Origin: Diadema antillarum | Lineage: Eukaryota | Assembly: GCF_040938485.1 (NCBI RefSeq) | Contig: NW_027271421.1 | Coordinates: 438,567-502,566 of the forward strand | DNA: 64,000 bases | Direction of reading: 5' to 3' | Part shown: piece by piece, positions 1 to 64,000 of the stretch | Numbering within the stretch: position 1 is the stretch's first letter | Layout: every line of letters begins with the position of its first letter | Made by a program: the position numbers and the translations under genes | Notes under the pieces: model-generated | What the model was told of the DNA's origin: nothing | The model's input: the letters and a program-made list of their open reading frames with translations, nothing else | Database searches by the model: none

Positions 1-301
1 ATTTTTCATCATTTTTTTTTGTACACGATCAATGGAAAACTGGTGAAAAATGATGACATCATCAGCTCACTTATTTGCATATTCATATCAACTGTACGAG
101 AATTGCTCTGCAGAAATTAGCGAAATTTCACAATTTCATAACTTCCTTAATCTTTATCAGATTTTGGTTAATTAATTCTCACTGTGGTACTCGCATGAGT
201 TTACTCTGTCTTATCAGACTGATTTAAAACTGGATTGGAATTCCTTTTTAACCCTCTGCGTGCCACAGTAACTTCCAGTCAATAGGTAGTTTCCCACTCA
301 C

Positions 302-478
302 AGATGTGCTTGGAGTGTAGACGTTGAGATAGAGACAATCCTCCGATCTGTTCGGGTAGAGAGGGTCAGGAATTTGTACGCAGGCTGGGGCAAACTCGGT
401 GGCGTTTCTCTCGCCCGTCCATGGAGTCTTGCTTTCTGGCTTAGCGAAACGAGCAGGTGGATTGGCGTAGGGAACCCC
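302..478 (-). CDS. ChE-like paralog P1 exon 2 (GVPYANPPARFAKP...[15 protein letters not shown])
   Basis: Reverse-complement translation gives the FLGVPYAxPP and EDCLYLNV motifs. Acceptor ctccag|GGG and donor |gtgagt. Exon is 177 nt in phase 0, like exon 2 of the other paralogs. Confidence 0.7.
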
Positions 479-640
479 CTGGAGTGTCAGATGACATACA
501 TAAGTTTTGCAACAGCAATACTTTCATCAGTTCCATCAAAATACGAAATCTAACTCAGGCAATGACAATGGAGCTCATGCGTTAATTTTACATATCAAAC
601 AAGAGAAGGTTGAAAGACTATAAAGGCACCTTTGTGAACT

Positions 641-667
641 TTGATTTGATTTGATTTGATTTGATTT
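641..667. repeat. (TTGAT)n microsatellite
   Basis: ttgatttgatttgatttgatttgat read directly. Confidence 0.8.
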
Positions 668-868
668 ATTTCTGCTTAATTCCGTTTCATCAAGATATGA
701 TTGTGTACAAGTCAATTATGACAAACAGTATATCAACACATAGTTTTTAGTACAAAACAAAACAAATACAAACAGCTCAGGGAACTTGAACAGAAGGGTC
801 TCCAAAATAAGCCGAGGCTTGACGGTATGGAGACCCTATACTTAGCTACTCTGGATAGAATAAGGGAT

Positions 869-892
869 AGAGAGAGAGAGAGAGAGAGAGAG
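869..892. repeat. (AG)n microsatellite
   Basis: agagagagag... run read directly. Confidence 0.8.
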
Positions 893-1139
893 GGAAGGGT
901 AGGGGGAAAAGGGACAATTACAGAGTGTATGTGTACAGCTCCAACTACTTTACTTTAAAAGTAATGATAATAAATGTAATACGATAATAATATTAAAGTT
1001 AACACGTTCAGTTGCCTTTCCCGTAGTAATGACCGAATATGCACTGTGAAAAGAGTAATGAATGAATGCAAAGCATTCTACATGAGGTTATCTGTCATGA
1101 AATAACAAACTATATCGTGGTTAAATGTGCACAGTAATG

Positions 1140-1800
1140 GTAAGGCACATGGTATACATACATAACGTGCTCATATACATAATATACATATGTGCCTATC
1201 CTATACATACACATACATACCCATATTTATGATATATATATGGATAGATAAATAAATCGATGTATGTATGCACACATACATGCATCATGTATCACGTACA
1301 TATTTATATACATTTGATTATAATACAATAAAGATATCAAAATGTTATCCTTGGGAATACTGCTTGAGGAGGTGAAGTTTCACAGCCTTCTTGAATGAAT
1401 ACATAGTTGTCATGTTTTTAATTTCGTGTCTGAGTCTGAGTGTCTGATAGAATGATGCGCGAGTGCAGTTTTGGGGTTAAATAAATGTAAATTTGTGGAT
1501 TGTCTGGTAGGATAGGAGTGAATCTCTGAATTTGACGGAAATATTCTGCTAAATATTGGAGGCAAGAGATATGACTTGAGGCAACACATAAATACAGCTT
1601 TTTGGAGAAAGTTTATGTCATTTATCTTAACTCTTAAGAGATTTAAGCTGAAAAAACAAGGGGTCGGTGTGATCTCGAGAGCGTGCTCGACTGCACACTC
1701 AATTGCTCTTTTCTGCAGGAGAAGTATACGGTCTGTGATACATTTGTGGGTTGCCCAAATAATGTTGCAATACGATATATATGGCAGGATCAAAGCATTA
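1140..1800 (-). mobile_element. CR1-clade LINE 3'-terminal fragment (ORF2 C-terminus plus 3'UTR with (TATGTA)n-like tail)
   Basis: ORF 1410..1793(-) contains ILPYISYCNIIWATHK...LQKRAIEC and ...HSYPTRQSTNLHL. These resemble the LEYCsvvW / VQRRA / YxTR tail motifs of CR1/L2 ORF2. The minus-strand downstream side (1140-1400) is a TATGTA-type microsatellite tail. It lies in P1 intron 1. Confidence 0.45.
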
Positions 1801-2562
1801 TACAGGTTAAATAATATACACGAGTTGGAAACTTTTACACTGCAGATATACCATATCTATAACACTGTGTATCATACGTCGGGGAAGGCTGTTTTTTGTT
1901 ACATTATTCGATTATGATGTCTAATCCCATTCGATACCATTGCGTAGTGCCAATTAGGGCTTCTAGCCCATCAATGTGATTGATCACACCGATAAACGCC
2001 TAACAACGTGCAGAAAAATCAATCCCATTCGTTGAGAAACATGAACTCCATTGAAAACAACATCTATTCTGAATAAAGATTGAGAAGAGACCGTCTGTAG
2101 AACACATGAAAAGCAACGACACAGTATATCTGGTCATAATGGTCACTAGCTTATTGGAACTAGAATGACTAGTTTTCTGAAATACGAAATCAATTGAACT
2201 GTGGTCTGACTTTCTACAATAAATGCGATGTTATTTATATCCAAAATAATATGTAGGACCGCGTAAAATGCATTTGGAGAAGCCATTCGCAGCGGAAGAC
2301 AATTGGATCCGACAGTATGTCATAGTGGCTTGTAAAATGACTGCGAAAAATTAAGGCGGTGCACGTATGATATATGAAGACTTACATGGTTGGCATAACG
2401 ACGAAAAACGCTCACTGTACTAATGTACTTGAAACTATATAGTGGCATTACTATAATCATCATCAATAGCCATCCGTAAAACTTCGATATAGAGTGCATA
2501 ATATACACGCATACCTTGGTATTGAAAGAAAAAGAGATTACGGATAGAACAGCAACCCTTAC

Positions 2563-2724
2563 CAGAAATACATCGACATCGATTGTTTTGTTGATGAAGG
2601 TGTCTTCGCTGAATCGCACGGTTTTCCCCACAATGATTCCCTCAGCGACATTCACTGCCGGGCTTCTGGCCCGACTTACCCCGAGGAAGGCACCGACCGC
2701 CAGAACAAAAAGTTGAAGTTTCAT
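2563..2724 (-). CDS. ChE-like paralog P1 exon 1 (signal peptide, MKLQLFVLAVGAFLG...VGKTVRFSEDTFINKTIDVDVFL)
   Basis: ATG at 2724, hydrophobic N-terminus, donor ctg|gtaagg at 2563. The 54 codons are homologous to exon 1 of P2, P3 and P4. Confidence 0.7.
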
Positions 2725-3618
2725 TTTCGCTATCTAGTGCGACTTGGCAGCACCGACAACATGCAGTAAACGGTTTCGAAGGAAATTCTGCAAAAAGTTA
2801 GACCTTGAAACTCTACCCATCCCATTTTGCTGTTTATCAAAGGCTTGCATAATGTCATGTCATTGTTTGCTATATTCTATTCATACCCTTTATCTGTTTG
2901 CTTTACCAAGCAAGATAAAGAAAGATTTTTTGACTGAATAATGCTTTTAAAGGAGATAAGCAACGTTCTAATAGATTCTGCCGAAGAGCCTCGATGTTTT
3001 TCATTCTCACGTTGTTGTCCTATACCTGCCTAGGATCCTTAACCTTATTAAAAACAATGATTACCATTAACTCAAAATGTAAAATCAAATTTAAACAATA
3101 TACGTTACCAGAAAATATGTTGGAAAGCAATATTCTCGCTATGCTGCATGGAATTGACCCTTTCCCCCTTAGAAACTAGATACCATTCCGTCCAATCGAA
3201 GTGACCTTTAATCAAGTACTGATAAGACTTATTATGTTCATTCTCCAAGATAATACGCATGCACAACGGATAAGAGTCACATTCCTTCGTCTTTTGAGAT
3301 CTGTATCACGATTGAGATTGTTTGTGCCAACGATGATGGCAAGCATGAGTTAATCTAGAGTTTCAATGAACATCACCCACCTCTTAGGATTGTATGTTAT
3401 TGGAATTGTTTCGCTGATCTCGATATCTTATACAAACGCCCAAAAAGGGGAAAAAAGAAAGATAACGATTGAAATAATCTCTGATTTTGAGTTGGAGGGC
3501 TTAAATTCAAGTGAATTTTTTATTGTATTGTTATTTAACTGAAGACTCATTAAGTGTAAATAAGAGTTTATGTGTACATATAAATGCATAATCATATTTC
3601 CACGTTCATATATACACA

Positions 3619-3645
3619 TGTGTGTGTGTGTGTGTGTGTGTGTGT
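3619..3645. repeat. (GT)n microsatellite
   Basis: Read directly. Confidence 0.8.
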
Positions 3646-4111
3646 ACGTGTGCTTGTGTAATATTAACTTGCTATCCCAAATATCGATCACATAAAGCAA
3701 CGACCTCGATTTGTTGCGTAATTCGATGGAGAGAGAAAGAGGAAGTGACAATTATTAGCTATTATAATAAGATATGACTTGTATTTATCTCCGTGCTTGT
3801 GCACGTGTGTGTCTTTGAGTATGCCACAACTGATTACACATCATACAGAAAACAGTTTATTAGAACAATAAATGCATTGATTGGACCAAAAGAAGCTTAT
3901 TTTGCTGCAGAAACACAAACAACTTCTTCCTATTTATCATGTACAAGGGTTTAAAAATTAAAAATTTAATGCACAAATAGGGAGATAAAATCCATCATGA
4001 TCAGGCTTTATACGATAAAATTGATTAACAAGTCATTTTCATCACTTTGATTTGATTTGATATGGTTTATTTATTTTCCGTATGACATCATTTACAATTC
4101 TTTTTAAAGCG

Positions 4112-4116
<5 letters not shown>

Positions 4117-4151
<35 letters not shown>
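4117..4151. repeat. (AT)n microsatellite
   Basis: Read directly. Confidence 0.8.
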
Positions 4152-4153
<2 letters not shown>

Positions 4154-4831
4154 CGGAGAAACTGAATACCTAATTTCAACCTGTCTGGTTTTGAAAGTGT
4201 TATTTATACTCTGAAAGTTTCATTTTCCTTGAAATTTTATTTCTGACATTTTAGGTAATTGTATGCAAGACGTTTTAAGAAAACGATGCCAACCTAACTA
4301 TCATGAGATGATGCTTTAGTGAGACTAACGGCAGACTTAACTTTCTTTAAGAGAATCTTTGTACATCTGCTGATGGCTGCAAAGTTCCTTGTAAAATTCA
4401 CCTATTCACTGAAACATCACTGCTCAGGCTGATGGGAGAGCAAGCAGCAGCAACACAGTAAGGCTGCAGGAGATGCAAACAGTAATCCCCAACTATATTA
4501 TTCAAATGTTAAAAAATGGTAAAAGTTATTATAGTCATGTCTTGATAGCAGCAGTACGTTATTAGCATCATTGATTGTGACTATGTCTCAAAATGTAATT
4601 ATCTCTTTCCCAGGAGAAAATCAAAATTGAAGAACAGATGCAATATTGAAAAATCATGTGTTAGAATTGAAGCGTTCGAGAATCGTTTTGCTTCCGAGCT
4701 CAATTGAAATATGGAATAAGCTAGATTCTAACTTAAAATAATTAAAGTAATGGTGGTCCTAAACTATTCTGACGGACTGACGGAGTCACGATGAAGAACC
4801 GTTTCAGTTGTCGTTCTCATAAGGTTTTCAG

Positions 4832-4947
4832 TCAGTTACAGGTAGACCCTTGCTTGTACTCCTCGAATTCTTGTTGCCATCCAGTCAGTCCCGTTTTCCA
4901 GATGCTAAAACTGTCTTGCCAATCCTTCTCTAGTTCGTCGATGTCTC
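4832..4947 (-). CDS. P2 exon 10 (terminal; WAT/T-peptide-like tail DIDELEKDWQDSFSIWKTGLTGWQQEFEEYKQGSTCN, stop TGA 4832-4834)
   Basis: Acceptor tatcag| at 4948-4950, phase 1. Trp residues at a 7-residue spacing and a C-terminal Cys. Confidence 0.7.
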
Positions 4948-5939
4948 CTGATAAAGATACCGGAGAGGAATGACATGATTTATCACATTTCATGTGCTCT
5001 TAATTCTTTTCAAATTGTACATTTTGCTTCCGAATATTTGAAGATACCTCATAGGGTTGCACTGCTACGTAATGTAATGTGAGCGATGATGTTGAGTAGC
5101 GTTCCATCAACGTGTTATCCGATCATTCACATCATTTTTAAGTCTGAACTTTTCTAACGTGGCTGTCAAGGAAGCAATGAATGCTTGAAGTAAGCAACCG
5201 CTCGACTGACGATTTTAAGTCCCCTATCCGAAAGAAAACGCAATGAGGGACAATTGCCAAGGAACTCATCCGCCAAATCCAGGTGGATTCGAACCACAAA
5301 CCTCGGATTGACACTCCATCGTCTTTTCCACTGAGACACAGCATCCAACCTTCGAGACAAGATATTACTTTAGACTTTGCTCTGACTTCCTCGTCTCTTT
5401 AAATTCGACAACACCGACTCACTTCTCAGCTCAGATTGGTTGTAGTAGACAGCTGAACTCATTTCCTTCCCGAAGTCATTTGTAAATTTCAATGCTTTTT
5501 AGAAATATGGTAGAATACTGATCCATTTTCGTTGGAACTTTCAAAGTTTATAATCTCTTTCCTGTTTACAACAATAACTGTTAACCGTTGAAAGTATTCC
5601 TTCTCCTCTTGATATACCACTAATCCAAATCCAGCTTTGGACATCAAAGACATAATTATGGAATTATACAAGTACCTTCAAACAACCGTTTTACCAATGC
5701 TTCTCGTTGCGTAGTGTTGCTCAAGAAAGCCTATAATTATTTGTAATGACATAAGTAAAGCTTATTCAATCTTCGAGATTCAATTTTCAAGATTTCATCT
5801 GACGATACTGGTATACCGCATGTTAAAGTGAGTTTTGGACCGTGTATTCAATAAGTAATATCAAACATTATATAGTCTGACCATAGAATCAGATGTGAAA
5901 TGTTTCTTTGAAATGACTGAAACTGACGTGTAGACTTAC

Positions 5940-6121
5940 TTGCATGAGTGAGAAGAGTGGGCATGTAGGAGTTCCAGAAGTGGCACTGCCTGGCTCGAAC
6001 AGCTCTACCGACTGCAAGGCCAGGAGCCAGTTCCTTGTAGTTGAGTTCAGGGATGGAGTAACTAGGCCAGAGATCCTCCCCGACTCCAGGTTCGGCATCA
6101 ACGCTTGGCTTGCTTGGATCA
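5940..6121 (-). CDS. P2 exon 9 (…WPSYSIPELNYKELAPGLAVGRAVRARQCHFWNSYMPTLLTHA)
   Basis: Acceptor cattcag|, donor a|gtaagt. Phase 2 to 1, 182 nt, as in the paralogs. Confidence 0.75.
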
Positions 6122-6793
6122 CTGAATGCATATCATTTCACAACTGAGATTTTGGACTGGTAGAGGATGGTGAAAATGATGGTGATAATGATAATGATAA
6201 TGATGAGCAGCCTTTACATAGTACTATATGTCTGTAAAGAACATTAAAAGGCACCTGGCTCCCACTTTATATGTCACGTATTATTCACAAAGTTGCTGGA
6301 TGAAACTTTACAATATTATGTAGAATGCATATCGCGTATTTCATAGCGTTTTACTACTGTAATAATTAGCATGGCTCTATTCCAGTCCATATTTAGTCAA
6401 GAATGTAAAACTTGCCATCCGCAAAGCACACGCCTTTTTTCCAGTTATTTTAATGCTTTTTTGCCATATCGATATTGGCAAAAAAAAATTTGAAGTAAAG
6501 TCAACTGCTCAATGACATAGTTCTATTTTGACTGTGATCCCCTCTGTTATGTTCATGAGGTTACATGTACATCATGTTAGAAATGATTTCAAGTGATCCT
6601 CAACTCCTTCCACAATGTTCTTCATGTTCTCTTCTGTACGTACTCGTACATCATCTACGATAAATTTTACATATGTCATGGAATATCTGCCATGTGGTAT
6701 CAGTACAGATTTCTATATTGGTTCCATGTTTTCTTATTCTATCATAGTTTAAGGTAACAAACAAAACCAAATCAAAGCTGTCATTGTGCTTAC

Positions 6794-6988
6794 CCAGATT
6801 TTGCGAAGTTTGTCCAGAACTCCATAAATTTAACGGAGAGGGCGTTTTCCTCGTCGGTCATGTTATGTCCTTTGATGTGGTAGAGCTCATCTATGAAGGG
6901 GATTCCCCAGACAAAGGTGATGTCCTCAGCATGTCCCGCTCCAAGCCAGGGTGTCGTGGGGGCCAAACCCTGGTATTCCACATAGCTC
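6794..6988 (-). CDS. P2 exon 8 (catalytic His: SYVEYQGLAPTTPWLGAGHAEDITFVWGIPF...NFAKSG)
   Basis: Anchored to ORF 6790..7071. Acceptor gtacag|, donor gg|gtaagc, 195 nt. Confidence 0.8.
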
Positions 6989-7948
6989 CTGTACATCATA
7001 GTCGACAAATACACAGAAAAGAAACCCACTTTACACTGGCAGGGGCTGTTAGTAAGTATACACATGAACAATTTTTTTTTTTTTATTGGTATTCCAGGGA
7101 CCTGTCTTATGAAGAGTTATAATTGATTAGGCCCTATAAAGTTGATTTATACGGTAAGTCTATGGCAGCCTTTGTAGTAAGGAAATTTATAATCGGTTAT
7201 ATCTTTTGATAAAACGGAACCGGAATCAACAATCAACTAAATCAAAGTGGGTTTTATAGTGATTGACACACATGCTTCGCGGGGCAACGCGTAGTATTTG
7301 GTTATTCTGCTTGTCGGTCTCACCCGATTGGACGAAGAATTCAAGAGTTTTACTCGTTGGTTTTCCCTTGAATGGTAATGATCAAAATAACAATAATGAC
7401 AACAATACGTTGCTTTTATAGAGTATCCCCGGATATTACCGCCATTGCGTATCAATGCTCTATTGCTATAATGCTAAAAATGTAAGTTATCGGAAGCAAC
7501 ATAATGGCAGGTAAACTGAAATATATAACTTTGCGCGAAGTGATAGGGAGGTACAGTTGTGTCAGTGCAAGAGTTTTTCCACTTGATCCTTTTCAATGTT
7601 TCTCTTTAGTTTGATCAGGATCATCATTACGATAACAAAAGTGTGGAAAAATATTTTCACTGTCTTTAGAATGAAGCAGGCAAGGTAGCAAATAGCATAG
7701 TTTGGAAAGTAGATTTACTCAACACATGGATACTGAAATCAGAGAAGGACCAAGTTCTGCGCAATACACCATGCATAATTATGCGATCATCATCCTCTTT
7801 TCAATTAAAGATGTGTTGATATTTCTGTGCAGTAAATTTCGATGTGCGATCACAATCCATGTTTTAATCTAAAAATTGGTGAATATTTTGGTCTTATAGG
7901 AATGTATAAGTCTGGCATGAGATATACACGGTCATGGGCCTGGCTAAC

Positions 7949-8403
7949 CTTGTTGGTGCGTATGGCATGTAGTACTTATAAACAGTCCCTCCTGCTTGAT
8001 AGTGCGCCCTCACGAGTGCATCAGTTGGACAGTTGAAAGCGAAATCGCCGAAAAATGCTACCAGGGCATCAAAATACGAGGCGTTGGTGTTATCGTAAGT
8101 CGCCCAGTGTGTGTACTCCTGATCCACAGAATTGAGTACTATTTCATCCGGAAGCACGTATGAAGTGAGATAAGTATGCATGCTGGCAAGGTATACTTCT
8201 CGGCTGACAGGGGGCGGTGTTGGGCTTCCAATATATTCCGCGGCTGCCTGGGTATAAAGAAATAGCGTCCCCTCGTCCTTGTTAAAGCCGGTAAGAATTG
8301 GAATCTTCGCAAAGTCTCCCTTCCGGTAGAGGTTTAACGGAGAATCCTCAAGAAAGACGCCATCCAGGGTGACAGGGTAAACTGAATAATGGTCCGAGTA
8401 AAT
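7949..8403 (-). CDS. P2 exon 7 (acyl pocket plus catalytic Glu in GFNKDEG; ...FNCPTD...YMPYAPTR)
   Basis: Anchored to ORF 7894..8427. Acceptor ttttaaag|ATT, donor ag|gttagc. Phase 0 to 2, 455 nt. Confidence 0.8.
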
Positions 8404-9168
8404 CTTTAAAACAATGATAATGTTCAAGGATATGAGTCATTCGTTACTTTTATCTGTAATTATGCGTAGCAGTTATCTTATCAAAATGCTTGCCAAGGAA
8501 AACCGATTATTCAAGCTTTTAACATTGGGTTTTAACTTGCTCAAGTTCGACAACATTCGTTATAAACCGATTGCCATGACGATAGTCAGCGATAAAGATA
8601 TTTGAAAACATTACAGTGCGACACGCCTCCAACTTTCCTTCGGGTTTGAACCTCTTACAAAGGAGCCTGAAGGAAACAAATGTAAATGTAATACAAGGAT
8701 GATGCCATCAGATGACCATAAATATTGGGTGTATATGCGCGCAAGGTAGAGTGGTGGGAATACAAATAGTAAGTCATTCAGACCCCAGTCAAGTACTGCA
8801 TGTATCTGGTTATTAAACCGAACAAAATATTGTTAAAACTCTATAATGATGCATTGAGACGACAGCCATGTGCTATTTATCCGTTACTTTTATTGTATTT
8901 TTTACGAGGCAAGGAAGGCTTGGTTCACAAGACATATATGAATTCATTGATGTAGTTCATGAACTTCGAGAACTTGAATCTTTTGACTGTCAAGTCACAT
9001 ATGCATTGTGTAATATAGGTATACCTACACAGGGGGAGTTCTGCTTGAAATGACCACAGTACGAGGGAGTGAAACGAATTAATTATATCAAGTCATACAT
9101 GTAGTTCATAAAGCAATGCAGTCTGTAGGTATCATAAATCTTGTACATTCATGACTAATAAGAGTTAC

Positions 9169-9336
9169 CTGATCAGCTGTGTTACTCAGGTTACGGGCAT
9201 CTACTCCCCTCAGACACTCGACAAGGATAGATGATGTAGACACGTCACAGCCCAGTGCTAGGCCCAGGTCTCGGGATAGCCGTCGTTCTCTGTCCGGGTC
9301 ATCTTCGAAGGCCCAGCTACTGAACACATTCCCACT
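9169..9336 (-). CDS. P2 exon 6 (SGNVFSSWAFEDD...VECLRGVDARNLSNTADQ)
   Basis: Anchored to ORF 9106..9327. Acceptor ctgtag|AGT, donor cag|gtaact, 168 nt. Confidence 0.8.
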
Positions 9337-9420
9337 CTACAGCCAACGATAGCCAATATTAAAGGGATAGTGTGATGTGGTAAAATGAAGTTGGATCGAC
9401 TATACGTCAGCTGGAATATT

Positions 9421-9480
9421 TGTGTGTTTGTGTGTGTGTGTGTGTGTTTGTGTGTGTTTGTGTGCGTGTGTTTGTGTGTT
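9421..9480. repeat. (TG)n interrupted microsatellite
   Basis: Read directly, in P2 intron 5. Confidence 0.8.
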
Positions 9481-9857
9481 TTGTTCAAAGTAATGTTATT
9501 GTGAAAAATAGCCTGATGTTGAATGAAATTCAAACAGAGAATATCATTAAAAAGTGTGCGTATACGTGTGTGCAAATGACACTGACACTGTGAAACATTT
9601 CATCAGTTTAACAGAAACAGAAATTAATGCAATCAACAATAGTATGTATCACATCACACGTTTTCTATCGCTATATGAGAATCAATTTTGTTATTATTAT
9701 TATTTTTAGAATGGTTTATTAGGTAAAAGTTTGCAAAATCGTAGCCCGAAGGCTAAAATACATTGCACTGACAACTAGATACATTGAACTGTCATACATT
9801 ACATCCACATTAAAAATCACAATCAGTCATAAAATATATTGCAAAAAAGAAAAATTA

Positions 9858-10334
<477 letters not shown>

Positions 10335-10402
10335 TTATCTTTAAATAGGTAGGCTTGCAATATATCAATGCTTTACGTAATTAGTTGTCTTTTTTTTCTT
10401 AC

Positions 10403-10480
10403 CTTCAATGTTTTCATAGATCCATTTAAGGGCTGCTGCTTGGTCGAGCATACCAACATTTCCCCGAGCTGAGTCATCCT
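10403..10480 (-). CDS. P2 exon 4 (EDDSARGNVGMLDQAAALKWIYENIE)
   Basis: Acceptor tttccag|, donor g|gtaaga, 78 nt, phase 1 to 1. Confidence 0.75.
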
Positions 10481-11189
10481 CTGGAAATAAAAATGCATTT
10501 CATTGTTTGTTATACACAAAAACAAACAAACAAACACACAAACAAAAAATACAACCCCCCCCAAAAAAAAAAAACAATACCCAGAACAAAAAAAAAAACA
10601 AAACAAAACAAAATAACAACAGCGACAAAAAAAAAAGATAACAAACAACAACTACCACATTGCCTCAATCAGTTGTCTTCGTTTTCCTAGTCTCCTAGTT
10701 TTAGTATAAAAGAACGAGAAGTGAAAATCACATGTCTGTAATCACAGAATTCTACAGATTGCCTATCGCTTAGGAATAATGTCTGGCAACTTCAGAAACA
10801 GTAATGAGCAATGTCCCTACTAACTCCACGGTCCTCTGAATGACGTTACTGAATACGAAATAAGCTACCAAACAATGATTAGTGGGAAAAATCTTCAGGA
10901 AGTGACAAATTGTATAGACGTCAGAAAAAGACATACTATCGAGTATTAAAGTCATCGCTTTACCATAGAGATAACAGTTCATCTTACTGAAATTGGGGTT
11001 ACAGGTTTTAGTTCCCATTCAGGGGCGTCACCAGCTTTTTTTCAAGGGGGGTGCGTTTTGACACTAAATGTTTACGAGATTTTTTTGGACAGACATTTGG
11101 AATATAGGAAGCTCTCAATCCCTAGACTTTTACTGTTTTTTGAGGGAAACCAAGCGGGGAAAGGGTTAGGGTATACCCCCTATAAATGG

Positions 11190-13410
11190 ATTATGGAATG
11201 ACGGTGTGAAACGACAAATTACTGGCAGCGATATCAGGAGAATGGCATGACGAATACATGCGAGCGAGGGGAGCGAGCGAGCTTGAAAATTTTGACATTT
11301 TACAGTCCAAAAACTGCCGTTTGTAGCCATATTTTTTTGCTTTGTAAATTAAGGGGGGCGCACCGGGCGCAACTGCTGGCAATTACTGGCAGCAACATCA
11401 GGTAAACTGCATAGTAATTAAATGCGAGCGAGCAAAGAGAGCGAGTTTGGAAATTTTGACATTTTACAGTCCCAAAACTGCCATTTGGAGCCATATTTTT
11501 TCGCTTTGGAAATAAAGGAGGCGTGGGGGGGGGGGGGAGGGTCGCAACGGGCGCAACTGCCGGTAATTACTGGTAGCAACATCAGGAGAATTGCATAACA
11601 ATTAAATGCGATCGAGGTAAGCGAGCGAGCTTGAAAATTTTGACATTACAGTCCAAAAACTGCCGTTTGTAGCCATATCTATTTGCTTTGGAAATTAAGG
11701 GGGCGCACCGGGCGCAACTGCTGGCAATTACTGGCAGCAACATCAGGTGAATGGCATAGCAATTAAATGCGAGCGAGCGAAGAGAGCGAGCTTGAAAATT
11801 TTTGACATTTTACAGTCCAAAAACTGCCGTTTGGAGCCATATTTCTTCGCTTTGGAAATAAAGGAGGGGTGGGGGCGCAACGGGGCGCAACTGTCGGTAA
11901 TTACTGGCAGCAACATCAGGAGAATTGCATAACAATTAAATGCGAGCGAGCGAGCGAGCGAGCTTGAAAATTTTGACATTTTACAGTCCAAAAACTGCCA
12001 TTTGTAGCCATATTTTTTTTTTTGCTTTGGAAATTAAGGGGGGGGGGCGCACCGGGCGCAACTGCTGGCAATTTTACTGGCAGCAACATCAGGTGAATGG
12101 CATAACAATTAAATGCGAGCGAGCGAAGAGAGCGAGCTTGAAAATTTTGACATTTTACAATCTAAAAACTGCCTTTTGGAGCCATATTTTTTCGCTTTGG
12201 AAATAAAGGAGGGGGGGGGGGGGCGCACCGGGCGCAACTGCCGGCAATTACAGGCAGCAACATCAGGAGAATTGCGTAACAATTAAATGCGAGCGAGCGA
12301 GCGAGCGAGCTTGAAAATGTTGACATTTTACAGTAAAAAACAAACAAACTGCCGTTTGTAGCTATATTTCTTCGCTTTAGAATTAAAGGGGGCGCATCGG
12401 GCGCAATTGCTGGCAAATACTGGCAGCAATATCAAGAGAGCATAATGATTACATTCGAGCGAGCGGAATGAGCGAGCTTGAAAATTTTGCATTTTACAGT
12501 CCAAAAACTGCCGTTCTTAGCGATATTTTTCGCTTTGGAAATTAAGGGGGAGGCGCAACGGGCGAAACTGCAGGCAAGTACTGGCAGCAACATCAGAAGA
12601 ATGGCATAAAGATTAAATGCGAGCGAGCGAAGAGAGCGAGCTTGAAAATTTTACATTTTACAGTCTAAAAACTGCCGTTCTTAGCCATATTTTTTCGCTT
12701 TGGAAATTAAGGGGGGGGGGGGCGCACCGGGCGCAACTGCAGGCAATTACTGGCAGCAACATCAGAAGAATGGCATAAAGATTAAATGCGAGCGAACGGA
12801 GCGAGCGAGCTTGAAAATTGTGACATTTTACATTCCCCAAACTGCCGTTTGTAGCTATATTTTTCGCTTTGGAAATTAAGGGGGGGGGGCGCACCAGGCG
12901 CAACTGCCGGCAATTACTGGCAGCAACATCAGAAGAATGGCATAAAGATTGAATGCGAGTGAGTGAAGAGAGCGAGCTTGAAAATTTTACATTTTACAGT
13001 CTAAAAACTGCCGTTCTTAGCCATATTTTTTCGCTTTGGAAATTAAGGGGGGGGGGGGGCGCACCGGGCGCAACTGCAGGCAATTACTGGCAGCAACATC
13101 AGAAGAATGGCATACAGATTAAATGCGAGCGAACGGAGCGAGCGAGCTTGAAAATTTTGACATTTTACAATCCCCAAACTGCCGTTTGTAGCTTCAAGTA
13201 TATTTTTTCGCTTTGGAAATTAAGGGGGCGCACCAGGCGCAACTGCCGGCAATTACTGGCAGCAACTCCAGGAGAATGGCATTACGACTAAATGCAAGCG
13301 AGAGGAGCGAGCAAGCTTGAAAATTTGACATTATTTACTGTCCACAAACTGCCGTTTGCAGCTATTTTTTTTTCGCTTTGAAAATTAAAGGGGGGGGGGA
13401 CGCCCGGTGC
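11190..13410. repeat. ~169-bp satellite, about 13 tandem copies
   Basis: The motif gcgagcgagcttgaaaattttgacattttacagtccaaaaactgccgtttgtagccatatttt...gcgcaccgggcgcaactgctggcaattactggcagcaacatcagg recurs with periods of 163-180 bp. Copies differ in poly-G and (GAGC)n length. Confidence 0.85.
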
Positions 13411-14555
13411 GCCCCACCCCCTGGATCCGCCACTGGTAGTCAAGGGTGTGGGTTTATGTTCATGACTGGGGGAGGTATGACCAGCGAGGTGGCGTCGAAG
13501 TGACCAAGCGTTGAAAGGATGTCCAAAATCTGCACTTTAGAGCATCCCCTAAACTAATTGTGCGTGTTTGTTTGTGTGTGTGTATATTATATACATGGAA
13601 AAGTTAGGAATTAACCCAGGTCAAGTCTTTTTATTGGCAATGCAAGACATTTATATATATATATATATATAGACTAGTATGTAAAGCAACACTGCAAAAT
13701 CAATGATCTAGCTTTGATATAACGAAGCGTAAGGTACAAAGGTGTACATTCTACATCACATTGCGCAACATTGTAGCAGGGAGGTGGAAGCCCCTGATTG
13801 TAGCGACTCTTCGTTCGGATGTACTGAGTACACTGCGCATATCCTGCTTATATGCAGAATGCCAACCAGGAATCACAATCTTTTGTCGGGTCCGGGCTTT
13901 TTGAACAATGTTTCACACTATATACCTATTTAATTATGGTTAAAAGAAATCATAGAAAGATATCTTATTTCTGGATCACCCTTTCATTCAAAAGCAGTTT
14001 ACTAACACTTGAACTACTATTTCGGGAAATCCTTTTTTTTTTTACCAGCGGATTGGGAGGGGCCGCACCCCCCCCCCCCTCTCCGTAGTTACGCCATTGC
14101 TTTTGGGTGAAATAATTGGACAGATTTCTTGAATTCTAACAAAAAAGCAAGAAAAGCTTTTCATCGCGGGAATTATGATTATGTGGGGTGGGGCAAATGG
14201 TGCGCTTGCCTTCCAATATTTTCATGGGGGCAACATTTTTGTTTTCTTTCAAAAGCAAGAAAATCTTCTCATTTCGGGAATTATTGATTACGGGGGGGGG
14301 GCAATTAATATGCTTGCCCCTCCATTTCTTTTTATTTTTTTTAATGAGGCTAAGGCTCGCTCTTGGGCTGGCAATATGGATTGGTCAGAAGTAACGTACA
14401 TAGACCCTACATACTTGTAAGTAGCACACGTACATGCAAACGTGTATAAGTGCTCCGTATCGTACGGATGTACAGTATGGTCGATAAATAGTAAACACTG
14501 TAGAATACTAATAGATAAGTATAAAATCAGTGCTGCCAGAACCAGGGGTGCGAAT

Positions 14556-14558
<3 letters not shown>

Positions 14559-14606
<48 letters not shown>
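14559..14606. repeat. (GT)n microsatellite inside the TIR element
   Basis: Read directly. Confidence 0.8.
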
Positions 14607-14610
<4 letters not shown>

Positions 14611-14798
14611 GGTGCAAAATATAAAAAAAAAGTAGAAAAGAATAATTATTTAGCGTCCGGCGTTGAGGTCGCTCGCAGACTATTTTTTTTTTTTTTTTTT
14701 TTTTTTTTAAAGGATCTGAAGGGGGGTGCGTTCGCACCCAACGCACCCCCCCTGGTGACGCCCATGCCATTCAATTGGCATGATATATTCATACTAAC

Positions 14799-14958
14799 CA
14801 GTGGAAAACTGTCCAAAGATCGCTAGTCTGTAGTTGATTGCTACAACAATGACGTCACCTACAACAGCCAATGGGACGCCGTAATGGTCATAGATCATTG
14901 CTGAGCCAGAGTTGAACGACCCCCCGTGAATCCACACCATAACTGCCATGCCTGAAGT
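14799..14958 (-). CDS. P2 exon 3 ([53 protein letters not shown])
   Basis: Anchored to ORF 14794..14991. Acceptor ctcaag|ACT, donor g|gttagt, 160 nt, phase 0 to 1. Confidence 0.8.
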
Positions 14959-15388
14959 CTTGAGTAAAACAAACAATGATATGAATGCCATAAAAAACAG
15001 AGAACCACTGTATACTTCACATGCTGTATTTTTTTTTCAAGACATGCGTTTTTGTACTTATGCATTAACTTATTTTCTATTGACATTCGGTACCTGAGGT
15101 GCCCACGTTCTACAAGCTTTGTCTTCTTAGTGGGTCCCTCAATTATTCGAAGTTTGCGTATTGCTTTCTTATTTTCAGCACTTTAATTTCTTATTGCAAT
15201 TTATAAGTAGTATAAGGTTCCACAATTATTTCATACTCTGTTACCAAGAAAGGGAAAGGTCTATGTTCTTTTCGAAAAATGAAATATAGCTTGAATTGAA
15301 TTGAATTGAATTGAATCAAAAAGAAATGCTTACAAAATAATAATTCTATATCATTATTAGCATTGATTGTTCTTTCTTCTCTACATAC

Positions 15389-15562
15389 CCTTGATGTAGG
15401 CGCGTAGACGTTCAGATAGAGGCAATCCTCGGAGGTAAAAAAGTCAAAAGTGTTGGTCTGCTCACAAGCAGGAGAAAACTCCGTGGCATTCCTTTCCCCT
15501 GACCATGACGTCATGTTTGTGGGCGGGGCAAATCGTATGGGCGGGGCCGCGTAAGGTACACC
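15389..15562 (-). CDS. P2 exon 2 ([58 protein letters not shown])
   Basis: Acceptor cttacag|GGT, donor agg|gtatgt, 174 nt, phase 0. Confidence 0.75.
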
Positions 15563-15766
15563 CTGTAAGCATGATTAGCATCTTTCAGTCAGAAACATTA
15601 AAAACACACATAATCAATATTAGATATGTACAAATATTACTCCTCTGAACTTCGATATAACGTCCAATTTTCCTGTTATATACAGGTTGTACATGTCTTA
15701 TTCGAGTCATAAATCATTGATGATAGCAATCTTGATGTACGGCAGTCGGTCGCAGGCAAGATAATA

Positions 15767-16091
15767 GGGAGCTTTAGATTTTAGACGCGCGGACGTTCAA
15801 AGGAAAAAAAAAAACATGATCTGAGCTTGCGCAGTAGCGCGCGTAAAGTCAATCTATTTTTAGCTTGCGTCGCCTGAGTTGTTTACTACGCGTAGTGGGC
15901 TATTTTCACGTCCGCACAGTTTGCGACGTAGAGAGCTTTTTCATGCACTGATCATATGGGGGCGTGATTTTATTTTTTATACGTTGCGTCCCAGCGTAAT
16001 CTAAAGCTACTTTTCCACATGACGCAGGGAGAGGAGAACGTTCAGGGCAACCGTCGGCTCAAACGTCCGCGCGTCAAAATCTAAAGCTCCC
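15767..16091. mobile_element. MITE (long-TIR family, copy 1)
   Basis: 35-bp TIRs GGGAGCTTTAGATTTTAGACGCGCGGACGTTCAAAGG / revcomp, with a flanking TA dinucleotide on each side. A second copy is at 24447-24612. It lies in P2 intron 1. Confidence 0.55.
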
Positions 16092-17388
16092 TAATATGTG
16101 CACTGTGCTGGAATTAAGTTGTCGTTCAAAGTTTAATCAAATGGATTGTAAAAGAGTCCTGCCATACGCCATCAAGGGACATGACACCAAACGAAACAAG
16201 TGTATAGATAATTGGTCTAAATTGATGCGGATTGTGTTGTTTTAGCCCATGGGCTCTATTTCTCGGAAACGTAACAACAAAATAATTTGTCATGACCATG
16301 TCGTATTGACATTATTGATGTTCCTCTAGTTTGCCAGTAAACACAATTAACTTGCACAATTAACCAGAACTTACGACATGACCATGTAGGAAGAAAAAAA
16401 AAATGTCGCAAGACTTGACCTTAAAACATTTAAGTAGTGATATTATGTCCTTTGGCGTGGACATATCCCTTGTTCATATTTTCTCGCGAGGTAGATTTTC
16501 TTATCGAGCATTACTGACAGGATATAGGATGAATTCCGGTCAGCCATGTCAATCCCCAAATCCAAATGAAAGTAAACCCTGGTTTGGTCTACTACTTGAG
16601 TGAAAATAATAAGGATGTGATACAGTGGACTGCCTGTCCTCGGGACAGGCAGTTTTTTTTTTTTTTTCGTTATATCGAAATTTCGTTACAACCGACCAAA
16701 CAAACAATAAACACACACACACAGGGGATAATGTTACGGCATGAATTTTTACTTCGTGTTCAACTGAATTTCGTTATAACAGTGTTTATTATATCCGGAG
16801 TGCGCTATAGTCACATGACCAAAACGAAACGGTGAATTCAAGATGCCATGCCTTTTCATATTCGACAACCAAGCTATTTCAACTTTATCGATATCATGTG
16901 AACTACGTATTTCTTAAAGTGACTACCCTTTGTCTATGTCCTTAACATCAAGTATTTTACAGAAAGGCAATCGACGAGAGAATGTCGAAGCCGTGAATTC
17001 TAGGACTCAATCCTGTGGAAAGAGGATTTTCTTTTGTCTCTAAATGTACCATAGTAACTGCATAGTCGCTTCTTAACTATAATTATTGTTGTTGTAATCC
17101 CTGCTGCATAGACATGCATACTGTATATTATATCATTAATTCCCTTTTATATCGTTGTTTATGCAAGTCAAACGACTCCGTGTTGAATTTACTTTGTATA
17201 TTCCCTATATGTTCATGATTATGTAACTTATGTGTATTGATTTGCAGAAAATAAAGTATCTATCAATATCAATATCAATATCAACCTTACAAAACGTCAA
17301 AAAGAGTAGCTATAATTGTTCCTTTGTTGTCAAACAAAATGATTCGCGCCGTGATCGAGGAAAGAGAAACTCGAATATAAGGCCTTAC

Positions 17389-17550
17389 CAGAAACAAGTC
17401 GACATCTCGAGTCTTGTTGATGAACCTGTTTTCACTGAAAGTCACGGTCTTTCCTACCAGAATTCCTTCGTTGACGGTGACTCGTGGACCTTCAGCACTT
17501 GCCAGGCCCACTGTGATAATCATAACCAGCACAATTCGACGAAGATCCAT
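17389..17550 (-). CDS. P2 exon 1 (signal peptide MDLRRIVLVMIITVGLASAEGPRVTVNEGILVGKTVTFSENRFINKTRDVDLFL)
   Basis: ATG at 17550, donor ctt|gtaagg, 54 codons. Confidence 0.8.
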
Positions 17551-17603
17551 TTTTCCGAATGACGTGAAACTTGGTTAAGACCCGATCCTCGCTTTTCTTA
17601 GAT

Positions 17604-17609
17604 TATATG
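17604..17609 (-). promoter_or_regulatory. TATA-like element upstream of P2 ATG (ATATAA on the minus strand, about 55 nt upstream)
   Basis: Read directly. There is no transcript evidence. Confidence 0.2.
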
Positions 17610-17999
17610 TATTTCACTATACTTGCGCTCAGAATATGGATTGCTCATACTTCCTAAAAGCGTGAGCGTGTTTGCGTGTGTTTCATTTAACCTAATATTC
17701 AATATATTTGTGTTGAGGACCAGCGCAATACTTGGTTGAACTTTGTCCGGGCTTCTGTTGTCATATCAAAAAAAAAAGTCTGTAGTTCCATAATTGAATA
17801 TTTATGGTGGGTCAGGTGACTACCAAATTACAATGGCCGATGTTTTCAGAAGAGAATCCATGTTTACACAGTTATTTCATGGTATTTGTAGTACATCTGC
17901 AAGTTATTTGCACACCTTTCCTATACACACTCTAAAGCCTGTGTGTTTTGCTTCACGCAAGTTATACTGAAAACATATTGAAATCTCAATATTGAGGGA

Positions 18000-18261
18000 A
18001 CGAATATTTGAATATATACTAATTTACAATATATATATACATATATATATATATATATGTACTGTGTATATAAATATGTATATATATATATATACATATA
18101 TACTGTGTATATAAATATGTATATATATATATATATATACATATATACTGTGTATATAAATATGTATATATAATTATATATTGTATATAATTTCCTTTCT
18201 CATATCTCCTATATATATATGATTATATTATAATATAAATATATATGCATATTTTATAATC

Positions 18262-18293
<32 letters not shown>

Positions 18294-18300
18294 GTTTTAT
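18000..18300. repeat. TA/TG-rich low-complexity tandem repeats (about 50-bp unit x3, plus (TG)n)
   Basis: The block atatatatacatatatactgtgtatataaatatgtatat is repeated, and a (TG)n run sits at 18268-18292. Confidence 0.7.
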
Positions 18301-18453
18301 TTTCCCCATATAGTTATGTTTAGTTCTCTTTTCATTGAACCAAGGAAACATTATCGTGATTATGTACATAATATATCCAGCAGGATGTTGAAAAAACACG
18401 AGTTCAGTGTGAAATGGATGTCCTTTTCCAATAACAAAAAAAAAAAAAACCAA

Positions 18454-18485
<32 letters not shown>

Positions 18486-20138
18486 ATACACACACACAAA
18501 ATCTTTCCGCCGCATTTCCAGCTCAGACTCTTTCCCCACATGAAACAGGACAACTGTCCATATGATCTCTTTAATACGTGCTTCAGGCAAGCATAAATAA
18601 GTCTAGGTGACATTGTGATTCTTTAGCTGTGATGTTGACAGGATAAAGCCAAATATTGAAACTGGGTAAAAGTTCAAAATTTTCAATCTTTTCTCTCACG
18701 CATATATTGTAGCTGAATAAATATTCAAGTCCAAACGAGTCCAAGTGAAACTCGCGTTCAGTGAGTTGCATTTCCCTATATTTGAAACGTTCTCTTCAAA
18801 CAGTGCAGTTCTGACGATGCTTCACACAGATATTGGTTTACATACATAAGGAATTTCTGTATTGGATTAAATAAAGGATGAAAGGAATAAGAGTTGTATA
18901 AAAGAATGACTGAATGATGATCGTCCCTGGTATGCGATGAATTTTGATCTGATATTGGCTGTAACTTGTGCTGTGAAATCACACCGATCACACCAGACAG
19001 AATTTACTCTTATAGTCTAGAGATACACAATAACAGCGCACATTCGACTCTAAACTGACCACCATAGAAACAATATATAGTCTATGATATCAAGGGTCTC
19101 ATCCATACATGAATGTAAAAAGGGTCTAATCCTTGGAATGAATTGACAAACTCCTCTTGTTCTTGGTATTCGAGGCAAAATAACCTAAATTACGAAAGAA
19201 TATGATATATAGATTATGTCTATTCAAACATTTGTATCAATGCTTGCATGCTTGTATGGTTTGCATTTGTATTGTAAATATCAGAAGTACAGGGATATTA
19301 CAGCATTGCGTTTATCTTTAAATACCCGATTTTCATTCCCCCTCTCTCTTTTTCCATGTATTATTGCAAACGATTATTGATAAACACGTCTTGTTTTTTT
19401 TTGTTAGTATTTAGCCACTTACCAAACCAGACATGATTTTTTTTTTCGTTATCGTGAATATGTTGTAAAGGAAGATATTCACGTCAATGGCTAAGAAATC
19501 ATGACAGTCAAAGGTAGGAATCTTTAAAAATAATACACAAAGACAACATCAAGGAGAGTTTCCCTTTTATTCGCTCCACTTAGGTCACTGCTAAATAATG
19601 TCACTAAAACTGCTTGACAGAGCAATACTGCATACGTAAAAGAGAAAGAACAGCGATAGGTAGAGAAAATATGTGAAAATTGAAGGCATTACGACACTTT
19701 ACACCACATAAACTGGTGGCTGGGATTATGTACAGTCTTCTGTCACAACGCAGATCTTCAATTAACTGAAACCTTTACAGCTCTACTTTTATATTCATAT
19801 TGTGTTACCATCATCACCAAAATGATGGATAAATTGTAACTAGCCTTGTAATTTTGAACTGTACCAAGAAAATGACATTATCGTATGATGTGTAAATTAG
19901 TGTTGAGGTATATTTAGACGTGTACCCAAAATGCGAAACCAAATTACATCCTAAACTGCCACAAACAGTGTTGACATTAGTTCAAGGACACGCAGCTGTA
20001 AAGGGATTCCAATATTATTCTTGTATATAGTATCGATGTAATTGTGATAGCTTCATAATGAATTAATTAAACAAAACATAAACGACAACAAGACGACGAA
20101 ACAATGAAGTACGCATATACTAAGCCATGCTCGAGTTA

Positions 20139-20287
20139 TCACGTGACATTCTCTTTTGACAGGTTTGAGATTCGTGACAAAGTAGGTTCATTCTTGTATT
20201 CCTCGAACGCCTGCTGCCATGCTGTCATCTCAGTCTTCCAGTCATCATAAATTTCCCGCCATTCCTTCTCAGTGTCACTCAGGTCGT
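20139..20287 (-). CDS. P3 exon 10 (terminal; DLSDTEKEWREIYDDWKTEMTAWQQAFEEYKNEPTLSRISNLSKENVT, stop TGA 20139-20141)
   Basis: Acceptor ttatccag|, phase 1. A WAT-like Trp heptad is present. The C-terminal Cys of the paralogs is replaced (TLS) and the tail is 12 residues longer. Confidence 0.7.
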
Positions 20288-20860
20288 CTGGATAAAATGA
20301 ACGTAAAACCAAGGTTTTTAATCTGAGTATTTTCCTCTGTACAAAAATTCAGTAGTCGTATATATATTGATTTCTGTCCAGCCATTGAAAGACTGAAAAT
20401 AGTGGTAAAAATATTGTATCATACGTGTTATAATGAATGATTTGACTGAGCGTAGCGCCAACAGTCTTACAATGTACACGAACAATAAAAGGAAGATCCG
20501 AGCGGTGTTGATTTTTCTGTTAATAAACGAAATGGTCAACCTTTTACAAATAGGTCCTATATATTTAAAACAAAAGTAGAGAGGGTATGTTTATTACGTC
20601 AGAAGACCAAATTTAAGATGGAATGAGCGTCTGCTCCTGACACCATGCCATATTAAGCATCTCATCATTCCAAGCATAGAATCCTTGTTGTTTTGGTGTT
20701 TAATATCTATTCCTCCACGGATATTTCTAGATCAGTGTATTATTCTTTATAAATAGACGGATATATCATGATCTATCACCTTTAAAATTAAACTGTGAGA
20801 GAAAGCCTGACCCTTAATGCATGTGCTTAGCTAAACACAAAGACGAGGCATGAATCGTAC

Positions 20861-21042
20861 CTGTGAAGGCAGCGAGGGAAGGAATGTACTGGTTCCAGAA
20901 ATGACACTGTCTGGCTCTGACAGCCCTCCCCGTGGGTAGCCCTACTGTCATCTCCTTGTATGTGAGGTCAGGAATGGTGTACTCTGGCCAAGTGTACTGT
21001 CCTTCCCATGGGTCTGCCTCTGCGCTGGGGTTACTTGGATTT
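20861..21042 (-). CDS. P3 exon 9 (NPSNPSAEADPWEGQYTWPEYTIPDLTYKEMTVGLPTGRAVRARQCHFWNQYIPSLAAFT)
   Basis: Acceptor ctacaaag|, donor g|gtacga, 182 nt. Confidence 0.75.
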
Positions 21043-21270
21043 CTTTGTAGAAGGACTCAAAAGAAACAACGGAAATCACGTTTCCTTCTGTTTGTAATGA
21101 AGACGTATGAAACTGAACCTGAAGATTAATGTACCATTAGTTCGCAACAACAGGAAATCAAAGAATTTCGATAGAACACTTCAAAAGTTGAAAGAAGTCC
21201 AAAAATACATGGAAAATCTTGAACTGCTATAATCTTCCAAACATAGCCTGCATTAGTAAAATGGTTACAG

Positions 21271-21540
21271 CTCGTTATTCCGAAGGTTCGTTATTCCGAA
21301 GGCTCTTTATTCCTAAGATTCGTTATTCCGAAGGTTCATTGTTCCGAATTTCATTTTCGGATTAACCAATCTTCGGAATAACGAACCTTCGGAATAACGC
21401 CACAAATTTTCGGATTAACGAACCCTTTTTCATTTTCGGATTAACGAACCTGTAGGTATACGGAATTTGCGTGTTTCGGATTAACGACCCTTCGGAATAA
21501 TGAACCTTCGGAATGGCGAACCTTCGGAATAACGAACAGC
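21271..21540. repeat. Inverted tandem array of a 14-bp unit (CGTTATTCCGAAGG x4 facing CCTTCGGAATAACG x~8)
   Basis: Read directly. The two arms are reverse complements and could form a long hairpin. It lies in P3 intron 8. Confidence 0.8.
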
Positions 21541-21663
21541 ACCCAGTAAAACATCCATTTGAAAAAAAAAAAATCATTGCCGCTTTGGGTGACATTTTAC
21601 AATAAGTAATCTTATAGTAATCTGAATTAGTCTTACAAAAGACAAAGAACAAGGTAACCTTAC

Positions 21664-21858
21664 CCCGACTTTGCGAAGTTCGTCCAAAATTCCATGAACT
21701 TAACAGAGAGGGCGTTTTCATCTGCCGTCATGTTATGGCCCTTGATGTGATAAAGTTCGTCAATAAATGGAATATCCCATACGAACGTCAGATCTTCTGA
21801 ATGGGTTGCCCCAAGCCATGGAGTCGAGGGAACGATGTCTCCATACTGGAAATAGCTC
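21664..21858 (-). CDS. P3 exon 8 (catalytic His: SYFQYGDIVPSTPWLGATHSEDLTFVWDIPF...NFAKSG)
   Basis: Anchored to ORF 21660..21962. Acceptor tttttaag|, donor gg|gtaagg, 195 nt. Confidence 0.8.
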
Positions 21859-22821
21859 CTTAAAAAGAAAACAGAAAAAGAAAGAAAGACGTGCATACTA
21901 CAACACCCATTGTACGCAGTAGCTGAAACTTGGAATAAACTGAACGGATAACTGTGGATCAAAATTTATTTGGAAATCAAAGTTATACAAAAAATAATGA
22001 TTATGTATTCTCTTATTCATCAGGAAATATGGAAACTGCTTTCACGTCTGTTACGGCTTCCAATTTCCAGCGACTACTGATAATTGCTCAACAAGCTCGG
22101 GTGTATTTTTTTCCATATCCATAAAATTAACGAGATGTACAAGATGATGATGATGATGTAATAGCATTTAGAAAGTGCGGTATCGAGGTTGTTACAATTA
22201 CGAAGTGGGATTGGTAGAGTTCCACAGACGATAGTGCAACAGAAGAGAAGGCTCTACCATCATAGATTTTTAGGCGGGTACTGGGCACATGGAGAGTCAA
22301 TTTAGGGTAGGCCAACATAAAACAACAACAACAACAAACAAAATAACAATAATAATAATAATAATAATAATAATACGTTGTGGTGTATACTTTTATAGCG
22401 CAACAGTCCATCAAAAAGATGCTCATGGCGCTTTTAGTCTTAAGGTTACGAGAAAAAAAAAAGAAGAACAAGAAGAAAAAGGAATTATGTGACATCTTCA
22501 CTTTTTTGTTTCCTACAACATATTAAACATATATGTTTTTAGAGATGTTCTAAATGATCCCACAGAGGATGATTGGCGAACAGTGACAGGGATATCTTTC
22601 CAAACTTTTGGTCCAATGCGAGAGAAAGAACGAGTTCACCATGAATGCTTAACCTTAGGTATCTGAAATGAAAAGTAAGTAGATGATCGAAGTCTGCGAG
22701 GAGGGTTATAACAATATAAAGAACTCTGGAGATATTCGGGTGCAGTCATAGGTAATTCGATACTGCCAAACTATAGGCAAATGAATATGTTACTGGAAAG
22801 GAAAAAAATGTAAATGCTCAC

Positions 22822-23264
22822 TTGGTTGGTTGATGAGTCATGAAATATTGAAAGACAGGATAGCCAGCCTCGGCGTGCTCCCTGACCACCAGATCGGTCG
22901 GGCACCCGAAGTCCATGTCTCCGGACACGTCCACTCTGGATCGGAAGTAGTCGGTCGAGGGGTCATCAGCCACAGTCCAGTCCACGTACTCATGTGTCGT
23001 AGCATCGACAATGATGGCATCGTCCATTTCGACCGATGCGAGTGTGTTTTGAAGTATCGCATCAAACACGGTTCGACTGAGGTGCGGATGTTCCTCAGCA
23101 CCTGCGTAGGAGGGATAGGCGAAGTACACGAACAAGGCGGCTTCGTCCCTGTTGGATCCAGCGAGGATTGGAACATCGGGAAAGTCTCCCTTGTTGTACA
23201 TAGAGCGAGGGCTCTCCTGCAGAAACAACCCGTCTAGAATCACGGGGTATCGATCTGAATGAAT
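22822..23264 (-). CDS. P3 exon 7 (IHSDRYPVILDGLFLQESP...GSNRDEAALF...FGCPTD...FMTHQPTK)
   Basis: Anchored to ORF 22818..23243. Acceptor tttccag|ATT, donor aa|gtgagc, 443 nt, phase 0 to 2. Confidence 0.8.
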
Positions 23265-23833
23265 CTGGAAATGCCAAACGTTGCAATTAGAAATTCATCT
23301 CGGGGTTTGGACAGTATCTTTCAAGTGTAAGCAAACCTTCCACTTAACGTGTGCTGTAGGGGGAGAAAGAGATAAGTAAGACAACTAACACAAACATTCT
23401 CTCCCCATCATTTACTCTCTTTTTTTTGGGGGGGGGGGGTAATGCAAGAGTTCTAATTCGCAGTCAAACAAAAGCGGATTACAATAATTCAAAGCGAAAA
23501 AGGCTATTTCTAGATTACAATTTGCCGCATAACTTCCTTAAGTATTGGTCCAGGGCTCAGCAGTCAAGATATCAAGATGATGTAAGTGAAAATGTTCTTG
23601 TTCACTCTGTCGGTAAGACGTCCAATAAAATTGACTTTGCATCACAATCGCAACATTTTCACTTCAAGCAACTATGACCTAAATGTCGTCACGAAATACC
23701 GGTCTGTTTTTCAAGGGTTGTACGATCAAAAGTGCTGAATTCGGATCATTTTTACTACAGTGAAACGGAAAAATGAGTAAATGAAAGTAAGCAATGAGAA
23801 ATTCGTGACTTTGATCTCATTTTTTTTTCTTAC

Positions 23834-24001
23834 CCTATCTCCAACTTCGCGTAGTTGAAGGGGATCCTTGGTTCTAAGGCACGACACCAATAGTTCTGAG
23901 GTGGACGTGTTACACCCCATTGCTTCACCCAGTTCTCTGGCTAACTGTCTCTCCAACTCGGGATCATCTCTAAAGGCCCAGTTAGTCAGGGAAGTTCCAC
24001 T
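23834..24001 (-). CDS. P3 exon 6 (SGTSLTNWAFRDDPELERQLARELGEAMGCNTSTSELLVSCLRTKDPLQLREVGDR)
   Basis: Anchored to ORF 23726..24007. Acceptor tgtgcag|AGT, donor agg|gtaaga, 168 nt. Confidence 0.8.
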
Positions 24002-24446
24002 CTGCACAGAGACAAGAAAGACGAAAACTCCACGATAATGTTTCTAATCGAAAACTCTGAGCCATACTCACATAGTCTCTGATAAGTAAATATCAAGCTA
24101 TGGAAAAAAAAAGGGTTTACTCTTCTAACATGTCGAAACGCTAAATACTTCCAAAAGTAAGCATAATATTTTTATGTGAGTGACAGAATTCATCATATTT
24201 AATACTTCCCATAGACAGTAGTGTGCAGTGCGCAAATAAGCCATTATAGCATGGATTTATCAGCATGGTAGTATTTTTCAAAGACGTCTCAATAGTCAAC
24301 GCATAATTCTCAAACCGTTTGCATTTTGAAGTTGTGCTTTTTTTTATTCTTCATGCATTCGAACGTTATCAAGTATCAAACTTTACGATGTAGTGTAATG
24401 GGCTATCACTTGGCTGCGTAGAACAAATGTTTCATTTGATAGAATA

Positions 24447-24612
24447 GGGAGCTTTAGATTTTAGACGCGCGGACGTTCAAAGGGAAAAAAAACATGTTCT
24501 GAGCGTGCGCAGAAGCGCTGGTCAAATTGACGCACGCTTCTGCGCACGCTCAGAACATGTTTTTTTTTTTTTTTCCCTCTGAACGTCCGCGCGTCTAAAA
24601 TCTAAAGCTCCC
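24447..24612. mobile_element. MITE (long-TIR family, copy 2; nearly a pure hairpin)
   Basis: Same 35-bp TIRs as 15767-16091. The interior is itself palindromic. A TA dinucleotide flanks each side. It lies in P3 intron 5. Confidence 0.55.
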
Positions 24613-24823
24613 TAATAATGAATACAGGAAGGCATGGGATAAGTACACAGAAAAAACACCAATTAGAAATATACGTTCCTCAGAAGAAAAGAAAAGAGAA
24701 AGGAAAATTTTGAAGAAGTAAGGAAAAAATAACTTGGGAAGACGCTATGGTTATAGAGTCAACATCTCAAACAGAACAAGTTCAAGTCATGGAATAGATG
24801 CCCTTATCCTATCTACCATATAC

Positions 24824-24942
24824 CTGCATGATGATTTTGCTGATGTAAGGCCTACTCAGCTTGGAGAGGAGGAGGAGGTTGACACAAGCTGCACCCGCAC
24901 TCTGACCGAAGAGAGTTATCTGGTCCTTGTCTCCTCCAAAGG
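24824..24942 (-). CDS. P3 exon 5 (nucleophile elbow variant: [40 protein letters not shown])
   Basis: Acceptor ggtgccag|, donor cag|gtatat, 119 nt. The motif is GQSAG rather than GESAG. Confidence 0.75.
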
Positions 24943-25095
24943 CTGGCACCAGGCATGGAAAACGATCATCACTTTTTTAATCATCTGGTACAATATCTCA
25001 CTTTTTGCACTAATATCAATTTCGACAGAAGAATCATTTCAACAAAACAAATGGAACTAGAATAACATAAAATGTTTTTCTTTGTTTAGTAGCCA

Positions 25096-25099
25096 TATA

Positions 25100-25162
<63 letters not shown>

Positions 25163-25165
25163 TTA
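25096..25165. repeat. (AT)n microsatellite
   Basis: Read directly. Confidence 0.8.
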
Positions 25166-25413
25166 TGTACTATAAATCTACGGTATTCCTTTTTCAAAAT
25201 TACTTTGGAAATTCTTCAATATGACGACAGCCTGCGTTGCACTGAATTATGTGAGTTGAATCAAAACAGTACCTAAATATCTCTTCAAACATGCGTACGA
25301 ACCAAAGCAATAATTTATAGAGTCGTTACAATGAACTAAACTGAACTGAACTGAACTGAACTGAGCTGAACAATAGATTACAATATGCAAGACCGTTTCC
25401 AAGGAATTATTAC

Positions 25414-25491
25414 CTTCGATATTATTGTAGACCCACTCCAGCGCTGCCACCTGATCCAACATGGCGAAATTTCCTGGTGCAACATCATCCA
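25414..25491 (-). CDS. P3 exon 4 (MDDVAPGNFAMLDQVAALEWVYNNIE)
   Basis: Anchored to ORF 25247..25516. Acceptor cgtcttcag|, donor g|gtaata, 78 nt. Confidence 0.75.
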
Positions 25492-25991
25492 CTGAAGACG
25501 GATGTAATGGATTCAATAGAGTTATGAAAGTGAATTATTATATAATAATTATATTATATATATAATTATTATTAAATCCATCACTACATCAGCAGCGAAG
25601 GAAACTTTTAAATGAATTTGAGGTAATCCATTCATCAATACAAAGACAAAGAGGATATCAGTGTTTTCTCATTAAACCGTAACTGCAGACGGTTTAGTCT
25701 GGATACATTTTTATTATAACTATTGTTCACATTTGTGTATTCAACAATACTTAACAATGATTACATGGATTCAAATTTTACAGTGGTTGTTTCATCCCTA
25801 ACTCACACTTAAGAACCATTTCAAAGCACTAATGCTGGGTTTTTGTTTCTTCTGCAAATGTAAATTATGCCTTTAACAACATCATTTCGTAAGACTCATT
25901 GTGTTTTGTGACGTCGTCTTGCATTTCTTCAGTCGATACTGATATAAGAATTGTGACTGTTACAAGAACTGTAATCGTACGAGAGTCTTAC

Positions 25992-26151
25992 TTGTAGTAA
26001 ATTGTCCAAAGATCGATAATCGGTAGTTAACAGTCACGATAATGACGTCACCGACAGCAGCCAATGGCACGCCGTAAAAGTCATACGTCATAGCAGTTCC
26101 TGTTCTGATTCCTCCTCCATGAATCCACACCATCACCGGAACAGCAGATGA
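25992..26151 (-). CDS. P3 exon 3 ([53 protein letters not shown])
   Basis: Anchored to ORF 25960..26169. Acceptor ggtgcag|TCA, donor a|gtaaga, 160 nt. Confidence 0.8.
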
Positions 26152-26499
26152 CTGCACCATAATGTACACGGACAGAGGGTGAAAGAGAACGAGAGCAAGT
26201 AAGAAAACAATATTTAGACCTATATTTTACAGCTTCGGGGAAGTGCATGCTCTTACCAGGGAGGTGGAAGAGAAGTGTTTTCCACCTCGCTGCTCTCACA
26301 CAGTTTTTACAAGCCTTACCTTTAATTTTTACATAAGAAGCATCACTCGCAGGTTGATAATGGTAAAACACGTGACAAATGTTGTTTGGACGTCTATGAA
26401 ACTGCCTTTTCAACTATTTTTTTTCTTTCGTAGGATCAAGTATATATGAAAATGGTCGCAGTAACCAATTAATTGCTCGTGCATTGTATACTGTGGGAA

Positions 26500-26800
26500 T
26501 TTTATCAATAAGTCACAAAGCCCACGAGCTCGACACTAAGTAAACAAGGCCCACAAGTCCGATGCTCATTACATTACTGGGCTTAAGCAATGTCGGTCTC
26601 GTGGGCCTTGAATTGTTTGCCTATAGTGTCAGACTCATGGTCCTTTTTTATCTAGTGTCGGACACGTGGGCCTTGGTTGTCTACTGTCTGACTCATGGGC
26701 CCTATTTGCCTTGCGTCAAGCTCATGGACCATTTTTCATTGTCGAGTTCGTGGGCCGTAATGACTCGTGGGTATCGGGCTCGTGGGATGACTCCAAATCA
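26500..26800. repeat. Minisatellite, unit about 30-35 bp (tgtcrgwctcrtgggccyt...), about 7-8 copies
   Basis: A recurring gtgggcc/ctcatgg core is read directly, in P3 intron 2. Confidence 0.5.
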
Positions 26801-26925
26801 AAGCCTAGATTGTTCCTAAAATATCGAGGCGTCATATCTTTAAATTGAAGAGAAAATGGAATTAGACAATCCAGCCTGAGCCATCTCGTGAGAGGGACAG
26901 ATATTACTCACCTTGTTATGCTCAC

Positions 26926-27102
26926 CTTGTTACTCGGGGAGTACACGTTCAGATAGAGACAGTCCTCTGACATGTAGGGGATTTCAGTGTTGTTAACCTG
27001 CAGGCAGGCTGAGGCAAACTCGGTGGCGTTTCTCTCGCCCGTCCATGGAGTCTTGCTCACTGGCTTAGCGAAACGAGCAGGTGGATTGGCGTAAGGAACT
27101 CC
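26926..27102 (-). CDS. P3 exon 2 ([59 protein letters not shown])
   Basis: Acceptor cctgtag|GGA, donor aag|gtgagc, 177 nt. Confidence 0.8.
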
Positions 27103-27498
27103 CTACAGGCACCAACAGAAATTGTCAATAATTTTGGCTCATGTATCATGCTCACTGATAGAAGTAACATCAAGATTTCACGAGCCAATGATATACATAT
27201 CAACAGCACTGATATTAACATCACGAAGTGTCATTGAATGCAATTGTTATATTAACATCTCTCGTAATTAAACAAGGGCCGAAAACAGTTGAAATAAAAT
27301 ATTAAGTAGAAAAGTGCGGAGGCGTGCACCTTCTCGAGCGCGTCTCTTTAATGAATGTATGATACATCTACTCAAAAGTTCTGCCTTATAACTTTATACT
27401 TTTGTTTCGTCCTTAATCTATAATGTTTACCCATTGAAACGTGTGATTTTAATGGGTTTTTTTTTTCCATACTGACATATTTTTTTCAAGCACTTTAA

Positions 27499-28257
27499 CC
27501 CTAACCAGGCCGGGCTTTTTTGGGTGTTCTGTGGCCGGGGAGGGGTTGATTCAACCCCCCCCCCCCCCCGAGATCTCGGCCATCGATCGCGCAATCGCCA
27601 TGAAATTTGGCACGTGCATTTCCTGTGGCGTATTCTACCACGCTATACAAAAAGAAATGGAAACTTTCATCATAATAATTAATTATGCTAATATATGCAT
27701 AAAATCATATATTTTGCTCTAAATCAGAAATTAAAGCTCCTAGAATCCTAATTTTTGGTGAAAACATTCTTTGTAGCATTCCTAACAATGTACTTGAAAA
27801 AAAAATTGGTATCAAATTCAATTTCTTATGTATTTTATTGTTTTATGAATTTCTTATGTATTTCTTTGTTTTTTCGACCTTTTGTTTTATCATTTTTTTC
27901 CGCAAAATTTATGACAGAACCTATTTCAAGCATAATTATGCTAAAATTAATCAGTTTCAGCCTATGAAAGTGAAAATAATCATATCTTTATGAATAAGAA
28001 GAGAAAACTCCATTTGCATAGACTTTATACACAAAATCACGTTTTTGAGCCATTTTTGGCCTGACACACATGTATAGAATGTCATGCAGCGTCGTAACGG
28101 TATGCGCGATTTTCGCGAAAATGGTGTCAAAAGATGCGCGAGACTTGAAAGTAAAAAGTCAGCGAACGGCGCGGTCAAAAAATTTCGCGCGGCGGAGTAG
28201 TCGCGAAAAATGTCGAGGGGGGGGTTGATTCAACCCCCCCCCCCCGGCCTTTTTAGG
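27499..28257. mobile_element. piggyBac-like MITE (759 bp)
   Basis: Flanked by TTAA at 27495-27498 and 28258-28261. The termini are CCCTAACCAGGCCGGG ... CCCGGCCTTTTTAGGG, that is 5'-CCC...GGG-3' imperfect 16-bp TIRs. A subterminal palindrome GGGGTTGATTCAACCCC sits at both ends. There is no transposase ORF. It lies in P3 intron 1. Confidence 0.55.
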
Positions 28258-28787
28258 GTTAAAGGGGCTGTACAGTACTGGCTGAGGTGGGGATTCATGT
28301 TTTTTACATTTCTAAGTGAGATAATGAGAAACCTCATATGAAATATGAAAGAGCATGACATTTTAAGAAGGATTCAACGTTTATTTGATGAAAATTGGTT
28401 TTCAAATGGCTGAGATATCCAAAAAAGTGATAATAATAAAAGACTACAAGTATACAGGCCACGCATTTTATTAGGATCTCTTTGTTTCACCTTGTTTTTG
28501 GTATCTCAGCCATTTTAAAACCGATTTTCATCAAATAAACTTTTGATGCCCCTTAGAATTGCATGCTCGTTGCCTTCTCATAGAGTGGTTTCTGAATATC
28601 TTGCAAAATGTTAAAAGCTAAATCCTCGCCTCGACCAGAACTGTACACACCCTTTAAAACTATCTCCAAGTTGTTAAAAGAGAGTCATTACAAGCGGCTT
28701 ATTAGTATTTTATATTTAGCCTAAAGGATAAGAGAACCAAACATTACTTGTAAAAGAATGCGTTCAGATATAGCTCATTGGACTCAC

Positions 28788-28949
28788 CAGAAATACATCA
28801 ACATCGACCGTCTTGTTGATGTAAGTGCTTTCGCTGAACCTCACCGTTTTCCCTACCAGGATTCCCTCAGTGACATTCACTTTGGGATCAGCGGACTCAC
28901 CCTTCCCAATGAGGGCAATACTTATCAGCACCACAAAGCCCAATTTCAT
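28788..28949 (-). CDS. P3 exon 1 (signal peptide MKLGFVVLISIALIGKGESADPKVNVTEGILVGKTVRFSESTYINKTVDVDVFL)
   Basis: ORF 28764..28949 with ATG at 28949, donor ctg|gtgagt. Confidence 0.8.
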
Positions 28950-31037
28950 TTTCCCCTCGTGGTGTTATATCGACTGTAACAGCTCAAAATATAGCGTGTA
29001 AGTCGCTGGAAACTATCAAAGAGATCTGTCGGGAAAAGGAGCAAGCATTAAAATTTGTAACAACTGACAGATTTCCCCTCTTTGAAGCCATGCACTATCA
29101 ATTGAATGTCAATGTTTGTCCTGCTTTCCCTTTCCCGCGCTGTCTCAGAAAAAAAAAAAATCACCATTATTGACATACAAGGCTGGATAGCAAGATATGC
29201 AAGTCATGCAATGTTTTGTTGACAGTATTCATCACGGGACTCTTGAAAGAAATATTATCGGGGTCTTCGAGGTTATCAGAGCTACTTAAAACTCCTTACA
29301 CCTTTATTAAATTGAAATTATAACCGTCAACAGGGTCGTTGCGTATGGCAAAGCGGGAAGGTGTGGTATTGCCAGTTGCAGAGATAGGTATTAATCAATT
29401 TTACACCATTATTTTCTGTGTGATATGCTTTCTGTCATAATAAACAAGAATGTTGAATTAATTTCTAGTCGCACTTTATTGCCTTGATGACTCGATGAGC
29501 AACGCAGATTTGTTTGGTGTTTAAATAAATATCTATGTTGAATGTAGATTTTATATGCTTACCTCACTTGTCTTTAAATGCAACAGTCATGACAGTAATC
29601 TGGTTTAGATATGGAGAGGAGTTGACCAACCTAAGTCAAGAGCAGGGATGAGACTGCAAGACATCATGCGAAATACAATTCACTCTAATTTCATTCATTA
29701 TCACTCAATGTTAATTTTAATTGTTTGTCAAATTGCGACTAATTTCATTGATGAAAATGTGAAAGGTGCAAAACTTTGCAAATAATCAAAGATTCCCAAC
29801 GAGTCCGATCCCTGACCACCCGGCCTTCTCGTACATTTGAACTCGACATCATGAACTCGGGGCCATGACAGTGTCAGCGTGTGTCACTGTGTGCATAGCG
29901 TGTCGTGTTTTGTGTAGAATGAATACCGTGTATCAACGCGTGACGTTCATCGCCGAAAAACGATTGTCAACGTTCAGAATAAAGGCTATAAGAAATGCGT
30001 CCTCCTCCATGTTATAGACGGAGATGTTTTCCTGTTTAAAAGAACGTGTACTGATTTTTTTTTTTGTAACTTGGCCTTTTGAAATCAAGCTTTGTTTGAT
30101 GGTGAACCCCTGTACCTTTCCCCAAGTCAATTGTGTATAGTATGATGTATAATGTCTTGCATACATTATATACATTAATGTAGGGCCTAACATCTAAAAT
30201 AGCATATATCATTTTAGAATAAATTATTTTGGGTACTATCCATATGCAATTTCTTATCAAATGTTATAGATATCACCGAGATGGTAGACCAACGGTACAA
30301 TGTGTGCAGATCATCCATGAATTACAAAAAAAAAAACAAGTTGAAAAGACAAACACAGTCTTGAAGGAAGTCAGATGCTATACCATTTACCATTTAAAAA
30401 TATTGATGACTTCCAGATATTCGTGAAGTTGTGGCATCCATATTCATTAATTGTATATCATTTCATTTGAAAATATATTTGGATAAAGTTTAATCACAAA
30501 GTTGTGAAAAACAACATCAGTTTCCGTCACTTCTTCGCACATACGCAAATGCATACAAACATTAAAAACACGTGGGCAGAGATGCATGGGCATACGTAAT
30601 CACAACTTCAGTTTCCGTCACTTCTTCGCACATACGCAAATGCATACAAACATTAAAAACACGTGGGCAAAGATGCATGGGCATACGTAAAAAGTACAAT
30701 AAATGACAATCAAGATTTTTCCTTGTATCATGTAATCTGTATCACTACACTACAATGTCCATTACACAAGAAGAGCGGCAACAGGAAACGATCGAAGGTA
30801 GCGAGTCTACATCTTCTACTACTGCTGGTGATGATAAGTGTAACTGTAGTAGAAGTCAGTTACGCATCCAAAATCCACCGTAAGAAAATATATAAATCTT
30901 TTCAATTTTCTGCAAGTGCCTATTGTGTTTTTAAATTTGCAGGACGGGATGCACATGTAAAGTTGTCAGTTTCCCGCTGCGTTTTACTAAATGCAGTTGT
31001 AGTTTATAGCTGAAATTCTATATCGCGTAATCAATTC

Positions 31038-31403
31038 GGACGGGCGGTGAGTTGGCTCAGTCGGTTGCGCGTCTGCCTCACGATCACGCGGCCCGGGTTC
31101 GAACCCGAGTCCGAACTGAGCAATATTGTGTGTAAGCATACCGTCCCCTCTAGCAGGAGGCAAAACACTCTGTCCCTCGGATAGGACATAAAATAGAGGT
31201 CCCGTGTATGAGAGAGTAACAACTCATGCACGTAAAAGATCCCGCTTCATTCATTCATCGCAAAGAGCAGGGTGTTTAACCCAGTGAAGTGGTTCCACCT
31301 CTCATCCAACTGGACCCCATGGAAGACCAGCATCATGTTGCTGAATATGGGCTATCCAGCCATCTTCTCAGATGGAAATGAACAAACAACAAACAACAAA
31401 CAA
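31038..31403 (+). mobile_element. tRNA-derived SINE (pol III A box TGGCTCAGTCGG, B box GGTTCGAACCC, (CAAA)n-type tail)
   Basis: A/B boxes read at 31050-31100, and the tail aacaaacaacaaacaacaaacaaa at 31381-31403. A 5-bp direct repeat AATTC flanks both ends. The orthologous site in the duplicated unit (about 52505) is uninterrupted (ctcATTTCtcact). Confidence 0.55.
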
Positions 31404-32906
31404 AATTCTCAATGTTTATTATTTATTTATTATTCGTTCACTCATTATCTAACCATGAGAATACGATAGTGAATTCATGACGTGTGTAATATCACCCCTC
31501 CTCTTATGTTCTACACTGTAATTCTCTTGTGGCTCCTTGTCCACCAAGGTGAATTTCCGAGCACGTTAAAGTCGGCAAACACAAACATTTATGTGTTTAT
31601 CACTACACAGTCGAACGAGATATATACTTCATCTGCGTTGACTGGTAAAGCAAACCACTCTCTGTGCAACGTTCAATTCTATGTATCATCATGAGACAGT
31701 GACCAGGAGTATAATATCCTGCATTTCATTGTTTCAGTCTTAAAGAATTAATACAGTTATTAATTCTATGACATAATGGGGAAATATGTTATATATATAA
31801 AAGTTTAATTCAATGGGTTTATTAAGGTTCATATATCTTAGTTTTGTCTCTTTAAGGTGAAACGTTTGGTACGTTTTAACCATTCTTTCGACTATTTAAT
31901 GATTTAAGCAAACTTATGATACTTACACACTACAATGCAAATTGGACATACACTATGTTGGATTACACACTGAAGAATGACGGGACAGAAAACTGATAGA
32001 TGACAAGCAAGCGGAATGTATGTGCAAATGTCGTGGAGCAAACACTTTAGAGTGTTTATATTGACAATTCCTTTGGAATATCACTGTTGTAGAAAGTATG
32101 TCCTTTAGGATACTCCTGGTCAGATTTAGATTGTTCGTCAGTCATTTGACATGTCGATCATTTTTCCACTAGACAATACTTCACGGCAGAATTCGCTTAC
32201 TCAGGTCTTCGCTTAAGATTTTAATTTAAGAAAACTGCTGTTGTACTTTTATTTACAAGTAAAACCAGAATGACCACATGACTGCCACGTATCCAATGGT
32301 ATCCGCGTTGTTGGTATCAGAAGGGCTCACATTTGATTCTTTTAAGACAACTTTTGAAAACTCAAAAAGAATTTGAATAACGATCAAGAATTACAACAAC
32401 TTTGTCAATCAGAATACGATGATGGACACTGTCAGAGATAACTATGCATGATCAATGTAAATGTAAACATAACAGGTACATGATAAGCCAAAGCATGCCC
32501 CTTAATTCAAATTTTGCATTATACGAAATCATACCAAAAAAAGGTAAAACTATTAGAGAAAATAACACATGAGGCAAAGAGGTCATGTGATCGAAGGAAG
32601 GTCTCGTGTTCGTACGGTGAAGATTTGTAATCAACTTTAGATCTTAGATTGCATTTTATATTATTATAACGGGGAGTTCATGTAACTTTTCATTGCTGAT
32701 TGATAACAATATTTTAATATCTTTTATGATTATTTCAGACACCATGATCTACACACTATGTGCTTCAAGTCATTCTGTTTTGCAATTTCCAGGCAATATT
32801 AAACTGACTCGGGTACTGTGTTGTCAAACTAGCTCCAATTCAAATAAAGACATGTAGATGTAAATCGACTCAGAGCATTCAAGGTAGCTTATACGATCAA
32901 GCCAGA

Positions 32907-33022
32907 TTAACTGCAGGTAGGTTCATTCTTGTATTCCTCGAACGCCTGCTGCCATGCTGTCATCTCAGTCTTCCAGTCATCATAACTTTCCCGCCATTCC
33001 TTCTCAATGTCACTAATGTCGT
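32907..33022 (-). CDS. P4 exon 10 (terminal; DISDIEKEWRESYDDWKTEMTAWQQAFEEYKNEPTCS, stop TAA 32907-32909)
   Basis: Acceptor ctttccag|, phase 1. WAT-like Trp heptad and C-terminal Cys. Confidence 0.75.
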
Positions 33023-33395
33023 CTGGAAAGAGAGTGAGACAGAATGAAGAATCGTTGTAATTACCACAATTAGCGCTCTTTCTTTTTAGAGTTCAAACTT
33101 ACATGCTGCTCGTCTGGCCGTGCAGACCATTGGCAAATCTCAAAAACGTTTTGAAGTTGCTTTTCTGCCGAGGAATTTCTTATAAATCTCATATTTTAGT
33201 GAAGTTCTGTGATTGATGACATCTATACCCAATTTCATTAAAAAACGAAGATGGCACATTCACACTCTTTACCTTGGAAGAAGATATGACGTTGAAAAAA
33301 AATTAAAAAGCCGAAGACAAATTATAAGGTTGATTGCTGAGCAATTTATATCAAACATATAGTATAACGAAGTGATTATGCTCTCGAAAAAATAC

Positions 33396-33577
33396 CTGTA
33401 AAAGCCACGAGCGACGGGAAGTAGTGGTTCCAGAAATGGCACTGCCTGGCTCTGACAGCCCTCCCTGTTGGCAATCCTATGGCTATCTCCTTGTATGTGA
33501 GTTCAGGGATCGTGTACTCTGGCCAGGCGTACTGTCCTTCCAACGGGTCTGAATCCATGCTCGGCTTACTCGGATTT
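33396..33577 (-). CDS. P4 exon 9 (NPSKPSMDSDPLEGQYAWPEYTIPELTYKEIAIGLPTGRAVRARQCHFWNHYFPSLVAFT)
   Basis: Anchored to ORF 33376..33606. Acceptor attgtag|, donor g|gtattt, 182 nt. Confidence 0.8.
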
Positions 33578-34318
33578 CTACAATACATATAATAGTTGCA
33601 ATCCATTAATGCATTAAGTTCTTATTGTTTAAGTGCATTCCTCACACTGTCACATGAAAAATGGAATCAACGTTTTTAAAGGCACTCAGATTTAAAATGA
33701 ATAAAGGAATTATGTCTTCAGTACAATACAATCAAGACTATCATCTATATATATATATATATATATATACATATATATATCGGTAAAGGGGTCTATTCAG
33801 GATTCGGTTGTAGTTGTAAACAGTGCATTTCATTCTTTGTCTTGCTTACATCTGTGCAGAGGTTTCACATTGCTAGCACTTATAAATATGTAACGTTTAA
33901 CTTTGATAATATGTAAATATTCTAAGGCTGTAACTCGTCACATATTTTCACACCTACTGTAGCCCCTCTGTTAAAATGCAATATTTCTCTTCGAGGAATA
34001 TCTCATCTTCATAATGCCGTGGAAACTACTATATTATTGTGTTTTTGTTGTTTCTTGTGTTCGTGATGTCGTGTGTTTTTTGTTAGGCAGCTCACCACAA
34101 GTTCTGCTTTCTGAGGTTCTGCCTTCCTTGTATCGTTATACAACTTTATGTATGTGATTTACAACATGACAAAAATGGAAAATAAATGTTTACAAACTTG
34201 AACTTGAACTTGATCTATCCAGAGCACAGAACAATATCATCACAGATAAGAGGTATTTGTAACTTTTCAAAATATTAGCAAACTATTTCATTTTTAGTAA
34301 ATTAAATGACTGACTTAC

Positions 34319-34513
34319 CCGGACTTGGCAAAGTTGGTCCAGAATTGCATCATCATAACGGAGAGGGCGTTCTCCTCGTCAGTCATGTTGTGTCCTTTGA
34401 CGTGGTAGAGCTCATCAATGAAAGGGACGCCCCACACAAAAGTCATTTCTTCTCCATGTGTCGCGCCAAGCCAAGGAGTGTTGGGAATTGTTCCCTCGTA
34501 TTCATAGAAGCTC
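34319..34513 (-). CDS. P4 exon 8 (catalytic His: SFYEYEGTIPNTPWLGATHGEEMTFVWGVPF...NFAKSG)
   Basis: Anchored to ORF 34315..34566. Acceptor tttttcag|, donor gg|gtaagt, 195 nt. Confidence 0.8.
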
Positions 34514-35983
34514 CTGAAAAAAAAATCATTAAAAGATATCACGCTGTTCTTACTAATACAAAACAACTGTTTTGAAAGTCTCTAACTGACTGTAAGGCAC
34601 AAGTTGAAATAGTTAATTTCACTCAATATACCAATACTCTCAACTTTCTCTCTATAAAAGCGTCTGAAAAAGAAAAAAGCATCGACATCATTATTGTCCA
34701 TGTTAGGAGGAGGTTGCATCTGTTTTGTGTTTGAGAATGGCAGGTAATTTTATTTTGTAAATTATGTATTGATGTGTCGCCAATAACAAATATTGCAAGT
34801 GTTTTACCAAGGTGTGAGCTTTTCCAGGCTTGACAGACCAATGGTCGCACATATTATTTCATGAAAAAATAGCAATTATTACAAACTACATGATTAAGTT
34901 CTGTGAAAGAAATGCTTCCAATTACGGGCATGAGGTATAAGCCTAGTTATGTTGCTGTGTAATTACAATTCGCCAGTTCGTAATTAGCTCATGCACACAT
35001 TGGTACAAGTGACCTTTTTTTTTTTCTCAGTTAGTTAGGCACTTCACTCGTTTTCAATGCGACATAATGCATAAGCTTGCCCGACGTAACAATTTATGGA
35101 ATACAAACAAAGAATGAACTTGCGTTTAAACCAGGTGACCAGAATGGCCAATTGACATTTCAGGAGGCATCCATTTCATTGTTTTATATTGAATGCATTA
35201 ACAACATTTTCTATTGACATTGCCAAATACCATGCAGGCTTACTGTCAGGTGGATGTGCTGGCAAGCGCCATCTAGTCTATGTCATAAGAATGTATGAAT
35301 AATTATCACATCACAGATGCTTATCTCAGTGAAATAAGAAACCAAAACGCCTGTTGTCACAAAATGACATTTTTTTTTTGCTCATGCGCAAAGTGGAACT
35401 ACGAACTGGTGATCAGGCCGGGCTACTAGGTAGATGATAGAGTCGGGGGGGGGGGGGGGGGGGGGCGGAAGGAGGGGTCCTCCTAGGACTTTTGACATAA
35501 ACCACTAAATTAAATTCTAAAAGGGCACATCTTTCTTAAGTATTCTGTAGTTTCTTTAATTTCTGACGTATTTCCTTGTTTATCGACTTTCTGTTTTACA
35601 TTGTTTTTCGATGATCTTTGTCGCCGACACTGCTGCGAGAGTGAAAATACGTCACTGACTGATATCAATCAACCAAAGCAAAAATAAACATTTTTAAACC
35701 AAATTTGACCGAAGGTACATTTACATTGAAATTGTACATGAATTCACGTTTTTGAGCAACTTAGGTCTGAAATGTATGTAGAGCCTTCATAATATTTATG
35801 CGTCATTTCAAAACCGCTCGCCCTGGCGGCGCAAATTTAATCTTAAAAGGTGCGGGAGACCAGAAAGAAAAAGAGTAGTGAAACATCGCAGCAACAGTTT
35901 TTTGTTTTTTGTTGTTGTTGTTTTTTTTTCTTCTGATGGTGACGTATGTTTGGGGGGGGGGGGTCCCAGAAACCCTGCCCCCA

Positions 35984-36992
35984 CATAGTAAAGCTGGTAT
36001 CTCACTGAGCAGCGAAAGTTTGCGAACGTAGCGAATTTGAGATTCGCCAACTTTTCTGACGAATGTTTGCGAAAAATCAAAGTTTGCTTCTGCCAAAGTT
36101 CGCTTTAGCGATGTTTAGCGACAATTAGCAACACTTCAGCGAATGTTTGCGAAAATGTTTGCGAAACACAGGTGGCGACCATTAGCGAATGTTAGCAAAT
36201 GTTAGCGACAATTTTACAAATGTTAGCGACAGTTTTGCAAATATTAGCAACTGTTTGCAAATCCTTTGCGACAATTTTGCGAATGTTCTTGGACCTAGAA
36301 AAGTACCAGGCGATTATGTATAGTCAGACCCATAAAACGAACGTAAAACCTTCCACTGAATTCAGATCTCTTGTGACAACCGTTCAAGATGAATGTCCAG
36401 TATATGGAAATACATTTCTGCCAAGAAGAGGCTCAATGTGTTGCTATCCTTGAAGAGCTGCTTTGTCAGGCTGCTGCTACAGCTATTGTGCAGCATAAGA
36501 GAAATAAAATAAAGAAAAACAAGAAAGGAAGAAGAAAAGAAAGACTGTTTGGGTCAGAGAGTGGTTGTTGCAGAGGACAGACTTCCAGCAATTACATGAT
36601 GGAGATGTCAAGAGCTTCAAGAACTTCCTTAGAGTGGAACCTTGTCTGTTTCAGAAGCTTTTATATAGGAACCATATGGTTACTTGTTCGCTAGCAGTGG
36701 CGAATCAAATAAAAATGTTTGCGACACCGTATTACGACCGCTTGCGAATTCTTACCAGTGTTTTGCGAATGTTTGCAACTGTTAGCGAAAATACAAATTC
36801 GCAAATGTTCGCAAAGAAATTTTGAACATGTTCAAAATTTCTTTGCGACAAGAAAAACTGTTTGCGACAATAAAAACCGTTTGCGAACTTTCTTGCGACT
36901 GTTAACGAGCCTTTTGCAGCCCTTTACGAACCCTGGCGAAATCCCAAATTCGCTACGTTCGCAAACGTTCGCCGCTCAGTGAGATACCCCCT
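35984..36992. mobile_element. Harbinger/PIF-like non-autonomous TIR element (~1 kb)
   Basis: About 50-bp TIRs: GGTATCTCACTGAGCAGCGAAAGTTTGCGAACGTAGCGAATTTG... / revcomp. The interior has GTTAGCGAC/GTTTGCGAA short repeats and a degenerate ORF with ...DGDVKSFKNFLRVEPCLFQKLL..., which resembles the N-terminal motif of Harbinger-type proteins. Direct repeat TAAAG flanks it at 35979-35983 and 36993-36997. It is absent at the orthologous site in P5 (57259-57285). It ends 33 bp from the P4 exon 7 donor. Confidence 0.5.
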
Positions 36993-37024
36993 TAAAGGTT
37001 AAAGGAACTACTCGTGATCCATAC

Positions 37025-37470
37025 TTCGTAGGTACGTGGGTCATGAAGTACTGATAAACGGGCCCGCCGTGTGATGCATGTGCTCTAGTGACATAATCAG
37101 TTGGACAACCGTACAGCAAATCTCCATAGAAATCGACCACCGAGTTAAAGTAATCCGCAGTAATGTCGTCTGCAATACTCCAGTCGGTATACTCCTGATC
37201 TACAGAGTCGAATACGATCGCATCCTCCAGACCGTTGTAGAGAGCCAGCTGGGAGTAAATCGAAGCAAGGTAAGTGGCGCGGTCGTAAGGGGGCGGTGTT
37301 TCACTACCCCAGTAGGCAGGAAAAGATACGTATGGTATCAAAGTCCCCTCGTCCTTGTTGAAGCCGGCAACGATTGGCACATGGGCAAAGTCCCCTTTGC
37401 TATAGAGGTTCTTTGGTGTATCTTCGAGAAACGTACCGTCTACAGTCACTCGATACCCTGCAAGATATAT
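37025..37470 (-). CDS. P4 exon 7 (IYLAGYRVTVDGTFLEDTP...GFNKDEGTL...YGCPTD...FMTHVPTK)
   Basis: Anchored to ORF 36976..37449. Acceptor gctcag|ATA, donor aa|gtatgg, 446 nt. Confidence 0.8.
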
Positions 37471-39317
37471 CTGAGCATCGGGATGGCGGAAGAGGAATAA
37501 TATTTACATACCAATCTAATGATGTGTGAAAAACTTGTTTGACAAAGCATATTGTTTATAATTTGATTCATCTCTGCGTTTTTCATAAAGTATTTACAAC
37601 ATAAACATTTCCCACTACTATTCACATTATATCAAACGCAAACTGAATAGTCATATAAAATGTACCAACAGTAAAATATTGTATAGGGGATTAATCATAC
37701 AAATCCAATTGGTAAATCACCGATTATTTAATCGATTTAATACATTAAAATGCAGGAGACCATCTTAAGCTGAAGCTTGAATTTGATTGCAGCCTCTGGA
37801 AAAGCATATGGCTTATATTTCTTTACAATCATTAGATACAAATTGTGTAACCGAATACGGTAGCTACAATGAAAATGCATCAGTGAAAGATGAGTTATGG
37901 TGCAAGTTCATACATGTATGTGCAGTTTTGTTGTATTATTGTTAATGCTATTTCTAAAAAAAAAACTGTGCAGATTAATTTTCATATTGAAAAAAGATAT
38001 ACATAATATTTATGCATGCATATTATATAAGGACACGAGTCATGTAATATAACATTGTGGTGGAAAGAGTAAAGTATACTTGGCAGTCATCACTGTGTCC
38101 GCAGTATAATCAGAGCCTATAAGGTGATAGCCTTAAAGGTGATACTAACATGAGGTATTGCCAGCTGCTAGTATGCGCATGTCACAATCGTTAACATCAA
38201 TCATTTTAATGGTTTGGAGTTCTTGTTCGTACTTACTGAAAACCGTACAGACAACAGCGTGTGTTGGTGTGTATACCACTAATCTGTCTATGGATCATGT
38301 GCACGCGCGCATACACACACATACACACACACGCACACATTGACTTTTTTTTCCTTAGTGGGCATTTATTGTGTACAGAGGCTTGGAAATTGAGCAAAAT
38401 CTGAAACCTAACTCCAGAAATAAGCATGAAATTCGAGTAATTTTTTTTTTACATCATATGGTACATGTACCCGTATTAAGCCACCTCCAAACCATTTACA
38501 GCACATATTAGCTATTACCAGTGTCGATTTCATTAATATATATATATATGTTTTTAACATCTTGTGTTAATTATAGATGTTATATGTATGGATATTGCAG
38601 TAAAATCTAGGAAATTATGAATCTTAAGAGGGAATCAATGTCGTTGACAATCCAGCAGAAACATATTTTTAGACTTATTTTATAGTAGTGGTGATGACAT
38701 CATCGAATCATCTATAGTGATCTGTTATTTCATATTATCAAATTGGTTGGTCAAATACCGGTTAGTGATTGGCTAAACACAGTAACGTGATGGAGGCACA
38801 TTGGTTATGTTCGTCCATGGAAAAACATTTCCACGTAACAAATGACAAACGATACAAAATGTTTGAACGATCATATTTTTCACGCAATCGATAGGATAAA
38901 TTTGCCTATTCCAATATGAAAGAGCAGATTTGACTTATCCATATAATATAACAGATGATGAGTTTTGTTGTCGGGAACATGTACCAAACGTTCTACCCTC
39001 AGGGTTTGAAAAGCTATTTCGGGAATCTATAAAGTCTCTCGACTTCGTCTCGGGACTTAATAAATAACCTCCCTTAAAAGCATTCAAACCCTTCTTGTGG
39101 AACATTCGGTATGTTCCCTCTCCCTGCCAGTCATCATCTAAATTTATATAATATTTCATAAGAAAAAATATGAAATTTGATAGTTCTCCTACTCTTCTTC
39201 TATGAGTTTACCCTATCCATGAACGTGTCCATGAAAATCCATCAACTGGTTAAATGATTTTTCTCTTTAGATACAGGTTACTATAGATGGTGCACCGCGT
39301 TGTCATGGCAGCCATAC

Positions 39318-39482
39318 CTTCTCGGCGGTCGCTCTTAGTTTGTTGGCATCTTTCTCTCTGAGACATTCTACAAGAGCCTCAGAACTCGACGTGCTGCAAT
39401 TCATGGCCACGCCCACAGCTCTCGACTGCCCAAGCTCTTTATCTAGATCGTTGAAAGTCCAATCAGCCACTGCCGTCCCACT
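39318..39482 (-). CDS. P4 exon 6 (SGTAVADWTFNDLDKELGQSRAVGVAMNCSTSSSEALVECLREKDANKLRATAEK)
   Basis: Anchored to ORF 39303..39596. Acceptor gatgcag|AGT, donor aag|gtatgg, 165 nt. Confidence 0.8.
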
Positions 39483-39981
39483 CTGCATCAGTATCAACAT
39501 AAAAAGGAATTGAAATAGGTCACTGGAATGTATCCGCACAAGACATACACAGAAAACAGCTGATGCACGAGAAAGCACAGAAACATTGGAACACATTTTA
39601 ACAGAATATCATCATGCATGTAGTATTTGGGAAGAATATTTAAAATGATGGAACACGAAATTAATGTCAGCCTTAGTTGAATGACGAAGATACACTATTT
39701 GGGATAACTGTGAGGTGCCAATAGTGCTCTCTTGAATCAGGGAGGTGGGAAGAGTCTTCCCACTTCCCTGTTTGAATCATTGAATAGGGCTTGTCTACCT
39801 ACGCACGTGAAGTCTGGATCCAGCGGACTACGTGGAGGAAACCAACAGATTAGTTCAACGGGCGTTGTGAAACGCAACAAGGGCACAGTAAGCATGGTAA
39901 GACATGTAGGACACTGATGGCCATTCACTGCATCCTGACTTGTCTCCAGCCGTCTTGATTAAGTCTTGCCACTGGAAATAA

Positions 39982-42900
39982 ATGGGCCAGGACGAGAGAC
40001 TTCCCTGCGCAGCTCTTCCTCACCTTAATGCAATTCACACTCAAGTCACAATATCACCCATTTTCATCCTAATCATTCCAAAGATGATACCACTAAGCAT
40101 AGGTAGCATAGTATGGAATATGCGCACTCTGTTGGACCGTGCCGGGACTGAAAGACCTGAGAGAAGGACCGCACTTATTGCTGGAGAACTAGCAAGGTAC
40201 AGGGTACAGATTGCCGCCCTTAGCGAAACACGCCTTGCTGTTGGAGGTCAACTGTCATATACACGCCGGTTACACATTCTCCTGGATCGGTCGCAAACAA
40301 GACGAACGTCATGAAGTAGGAGTCGGATTTGCCATTATGGGGAACCCAAACCCAAGGAGCAATGTGGATTGAGTGAGAGCAGCAACATTAGTAGAACAAA
40401 TCAGTGAAAGTTCGAGGAAAATCGGACAGTCGATGAAAGAGTTATGAATTTTTAAAGTGTTGGTGTTGGAACCGCTGGATGAGGAGACTGCTAGAGGTTA
40501 TGACATTGAGTGGACAACAATAGAAAGAAAATATAAAGGGAATTCAATAACAATTCGTTTTTCATGGAAATGACACATTCCATCAACTTGATACTGATGT
40601 TAAGGGTAGCAATTATTCCCTCTGCTTTCTGAAAGCGGTTAGTCATGTGTTCTTTTATTATGGTAGAAAAGTGATTTTTTTTTTTTTGGGGGGGGGGTGG
40701 AATTCCCTTTACATTTTCTTTACATTGTGTTCATGGCGATGTGTTCTACTAATATTAGTGCTTTCTCTCAATCGTTATTGCTCTTTGGGTTCCCTTTAAA
40801 TCCAACTGAGTCAACAAGCCGGCTGTGCCCCCAAGGGTCTATCAATCATCGTCTAATGACTGTCCGACTTCCATTACCAAGAAAGCGGTATGCCACAATG
40901 ACCAGCGCCTACGCAACCACGATGACCAGCCCTGATGGTGTCAAGGAAAGATTCTATGAGTACCTGCAAGCGACTATTCCCGCTGTGTCCAGATTAGATA
41001 AACTCATCACCCTTGGTGACTTCAAAGCTAGGGTCAGCACCGACTATGCATCATGAAAAGGAGTCCCATATAAGGAAAATGGTCTGGGAAATGCAACAGC
41101 ATAATGGCTTATTGCTGCTGGAAACTTGCGCTGCACACCAGCTGCTCATTACCAATACAGTCTTTCGTCTACCGAACCGTTATAAGACGACATGGATGCA
41201 TCCTCGCTCTGAGCACTGGCACTCGCTGGATTACCTTATCGTTAAACAAAGGGACGGGCAAGACGTTATAGTCACAAAAGGGCTTTTTACACTTGTAAAT
41301 TTTTGCTTAGCCCCGGACCAACGGTGGAGCGAAGGGGGACCTTAGCCCCACCGTTGGTACGGGACTATCCTTAGCCCACTTTCTGTGTACACTCATTTTT
41401 GCCAAAGTGGGCTAGCCCCACCGATAGTACGGTACTATCTGGCCCTGCAAAATAGCAGGGGTTAGCACCGCAATTGCGGTGCCAAGCAAGTGAGTGTAAA
41501 CAGAACGAAAAAATAATCCTGGGCTAAGCGACGGAGACGAAGTCCGACCCTCACTGACCAATCAAAAACGAGGTAATCAAGTGCTGCTGATGCGTGCGTG
41601 TACGTGTACAGTACACAGCGTAATTATGAATATTCATGTGGTTTGGAAAGTCCGGGGCTAAGAAATTCGAGTGTAAAAAGGTCAGTTTTCTCCTTAGCCC
41701 CGGGCAAGAGATAGGACGGGACTAATTGGCGAGTGTAAAAAGCTGAAAAAATTGGTACGGGACTAACGATAGTCCTGGGTCAGAGAAAGTCCGGGGTTAA
41801 GAAACACAAGTGTAAAAAGCCCTAAAAGCCATGTGCGGTGCAGCAAAGTGCTGGACAGATCACCGTCTGTTGATCTCAAAGCTCAGTATCAGGATTCAAC
41901 CACGTAGAGGTTTTCAGGGAAAGATGGCATTGAAACGTTAGATGTTAAAGTTGGAGAGAGATCAGGTACAGCAGTCACTCATTGAAGAAATCGACAGCAA
42001 GTTGCAACAACAAAGTTTCAGCTCACGGGATGTTGAGTCCGACTGGATTCTCTTTCGCAGCTCTGTCTATGCTGCCGCCTCTGAGACGGTGGGTACGTCC
42101 CATCACTTAACTAGGACTGGTTCAATGACAAGAGCGAACGCATTCAATCTTTGCTCGAAGAGAAGCATCGCCTTCCGAGCACACCTCAACGACCCGACAT
42201 CAGCTTCCAAGAAAACTGTTTTTTACAACATCAGGAGAAGCGTACAGCTGGAACTATGGCAAATGCAGGATGCATGGCTAGCATAAAGCTGATACGATAC
42301 AGTCTTATGCTGATCAATTTCAATTTCAATTTCAATTTTATTTCCATTTCCATTGAATAAACAGGGAAAATTATATACAATACATTCATCGACATGAAAA
42401 ACATAATACAGACAACACTGGATCACTTCAAACAAAATTTGTAGATCTACTTATTTTGATGTCCCATGATATGCACTGGACTTGTACTGCCACTGCCTAG
42501 TAATTTCTATATATTTTATCTCCTATGGCGACCAGGGATGCCATCTCATATCGCTTTTTATATTGGAAAAAATATCAACTACCGTGTATTATGTATATGG
42601 ACCAATTTGTTTGGGCTCGTCTCTCCTCCTCAGTGCAGCAGATGGAAACGTACTGATCACAGACACGAAGAAGATTGTTGAACGCTTGACAGAACACTTC
42701 AAAATGTCCTCAACGGTCAATCTGCCATCAGCGAGTAAACAATCACAAGCCTGCTCCAAGTTCCAACCAATCACTCTCTTGCCGATATCCCCACAGAAGC
42801 CGAAGTGGAAGCAGCAGTAAAACATATTGTCCTGTTGAAAAGAACCTGGCGCTGACTCTATCCCTGTAGAAATCTACGCCTCTGGTCGCCATAACCTTGA

Positions 42901-44400
42901 CAAAGCTCACCGAGCTATTCCAGTCCGTCTGGAACGAAGAGAAAATCCCACAGGAACCCTGGATGCTTCTGTCGTCCATTTGTACAAGTACAAAGGAAAT
43001 CGAGCTTGCGACAACTACCGGGGAGATCTTTGCCAGAATCTTGCTGAACCGCCTGATCGACCACTTAGAGGAAGGTTTACAACCTGAAAGTTAATGCGCG
43101 CTCAGACAGAGTCGCAGCACAGTAACACAATGGATATGATTTTCGCAGCACGTCAACTCCAGGAGATATACTAGGAGCAGAATGTAGGTATCGACACCAC
43201 CTTTGTAGACCTGACTAAGGCTTTTGACACCGTATGACTCTGGACTCTTCAATGATCATGGCCAAATTTGACTGCCCTGCAACACTCATCTCACTGGTAA
43301 AACAGTTTCATGCAAGCTAACGTGCAGGATAGCGGTGAACGCTCAGAGCCCTTCCCTGTCACAAACGGCGTGAAACTTGCCCCAACCGTCTTAAGCAAGA
43401 AGTTCTCAGCAATGTTGATATGCCTTTCGGGCGGGAGATATCGTTGTCGATTTCAGATTTAGAACTGATGGAAAGCTGTTTAACCTACGGATACTGCGGA
43501 CAAAATCAAAATTCCGGGAGGATATCGCCTGTGACTTTCTCTTCGTAGATGACAGCTCCCTGTATCTCAGGGCGAAAATCCAATTGAATATGCTAGTACT
43601 CAGTCTGACATGCAAGAAATCATTGACCAATTCGCCAACGCCTGTATCGACTGAAGTGATGCATCAGCCAGCTCCTACAATTCCCTACACAGAGCCAACC
43701 ATCATGATTAATGGCGAGAAGCTGAAAGTGGCAGACAAATGTGTTTACCTTGGCAGCACAAAGCCAGCTCGGCTTTCAGCAGACTCATAGACGGTGTGTG
43801 GGAAAGAAGAGGAAAACCTTCAAACCAAAGTATAGCTCTGTCGCGCAATAGTCATGCCCTCTGTACTGTATGCCTGCCAAACATGGATAGTGTATAGCCG
43901 GTATGCCAGGCAGCTGAACGCCTTCCACATAAGATGCCTCCAAAACTTGCTGCACGCGAAATGGCAAGACAACGTGCCAGATACCAAGATACTTCAGAGA
44001 GCCCATCAGATGGAGAGTATATTCATGAGATGCTCTAAAGCGCTCCCAACTCAGGCGGGGCATGTACTTCGAGTGTCCAACGAACATTTACCAAAGTGAC
44101 TGCTCTATGGTGAACTAATGGAAGGCAAGCGCTCTCACGGAGGTCAGAGGAAGCGCTACAAGGGCACATTAAAAGCTTGGATGAAATGCTGCACCATCAA
44201 TCCTGACACATGTGAAGCAGCGGCGCTAGACCGATCTGCCTGGCGATCTGTGGTCACCTCTGGCCCTTATTAGACTACGAAGTGAGACGTGTCGAGGAGC
44301 AGGAAAAGGAACGGCAGCGACGAAAATTAGCAGAGCGACCTCTCAGCCTGGCCTACCTCCACGGCATCAGATTTTTTTTTTTTTTTCAGAGCGAGGATCG
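39982..44400 (+). mobile_element. Degenerate non-LTR retrotransposon (LINE, L2/CR1-clade-like), antisense in P4 intron 5
   Basis: Frameshifted ORF pieces: an APE-endonuclease N-terminus (IVWNMRTLLD...RPERRTALIAGELARYRVQIAALSETR, ...LITLGDFKARVSTDYAS), RT motifs (FVDLTKAFDTV..., ...ADD...), and the tail ...HIRCLQNLLHAKWQDNVPDTKILQ...HVLRVSNEHLPK. Multiple stops and frameshifts. The ends are approximate. Confidence 0.65.
41280..41821. mobile_element. MITE nested inside the P4 LINE copy (542 bp)
   Basis: Perfect 16-bp TIRs GGGCTTTTTACACTTG ... CAAGTGTAAAAAGCCC, with internal GTGTAAAAAG and TAGCCCC subrepeats. The flanks are acaaaag|...|taaaag. The P5 LINE copy is uninterrupted at this site (gtcgccaaagccatgtgtggtgcagcag, around 59330). 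Confidence 0.6.
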
Positions 44401-44898
44401 GACTGTTTAACCATCTTCGCATTCACGAAGTGTAATGATACTAGAAGTTATGGTCGCCTTCGCCCGCGAAGGACGGACATCTTCATTGAATCATTATTGT
44501 CACTGCAAAACAGTCATTGTATACATGCAAGTTCCTGAGAATCCTTCCCTCCTTTTAGGTTTGTTTTGTTATTTTGGTGAAGTTGGAATGATAAGTTAAT
44601 GTAAAACGTTAATTGCAATCTAGAAAGAAAATGGAAGGACATAACTATTTAGTAAGGAGTACTCTTAATATGGCTACATGTAACTACACAGGAAATGATT
44701 TATAGATATTGACTTTGTCTTATGTTGAATAACATCATATGGAAAAAAAATTGGATTCTTTTTTTCAGATGTGTATTAACAATTGGGAAGCAGAGAACAC
44801 CGACTACCTTGATTGTATCAAGTAATGTATTTTGGGGGGTTAAATATGACTTGTATGTTTTTTCATCTTTTATATGCAATTGGAAAATGAAACCAGAT

Positions 44899-44926
44899 TA
44901 GAGAGAGAGAGAGAGAGAGAGAGAGA
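44899..44926. repeat. (GA)n microsatellite
   Basis: Read directly. Confidence 0.8.
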
Positions 44927-45471
44927 ATGCACGAGTAAGCAATGTGAACAAGAAAAGCTGAAACAACTGGAAAGATAATAAGCGGAGTCAATTAATATCA
45001 CTGAACACCCTACAAACATTGCGAAAATGCATTAGCAGGCTAATTAGTTTGTTCTTGTGAATGAAGCATGCATGTACACGTGCAAATATTTACGTTGGCA
45101 AGTACAACGACAAAAGATATTGTGGATCTTGCATTCTTGAGAGCATTGTTCTAACAGAGAGTATAGTTTACTTATTATGAAATTGAGAACTCATGTCATG
45201 GTACTTGCACTTTAACACCAAGGAAATTCTCGGATTGGTAAATTCACAGACCTGTTTAACAAAGTGTAAGTGTACTTAAACGCACTCTCTCTCTCTTCGT
45301 GTGGTTACTATTGTTTGTCACATTAATTTTCTCCGCTCAAATAAACAGTAATGATATAACGACAATTATACATGTAACAAACTCTTTTTTTTAATGAATA
45401 ATGATGAATCAACAGTCAATAATATTTGTCTTCTCTGTCACATTGATGACAGTTTTGTAAAGAAAATTTCA

Positions 45472-45648
<177 letters not shown>

Positions 45649-45706
45649 TCAAGAAAATCAGAGGATGGAGAGAGATAGGTGATCATAATAAATGCATGGA
45701 TAGATC

Positions 45707-45901
45707 GGGTCTAGGGCAATTACCCCATGGCAATTACCCCCCACCCTTCCCCAGTCCTAAATCCTAATCCTAATCCTCAACCTAATCCTAACCCTAACTC
45801 AAACTCCTAACCCTAAACCTAACCCTAATCTTTGCTCTAACCTTACCACTAACCAGTATTTAGCCGGGGTAATTACCCTCTGGGGGTAATTGCCCGGATA
45901 C
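45707..45901. mobile_element. Small insertion carrying degenerate telomere-like (CCTAAC/CCCTAA)n hexamers between inverted GGGCAATTACCCC-type ends
   Basis: A 10-bp direct repeat TGGATAGATC sits at 45697-45706 and 45902-45911. Inner inverted repeats are gggcaattacccc...ggggtaattgccc, and the core is cctaatcctaatcctcaacctaatcctaaccctaac.... It is absent from the equivalent position of P5 intron 4 (63190-63340). Confidence 0.5.
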
Positions 45902-47194
45902 TGGATAGATCCCATAAAGATTGACTGGCAGACTTTATATAAAGAGAAAGGAAATGGAATGAGAGAGATATATATAGAGAGATATGTAACTTATTATCAA
46001 AGTGATGAGACTCAATACTAAAAAATGGCTGAATTCAGATATGTGTTCTGAAGTCGTTAACTCATGCTGAAACTATATAATGTATTACGTTCTTTACTCC
46101 ATGTGGTTTGTTATGCTCAAAACCACTATTCCATTTTGTATAAACAGACAATAAAGCTGACGAAGACCTGAGGTCGAAAGCTTCTACCTGTACTACCATC
46201 CGGCATCGTGCGACGTCTCTTGTCTTCATTAACTATATTACATATATGGTTAGCATTGTGTACATATATTTCTGTTCAGTCTTACAGTCCTATGGAAATC
46301 AATATACATTTTTAATAATAATAATAATATTATTATTATTACCATTATTATTATCATTATCATTATCAATATTATTATTCATAACATTTATATAGCACAT
46401 TATCACATGTAATGTCTCTAAGCGCTACGGGAAAAAATAGAAAAGGAAGAAGAAGAAAGGAAGAAAGAAGAAGAAGGTATACGGATTCAGAGACGGTAAG
46501 ACATGAGTAATAGTCATAGAACTACTCAATGAAAAATACGGTTTTAACATGGATTTAAATTTGTCTACTGAGTATGTTTGTTTCAAACATTTAGGTAAGC
46601 AGTTCCAGGGTTGAGGCAATGCTGACTGAAATTATCTTAAACCATAGGATTGTGTATTGAAAGGAGGAGGTATTAAAAGTGATTTGTTGTTAGACCGCAA
46701 GTTCCGGGAGGGTAGGTATTCAGTTATCAACTGTTGAAGATAAACCGGTGCAATATTTCGCAAACAGTTGAAAGTTAACAAGAGAATCTTAAAGTTAATG
46801 CGGTAGTTCTCTCAGTAGTGGGGTAAGCGACTCACGTGAACGACGTTTAGCAAGAAGCCTGGCAGCTGAATTTTGAACTCTCTGCAGTTTGTTGATTTGC
46901 GCATCAGGTAGACCGTACGAGAGACTATTGCAAAAGTCAATGCGAGACATAACCAGTGCCTGAACGAGTCTTTGGCTTGTCTTTTAAGTCAGAAATTGGC
47001 AGATGCTGCCAATTTTGTGTAGGGCAAATGAGGCTGATCTGCACACACTTTTCACATGAGCCTTCAGTTCACACGAGTCTTCAAACTGACTTTAACTACT
47101 GACAATATTTGAGATATTAACTGTCAACACTAAATCTTGCAGTATCCTGCAACCTGCATTTGCTATGCATCTGCATTTACTATGATTACTTAAA

Positions 47195-47550
47195 GGGGAA
47201 GGCTAGTAACTGATCAGTGGGAATCAGTGGAAATGCTGGGAGATGATTGTTCCAATCCTTATGGGATTCATTCAAGAGTTCATTGTATATCTATTGTTGT
47301 GTGAAAATGATTTGCTTCAGAATGGTCTCATATTCAAGTAATGTGCAGTTTAATGCTTCCAGGTTAGCGTCCCTGGTCAGTGACGGAGCATTAATCTGCA
47401 CATTACTTGAATATGAGACCGTTCTGAAGCAAATCATTTTCACACAACAATAGATATACAATGAACTCTTGAATGAATCCCATAAGGATTGGAACAATCA
47501 TTTCCCAGCATCTCCACTGATTCCCACTGATCAGTTACTAGCCATCCCCT
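47195..47550. mobile_element. Foldback (near-perfect palindrome) element, ~356 bp
   Basis: The arms are reverse complements. ORF-track entries 47247..47453(+) and 47291..47497(-) differ only near the palindrome centre. Termini are GGGGAAGGCTAGTAACTGATCAGTGG / revcomp. TTAAA flanks it at 47190-47194 and 47551-47555. It is absent at the orthologous site of P5 (gattattaaaacaaatgg, around 63800). Confidence 0.6.
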
Positions 47551-47645
47551 TTAAACAAATGGTTGATACATGAAATCACGGAATTAATGTCATATCTATC
47601 CCAATATCAGTTACCTATTTTGCTCTGATACCTGGGTATTATTAC

Positions 47646-47723
47646 CTTCAATGTTAGTATAGACCCACTTGAGAGCCGCTACCTGATCCAGCATACCAAC
47701 ATTACCAGGAGCTTCTTCATCAG
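47646..47723 (-). CDS. P4 exon 4 (ADEEAPGNVGMLDQVAALKWVYTNIE)
   Basis: Acceptor caccag|, donor g|gtaata, 78 nt. Confidence 0.75.
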
Positions 47724-48132
47724 CTGGTGGAAAATAAGATTGAGAGGAATTATCATTTGAAGAACAGGTGTAAAAAGTAATGTCAGGACTGACTAATCAG
47801 AACAATGTCCGTATTTCATGTCCGTATTACATGATTAAATCGCTCTGTTTTATATTCATTTGGCACCTGTGGATCAATAGCGTCATTTGAATTATTTTCT
47901 TCAAAAATCTTGTTTGGAGTGGAGATATATCTGCCTACTTTTTCTTCATATCTGTTCTTCTTGGGAGTCAATATGTATTTTTTATTCATCGACAGGCGGT
48001 ATTGACATGCTGTATCTTAATCTATAGCTTCTATATTCATTATGGATGCACTGTGATTGTCACACATGATCTAAACATTTGTGACAAAAATATTCTTTTT
48101 CTTTTAAATCTATATAAGAGATAAGAACTGAC

Positions 48133-48292
48133 CTGTGGTGAAAAAAGAAAAAATGTTCAGGCGGTAGTTGATAGTTACGATTATGACGTCACCAACAGAG
48201 ACCAATGGGACGCCGCTGAGTTCCGCTGTCATCGCGGTTCCAATGGAGAAAGCGCCACCATGAATAAAGACCATGACCGCCGAACCGTTCAT
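48133..48292 (-). CDS. P4 exon 3 (MNGSAVMVFIHGGAFSIGTAMTAELSGVPLVSVGDVIIVTINYRLNIFSFFTT)
   Basis: Anchored to ORF 48110..48301. Acceptor gataaag|ATG, donor g|gtcagt, 160 nt. Confidence 0.8.
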
Positions 48293-49071
48293 CTTTATCA
48301 TTCAAAACAATATCGATAATTCATGCCTATATTATATCTGTCGGAATTATTCATAGGACTGGAAGTGATATTTATCACAGACAAATTATCACAAAGTAAT
48401 TTCGACGACGTTAATCCTGATAGCCGATATTCTATGCTAAGAGTGATCAATGAATTTCCTCTCCATATTATAAAACAAGATTATTATATTTAATATACCA
48501 TCAACAGAACACATTGGTGCTAATAACTATAGACTATGCTTAAAGGGGTAATGATTATATCATTATATTCTACTCTATTAAACTAATATGTGGTTAAAGG
48601 GGTCATGGTTATGTCATTATATTCTACTCTATTAAACTAATATCAGTATTATCAATATCATTACTATTATTATTGTTATCATATTATAAAAGGAAACTCC
48701 GAAGCCATTCTATTTATTGAATGAAATTAGGAGTATTCGACGAAGGGACATGTATATGCCTCTAAAATAAAATAATGAATTAGGCATGAAATAACGCCTG
48801 TTTGCTTTTGTTTTACATTGTGTTAGAATAAATGTTGGATATTTGAAATAATTATTTATCTGTTTTTATTGTCAGATTCAAACAGCATTGCGCTCAATAA
48901 GTTCGTTCAACTGACTTTGTATTTCTTTTATGTATGAAAAAGAAATACAGAAATAAAATCAAAATCAATCAAATCAAACCCCACCGCTTTGCGGTAAAAA
49001 TAAACAACAACAACAACAAACAAAAAAAAAAAAACTCTGGCGCGAAGACACTTGCCCTTGATGAATCCTAC

Positions 49072-49254
49072 CTTTGGATTAGGAGCAAACACGTTCAAAT
49101 ACAGACAGTCTTCTGACATACCAGTAGGCGGGAAAAAGCCAAATACACCTTGCTGACACACAACTTCAAATTCCGTAGCGTTCCTTTCTCCTTCCCATGA
49201 AGTCATATTCGTGGGCGGAGCGAATCTCTCTGGAGGGGCTGCGTAAGGCACCCC
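49072..49254 (-). CDS. P4 exon 2 ([61 protein letters not shown])
   Basis: ORF 48928..49251. Acceptor gtatag|GGG, donor aag|gtagga, 183 nt. Confidence 0.8.
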
Positions 49255-49963
49255 CTATACATTGGTAGAAATAAAAACAAAAAAAAAACAAAAATTAATA
49301 CAATCAAACAAAGCTAATTCTGTGGAGATGATAATGTCAATGCCTCCATGGCAGTTTAGGCTTCGGTGAAGAGGGTTTTACCGTGGTTACAAAATGACTA
49401 TGATATAATAAAGCTTGTTCTATAACTAAAATACATCCCACGCAATTTCACCTTATTGGTAAACCTGTCTGATTCGAGTCAATGCTTTTACCAGTCTTGC
49501 AATAATTTTAACGACTGGCGTTGAACATCTTTAGTCATCATGATGATTTACATGAGAAATAAACTCCGTTTTTGTTTTGCTTCTTTTTTTTTCTTGTTTG
49601 GTTGTTTTGTTGTTGGTTTTTAAATGGAGATAGAATCGCATGGGTCGTACGGCTGTCATTGTCTGTAAGTTAAGTCTTCTCAATGGCGCATTCCAACACT
49701 TCACTCAACGTGCTGCAAGAGTGTCTCTTGATGACTCTTTCTGGTAAGAAGAAAGACTTTATTCCAGTGTACTAGTAAGTGAGTCTGCATACTTGTGAAC
49801 CAAGAGGTTAGACTGTATACAGATACTGATGTACTAAGAGGTATATAAGAATGTATAGATCTGCATGGTGTACTAAGAAATAAGAATGGTTACTTGTGTA
49901 CTCAGTGGAAGTCAAATTGGCCTTAAAGTCCACTTTATAAAGTTGACCTTTTTTTCAACTCAC

Positions 49964-50125
49964 CAAGAAAACGTCGACATCTCGAGTCTTGTTGATGAAC
50001 CTGCTTTCACTGAAAGTCACCGTCTTTCCTACCAGAGTTCCTTCTTTCACCGTAACTCTCGGATTCTCAGCATTCAGTGGTGCGCAAATGGCAAAAATTG
50101 CCAGCAAAGTCCACAATAGCTTCAT
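49964..50125 (-). CDS. P4 exon 1 (signal peptide MKLLWTLLAIFAICAPLNAENPRVTVKEGTLVGKTVTFSESRFINKTRDVDVFL)
   Basis: ATG at 50125, donor ttg|gtgagt, 54 codons. Confidence 0.8.
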
Positions 50126-50181
50126 CGTTTGAGAGGAACCACGCTTGTCTTGTTTTCCTAATAAAAAAAAAAAATCACTGA

Positions 50182-50189
50182 TTTTATAA
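50182..50189 (-). promoter_or_regulatory. TATA box candidate (TTATAAAA on the minus strand, about 60 nt upstream of the P4 ATG)
   Basis: Read directly: ggttataaaatcag in minus orientation. No transcript evidence. Confidence 0.3.
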
Positions 50190-52039
50190 CCAGAGAGTCC
50201 AAGTAGTGAGACTACGTACGTGCAATCAGCTGTCCGTCTATAGGTGCACTTGATCTACGCTTGACTGATATTGTCCTACGCAAGCACTGCTTGTACAGCG
50301 CAAGATAAATATTCAGACTTTGGTCACAATGAGCAATAAATGAATAAATGCCAAAATGACGTCAGTAACTTTGAGCAGAGGTATGAACGCATGGAAACGA
50401 CGTAGTCTAATATTTATAACTGAAATGACTTCAAGCAACAAATGTCTTCTAATAGCTAGGAATGGACGTTGAAGCTGATCAATGAAAAAAGTGTATGCTG
50501 CACTTGAATGACAAAGATTATTGATAATGATACTGATGATAATAAAGGACATTTATATTGCGCAGCTACTATAATAATATACTCTTTGCGCATTACAAAG
50601 TAATGATCGCAACAAATTCAAATATAGCATGCATTACTTCAAACAAAAGATGACTTTTTAACCAGACCTTAAACTTATTAATTGTAGCGTCTTGCCTTAC
50701 AAACAAATGGAGATTATTCCATAATTTCGGTGCAGCATACAAGAATGCCCTGTCACCGAGAGTGGCTGTTGATTTAGTGTTTGATCACGTTAGTGTTTGA
50801 TCACGTTAACTTCGGAGATGATAAAATGTTTGAAATGAGTTTTAACTCTCCAAGTTCCTGTATGTACACTGGTGCTGTACCGTGAATAGCTCTATATACA
50901 ATCAACAGAGTTTTAAATATGGTCCTCTGCTTTACAGGAAACCAATGTAACGCACGCAGTCATTATCAATCATTATCAGCCATTAGGGCCTACTAATGAC
51001 GATTTTTCATTTTGTTTTTTACTTTTTTTTTGCAACGGGTCTATCACGGCAAGACTAACTTCAATCCAAGGAGATGGTTGATTTAAGCAGCAGATTTTAT
51101 CTTTACAAAAGTTGTTTGAAAAAAGAAAACCGAAGCTCAATAGTATGGAAACGGTCCTGAGAATAAATAAGTTTCACAAAGGTCGAAGTCCGAAAATTGT
51201 TTAAATACTGACAACGCTCCAGAACATCTGAATAGGGCGCATATATGACTGTCATCTTCTTTGATCACGCTACAGGTGTGGAAAATTTTACAGGCTGTGA
51301 CTCTCTCTGCCTCAGAAAGTATGAAAATATTCTAATACATTACGTGTAGTAAATTCCTTACTTCATCATTTTTGGGACCGCTTCGTTACACTGACATTGT
51401 ATAGTTTAAACGGCAACTACGAAACGAATTTAAACTGATGAAATTATTTAAGATGACTTACGATATGCCTTACCTAGAGCCAGTGTTCTTTATACTAGCA
51501 TTTTAACATATTAAGGTTTTCCACGCTCTGATTCTTGTAATTTTGGTGAAGAGATATCCCAGCAGTAGACGAGTCAGGCATTCAACATTGGTGCGCATCG
51601 TTATGGAATCGTAATTTTATACAGTGTTATAAGGGGTTTGAAACGATCTTGACAAATGGAAGTTCCTGCTCATTTCTCTTGTTTATAATTTTATGGCTGT
51701 AGACCCTAATGTCCAATGATCTACTTTACCGTTTTCTTGTTCAGTTATTTAAAAGTTACCATGATATTCAAAGGACAACAGTATCCATAAGACTATGCAA
51801 TGAGGAATTTGTAACTTGAATAGAAGAATTTATGCAATCATTTCATTTGATGTAGAGTAATTTGTCAATCAGTCGCAATTTATCTGGAGAAACCTATAAC
51901 TAAAAAGCTAGTAAGCTTTTTAGAAGAGAGAAGAAGAATTTAAGAAGAGAGAAAGATTTGAGAAAGATAGAAATAGGAGAAAGAATACAAAAACCCACGT
52001 ACTTAGGTGAACTTTTTGTACAAGATACAAGAACACATT

Positions 52040-52095
52040 ACATACACACACGCATGTACACACACAAACAAACACACACGCACACACACACACAA
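52040..52095. repeat. (CA)n-rich microsatellite
   Basis: Read directly. Confidence 0.8.
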
Positions 52096-52815
52096 AGACA
52101 GTACGACAACGACAACATCAGACATAAACCTATATTTCATATGATGTTTTCACCTGCCCGCATGTACATAAAACTCATTAACTGTCTCATTTAAAGATGC
52201 ACAATATGATACTCATTGATGGACTGATCATTGCGGGGTGGGAAGAATGGTAAGGAAAAGAATCCCGAGCAACACGAAAAGACAGCAGTTGTCATGGTAA
52301 TGATTGATCTTAATGAGGATCACGATCCACTAGCAAAGTGACCAGTGATCTTGGCGTCTGATCGCAATAGTCAACATCAGAGTGAAATCTTGCTCTGGCA
52401 CTCGCCATCAGGAACTCTAGTTTTTCTTGTAAAGTTCTAAATTCCCCCGATGCGTTTTAATAAAGTCAATCAATGCAGTTGAAGTTTAAGGTTGTAAACC
52501 ATAGCGTTCTCATTTCTCACTGTTAATGATTCATTCATTATTCATTCACGCATTGTATAGTCATCAGAATACGATAGTGAATACAAAAAATAAGTCATGA
52601 CGTCAATAGACAATATCACCCATTCTCTTCCGCTCTACTTTGTAATCATCTGATGACTTCTTTTCCACCAAAGCAAGTTTCCAATCACGCATTTATCATA
52701 ATACGGCCGAAAGAGATATGATATACTCTCTCTGCGTTGACTAGTAAGCGAACTTCTCTATATGTAACAACGTTACATTCTTTGTATCATCACAAAGACT
52801 GATATGGTGACCTGG

Positions 52816-52951
52816 GGGGCATTTCATGAAGCATTTTGGTCGGATATTTTTCTGACAAACTGTTCCAAGCTTCTGAAATCCTTGCATTTGATTGGCTGAA
52901 AGCAAATTTGTCTGACAACTTTGTCGGACAAAATGCTTCATGAAATGCCCC
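52816..52951. mobile_element. Hairpin MITE (~136 bp) specific to the P5-side duplication unit
   Basis: Inverted termini GGGGGGCATTTCATGAAGCATTTTG-TCGGAC / revcomp. A flanking CCTGG / CCAGG pair corresponds to a single CCAGG at the orthologous P4-unit site (around 31725). Confidence 0.45.
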
Positions 52952-53171
52952 CCAGGTGTATATTGTCTTGTATATCATTTTTTCCAGTCTTGAAAAATTA
53001 ATGCAGGTTGTAATTGTATGACGTTCTGTGAACCATATAATGTAAGAAAGTTTAATTCGTTTTGTCGATGAATGTTCACATATCCTTTTTTTCTCTCTAA
53101 AAGGTGTTTACGTTTTAGCCATTCATTCGACTATTTCAGCAAACTTATGATACTAATACAGTTCAATACAA

Positions 53172-53817
53172 ATTGGACATGATGATGATGATGATCCACA
53201 TCATTTGCATGGCGACATATATCTGTTATAAAAACATTCAAAGGCGCAGACTCCTCCGAGGGTGCGGTTATCAACTCTTTTTCTCGGCAGAAACAGGTTT
53301 TCCAAACAGCTTTCAAGGAATTTTTACGAGTTGATAAACGCAAAGCTGTTTTGAAAGCCCTTTCGGAAAGCCTTTTCGAAAGCCGCAAATTTGTGGCTTT
53401 CCAAACAGGTTTCCTAAACAGGTTTTCAGAAACCTGTTTCTAGAAGCCTTTTGAAGCGAGATAAACGCAAAGCTGTTTTGAAACAGCTTTGTACTGCAGT
53501 TACGAACCATGCACGCCTCATATGACCTCTTCTCCTCGGGTCGAATTGCGCAATGCAGCTGTGCAGTGACAGGCCAGTTATCGTGTTCGCGAAGAGTTGA
53601 TAAACGCAACTATTTTGGAAGCCGTTTCTAAAGGGCTTTGGAAACGGCTTTTGAAAGCCGTTTAAACAGGGGAAAGTTGATAAACGCAGCCCAAGACAGT
53701 TCGCAATTGAATGCCCGGTGAATATGTGAGTTTTGAGTGAGGCTTTGAAGTGATCCAGTTTGTCAATTTCACAGAGGAAAGATGGGAGGGAGTTCAAAAG
53801 GAATTGTCAATAATAAT
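53172..53817. repeat. P5-unit-specific ~640-bp insert containing GTTGATAAACGCA-anchored repeats and short hairpins
   Basis: It lies between caaattggacat and tggattacacactgaa, which are contiguous in the P4 unit (31930-31970). Anchors are at 53322, 53458, 53593 and 53676. Confidence 0.35.
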
Positions 53818-54678
53818 CATTATGATGGATTACACACTGAATAATTGCTGGACAAAACCAAAATAAAACAAAACTCTTCAAGAAAACTGTTATATGACAA
53901 GGAAGAGGAATATATTAATGACAATTCCTCTGTAATATCACCTTTGCAGAAAGTTCTGTCTTCTAGGATACTCCTGGTCAAGAAGAGTTTTAAATTACTC
54001 TTCAGTCATTATTGATACGTTGATCATTTCCACCACTTCTGAAGTATGAATAAATAATGCTTCACAGCAGAAGTCCTGGTGTATTTGCTTACCCAGGCCT
54101 TCGTTTAGAATGTTAATCTAAAAAAACTGTTGACGTACTTTTATTCAGTACCAGAATGACCGCATGATGGTCGCGTAGCCCAGTTGTTAGAATCAGAAGG
54201 GCTCACATTAAATATTTCAAAAACAACTTTAGATAACTCATCGAATTTGAAAAATGATCAAGAAATTAAAAAAAAAAAGAAGTACATGAGGAGGCACTGG
54301 CAGAGATAATTACGACCCGGCCATTATGACATATTACGATCAGTTACGTCATTTGACTATTATAAAAACAAAGGCTCGGGCTTGAACTTTAGACTTTAGA
54401 TAGCAATTTGCATTATACTGTATACCGGAGAGTTCATGTGACGTGTCATTGCTGATTTATGACAATAGGTCAATATCATTTATCCTTATTTCCACCACTA
54501 TGGTCTACACTGTATGAGCTTGAAGGCAATTCTGTTTTGTAGTTTCTGGTGCAAATTACAATAAGGAAACTGACTCAGGCACTTGAAAACTGGCTTCAAT
54601 TCAAGTGAAGACATGTAGATGTGCTTCGTTTTAATCGGCGAAGTGCATTTGAGGATAGTATTGTGTGACTAATCAAGA

Positions 54679-54794
54679 TTAATTGCAGGTAGGCTCATTC
54701 TTGTATTCCTCGAACGCCTGCTGCCATGCTGTCATCTCAGTCTTCCAGTCATCATAACTTTCCCGCCATTCCTTCTCTGTGTCACTCATGTCGT
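54679..54794 (-). CDS. P5 exon 10 (terminal; DMSDTEKEWRESYDDWKTEMTAWQQAFEEYKNEPTCN, stop TAA 54679-54681)
   Basis: Acceptor cttccag|. Homologous to P4 exon 10. Confidence 0.75.
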
Positions 54795-55526
54795 CTGGAA
54801 AGAGAGGGAGACAGGATGAAGAATCGATGTGATTACAATTGGCGCGCTTTCTTTTCATAGCTCACACTTACATCACATCCTGATTTGTCAACCCGTGTGC
54901 GAACCATTGAAAACATTTAATAAACGCTTTGGAGTTACTTTTCCGTCAACACATTTTAATAAATCTTGTATTTTTATTGAAATCGTAGTCCTATTTCACA
55001 GAAAACTAAATGGCACGTTGTGACCATTAACCTTGGAAGACGATGTCGATGTTAAAAAAAAAATCAAAAAGCCGAAGACAAATTATATCATTCCAATTTG
55101 CTGTCTCAAACATGAATAATTGTTAGAACTCATTAGCTTGTCTTATACTATCTGTCACTCTGTGCAATTACAGTGCGACTGACGAAAAAAAAAGCAGAAA
55201 TCTAGTATCGAGTTGTTATACGAAATTACATGAGGTAGTGCAAACCAAACTTCAGTCCTATACGTTTATAGGCCTACAAAGCGAAATTATATTGTATAGG
55301 CAAAGGGGAGTCATCTACACTTTGCTATATAGGGTAAAACTGTTTAATTGCTACAACGACATGGTGACTGTTTCAAGACATTGGTTATTCCCTTATAATG
55401 GAATTGATACACACTGACAGACAGACAAACATACACGTGCACAATTGTTTCTTTATTTTTGGGATAGATGGACAGTACATGTCAAATCTTACATAGGAAC
55501 TAAGTGATCATTGTCTCGAAAAATAC

Positions 55527-55708
55527 CTGTAAAAGCCACGAGCGACGGGAAGTAGTGGTTCCAGAAATGACACTGTCTGGCTCTGACAGCCCTCCCTGTG
55601 GGCAATCCTATGGCTATCTCCTTGTATGCGAGTTCAGGGATCGTGTACTCTGGCCAGGTATACTGTCCTTCCCACGGGTCTGAATCCATGCTCGGCTTAC
55701 TGGGATTT
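55527..55708 (-). CDS. P5 exon 9 (NPSKPSMDSDPWEGQYTWPEYTIPELAYKEIAIGLPTGRAVRARQCHFWNHYFPSLVAFT)
   Basis: Anchored to ORF 55489..55812. Acceptor atcgtag|, donor g|gtattt. Confidence 0.8.
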
Positions 55709-55959
55709 CTACGATACATATAATAGTTGCAATCCATTAATGCATTAAGTTCTTGTTGTTTAAGTGCCGTCCTCACACTGTCACATTCCCTATGCAAAAG
55801 TGCAAAATGCAATTAATTTTTATAAAGACAATCGGAATTTAATTGATTAAGGACTATAATCGAGAACTTTTCATCACAGATAAGAGGTATTTGTAACTTC
55901 TTAAAACATTAGCAAACTACATTTGTATTTCATTTTAGTGAATAAAATGACTGGCTTAC

Positions 55960-56154
55960 CCGGTCTTGGCAAAGTTGGTCCAGAATTGCATCATCATAAC
56001 GGAGAGGGCGTTCTCCTCGTCAGTCATGTTGTGTCCTTTGACGTGGTAGAGCTCATCAATGAAAGGGACGCCAAACACAAAAGTCATTTCTTCTCCATGT
56101 GCTGCGCCAAGCCAAGGAGTGTTGGGAGCAATTCCTTCGTACTCATAGAAGCTC
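55960..56154 (-). CDS. P5 exon 8 (catalytic His: SFYEYEGIAPNTPWLGAAHGEEMTFVFGVPF...NFAKTG)
   Basis: Acceptor ttcaag|, donor gg|gtaagc, 195 nt. Confidence 0.75.
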
Positions 56155-57297
56155 CTTGAAAAAAAAAAAAAACATAAACAATATTACGCTGTTCTTACCA
56201 ACACAAAACAACTGATAAGAAAGAATACTTAAATGAGTTTAGAAAGTCTCTAACTGAATAAAAGTTGAAATATTGTGTAGTTGAATTCACTCAACATGCC
56301 AATATCCTCAACTGTCTCTCTAAAAGTGTCTAAAGTAAACACAACAAACAAACGGACAAACAAACATCGACATTAATTGTTGTCCACTTAAGGATTAGGT
56401 TGCATCTGCAATTTTATTTTGTAAATTATGTATTGATGTGTCGCCAATAACAAATAATGCGCGTGTTAAACCACGGAACCAATTCGCACGAAAGCATATA
56501 ATTTTATGAAATAATAGCAATTATTACAAACTACATGATTAGGTTCTGTGAGAGAAATGCTTCCAATTATGGGCATGAGGTAAGCCTACTTATGTTGCTG
56601 TGTGACTATAATGATGACCGATCACAGAAGGTATGTCGAGCTACTTAGGTAGGTGATAGAGCGTGTGTGTGTGTGTGGGGGGGGGGGTCCTCCCAGGCCT
56701 TTTCGCCATAAAAACTCCAAAAGGGCATATTTTTGGTGTACATATTCTTTTTAGTGTTCCTCACAAATGTAAGTGAAACATTGTGCAATCAAAATATTTT
56801 CTAAAGTATTCTGTTGTTTCTTTAATTTCTAACGTATTTCCTTGTCTGTCGACTTTTTGTTTTTCATTGTTTTTCGATGATCTTTGTCGGTGACACTGCT
56901 GCGAGGGTGAAAATATGTCACTGACTGAATATCGACAAAAAAGAAAAACAAAAGGAAAAATAAACATTTTCAAATGAAATTTTACAGAATGTTAATTTAC
57001 ATTGAAATTGTACATGGATTCACGTTTTTGAGCAAGTTAGGTCTGACATGTATGTAGAGCCTACATAATATCGTTACGCGTAATTTCAAAACCGCTCGCC
57101 CAGGCGGCGCAAATTTGATCTCAAAAGGTGCGAGAGACTGGAAAGTAAAAGAGTAGTGAAACATCGCGAAGATAGTTGTTTCTTTCTTCTTCTTTTTTCG
57201 ATGGTGACATGTCGCGTGAAATGTCGAAGGGGGCTCCCAGCAACCCCCCCCCCCCCTCGATTTAGTAAAGGTTAAGGGGACGGCTGGTAATCCATAC

Positions 57298-57743
57298 TTA
57301 GTAGGTACGTGGGTCATGAAGTACTGATAGACGGGCCCGCCGTGTGCTGCATGCGCTCTAGTGACATAATCAGTAGGACAAACGAACAGCAAATCTCCTA
57401 AGAAATCCACCACCGAGTCAAAGTAATCAGCAGTAATGTTGTCTGCAATACTCCAGTCGGTATACTCCTGATCTACAGAGTCGTATATGATGGCATCATC
57501 CAGACCGTTGTAGAAAGCCAGCTGGAATTGAATCGCTGCAAGGTAGGCAGCTCGGTCGTAAGGGGGCGGTGTTTCGCTACCCCTGTAGTCGGGAAAAGGT
57601 CCGTATAAAAAGAAAGTCCCCTCATCCTCGTTGAAGCCGGCAATGATTGGTACATGGGCAAAGTCCCCTTTGCTGTAGAGGTTTTTTGGTGTATCTTCGA
57701 GAAACGTACCGTCCAGAGTCACTTGATACCCTCCAATATATAC
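57298..57743 (-). CDS. P5 exon 7 (VYIGGYQVTLDGTFLEDTP...GFNEDEGTFF...FVCPTD...FMTHVPTK)
   Basis: Anchored to ORF 56997..57851, whose 3' part is intron read-through. Acceptor gctcag|GTA, donor aa|gtatgg, 446 nt. Confidence 0.8.
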
Positions 57744-58557
57744 CTGAGCATTGTGGTGGCGGAAGAGGGTACAATTTACATAAAAAACAAAGGATGTGTG
57801 AACGACTTGTTTGACAAAGCATAATCTTATATAGCCTATAAGGTGATACACGAAGTATTGGCAGCTGATAGATTGCGCATGTCACAATCTTTAACATTAA
57901 TCATTTTAATGGTTTGGAGTTCTTGTTCGTAGTTACTGAAAACAGAACAGACAACATCATGTGTTGGTGTGTACACCACTAATCTATCTACGAATCCTGC
58001 ACGCGCGCCCGCATACACACGCACACATCGACTTTTCTTATTGGGTATTTATTGCCTACAGAGGCTTGGAAATTGAGCAAATCTGGAACCTATCTCCAGA
58101 AATAAGCATGAATTTAGTAACAATTATTTATGGTATGAAGCCAACTCCAAACAATTTACAGCACATTTTAGCTATTACCGGCAGTGTCAATTTTATTCAC
58201 ATATGATTTTTAACATCTTGTGATAATTAAAGATGTTATAAGAATGGATATTGCAGTAAATTCTAGTAAATTATGAATTGAAAGACGGAATCAATGTTCT
58301 TGTCAATCCAGCAGAAACATTTTTTAAATTTCTTTTATAGTAGAGGTGATGACAGCATCGCCTCATCTAGTGTGATCTGCCATCTCATAATATTTCATGA
58401 GAATGTGAAATTTGATACTTCTACTACTCTTCTTCTGAGTTTACCCTATCCATGAACGCGTCCATGAAAGTCCATCAACTGGTGGACTGATTTTTTCTTT
58501 AGATAGAGAGTACTAGGGTACTACAAATGGTGCACCGCGTTGCCATGGCAGCCATAC

Positions 58558-58722
58558 CTTCTCGGCGGTCTCTCTTAGTTTGTTGGCATCCTTCTCTCTG
58601 AGACATTCCACCAGAGCCTCAGAACTCGACGTGCTGCAATTCATGGCCACGCCCACAGCTCTCGACTGCTCAAGCTCCCTATCTAGATCGTTGAAAGCCC
58701 AGTCAGCCACTGCCGTCCCACT
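58558..58722 (-). CDS. P5 exon 6 (SGTAVADWAFNDLDRELEQSRAVGVAMNCSTSSSEALVECLREKDANKLRETAEK)
   Basis: Anchored to ORF 58513..58809. Same splice sites as P4 exon 6. Confidence 0.8.
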
Positions 58723-58912
58723 CTGCATCAGTATTAACATAAAAAAGGAAATGAAATAGGTCACTGGAATGTATCCGTAGAAAACATAAAAGTAAAAGCA
58801 TTGAAACACTGGAACACCTTTTACTGGAAAGTCATCATGTATGTAGTTTTTGGGAAGAATATCTAAAATGATGACACACGAAATTTAATGTCAGCCTTTA
58901 GTCAAAGGACGA

Positions 58913-61900
58913 ATGACTGTCGGGCTTCCACTGCCAAGAAAGCGGCATGCCACAATGATCAGCGCCTACACACCCACGATGACCAGCCCTGATGATGTCA
59001 AGGAAAGGTTCAATGAGAACCTGCAAGCGACCATTCCCACTGTGTCCAGATTAGATAAACTCATCACCCTTGGTGACTTCAAAGCTAGGGTCAGCACCGA
59101 CTATGCATCATGGAAAGGAGTCCCAGGGAAGATGGTCTGGGCAAATGCAATAGATGGCTTATTGCTACTGGAAACCCGCGCTGTACATCAGCTACTCATT
59201 ACCAACACAGTCTTTTGTCTACCCAACCGTAACAAGACGACATGGCTGTATCCTCGCTCCAAACACTGGCACTTGCTGGATTACATCATGGTCAGACAAA
59301 GGGACAGGCAAGACGTTATAGTCGCCAAAGCCATGTGTGGTGCAGCAGAGTGCTGGACAGATCACCGTCTGTTGATCTCAAAGCTCAGTATCAGGATTCA
59401 ACCACGTAGACGTCTTCAGGGAAAGAAGACATTGAAACGTTAGATGTTTCAAAGATGGAGAGAGACCAGGCCAAGCAGCCACTCGTTAAAGAGATCGACA
59501 GCAAGCTGCAACAAAGTTCAACTCACTGGATGTTGAGTCCGACTGGATTGTCTTTCGCAGCATTGTCTATGACGCTGCCTCAGAGATGGTAGATCCCATC
59601 ACATGAAAGCGTTAGGACTGGTTCGCATTCAGTCTTTTAAGCGTCGCCTTCACCGAGCAGACCTCAACGACCCGACATCAGCGTCCAAGAAAGCTGCTTT
59701 TTACAACATCAGAGGAAGCGTACAACTGGAACTACGGCAAATGCAGGATGCACGGCAGAGCGATAAAGCTGTTAAGATCCAGTGTTATGCTAATCGCAAC
59801 GACATGGAAAACTTCTACAGAGAATACTGGATCACTTCAAGCAAAATTTGAAGATCTAGCTAAATATTTTATATCCCTTTATATGCACTGGACTTGTACT
59901 GCCACTGCCTGGTAATTTGTATATATGTTATCTCCTATGGCGACCAGGGATGACATCTCATAGCGCTTTTTATAGTGGAAAAGGCGCTCTTAAAATATCA
60001 ACTATTATTAGAGCGCTCAAGACTTGTATATGGACCAACTTCGTTGGGACTGTCTTCCCCAGTGCAGATGGAAACGTACTGATCACAGACCAGAAAAAGG
60101 TTCTTGAACGCTGGGCAGAACAGTTCAGAAATGTCCTCATTGGTCGATCCAGCTGCCATCAGCGAGGAAGCGATCACAAGGCTGCTCCAGGTTCCAACCA
60201 ATCACTCACTTGCCAATATCCCCACAGAAGCTGACGTGGAAGAAGCAGTAAAACACATATCTTGTGAAAAAGCACCTGGCGCTGACTCCATCCCTGCAAA
60301 AATCTGCACCTCTGGTCGCCAAACCCTCACTAGAAAGCTCACTGAGCTATTCCAATCTGTATGGAACCAAGAGAAAATCCCGCAGAAACCCTATGGATGC
60401 TTCTATCGTCCATTTGTACAAGCGCACAGGAAATCGACAAGCGTGCGACAACCACCACGGCATCTCGTTGCTATTTGTTATCGGAAAGATCTTTGCCAGA
60501 ATCTTGTTGAACCGCCTGATCGACCACTTAGAGGAAGGCTGACTACCTGAACGTCAACGCGGGTTCAGACAGGGTCGCAGTACAGTGGTTGTGATTTTCG
60601 CAGTACGTCAACTCCACGAGAAATGCCAGGAGCAGAGCTAGTGTCGGTATCTACACCACCTTCGTAGACCTGACTAAGGCTTTTGACACCGTATGCCGAG
60701 AAGGACTCTGGATGATCATGCCCAAGTTTGTCTGCCCTGCAACGCTCATCTCATTGGTCAGACAGTTCCATGACTGCATCCAAGCTAACGTGCAGGATGG
60801 CGATGAACGCTCAGAGCCCTTCCCTGTCATAAACGGCGTGAAACAAGGCTGCGTCCTCGTCCCTACCCTCTTTAGCATGGTGTTCGCTCATCTATGCAGA
60901 CAGATGCATTTCGTGAGGGTGGCATCGGAGTGGACTGCAAATTCAGAACTGATGGAAATCTGTTCAACGTACGGAGACTGCAGACAAAATCAAAAGTCCA
61001 GGAGGATATCGCCCGTGACTTTCTTTTTGCTGATGACTGTGCCCTGTATGGTAGAACCCAGTCTGACATGCAGGAAAGCATTGACCAACTCGCCAACACC
61101 TGTGACGACTTCGGTCTGACGATAAGCATAAAGAAGACTTTAGTGATGCATCAGCCCAGGGAAGTGGGAAGAGAGTTTCCCACCTCCCTGATCAGCCAGC
61201 TCCTGCAATCATTCACTATACACAAAGCCAACCATCACGGTCAACGGCGAGAAGTTGAAAGTGGCAGAAAAGTTACCTATCTAAAGTAGCACACTGTTAC
61301 GAAATATCTACATCGAAGAAGCCGCGAAGTCTCCCGCAGAATTGCCAGGGCCTGCTCGGCTGTCAGCAGACTCAGAGACAGGGTGTAGGAGAGAAGAGGA
61401 AAACCTTCAAAACAAAGTAAAGCTGTGCCGCGCAGTCGTCATACCCTCTCTACTGTACACCTGCCAAACATGGACAGTGTACAGTCGGCATGCCAGGCAG
61501 GTGAACTCCTTCCACATGAGATGCCTCCGAAATCTGCTACACGTAAAATGGCAAGGGAAGGTGCCAGACACCGAAATACTTCAGGGAGACCAGATGGAGA
61601 GTTTTGATGCGATGCTCAAGCGCTCCCAACTCAGATGGGCCGGGCATGTACTTCGAATGGCCGACGAACATTTGCCAAAGTGACTGCTCTACGGTGAACT
61701 AATGGAAGGCAAGCGCTCTCAAGGAGGTCAGAAGATTGAAGCGCTACAAGGACACACTATATAAAAGCTTGGATGAAATGCTGCAGCGTCAATCGTGACA
61801 CATGGGAAGTAACGGCACAAGACCGATCTTCCTGGCGATCCGTGGTCAGCTCTGGTTTATAAGGCTACGAAGTGAAACGTGTGGACGAGCAGGAACAACT

Positions 61901-62000
61901 ACGGCAGCAACGAAAAATAGCAGAGCAACCTCTCAGCCTGGCCTACCTTCGGCATTTCCATGTACACACAAACACACTGCACCAGATTTTTCAGAACGAG
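58913..62000 (+). mobile_element. Degenerate LINE copy in P5 intron 5 (paralogous to 39982-44400; 5' part missing)
   Basis: ORF pieces 58913..59443 (endonuclease: ...LITLGDFKARVSTDYAS), 60104..61289 (RT: FVDLTKAFDTV, LFADDCALY) and 61342..61683 (...MRCLRNLLHVKWQGKVPDTEILQ...HVLRMADEHLPK). About 92% nucleotide identity to the P4 copy. Relative to P4, about 1.17 kb (P4 39690-40858) is absent. Confidence 0.65.
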
Positions 62001-63068
62001 GATCGGACTGATTAGCCATCTTCGCACCCACGGTACGTAGTGTTACTGGAAGTTATGGTCGTGTTCACATGCGAAGGACGAACATCATCATCAAATTATT
62101 GAATTGCCATTGCAAAACAGTCATTGTATACATGCAGGTCACTTGGAATTCTTTCCACCTTTTATGGTTGTGTTGTTTTATTGGTGAAGTTGGAAAAGAT
62201 AAATAAAGCATAGAAGTTAATTGCAATCCAGAAGAGAAAAATGGGTAAGCTGGAAAGTAAATGGAAGGACATATGTAATGAAGAGCACTCTTAATATGGC
62301 TGCATGTAACTACACAGGAAATGATTTATACTGAGTTTGTCTTATGTTGAGTAACATGGTGTGGAGAATTTGGAGATTTTTTCTTCAGATCCGTATGTAA
62401 CAATTAAGAAGCAGAGAACACCAACTACCTTGATTGTATCAAGTAATGTATTTTTAAATGTGATTTGTATGTGTTTTTATCTTTTATTAATGCAATTGGA
62501 AAATGAAACCAAATCAAAGAGAGAGGGAGAAAATAAAAGGACGATTAAGCAATGTGAACAAGGAGAACTGAAACAACGGGCATGATAATGAACCGAATCA
62601 AATTACTCATATCACGGAACACCCTATAAGATACAAACATTGCAAAAACCCATTAGCAGGTTAATTAGTTTGTTCTTGTGAATGAAGCATGCATGTACAC
62701 CATGTACACGTGCAAATATTTACATTGGCAAGTACAACGACAAAAGATATTGTGGATCGTGATTTGTGAGAGCATTGCCCTAACAGAGAGTATAGTTTAT
62801 AGATTATGAAATTGAGAAATCATGTCATGGTACTTGCACTTGAACACCGCGGAAATTCTCTGACTGGTAAATTCGCAGACCTGTACAACAAAGTGTAAGT
62901 GTAAGTGTCTTGGTGCGGTATATTTGAAATTGTTTGTCACATTAATTTTCTCCGCTCAAATAAACTGATAATATAACAACAATATAACTTGATAAATAAT
63001 GATGAATCAACAGGTAATTATATTTCTTTTCTGTCACATTGATTACAGTTTTGTTAAAGAAAGTTTCA

Positions 63069-63233
<165 letters not shown>

Positions 63234-63377
63234 TCATAATAAAATAAAAAATACAAATTTAAGAAAATAAAAAATGGATGGATGATGTATTCAAATATAG
63301 GCGGGTGAGTACTACTAGCAATGGGTAGGTCCTTTAAGGGTTAACTGGCTGACTTTATAAAGAGGAAGGAAAAAGAA

Positions 63378-63477
<100 letters not shown>

Positions 63478-63895
63478 GACATTTATCAAAAACATGAGAT
63501 TCATGCCAGTATTCGAAATGGTTAAATCAGAAAGATTTGATAATCTGACTTAAATATGAAATATGACTGCAGTATTAATGAAGTACTGTGATTTGAACAA
63601 ACATACACACACACACATATACATATATCATAATTATTATTTAAAGCATTGTGTTCATGTACATATATCTGTCAGTCTTACAGTCTTATGGAAATAAGTA
63701 GACCCATATTCCTTTCAATTGTTACCGATATCATCTGAGATATTTCCACTGAATCCTGCAATATCTTGCTACCCTGCTGAACTACATTTAATGTGATTAT
63801 TAAAACAAATGGTTAATACATGAAATCAAGGAATAAATGCCATATCCATCCCAATATCAGATACCTATTTTGCTCTGATACCTGGGTATTATTAC

Positions 63896-63973
63896 CTTCA
63901 ATGTTAGTATAGACCCACTTGAGAGCTGCCACCTGATCCAGCATACCAACATTACCAGGAGCTTCTTCATCAG
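63896..63973 (-). CDS. P5 exon 4 (ADEEAPGNVGMLDQVAALKWVYTNIE)
   Basis: Identical splice context to P4 exon 4. Exons 1-3 lie beyond the window end. Confidence 0.75.
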
Positions 63974-64000
63974 CTGGTGGAAGATAAGATTGAGAAGAAT

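What the first reader, a model, noticed from the sequence alone, without database searches (positions are those of the whole stretch)
11021..14766. P2 intron 3 inflated by a TIR-bounded element whose interior is a 169-bp satellite array
P3 and P4 have a 0.4-0.5 kb intron 3. P2's intron 3 is 4.3 kb because of a 3.75-kb element. Its termini are inverted: AGGGGCGTCACCAG... and ...CTGGTGACGCCCATG, with the GGGGGGTGCGTT subterminal motif mirrored. A 6-bp direct repeat CCATTC flanks it. Inside are about 13 copies of a 169-bp satellite, then a G/C-homopolymer-rich region with a (GT)24 run and a 36-nt poly-T. DNA transposons that capture or generate satellites are a proposed route for satellite dispersal. 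This would be a complete example sitting in a coding gene's intron.
Basis: seen in the sequence. Interest (0 to 1): 0.6.

Follow-up and report, generated by a model that had tools for sequence, protein, structure and literature searches.

The report
Satellite-carrying transposon in an intron
A 3.7-kb piece of mobile-element-like DNA, bounded by short inverted repeats and carrying 13 copies of a 169-bp repeat, sits in an intron of a sea-urchin esterase gene; this is a well-known kind of structure, not a new one.

Summary
Window 11020-14766 is bounded by a 15-bp inverted repeat (CAGGGGCGTCACCAG / CATGGGCGTCACCAG, 12-bp perfect core). A mirrored 12-mer (GGGGGGTGCGTT) lies just inside each end, and a 7-bp direct repeat (CCATTCA) flanks it, readable as a 5-7 bp target-site duplication. 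No simulated sequence showed a mirrored second motif. Inside are 13 monomers of about 169 bp with a dimeric higher-order pattern, (TG)25 and T26 (not T36).

The host is an echinoid carboxylesterase paralog on the minus strand. Its intron 3 is 4,318 bp, against about 0.42-0.5 kb in paralogs and in a related contig.

An exhaustive protein search with a satellite reading frame found one other copy, Tara metagenome contig L087. It has the same 41-bp leader, the same array phase and a matching first monomer. Upstream it has an unrelated 266-bp tandem repeat instead of the inverted-repeat arm. In the window the leader plus array is flanked by ACCCCCT repeats.

Best reading: a roughly 1.5-kb non-autonomous inverted-repeat transposon backbone with hAT-like ends, carrying an acquired satellite module. 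No second copy of the termini could be found, because the host genome is not searchable here. Satellite arrays inside transposons are well documented, so this is a new member of a known kind.

The parts
11015..11021 (.). Left copy of the flanking direct repeat CCATTCA. Read as a 5-bp duplication it is CCATT, 11015-11019.
11020..11034 (+). 5' terminal inverted repeat CAGGGGCGTCACCAG (perfect core 11023-11034)
   Evidence: 2 matches in the window, 0.10 expected
11046..11057 (+). 5' subterminal motif GGGGGGTGCGTT
11035..11181 (+). Left arm of the backbone. It ends in ...GGGTATACCCCCT, whose last 7 bases (ACCCCCT, 11175-11181) are the left copy of the repeat flanking the satellite module.
   Evidence: unrelated to the L087 sequence upstream of the leader
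11182..11216 (+). Leader of the satellite module. Together with CCCCCT it is 41/41 identical to L087 610-650.
11217..13396 (+). 13 monomers of about 169 bp. Dimeric higher-order pattern: (A B)x3, A', X, (C D)x2, then a degenerate last unit. Mean pairwise identity 83%, range 71-97%.
13387..13422 (+). Palindrome at the array end: G10-A-CGCCCGGTGCG-CCCCACCCCC(T). It holds an inverted copy of the monomer's G-run/CGCACCGGGCG motif. The right copy of ACCCCCT is at 13416-13422.
   Evidence: (I14-I20)
13423..14720 (+). Right arm of the backbone, non-coding. Contains a 2 x 108-bp direct repeat (14143-14318), G/C homopolymers, GGGGTGCG motifs at 14064(-) and 14545(+), (TG)25 at 14556-14606 and T26 at 14683-14708.
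14721..14751 (+). Subterminal hairpin GGGGGGTGCGTT-CGCACCC-AACGCACCCCCC (two inverted copies of the subterminal motif)
14752..14766 (-). 3' terminal inverted repeat. The + strand reads CTGGTGACGCCCATG, the reverse complement of CATGGGCGTCACCAG.
14767..14773 (.). Right copy of the flanking direct repeat CCATTCA. It also forms the left half of a 7-bp-stem palindrome, 14763-14782.
14799..14958 (-). Exon 3 of carboxylesterase paralog P2. The splice-donor GT is at 14798-14797, 32 nt from the element.
10403..10480 (-). Exon 4 of P2. Intron 3 is 10481-14798.

Best explanation
A single insertion of a non-autonomous class II transposon with terminal inverted repeats (TIRs) lies in intron 3 of an echinoid carboxylesterase paralog, 32 nt downstream of the exon-3 splice donor.

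The backbone is about 1.5 kb (11020-11181 plus 13423-14766). It supplies what a transposase would recognise: 15-bp TIRs starting CAG/CAT, and repeated subterminal GGGG(GG)TGCG motifs, one near the 5' end and a hairpin pair near the 3' end. Integration duplicated 5-7 bp of target (CCATT[CA]).

The 2.2-kb interior module is a 35-41-bp leader, 13 monomers of 169 bp and a terminal G/C palindrome. It is a passenger. It most likely entered the backbone at a CCCCCT site, by template switching during gap repair or by microhomology-mediated integration of a repeat circle. It then continued to grow by dimer-wise unequal exchange.

Shown: the anatomy, its non-randomness, its absence from the paralogs, and the existence of the same module elsewhere in a different left context.

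Inferred: that the TIR unit transposed, its superfamily (hAT5/hAT6-like is only a lead), and how the module was acquired.
For: Termini:
- TIR core and mirrored 12-mer are each far above chance.
- The window's only non-tandem inverted pair with both a flanking direct repeat and a mirrored second motif; no simulation produced a mirrored second motif.
- GGGGTGCG occurs 5 times in the window, all inside the backbone arms; 0.34 expected.

Intron size:
- Intron 3 is 4,318 bp in P2, against about 0.43-0.5 kb in P3 and P4 and about 420 bp in related contig L085. It would be about 560 bp without the element.

Empty site:
- A related-species contig (L002) aligns weakly but collinearly across the predicted empty site (p about 0.04-0.09).

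Precedent in the same window:
- A 999-bp TIR element (35994-36992) with internal short tandem repeats has a clear paralogous empty site in P5 and a 5-bp duplication, TAAAG.

Module as a separate unit:
- L087 shares the leader (41/41), the array phase and a first monomer with the same private variants (93%). It has unrelated 266-bp repeats upstream.
- ACCCCCT flanks the module in the window.
- Higher-order structure of the array.

Compatibility with hAT:
- hAT families with 5-, 6- and 7-bp duplications exist (PMC12730594).
- The third base of hAT 5' termini is G (PMC1131882).
Against: - No second copy of the termini was found anywhere, so mobility is not demonstrated.
- The paralog introns do not align, and the cross-species empty-site alignment is only marginal.
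- The duplication length is ambiguous (5-7 bp), and the third base of the 3' end is T, not G.
- The only other satellite copy lacks the TIR arm within 650 bp upstream of its array.
- ACCCCCT is not rare in this C-run-rich DNA: 5 in the window against 2.9 expected.
- The monomer motif GGGGGCGCAC resembles the backbone motif. The array could therefore have been born inside the family rather than captured.
- A 7-bp-stem palindrome just outside the 3' arm fits a Helentron-type reading.
Confidence: 0.5

Rival explanations
1. Same TIR transposon, but the 169-bp array is native to the family. It was generated by amplification of internal element sequence, as in tandem-repeat-containing MITEs. L087 would then be a family variant whose left arm was replaced or interrupted by another tandem repeat.
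For: The monomer motif GGGGGCGCAC resembles the backbone motif GGGGGGTGCG. The palindrome at the array end loosely resembles the 3' hairpin plus TIR (scores 11-13 against a null 95th percentile of 12). Both copies share the same leader/array junction and phase, as in the clam and oyster elements (PMC3879986, PMC7492417).
Against: L087 has no TIR and no GGGGTGCG in the 650 bp upstream of its array, where the window has its TIR at 196 bp. The module is flanked by a 7-bp direct repeat. The similarities to the backbone are not significant.
Confidence: 0.2
2. Helentron-type non-autonomous rolling-circle element (HINE, like DINE-1 or Cg_HINE), read on the + strand. The 5' end is TT|CAG followed by a 12-bp subterminal inverted repeat. 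Central tandem repeats and microsatellites follow, then the 3' subterminal inverted repeat and the palindrome CATGCCA-TTCAAT-TGGCATG. The true end would be near the TT at 14788-89, with no target duplication.
For: A 12-bp subTIR lies 3 nt from a TT. The 3' subTIR is directly followed by a 7-bp-stem palindrome. Central repeats plus microsatellite are present. These are the hallmarks listed in PMC4067079 and PMC7492417. HINEs are the usual carriers of 160-170-bp arrays in marine invertebrates.
Against: A 7-bp direct repeat that is not T-rich abuts both arms; HINEs make no duplication and prefer oligo-T sites. There is no inverted repeat complementary to the subTIR in the left flank. The outer half of the palindrome (TCATGCCAATT) has a counterpart at the same distance from the donor in the element-free intron of related contig L002, which suggests host DNA. 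Three of the palindrome's stem pairs (CCA/TGG) lie wholly in flanking sequence. The mirrored 12-mers make the termini symmetric over about 40 bp, as in cut-and-paste elements.
Confidence: 0.1
3. Not one mobile unit. The structure is a local mosaic built in place by repeated insertions, tandem-repeat expansion and G/C-homopolymer-mediated rearrangement, and the inverted ends and flanking repeat are by-products.
For: No second copy of the termini has been seen. The interior is modular, with possible degenerate 3'-end-like modules at about 13397-13431 and 14053-14095. 12-mer inverted pairs as such are common.
Against: The joint occurrence of TIR, mirrored 12-mer and abutting 7-bp repeat was never seen in simulations. 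A backbone-specific motif is shared by both arms. The remaining intron is of normal length.
Confidence: 0.1

Closest known systems
Tandem-repeat-containing MITEs of bivalves (DTC84 of Donax trunculus, PMC3879986; pearl elements of oysters, named from my own knowledge)
   Same: A non-coding element with short inverted repeats at the ends. It has a central array of roughly 160-170-bp satellite-like repeats in one orientation, a microsatellite at one side and a fixed junction between flank and array.
   Different: This element is much larger: 13 repeats and 3.7 kb, against up to 5 repeats. It has a 1.3-kb unique right arm. The putative duplication is 5-7 bp, against AA in DTC84. Copy number is unknown. 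The array module also occurs next to unrelated sequence (L087).
HINE / Helentron non-autonomous elements (DINE-1, Cg_HINE; PMC4067079, PMC7492417)
   Same: 12-bp subterminal inverted repeats, central tandem repeats of satellite-like length, microsatellites, and a palindrome after the 3' repeat. They disperse short arrays into genes and introns.
   Different: A 7-bp direct repeat that is not T-rich flanks this element, whereas HINEs make none. There is no inverted repeat paired with the 5' subTIR. The termini are symmetric over about 40 bp. The palindrome is probably host sequence.
hAT superfamily, groups hAT5/hAT6/hAT7 (5-, 6- and 7-bp duplications; PMC12730594)
   Same: The 5' end CAGGG fits the hAT terminal pattern, with G as the third base (PMC1131882, Fig. 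S7 legend). Short TIRs with repeated subterminal motifs and a duplication of 5-7 bp also fit.
   Different: No transposase or autonomous partner is available. The 3' end reads CATGG. The assignment rests on about 5 bases and a duplication length, so it is a lead only.
Tetris foldback transposon of Drosophila virilis (PMC4079207) and sea-urchin TU foldback elements (from my own knowledge)
   Same: DNA transposons whose internal tandem repeats are linked to a satellite.
   Different: Those have long inverted arms built of the repeats themselves. Here the arms are 15 bp and the array is unidirectional.

Membership tests
Class II cut-and-paste TIR element (non-autonomous) | Terminal inverted repeats at both ends | tested here: met
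   15 bp with 14/15 matches and a 12-bp perfect core, plus mirrored 12-mers
Class II cut-and-paste TIR element (non-autonomous) | Target-site duplication directly flanking the TIRs | tested here: met
   CCATTCA at 11015-21 and 14767-73. Read as 5 bp it abuts a 15-bp TIR. Length is ambiguous, 5-7 bp.
Class II cut-and-paste TIR element (non-autonomous) | Several dispersed copies sharing the termini | tested here: inconclusive
   None in the window. The 82 metagenome hits were all chance matches. None in viral contigs; the termini pattern was not scanned against prokaryotic genome contigs. The host genome is not searchable.
Class II cut-and-paste TIR element (non-autonomous) | Empty site lacking the element | tested here: inconclusive
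   Paralog introns do not align. Related contig L002 aligns across the junction only weakly. Intron lengths are consistent with an insertion.
hAT (including hAT5/6/7) | 8-bp duplication (5, 6 or 7 bp in hAT5/6/7) | tested here: inconclusive
   No 8-bp repeat in register. A 5-7 bp repeat is present. hAT5/6/7 are defined in PMC12730594.
hAT (including hAT5/6/7) | Termini with conserved A at position 2 and G at positions 3 and 5 | tested here: inconclusive
   The 5' end CAGGG fits. The 3' end CATGG has T at position 3 (PMC1131882).
hAT (including hAT5/6/7) | hAT transposase in an autonomous partner | not testable with these tools
   No transposase reading frame in the window
Transib | 5-bp duplication | tested here: inconclusive
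Transib | 38-bp TIR beginning CAC with an A-rich nonamer at its inner end | tested here: not met
   The ends read CAG and CAT. Positions 31-39 are GGTGCGTTT and TGCGAACGC (definition from PMC1131882).
HINE / Helentron non-autonomous | 12-15-bp subTIRs, the 5' one 2-4 nt from the end | tested here: met
   12-bp core, 3 nt after the TT at 11018-19 (PMC4067079)
HINE / Helentron non-autonomous | 3' subTIR followed by a short palindrome near the 3' end | tested here: inconclusive
   A palindrome exists at 14763-14782. However, half of it matches the element-free intron of L002.
HINE / Helentron non-autonomous | No target duplication; insertion into TT or oligo-T | tested here: not met
   A 7-bp direct repeat, CCATTCA, abuts both arms, and the flanks are not T-rich
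HINE / Helentron non-autonomous | Inverted repeat complementary to the 5' subTIR in the left flank (DINE-1, Cg_HINE) | tested here: not met
   CTGGTGACGCCC occurs only at the 3' end
Tandem-repeat-containing MITE (DTC84 / pearl type) | Central array in a fixed phase next to a conserved flank | tested here: met
   Same 41-bp leader and same array start in the window and in L087
Tandem-repeat-containing MITE (DTC84 / pearl type) | High copy number and small size | not testable with these tools
   Only two copies of the module and one of the termini were seen. This element is 3.7 kb.
Foldback transposon (Tetris, TU) | Long inverted arms made of tandem repeats | tested here: not met
   All 13 monomers are in one orientation, and the arms are 15 bp
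Satellite DNA in the strict sense | Long arrays that are abundant in the genome | not testable with these tools
   13 copies here and at least 2.3 in L087. One homologous reading frame among 1.84 billion representative proteins.

The most novel reading that the evidence does not exclude
An undescribed echinoid DNA-transposon family makes 5-bp duplications and is hAT5-like or of an unplaced superfamily. It is possibly related to the 999-bp element at 35994-36992, which shares an AGGGG..TCAC..AG terminal pattern. The family picks up and spreads a self-contained satellite module (leader, 169-bp array and terminal palindrome) that itself integrates at CCCCCT sites. That would be two nested layers of mobility, giving a directly testable route for satellite seeding in sea-urchin genomes.
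Probability: 0.25. Interest if true: 0.5.

Novelty: new member of a known kind. Interest (0 to 1): 0.3.

Why it matters
If confirmed genome-wide, this would be a clean echinoderm example of a satellite-like array travelling inside a DNA transposon into a gene. The array module is also seen in a second, unrelated context, which is the kind of evidence needed to separate capture of a satellite from its birth inside a transposon. The phenomenon is already well documented in bivalves, insects and plants, so the value is as an additional, well-resolved case. The element lies 32 nt from a splice donor and could affect splicing of this esterase paralog; that was not tested.

Tried and rejected
Searches that found nothing useful:
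- Metagenome scan for TIR plus subterminal motif. It gave 82 hits, mostly on soil and other environmental-sample contigs, and none extended beyond the pattern.
- Satellite 22-mer in prokaryotic genome contigs and viral contigs, and the termini pattern in viral contigs: 0 hits.
- A concatenated six-frame pseudo-protein against the word-indexed protein database: nothing. The 8,000-candidate list was probably saturated by low-complexity words. The exhaustive HMMER search later succeeded.
- Literal sequence strings and run accessions in the paper library: nothing relevant.
- Rfam and tRNA scans: only a sub-threshold SCARNA7 hit on the TG run.

Comparisons that failed:
- Paralogous empty site: the introns of P3 and P4 do not align with P2.
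- Lytechinus pictus esterase locus (L086): only exons match, at 70-77%, with one short 46-bp match at 89%; no element or satellite match.
- Exact look-up of window reading frames: not in the collection, and the P0133 cluster has one member.

Similarities checked and not supported:
- Internal degenerate 3'-end modules at 13397-13431 and 14053-14095: scores no better than the null tail.
- Homology between the window's left arm and the 266-bp unit of L087, which MAFFT suggested: not significant (p about 0.5).

Families rejected:
- Transib, because CAC is required. Foldback, because long repeat arms are required.
Full report
**Context.** The window has 39% G+C and carries a tandem cluster of carboxylesterase (PF00135) paralogs on the minus strand. 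The best named homologs are echinoid proteins: Lytechinus pictus at 65%, then Diadema antillarum, L. variegatus and Strongylocentrotus purpuratus. The host is therefore a sea urchin. Its own proteins are not in the searchable collections. Exon 3 of paralog P2 is 14799-14958(-) and exon 4 is 10403-10480(-), so intron 3 is 10481-14798, or 4,318 bp. The equivalent intron is about 0.5 kb in P3 and about 0.43 kb in P4. It is about 420 bp in a related Tara metagenome contig that holds both exons (L085).

**Checking the observation.**
- GGGCGTCACCAG occurs exactly twice in 64 kb, inverted, at 11023 and 14752; 0.10 expected.
- With the outer three bases the arms read CAGGGGCGTCACCAG and CATGGGCGTCACCAG, 14 of 15 matching.
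- GGGGGGTGCGTT occurs three times (0.07 expected). One copy lies 11 nt inside the 5' arm. Two lie in inverted orientation directly inside the 3' arm and form a 12-bp-stem hairpin.
- The flanking direct repeat is 7 bp (CCATTCA). Because CA can belong either to the arm or to the repeat, the duplication is 5, 6 or 7 bp.
- TRF finds 12.9 copies of a 169-bp unit at 11217-13396. A 346-bp period fits better. My alignment of the 13 monomers shows 83% mean identity, higher at lag 2 than at lag 1. It also shows two dimeric blocks, m1-m7 and m9-m12, with m9 and m11 97% identical.
- (TG)25 is present. The T run is 26 nt, not 36.

**Is it more than chance?** Inverted 12-mers within 6 kb are common: 64 in the window and about 30 per Markov simulation. 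Apart from a tandem-array foldback at 21272-21537, this pair is the only one with both an abutting direct repeat and a second mirrored motif. None of 30 simulations produced a mirrored second motif. The 8-mer GGGGTGCG occurs five times in the window, all inside the element and all outside the array: 11048+, 14064-, 14545+, 14723+ and 14742-, against 0.34 expected. This ties the left 160 bp and the right 1.3 kb together as one backbone. The monomers carry a related but distinct motif, GGGGGCGCAC.

**Searching for other copies.**
- Nothing else in the window resembles any part of the element.
- The termini pattern gave only chance hits in metagenome contigs and none in viral contigs. The satellite 22-mer gave none in prokaryotic genome contigs or viral contigs.
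- Sequence strings are absent from the paper library.
- A word-indexed protein search with concatenated reading frames found nothing.
- The exhaustive HMMER search with the 112-residue reading frame of monomers m11-m12 found one strong hit: P0133, E = 6.6e-50, 81% identity. It is encoded on a 1,037-bp Tara metagenome scaffold, L087.

**What L087 shows.** L087 consists of three parts:
- 2.3 copies of a 266-bp tandem repeat;
- 41 bp identical to window 11176-11216;
- 2.3 monomers of the same satellite, 85-93% identical to the window's monomers, starting in the same phase.

Its first monomer matches the window's first monomer best (93%) and shares that monomer's private variants. The two arrays therefore descend from one ancestral leader plus array. 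Upstream of CCCCCT|ATAAATGG the two sequences are unrelated. L087 has 266-bp repeats where the window has its inverted-repeat arm, and it contains neither terminal motif. In the window the leader plus array is flanked by ACCCCCT at 11175-81 and 13416-22. The array ends in a G-run/C-run palindrome that holds an inverted copy of the monomer's CGCACCGGGCG motif.

**Interpretation.**
- *Layer 1.* This is a roughly 1.5-kb non-coding backbone with terminal inverted repeats and repeated subterminal motifs. It inserted 32 nt from the splice donor and has a 5-7-bp duplication, the standard signature of a cut-and-paste class II element. There is no transposase in the window, so it is non-autonomous.
- *Layer 2.* A 2.2-kb satellite module sits inside the backbone. 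Because the same module abuts unrelated DNA in L087 at the same CCCCCT junction, I consider acquisition more likely than birth in place. Acquisition could be by template switching during gap repair, or by microhomology-mediated integration of a repeat circle. This is inference, and the alternative is kept as the first rival.
- *After acquisition.* The dimeric pattern shows that the array kept growing by unequal exchange.

**Supporting context.** The same window holds a 999-bp element with inverted repeats and internal short tandem repeats (35994-36992) in a P4 intron. Its absence from the recently duplicated P5 gives a clean empty site and a 5-bp duplication, TAAAG. Elements with 5-bp duplications have therefore moved in this genome. 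A related-species contig (L002) aligns collinearly from the exon, through the first 28 nt of the intron, and across the predicted empty junction (GGGAACTA directly after it). The significance is marginal.

**The Helentron rival.** Read on the + strand, the element has a 12-bp subterminal inverted repeat 3 nt after a TT. It also has central repeats, microsatellites and a 7-bp-stem palindrome directly after the 3' repeat. These are HINE hallmarks (PMC4067079; PMC7492417). Four points count against it:
- the abutting 7-bp repeat is not T-rich;
- there is no inverted repeat paired with the 5' subterminal repeat;
- the symmetry extends over about 40 bp;
- the outer half of the palindrome appears in the element-free L002 intron.

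I give this rival 0.1.

**Superfamily.** Transib is excluded because its ends begin CAC and carry an A-rich nonamer (PMC1131882). The 5' CAGGG and the 5-7-bp duplication are compatible with hAT5, hAT6 or hAT7 (PMC12730594). With no transposase and a CAT at the other end, this is only a lead.

**Novelty.** Arrays of about 160-170-bp repeats inside non-autonomous DNA elements are well described:
- DTC84 in a clam (PMC3879986);
- Cg_HINE in oyster (PMC7492417);
- DINE-1 (PMC4067079);
- Tetris (PMC4079207);
- recent reviews (PMC12628747, PMC9659126).

This is a new member of that kind in an echinoid. The nested-module evidence is its most interesting feature. Mobility of the inverted-repeat unit remains unproven until the host genome is searched.

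Noticed in passing
window 35994-36992 (compare 57259-57275): A 999-bp element with 54-bp TIRs (91% complementary) and internal short tandem repeats sits in a P4 intron. It is absent from the P5 paralog, which gives a clean empty site (AGTAAAGGTTAA) and a 5-bp duplication, TAAAG. Its 3' end, ...GATACCCCCT, shares the 9-mer AGGGGGTAT with the module junction at 11173-11181. These are the only two occurrences in the window (0.18 expected).
   Followed up: partly
L087 4-615: A 266-bp tandem repeat (2.3 copies, 83% matches) with G-run/C-run palindromes (GTGGGAGGG...CCCTCCCAC) abuts the satellite leader. The last unit is cut exactly after CCCCCT. It is unrelated to anything in the window.
   Followed up: partly
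window 15764-16093 and 24445-24615: Two copies of a MITE family with long TIRs (GGGAGCTTTAGATTTTAGACGCGCGGACGTTCAAAGG...), both flanked by TA, which suggests the Tc1/mariner type. The second copy is an almost perfect 170-bp palindrome.
   Followed up: partly
window 21272-21537: Arrays of a 16-mer (TCGTTATTCCGAAGGT) facing arrays of its reverse complement, in a P3 intron. This foldback-like structure is reminiscent of sea-urchin TU elements (resemblance from my own knowledge).
   Followed up: no
window 47190-47554: Two 168-nt arms, 97% complementary and 29 nt apart, form a large hairpin element next to exon 4 of P4.
   Followed up: no
window 52810-52957: A MITE of about 150 bp with TIRs of about 30 bp (ACCTGGGGGGCATTTCATGAAGCATTTTG...).
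   Followed up: no
window 58913-61289 (homologous to about 40855-43652): Decayed non-LTR retrotransposon reading frames (endonuclease-like and reverse-transcriptase-like) lie in introns of both P5 and P4. These two paralogs share 77-94% intron identity, so they are a recent duplication.
   Followed up: no
window 14143-14318: Two copies of a roughly 108-bp unit (75% identical over 68 nt) lie inside the element's right arm. Each ends in a G-run next to a short GCAA...TTGCC inverted repeat.
   Followed up: no
window 30511-30690: A 91-bp unit repeated twice at 97% identity.
   Followed up: no
window 14469-14617: A sub-threshold Rfam hit to SCARNA7 (24 bits against a gathering score of 65) overlaps the TG run. 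I take it to be a low-complexity artefact.
   Followed up: yes

Follow-up and report, generated by a model that had tools for sequence, protein, structure and literature searches.

The DNA analysed here, a window of 64,000 nucleotides from Diadema antillarum, holds part of a birth-and-death tandem array of predicted secreted, cholinesterase-like type-B carboxylesterases (Table 1). A six-frame motif scan of the 64-kb window found four carboxylesterase-type nucleophile elbows, all on the minus strand, and five tandem gene copies, here P1 to P5, were seen by tblastn with an approximate human AChE sequence as probe. With splice junctions settled using retrieved database proteins as templates, the three complete genes, P2, P3 and P4, resolve into ten exons each, joined by GT-AG junctions throughout and without a single in-frame stop. 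The database protein that matches the two exons of P1 has the elbow GESAG, which lies outside the window. Neither Rfam models nor a tRNA scan gave a match anywhere in the window.

Table 1. Positions in the window of the esterase genes, their elbow and triad codons, and nearby repeats.
Feature	Position	Strand	Remarks
P1, exons 1-2 only	302..2724 (exons 2563-2724, 302-478)	-	matches XP_071499714.1 (P0135)
P2, 10 exons, 602 aa	4832..17550	-	100% identical to XP_071499715/6
P2 elbow exon	10044-10162	-	GESAG at 10113-10127, codon GAG
P3, 10 exons, 610 aa	20139..28949	-	100% identical to XP_071499733.1
P3 exon 5, the nucleophile-elbow exon, 119 nt	24824..24942	-	acceptor cag|CC at 24942, donor CAG|gtat at 24824
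P3 elbow GQSAG	24893-24907	-	Gln codon CAG 24902-24904; Ser codon 24899-24901
P3 other triad codons	acid Glu 23142-23144; His 21801-21803	-	
P4, 10 exons, intact 601-aa ORF	32907..50125	-	
P4 elbow exon	45475-45593	-	GESAG 45544-45558; Glu codon GAG 45553-45555
P5, exons 4-10	54679..63973	-	exons 1-3 beyond window end
P5 elbow exon	63072-63190	-	GVSAG 63141-63155; Val codon GTG 63150-63152
P5 other triad codons	acid Glu 57621-57623; His 56097-56099	-	
Palindrome, P3 intron 5	24445-24614		near-perfect, ~170 bp
T16 run inside the palindrome	24560-24575		
Palindrome terminus, P2 intron 1	15765-15799		35 nt, exact
(TA)n microsatellite, P3 intron 4	25094-25167		~70 bp

The elbows differ in the residue before the catalytic Ser (hereafter elbow-X), and re-reading the codons bears out the first-pass annotation of the window, which had assigned GESAG to P2 and P4 (GAG in both), GQSAG to P3 (CAG) and GVSAG to P5 (GTG). 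The base that it singled out in the Val codon, 63143, is 8 nt off: the diagnostic base is 63151, and 63143 belongs to the codon of the pentapeptide's final Gly. Its figure of 92% identity between P4 and P5 holds for nucleotides (92.9%) and fails for protein (89.1%, with 47 residue differences over the 432 codons shared). P5 does retain the Glu and His of the triad, as had been stated, and the Ser too, and all seven of its exons within the window have an open frame and GT-AG introns.

The best database match of a rough P5 concatenate, at 98% identity, is XP_071499740.1, a 'cholinesterase-like' protein. This RefSeq model (P0001) is a chimera in which P5 exons 1-7, with GVSAG, are joined to P4 exons 8-10, so that P5's own intact exons 8-10 plus P4 exons 1-7 are skipped (window 54679-63973, 32907-34513); unlike it, the models from D. 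setosum and from a second D. antillarum contig use P5-type 3' exons. P4 is annotated by NCBI as a 275-aa fragment only (XP_071499726.1), which runs into intron 7 despite the intact ORF. Because the NCBI model of P5 is chimeric, the annotation gives no unambiguous support for expression of the gene in the form modelled here, and the database members of these clusters are all genome-derived predictions.

P2, P3 and P4 match the COesterase profile PF00135 with 425-430 bits against a cut-off of 27 (E about 1e-128), and the partial P5 with 270 bits. Ser, acid Glu and His are kept in all four of the genes P2-P5, and oxyanion-hole motifs were found in the forms HGGSF, HGGGI and HGGAF, that of the P5 type being seen in the full-length relatives P0123 and P0121 only. 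Among solved structures the best matches are AChE of Torpedo, human AChE and human BChE, and since they reach E values of about 1e-100, the fold is already fixed. The elbow-X Val of the P5 type aligns with Glu199 of the Torpedo enzyme and Glu202 of human AChE. A Glu before the catalytic Ser (Glu202/199/197) is conserved among cholinesterases, and Glu197 of BChE lies 3.2 A from the bound quaternary ammonium in the choline pocket (PMC6149722). As predicted from their sequences, the proteins of the window are cholinesterase-like carboxylesterases, not demonstrable cholinesterases.

A single base separates the Val codon of P5 from the GAG of P4, as it would if GTG came from a fault of assembly or sequencing or from a rare variant in the individual sequenced, a reading raised in the first-pass annotation. 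We give it practically no credence. Clustered with XP_071499740 at 90% identity are another D. antillarum copy, XP_071492944 (P0123, on a second contig, of 2.94 Mb), and three D. setosum proteins; P0123 has GVSAG at the protein level, and so has D. setosum XP_072173758 (P0121). When P0121 was threaded exactly onto its locus on the independently assembled D. setosum chromosome OZ188199.1 (L001), the Val codon was again GTG, and comparison of the orthologous position in a related species thus finds a syntenic gene that reads like P5. In D. setosum the GQSAG gene (P0128) comes directly downstream of the GVSAG gene, and next after it stands a gene of 601 aa, as long as the P2 ortholog (P0130); on the other side, upstream of the GVSAG gene, there are two GESAG genes, and the relative order matches that in the window. 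GVSAG therefore stands in three independent sequences, and no independent GAG was found.

We placed the change on a simple neighbour-joining (NJ) tree of 96 mostly echinoderm homologs, drawn without support values. Window P5, P0123 and P0121, all with Val, form a clade whose sister is window P4, with Glu, and whose next outgroups all have Glu, which argues for one E-to-V change on the P5 stem. This topology indicates that the change was a single GAG-to-GTG transversion, probably made after the P4/P5 duplication and before the split of D. antillarum and D. setosum; P4 and P5 differ by a dS of 0.16, about 2.3-fold the value between orthologs (0.07). Substitutions over the 432 codons were polarised against P4 and the pair of upstream paralogs in D. 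setosum, counting unambiguous changes by parsimony. The P5 stem carries 16 nonsynonymous and 5 synonymous changes (omega about 0.85, from a small count of 21), the P4 branch 16 and 19 (omega about 0.22), and P5 after the species split 13 and 18; by Fisher tests the stem differs from the post-split P5 (p = 0.023) and from the P4 branch (p = 0.03). Changes on the stem include E208V and Q230H; the tripeptide behind the catalytic-acid turn, LIP, became F-(L/F)-L there, and its residues align with the pocket-lining Tyr337-Leu339 of human AChE if a one-residue gap is allowed. The stem omega of about 0.85 is compatible with positive selection and with transient relaxation alike, and gene conversion in the array could distort the branch assignments. 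The counts, small as they are, fit a burst of change in the substrate pocket after duplication, followed by renewed constraint.

One idea about the remaining charges was rejected. If elbow Glu loss had been compensated by relocating the charge to the position equivalent to Gln228 of human AChE, Glu there should go with that loss; the counts were 6/30 and 12/66 (odds ratio 1.1, p = 1). Both P4 and P5 have Glu at the Gln228 equivalent (MESG, not MQSG), and P4 thus has both Glu residues.

The first-pass annotation had also suggested that Val might mark an incipient loss of activity in P5, and decay is a reading that the data address directly. By Nei-Gojobori estimates, P5 and its D. setosum ortholog (97.0% amino-acid identity, dS 0.070, dN 0.013) have a dN/dS of 0.184 (Fisher p = 5e-6), as against 0.32 for P4 and P5 (dS 0.163), and all P5-type sequences still have Ser, acid Glu, His and the oxyanion motif. 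An incipient pseudogene, drifting after the loss of the elbow Glu had crippled catalysis, would account for the raised N/S ratio on the stem and for the missing clean P5 model at NCBI, and the residue lost is indeed the family consensus (86/120). Such a gene should not show a dN/dS of 0.18 between the orthologs of two species (p = 5e-6), nor keep its ORF, every splice site and the triad intact in both, and an older GVS[AS]G lineage is common to Diadema and Lytechinus; we consider decay very unlikely. P5 is, on these estimates, constrained, with a signature unlike that of an incipient pseudogene. The P3 pair gives a dN/dS of 0.185, and by this measure the GQSAG of P3 is conserved as strongly as the GVSAG of P5. 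Purifying selection of this kind shows that the protein matters, not that ester hydrolysis continues.

Two observations concern P3-type genes. The P3 ortholog pair has a dS of 0.21, higher than the 0.07 of the P5 pair. The P3-type copy on the 2.94-Mb D. antillarum contig (P0002, XP_071492981), which is only 95.3% identical to window P3, reads NKDKA at the catalytic-acid site where window P3 and D. setosum have NRDEA, a change of Glu to Lys. Among the Val, Gln and Gly members listed, all keep Ser and His, and all except P0002 keep the acid.

Val at elbow-X had been called unusual for the family, and it is a minority state: among the best 120 homologs the elbow is GESAG in 86, GQSAG in 9, GVSAG in 5, and GVSSG and GVSCG in one each, with Gly, Ala, Phe, Leu, Cys and His variants scattered among them. 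The description goes too far in that 7 of the 120 have Val (about 6%, against about 8% for Gln) and that the column, with 15 Fitch parsimony changes over 96 sequences, ranks at the 37-40th percentile among 555 columns; 0 changes were counted for the Gly, Ser and Gly columns beside it. BLAST neighbourhoods point to at least five independent E-to-V events in echinoderms: in the P5 lineage, in a lineage of Diadema P0024, P0136 and P0137 with P0027 of Lytechinus pictus (GVSSG; reciprocal best hits), in P0032 of L. variegatus, in P0028 of S. purpuratus and in P0065 of Asterias. E-to-Q has at least three origins within the Diadema expansion on the NJ tree, each common to both Diadema species. Gln, Val, Gly and Ala are the single-step replacements of GAG that were seen; Asp and Lys occur in none of the elbows recognised in the 120 homologs. 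Similar variants are catalogued in arthropods, with GVSAG in LvCXE15, GVSSG in LvCXE19 and GQSAG in LvCXE5 of L. vannamei (PMC7432913) and GVSAG in EoblCXE11 of the moth E. obliqua (PMC5741679).

The array as a whole has Glu, Gln, Val and Gly at elbow-X. The Gly members belong to the P1 subgroup: P0131, P0132 and P0133, on the same and the second D. antillarum contigs, have GGSAG, and D. setosum P0006 has GGSVG. GGSAG/GGSVG members of this subgroup read MQSA, not MQSG, at the Ser229-equivalent motif.

GQSAG had been put forward as the hallmark of insect juvenile-hormone esterases (JHE), and P3 fits all five motifs, RF, DQ, GQSAG, E and GxxHxxD/E (as ARF, LDQ, GQSAG, RDEA and GATHSED), of the pattern quoted for the insect enzymes (RF, DQ, GQSAG, E, GxxHxxD; PMC7432913). 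If this marked a JHE-like enzyme, P3 would act on a sesquiterpenoid ester. The fit loses its force on closer comparison, as P2, P4 and P5 match every one of these motifs except the Gln, and RF, DQ, E and GxxHxxD/E, being present in all paralogs, do not discriminate. The nearest relatives of P3 are echinoid GESAG paralogs (57-64% identity), arthropod matches reaching at most 34%, and P3 nests inside the Diadema cholinesterase-like expansion in a tree built without insect JHE sequences, its distance from JHE being judged by best-hit ranking. With P3 among echinoid GESAG paralogs and at least three origins of GQSAG in Diadema, the pentapeptide is no pointer to JHE, and a JHE-like P3 seems to us improbable in the extreme. 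Juvenile hormone is not known from echinoderms. For a shrimp CXE with GQSAG, too, the authors noted that it is not a JHE ortholog (PMC7432913). The resemblance of P3 to JHE is, on these placements, a convergent single-residue state and not family membership.

The array itself appears to be in turnover. Between its GVSAG and GQSAG genes D. setosum has no counterpart of P4, nor were COesterase remnants found there (L001 21073-28880 vs window 32907-50125); the two species therefore differ in which genes the array contains. What D. setosum has instead is the pair of upstream GESAG genes, P0122 and P0125, with a dS of 0.127 to each other, and P4 was considered as the ortholog of P0125 and rejected, its dS being 0.21 as against 0.07 for true orthologs. 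The identity of P3 and P4 is 58-72% over exons 1-8 and 81% in exon 9 (20861-21042 vs 33396-33577), and their exons 10 (20139-20287 vs 32907-33022) are nearly identical over the displayed stretch up to ...CCTAC, which suggests that the T-peptide end may have been gene-converted between these otherwise old paralogs. Window P3 ends in ...NEPTLSRISNLSKENVT (20139-20215, the 3' end of exon 10), the second-contig copy in ...NEPTCN and the D. setosum ortholog in ...NESTCK; since P3 diverges right after CCTAC, the window allele is without the C-terminal Cys of the T-peptide-like tail. The palindrome in P3 intron 5, ~210 bp downstream of the elbow exon, has arms that are 93-98% complementary and contains a T16 run, and an exact copy of its 35-nt terminus stands in P2 intron 1; the element resembles a MITE-type repeat. 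A (TA)n microsatellite lies in P3 intron 4. The RefSeq model of the D. setosum P3 ortholog, P0128, includes a 14-nt micro-exon (L002 18365-18378), an alternative exon-7 acceptor and a 3-codon first exon, an arrangement that may bridge some disruption where exon 7 begins or may be an artefact of annotation.

Altogether, we consider it likely that elbow-X diverged among the paralogs of the array, that the E-to-V change of P5 was fixed on its stem and followed by purifying selection, and that P3 and P5 are hydrolases. In this model, the residue before the catalytic Ser is the homolog of Glu202 of human AChE and Glu197 of BChE, a carboxylate in the choline or alcohol pocket that influences active-site electrostatics, and elbow-X is one position of paralog divergence: P2 and P4 have Glu, P3 has Gln, P5 has Val, and others on the same contig have Gly. 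Relaxed or positive selection would have acted on the P5 stem, where the three residues after the catalytic-acid turn were probably remodelled, and purifying selection since, with the Ser-Glu-His triad intact. In cholinesterases the mutants E199Q, E202Q and E197Q keep activity with a reduced kcat/Km, and their organophosphate aging is much slower. P3 and P5 would still be hydrolases, with altered pocket electrostatics and specificity; without the pocket carboxylate they would have a shifted substrate preference and/or a lower turnover, as well as slower organophosphate 'aging', and neither gene would be on its way to loss. The urchin proteins are already without Trp86, and the carboxylate is presumably less essential in such a pocket, which would explain its repeated replacement by neutral residues. 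Because the E-to-V change arose within the replacement burst on the P5 stem, a functional shift in P5, which the first-pass annotation had raised beside decay, is plausible.

Purifying selection would fit a binding role equally well, and the lost pocket carboxylate and the pocket-lining residues remodelled on the P5 stem might also be expected if P5, and perhaps P3, were a non-catalytic or very slow ligand-binding or scavenger protein, constrained for binding and not for turnover in the manner of other cholinesterase-like proteins. Known non-catalytic members of the family usually lose the Ser, whereas here both species have kept Ser, acid Glu, His and the oxyanion-hole motif since they split, and we regard such a binding role as unlikely. 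We return to the preferred reading, that of diverged hydrolases, with an extension that is possible though tentative: the P5 lineage may have neofunctionalised through an adaptive burst that gave a hydrophobic alcohol pocket, with a new specificity or a role as a non-aging organophosphate or toxin scavenger, and elbow-X may be a recurrent 'tuning knob' in echinoderm esterase expansions.

The elbow variants are, as we read them, ordinary paralog diversification in a well-known enzyme family, to which dating and evidence on selection are added here. They provide natural esterases in which the Glu202 equivalent became Val or Gln and which appear to have been kept under purifying selection since before the two Diadema species split, while one Val lineage is retained across distant echinoid orders. 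For the annotation of carboxylesterases they advise caution, in that a non-consensus elbow need not mean loss of function. The P4/P5 pair, with its changes polarised by outgroups, offers a natural experiment on what the elbow residue does in enzymes other than true cholinesterases. Gene counts and comparisons in D. antillarum, a species of conservation interest, would be misled by the chimeric P5/P4 RefSeq model and the under-called P4. The practical value of these results is modest.

Several known systems bear comparison with the array. With AChE and BChE, the urchin proteins share the fold family and the Ser-Glu-His triad, the variable residue aligns exactly with Glu202/199/197, and the C-terminal exon, which has W-x6-W-x6-W and, save in window P3, a terminal Cys, can be aligned with the T-peptide. 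They differ from these enzymes in having no choline-binding Trp86 loop, in place of which HMMER alignments with Torpedo and human AChE show a 9-residue gap at ...SEMWNPN..., in the absence of the elbow Glu from P3 (Gln) and P5 (Val), though not from P2 and P4, and in an AChE_tetra (PF08674) score of about 17 bits, under the cut-off of 25. The engineered human AChE E202Q (PDB 1F8U), the second-best PDB sequence retrieved, has in FGQSAG the elbow of P3; that enzyme is a true AChE mutated in the laboratory, whereas the Gln of P3 is natural, conserved between species and set in a pocket without Trp86. Insect JHE and P3 have GQSAG in common, along with the generic motifs RF, DQ, E and GxxHxxD/E; they show no phylogenetic affinity, GQSAG having arisen independently several times in echinoderms. 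Finally, the CXE families of arthropods with mixed elbows are likewise lineage-specific expansions, mostly GESAG, in which a minority with Val, Gln, Gly, Leu or Phe keeps the triad; they belong to another phylum and expanded independently, and the papers that describe them are catalogues without evolutionary dating of the substitutions.

Follow-up and report, generated by a model that had tools for sequence, protein, structure and literature searches.

In vertebrates, the T-peptides of AChE and BChE (the WAT domain) assemble as four parallel helices around one antiparallel polyproline-II peptide of ColQ or PRiMA, with the WWW motif stacking on consecutive prolines and C-terminal cysteines linking subunits or the anchor (PMC8518539, PMC5943944, PMC2212707). 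For BChE, the organiser peptide derives from lamellipodin and many other proteins, and any proline-rich peptide can serve (PMC8518539). The WAT/T-peptide family is already known, as are echinoderm 'cholinesterase 1-like' genes, which are annotated in RefSeq and include exact models of two of the genes described below (genes C and D). The oligomerisation domains of the echinoderm cholinesterase family were reportedly analysed in S. purpuratus by Johnson and Moore in 2012, and our literature search found no paper describing echinoderm T-peptides.

Here, we analyse a 64,000-nt stretch of genomic DNA from the sea urchin Diadema antillarum (hereafter the window), in which a terminal exon had been flagged as encoding a tail like that of vertebrate AChE_T. 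The best explanation, and one that we consider very probable, is that the window holds five tandem paralogues of a secreted cholinesterase-like esterase, that each complete copy ends in its own 3' exon encoding a homologue of the vertebrate T-peptide, and that these tails would direct assembly of the vertebrate type.

Five tandem esterase genes

The window is about 38% G+C and eukaryotic, with introns, microsatellites and retroelement open reading frames (ORFs), and its minus strand carries five tandem genes (A–E) for type-B carboxylesterase/cholinesterase-like proteins. We built gene models using conserved peptides as anchors and chose GT-AG junctions against the closest database proteins; automatic tblastn exon chaining dropped short exons and was replaced by this anchor-guided junction refinement. 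Gene B (32907–50125, minus strand) has 10 exons and encodes a 601-amino acid protein with a signal peptide, a COesterase domain and a WAT tail. Its exons 1–5 lie at 50125–49964, 49254–49072, 48292–48133, 47723–47646 and 45593–45475, and exons 6–10 at 39482–39318, 37470–37025, 34513–34319, 33577–33396 and 33022–32907; intron 5 contains a retroelement-like insert of roughly 4 kb. Genes C (28949–20139; P3 in the first-pass annotation) and D (17550–4832; P2) are likewise complete on the minus strand, with 10 exons each and products of 610 and 602 amino acids. On the same strand, gene A (P5) is represented by exons 4–10 at 63998–54679, its 5' end lying outside the window, and gene E by exons 1–2 at about 2733–251, with its 3' end outside. 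In each gene model, the nine splice junctions all follow GT-AG.

Two of these models could be compared directly with RefSeq proteins. Gene C is letter-for-letter identical to RefSeq XP_071499733.1, and gene D to XP_071499715.1 and XP_071499716.1, all named 'cholinesterase-like [Diadema antillarum]', and the RefSeq matches of both genes lie on one 1.26-Mb contig. The splice from exon 9 to exon 10 in these two genes is therefore also the choice of the NCBI pipeline. Exact gene A and gene B proteins were absent from RefSeq and the protein collection, where the best match to gene B is 92% identical.

A terminal exon encodes a tryptophan-heptad tail

The flagged exon is exon 10 of gene B (32907–33022, minus strand), which encodes tail residues 2–38, contributes two bases to the Asp1 codon and closes with the TAA stop (32909–32907). 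Read from 33022 to 32907, the tail is D-DISDIEKEWRESYDDWKTEMTAWQQAFEEYKNEPTCS followed by TAA, and the minus-strand translation of 32904–33026 is PDDISDIEKEWRESYDDWKTEMTAWQQAFEEYKNEPTCS followed by a stop. This translation confirmed what the first-pass annotation had described, namely a terminal exon with a Trp every seven residues, an FEEY and a near-terminal Cys: FEEY follows the third Trp, and the Cys is the penultimate residue. The terminal exons of the neighbouring genes, all on the minus strand, encode related tails. Gene A (54679–54794) encodes DDMSDTEKEWRESYDDWKTEMTAWQQAFEEYKNEPTCN, ending in PTCN before the stop, and gene D (4832–4947) encodes RDIDELEKDWQDSFSIWKTGLTGWQQEFEEYKQGSTCN, ending in STCN, while the gene C exon (20139–20287) keeps the Trp heptads, has lost Cys37 and ends in PTLSRISNLSKENVT. 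In all four tails Trp occupies positions 10, 17 and 24, exactly seven apart. Scanning all six reading frames of the window for W-x6-W-x6-W gave four instances, each in the terminal exon of a tandem gene; 200 composition-preserving shuffles averaged 0.1 and reached at most 2.

Upstream of the exon lies intron 9 of gene B (33023–33395, minus strand, phase 1), with donor ACAG/gtattttt and acceptor ctctctttccag/AC; a pyrimidine tract and AG directly precede exon 10. The exon 9/10 junction falls in phase 1 at Asp1, at the same position, in genes A–D (ACAG/gt ... ccag/AC). For gene B, the predicted joining of exons 9 and 10 rests on this canonical acceptor, the conserved phase, the paralogues and an intact 601-codon frame. 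Exon 9 (33396–33577, minus strand) encodes the end of the catalytic domain, ..GRAVRARQCHFWNHYFPSLVAFT, including the alpha10 helix RAVRARQCHFWNHYFPSLVAFT; in alignment, this segment matches the C-terminal alpha10 helix of Torpedo AChE, with its Cys opposite Cys521, in agreement with the earlier report of a cholinesterase-type helix in the penultimate exon. In the homologue P0033, catalytic domain and tail lie in one uninterrupted ORF on an intronless 2,395-nt Logan contig. A single ORF without introns is the pattern of an assembled transcript, indicating that catalytic domain and tail are joined in the mRNA of this homologue.

The tail is homologous to the vertebrate T-peptide

Several lines of comparison support the tail as a genuine homologue of the AChE_T/BChE T-peptide, more than a look-alike. 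Pfam AChE_tetra (PF08674) is the top match for all four tails, at 19–23 bits (maximum 23.2) and E=5.7e-5 to 1.2e-3, the gene B tail giving E=5.7e-5; these scores fall below the gathering score of 25 bits, and in the full-length protein the domain reaches 17 bits against the same cut-off. Because the Pfam score was below threshold, we built a reverse profile of 38 positions from 35 sea-urchin and sea-cucumber tails only, containing no catalytic residues. Searched against 177,635 PDB sequences, this echinoderm-tail profile found cholinesterase T-peptides only, apart from one marginal non-cholinesterase (2MXD_A, E=0.027). The best match was 1VZJ_A (E=4.2e-10, gapless, positions 2–37 on 2–37), the human WAT peptide crystallised with PRAD, followed by human AChE (5.7e-8), Torpedo AChE (5.3e-7) and BChE at about 1e-6, including 6I2T, a cryo-EM structure of the BChE tetramer.

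The same specificity was seen among 1.84 billion representative proteins, where 54 matches at E≤1e-3 comprised echinoderm-type tails and vertebrate AChE/BChE T-peptides, the latter reached at E≤1e-4, with the exception of two repeat artefacts. P0132 and P0135, which matched strongly, consist of HALVDWQ heptad low-complexity repeats and were rejected as artefacts. The named non-vertebrate matches are all echinoderms, including a starfish and crinoids. A phmmer search of the whole PDB with the complete gene B protein likewise gave alignments with full-length Torpedo AChE (6EUC) and human AChE (2X8B) that run without a gap over the alpha10 helix (FWN..) and the T-peptide up to the Cys.

Overall identity between the tail and human AChE_T is 10 of 38 residues (about 26%), and the shared positions include those of the aromatic stripe. 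W10, Y/F14, W17, M21, W24, F28, Y31 and C37 line up with their human AChE counterparts, and Y/F14, M21 and C37 also match Torpedo; M21 is Leu in gene D, and Tyr20 is the only residue of the vertebrate motif to be replaced, by Glu or Gly, in the Diadema tails. A joint alignment of echinoderm tails with vertebrate BChE leaves E7, W10, W17, W24, F28 and Y31 invariant. Among the 35 echinozoan tails, W10, W17 and W24 are invariant and Cys37, which is present in genes A, B and D and absent from gene C, is nearly so. On a helical wheel, all stripe residues fall within 120–220 degrees (a 100-degree arc), as they do in human and Torpedo AChE.

The gene structure agrees with the alignment. Mammalian ACHE genomic ORF fragments (P0154, P0155, P0162 and P0165) leave the mRNA sequence directly upstream of the T-peptide start, and the Diadema ORF diverges directly upstream of DDISDIEKEW, nine residues before W10, as in mammalian ACHE. 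Judged by these points of divergence, the exon boundary falls on the same residue in Diadema and mammals. The first-pass likening of this exon to the T-peptide is thus borne out by gapless alignment, profile specificity, residues at the same positions, the exon boundary and conservation of the heptads.

The tail is conserved across echinoderms

Trp periodicity in orthologues had been set beforehand as the test on which the T-peptide reading could be refuted, and we found it conserved in both sea-urchin and sea-cucumber sequences. Among the 120 top-ranking homologues, about 60 have W-x6-W-x6-W and come from Diadema, Strongylocentrotus, Lytechinus, Apostichopus and Holothuria; starfish, brittle-star and crinoid relatives carry a version that is one residue longer, W-x6-W-x7-W. 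Altogether, WAT-tailed esterases number over 20 paralogues in Diadema and have members in all five echinoderm classes. Their C-termini vary: the starfish relatives are without the Cys, and the brittle-star relatives combine the Trp tail with a C-terminal RDEL or RNEL that resembles an ER-retention signal. Between paralogues, the tail has a dN/dS of 0.11–0.42 and, judged by these ratios, is under purifying selection.

Structural prediction of the gene B protein with AlphaFold2 (85-sequence alignment) gave a pLDDT of 94 and a pTM of 0.91. The tail is predicted to form an amphipathic helix, continuous over residues 568–595 (pLDDT 82–86) and separated by a three-residue break from the alpha10 helix (546–564). 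In a Foldseek search of the PDB, the top matches to this model consist entirely of AChE and BChE structures, the tailed chains 6I2T_B and 4BDT_A among them, and target-normalised TM-scores to these enzymes are about 0.84–0.91.

The host enzymes lack the choline-binding site

The catalytic domains match Pfam COesterase with E about 1e-128 (gene B, E=3e-128) and retain, in internally checked Torpedo numbering, Ser200, Glu327, His440 and Trp233, together with all three cholinesterase disulfides (C67–C94, C254–C265 and C402–C521). The GESAG motif is replaced by GVSAG in gene A and GQSAG in gene C. Trp84 is missing from genes B, C and D and from every echinoderm homologue that we aligned, because about 10 residues of the Omega loop have been deleted. 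As a measure of cholinesterase membership we also compared the acyl pocket (F288/F290), the peripheral site (Y70/D72/Y121/W279/Y334) and the gorge. Only one of 14 gorge aromatic residues is identical in gene B (W233), W114 and W432 remain aromatic as Phe and Tyr, respectively, and W279, Y121, Y70, D72, F290, F330, F331, Y334 and Y442 are not conserved. The aligned echinoderm relatives all show this pattern. As Trp84 and nearly all of the aromatic gorge are missing, we do not class these proteins as cholinesterases. They are WAT-tailed cholinesterase-derived or cholinesterase-like carboxylesterases that, by their active-site residues, probably act as general esterases rather than acetylcholine hydrolases.

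Gene C has lost the terminal cysteine

The DNA of gene C resembles the other copies up to a point inside codon 36 (window 20181/20180), where similarity stops abruptly and all sequence 3' of it is unrelated. We searched for the lost end, CCTACCTGCAATTAATC, and found it only in genes A and B. The resulting gene C tail is 11 residues longer than that of gene B and contains no Cys. The first-pass annotation had reported both a lost Cys and 12 extra residues in this protein: the loss holds, whereas the 12 are the residues after Thr36 that replace Cys-Asn/Ser, making the tail a net 11 longer than gene B's. The Cys is retained in P0122, the orthologue from D. setosum, and in P0002, a second copy of gene C in D. 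antillarum that lies on a 2.94-Mb contig, so the loss is recent and specific to this copy. Without Cys37 the covalent link should go, but gene C keeps the whole Trp stripe on which tetramerization depends. The different quaternary state proposed earlier for the gene C tail is accordingly plausible but not established.

Proposed assembly of the tail and the search for an organiser

Taken together, these features outline how the tail would work. The peptide would fold as an amphipathic alpha-helix with W10, Y/F14, W17, M21, W24, F28 and Y31 as a stripe along one face. By analogy with the vertebrate enzymes, the catalytic domains would dimerise through the conserved four-helix bundle, and four tail helices would coil round a proline-rich (polyproline II) peptide of another protein to give a tetramer, with Cys37 forming a disulfide either between subunits or to the organiser protein. 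Since every residue class of the vertebrate assembly is present, the Diadema tail most likely serves to assemble the enzyme in this way, as extrapolated from the vertebrate system.

A ColQ/PRiMA-like partner, which the first-pass annotation had looked to for this tail, did not emerge outside vertebrates among the listed, named matches to the human queries. We used the PRAD and C-terminal domain of human ColQ, omitting its collagen region, and human PRiMA; these query sequences agreed at 92–98% with mammalian entries. Each query returned about 170–190 proteins from a word index of limited sensitivity, and the named matches listed were all vertebrate, with neither a ColQ nor a PRiMA homologue from outside vertebrates among them. 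Within the 64-kb window there is no proline-rich gene: PPPPPLFP ORFs at 11–13.4 kb were traced to a 169/346-bp satellite that is read through within gene D intron 3, and a poly-C tract at about 35464 accounts for the only remaining proline run. As BChE can use any proline-rich peptide, an animal without ColQ and PRiMA need not be without an organiser. By analogy with plasma BChE, some unrelated proline-rich protein may fill this role; alternatively, the subunits may assemble homomerically.

These searches bear on the strongest competing account, in which the tail is homologous to WAT but is used without a PRAD, in disulfide-linked homodimers or homotetramers, as an ER-retention or quality-control signal, or for peripheral membrane attachment. 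It draws on the lack of ColQ or PRiMA relatives outside vertebrates among the listed, named matches, and on the brittle-star Trp tails that end in RDEL or RNEL and the starfish tails that have no Cys. Work from the Massoulie laboratory is also said to have found that vertebrate T-subunits give homo-oligomers and amphiphilic monomers, and that their aromatic residues promote ER degradation. However, the seven positions of the stripe that touch the PRAD in vertebrates are all conserved under purifying selection, which exceeds what a generic amphipathic helix would need; any proline-rich peptide suffices for BChE (PMC8518539), and the ColQ and PRiMA searches are of limited sensitivity. We therefore consider use of the tail without a PRAD unlikely, and favour assembly round a proline-rich peptide.

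It is much less probable still that gene B is decaying or unexpressed, so that its flagged exon may yield no tail. In the collection the gene B protein has no exact counterpart, its best match being 92% identical, and intron 5 carries the retroelement-like insert; but retroelements are common in the introns of active genes, all 10 exons are open with GT-AG at every junction, the triad and disulfide cysteines are intact, and the tails of genes B and A differ at 4 of 116 bases with a dN/dS of 0.16. Convergence, by which an unrelated Trp-rich amphipathic helix would have acquired heptad spacing by chance, could appeal to a peptide of only 38 residues with 10 identical to human AChE_T and to the sub-threshold Pfam score, but it is effectively refuted by a tail profile that is specific to cholinesterase T-peptides in the PDB (E down to 4e-10) and among 1.84e9 proteins, bar one marginal PDB match and two repeat artefacts, and by a gapless match at the same place after the same helix of the same fold, where Cys37 and the exon boundary coincide.

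Implications

With the homology of the tail accepted, what is mildly new here is a WAT domain that lies under Pfam thresholds in Diadema, its occurrence on host enzymes without Trp84, its spread over five echinoderm classes, and a setting in which ColQ and PRiMA are not detectable. The tetramerization peptide and its dedicated exon would date to or before the echinoderm-chordate ancestor, and the peptide rides on enzymes that cannot be classical cholinesterases. There is also a practical consequence for annotation: the standard Pfam model misses the domain (17–23 bits versus 25), and a profile tuned to echinoderm sequences would recover it in dozens of genes. Nothing here overturns current understanding.

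A bolder proposal, which we offer tentatively and regard as possible rather than probable, is that selection has kept the WAT tail on esterases without a choline-binding site, in a lineage without ColQ or PRiMA, and that the tail still tetramerises round polyproline. If so, the WAT-polyproline system would be older than both the vertebrate anchors and cholinergic specialisation, and either an echinoderm organiser protein yet to be found exists or hetero-tetramers are mixed among the paralogues. What, if anything, organises WAT tails in animals without ColQ or PRiMA is now a testable question.

Comparison with known systems

The closest described system is the vertebrate WAT/T-peptide (PF08674; 1VZJ, 6I2T). 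Like it, the Diadema tail comprises about 40 C-terminal residues placed straight after alpha10 and encoded by their own 3' exon, presents W10/W17/W24, F/Y14, M21, F28 and Y31 on one face, has Cys37, and belongs to a secreted subunit of the COesterase fold. It differs in ending one residue past the Cys, where vertebrate tails continue for three, and in having Glu at Tyr20. Also unlike the vertebrate case, the Diadema host enzyme is without the choline-binding site and no PRAD-bearing partner is detectable.

The window genes are themselves members of the echinoderm 'cholinesterase 1 / cholinesterase-like' family represented by RefSeq models from Strongylocentrotus, Lytechinus, Diadema, Apostichopus and other genera. 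They share an exon layout with their sea-urchin and sea-cucumber homologues and, like them, have the shortened Omega loop and end in a W-x6-W-x6-W...C tail. In precomputed Pfam annotation, some echinoderm relatives (P0021, P0024, P0066, P0070 and P0071) reach the AChE_tetra threshold, whereas the Diadema proteins do not. Nothing essential otherwise separates the window genes from this family, gene C here being without the Cys.

A third comparison is with the vertebrate carboxylesterases CES1 and CES2, which share the Ser-Glu-His triad and the COesterase fold and, like the Diadema proteins, have neither Trp84 nor a deep aromatic gorge and are probably broad esterases; hCES1A (PDB 9KWL) is among the fold matches. 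In contrast to the Diadema proteins, CES1 and CES2 end in an HXEL ER-retention signal and carry no WAT tail. By score and by alignment, the Diadema proteins are closer to AChE and BChE than to CES, and they keep all three cholinesterase disulfides.

Terminal-exon similarity among the paralogues

Comparing genes B and C exon by exon, we found that synonymous divergence is saturated across exons 1–8, falls to 0.88 in exon 9 and is only 0.09 in exon 10. Genes A, B and C thus share a homogenised exon 10, and gene conversion is the probable cause. The gene C terminal exon (20139–20287, minus strand) contains a similarity breakpoint at 20181/20180, where the tract resembling the other copies stops within codon 36. 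Because the similar tract ends inside this codon, gene C has lost Cys37, the penultimate residue of the tail.

Cys37 is retained in the second copy of gene C. Near-identical copies of cluster members lie on two D. antillarum contigs (1.26 Mb and 2.94 Mb) of one assembly, pairing, for example, gene D with the database homologue P0003 and gene C with P0002; this doubling is due to a haplotig or to segmental duplication.

The active-site gorge

We observed that the Omega loop is shortened, with deletion of the choline-binding Trp84, in all paralogues and in every echinoderm homologue aligned. The shortened loop maps on the minus strand to gene B exon 2 (49072–49254), gene C (26926–27102), gene D (15389–15562) and gene E (251–523). 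Only 1 of the 14 gorge aromatics is identical to Torpedo AChE, and, judged from these sequences, the RefSeq name 'cholinesterase-like' probably overstates function. The position of Torpedo Glu199, immediately before the catalytic serine, is occupied by valine in gene A (GVSAG, exon 5, 63072–63190, minus strand) and by glutamine in gene C (GQSAG, exon 5, 24824–24942, minus strand), substitutions that suggest altered catalysis in these two paralogues.

Intronic repeats and retroelements

Gene A intron 5 carries an antisense non-LTR-type reverse-transcriptase ORF (58889–61700, plus strand), within which 60595–61116 matches Pfam RVT_1 (E=4.6e-10). The counterpart intron in gene B, also intron 5, holds a similar but more degenerate element (about 40000–44200), and these insertions may explain why genes A and B have no exact RefSeq protein. 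Gene D intron 3 harbors a satellite with a 169/346-bp period (11217–13396; about 13 and 6 copies), and each strand of it can be read as long ORFs without stops. PPPPPLFP occurs in some of these ORFs and is superficially like the ColQ PRAD, but this is satellite sequence and not a gene.

Alternative C-terminal ends

Among starfish and brittle-star relatives (database homologues P0037, P0040, P0045, P0047, P0048, P0055, P0056 and P0060), the tryptophan spacing is one residue longer (W-x6-W-KYTD-x3-W) and the terminal cysteine is absent. Several brittle-star proteins end in RDEL or RNEL, so that a WAT-like helix seems to be followed by an ER-retention signal.

In gene B, read-through downstream of the exon 9 donor (33379–33396) would give a short alternative end, ..AFTGIFSRA*, and RefSeq models a C-terminus of this kind for one paralogue (P0130, XP_071492945.1). 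Such an end recalls the 'R' (read-through) variant of vertebrate AChE.
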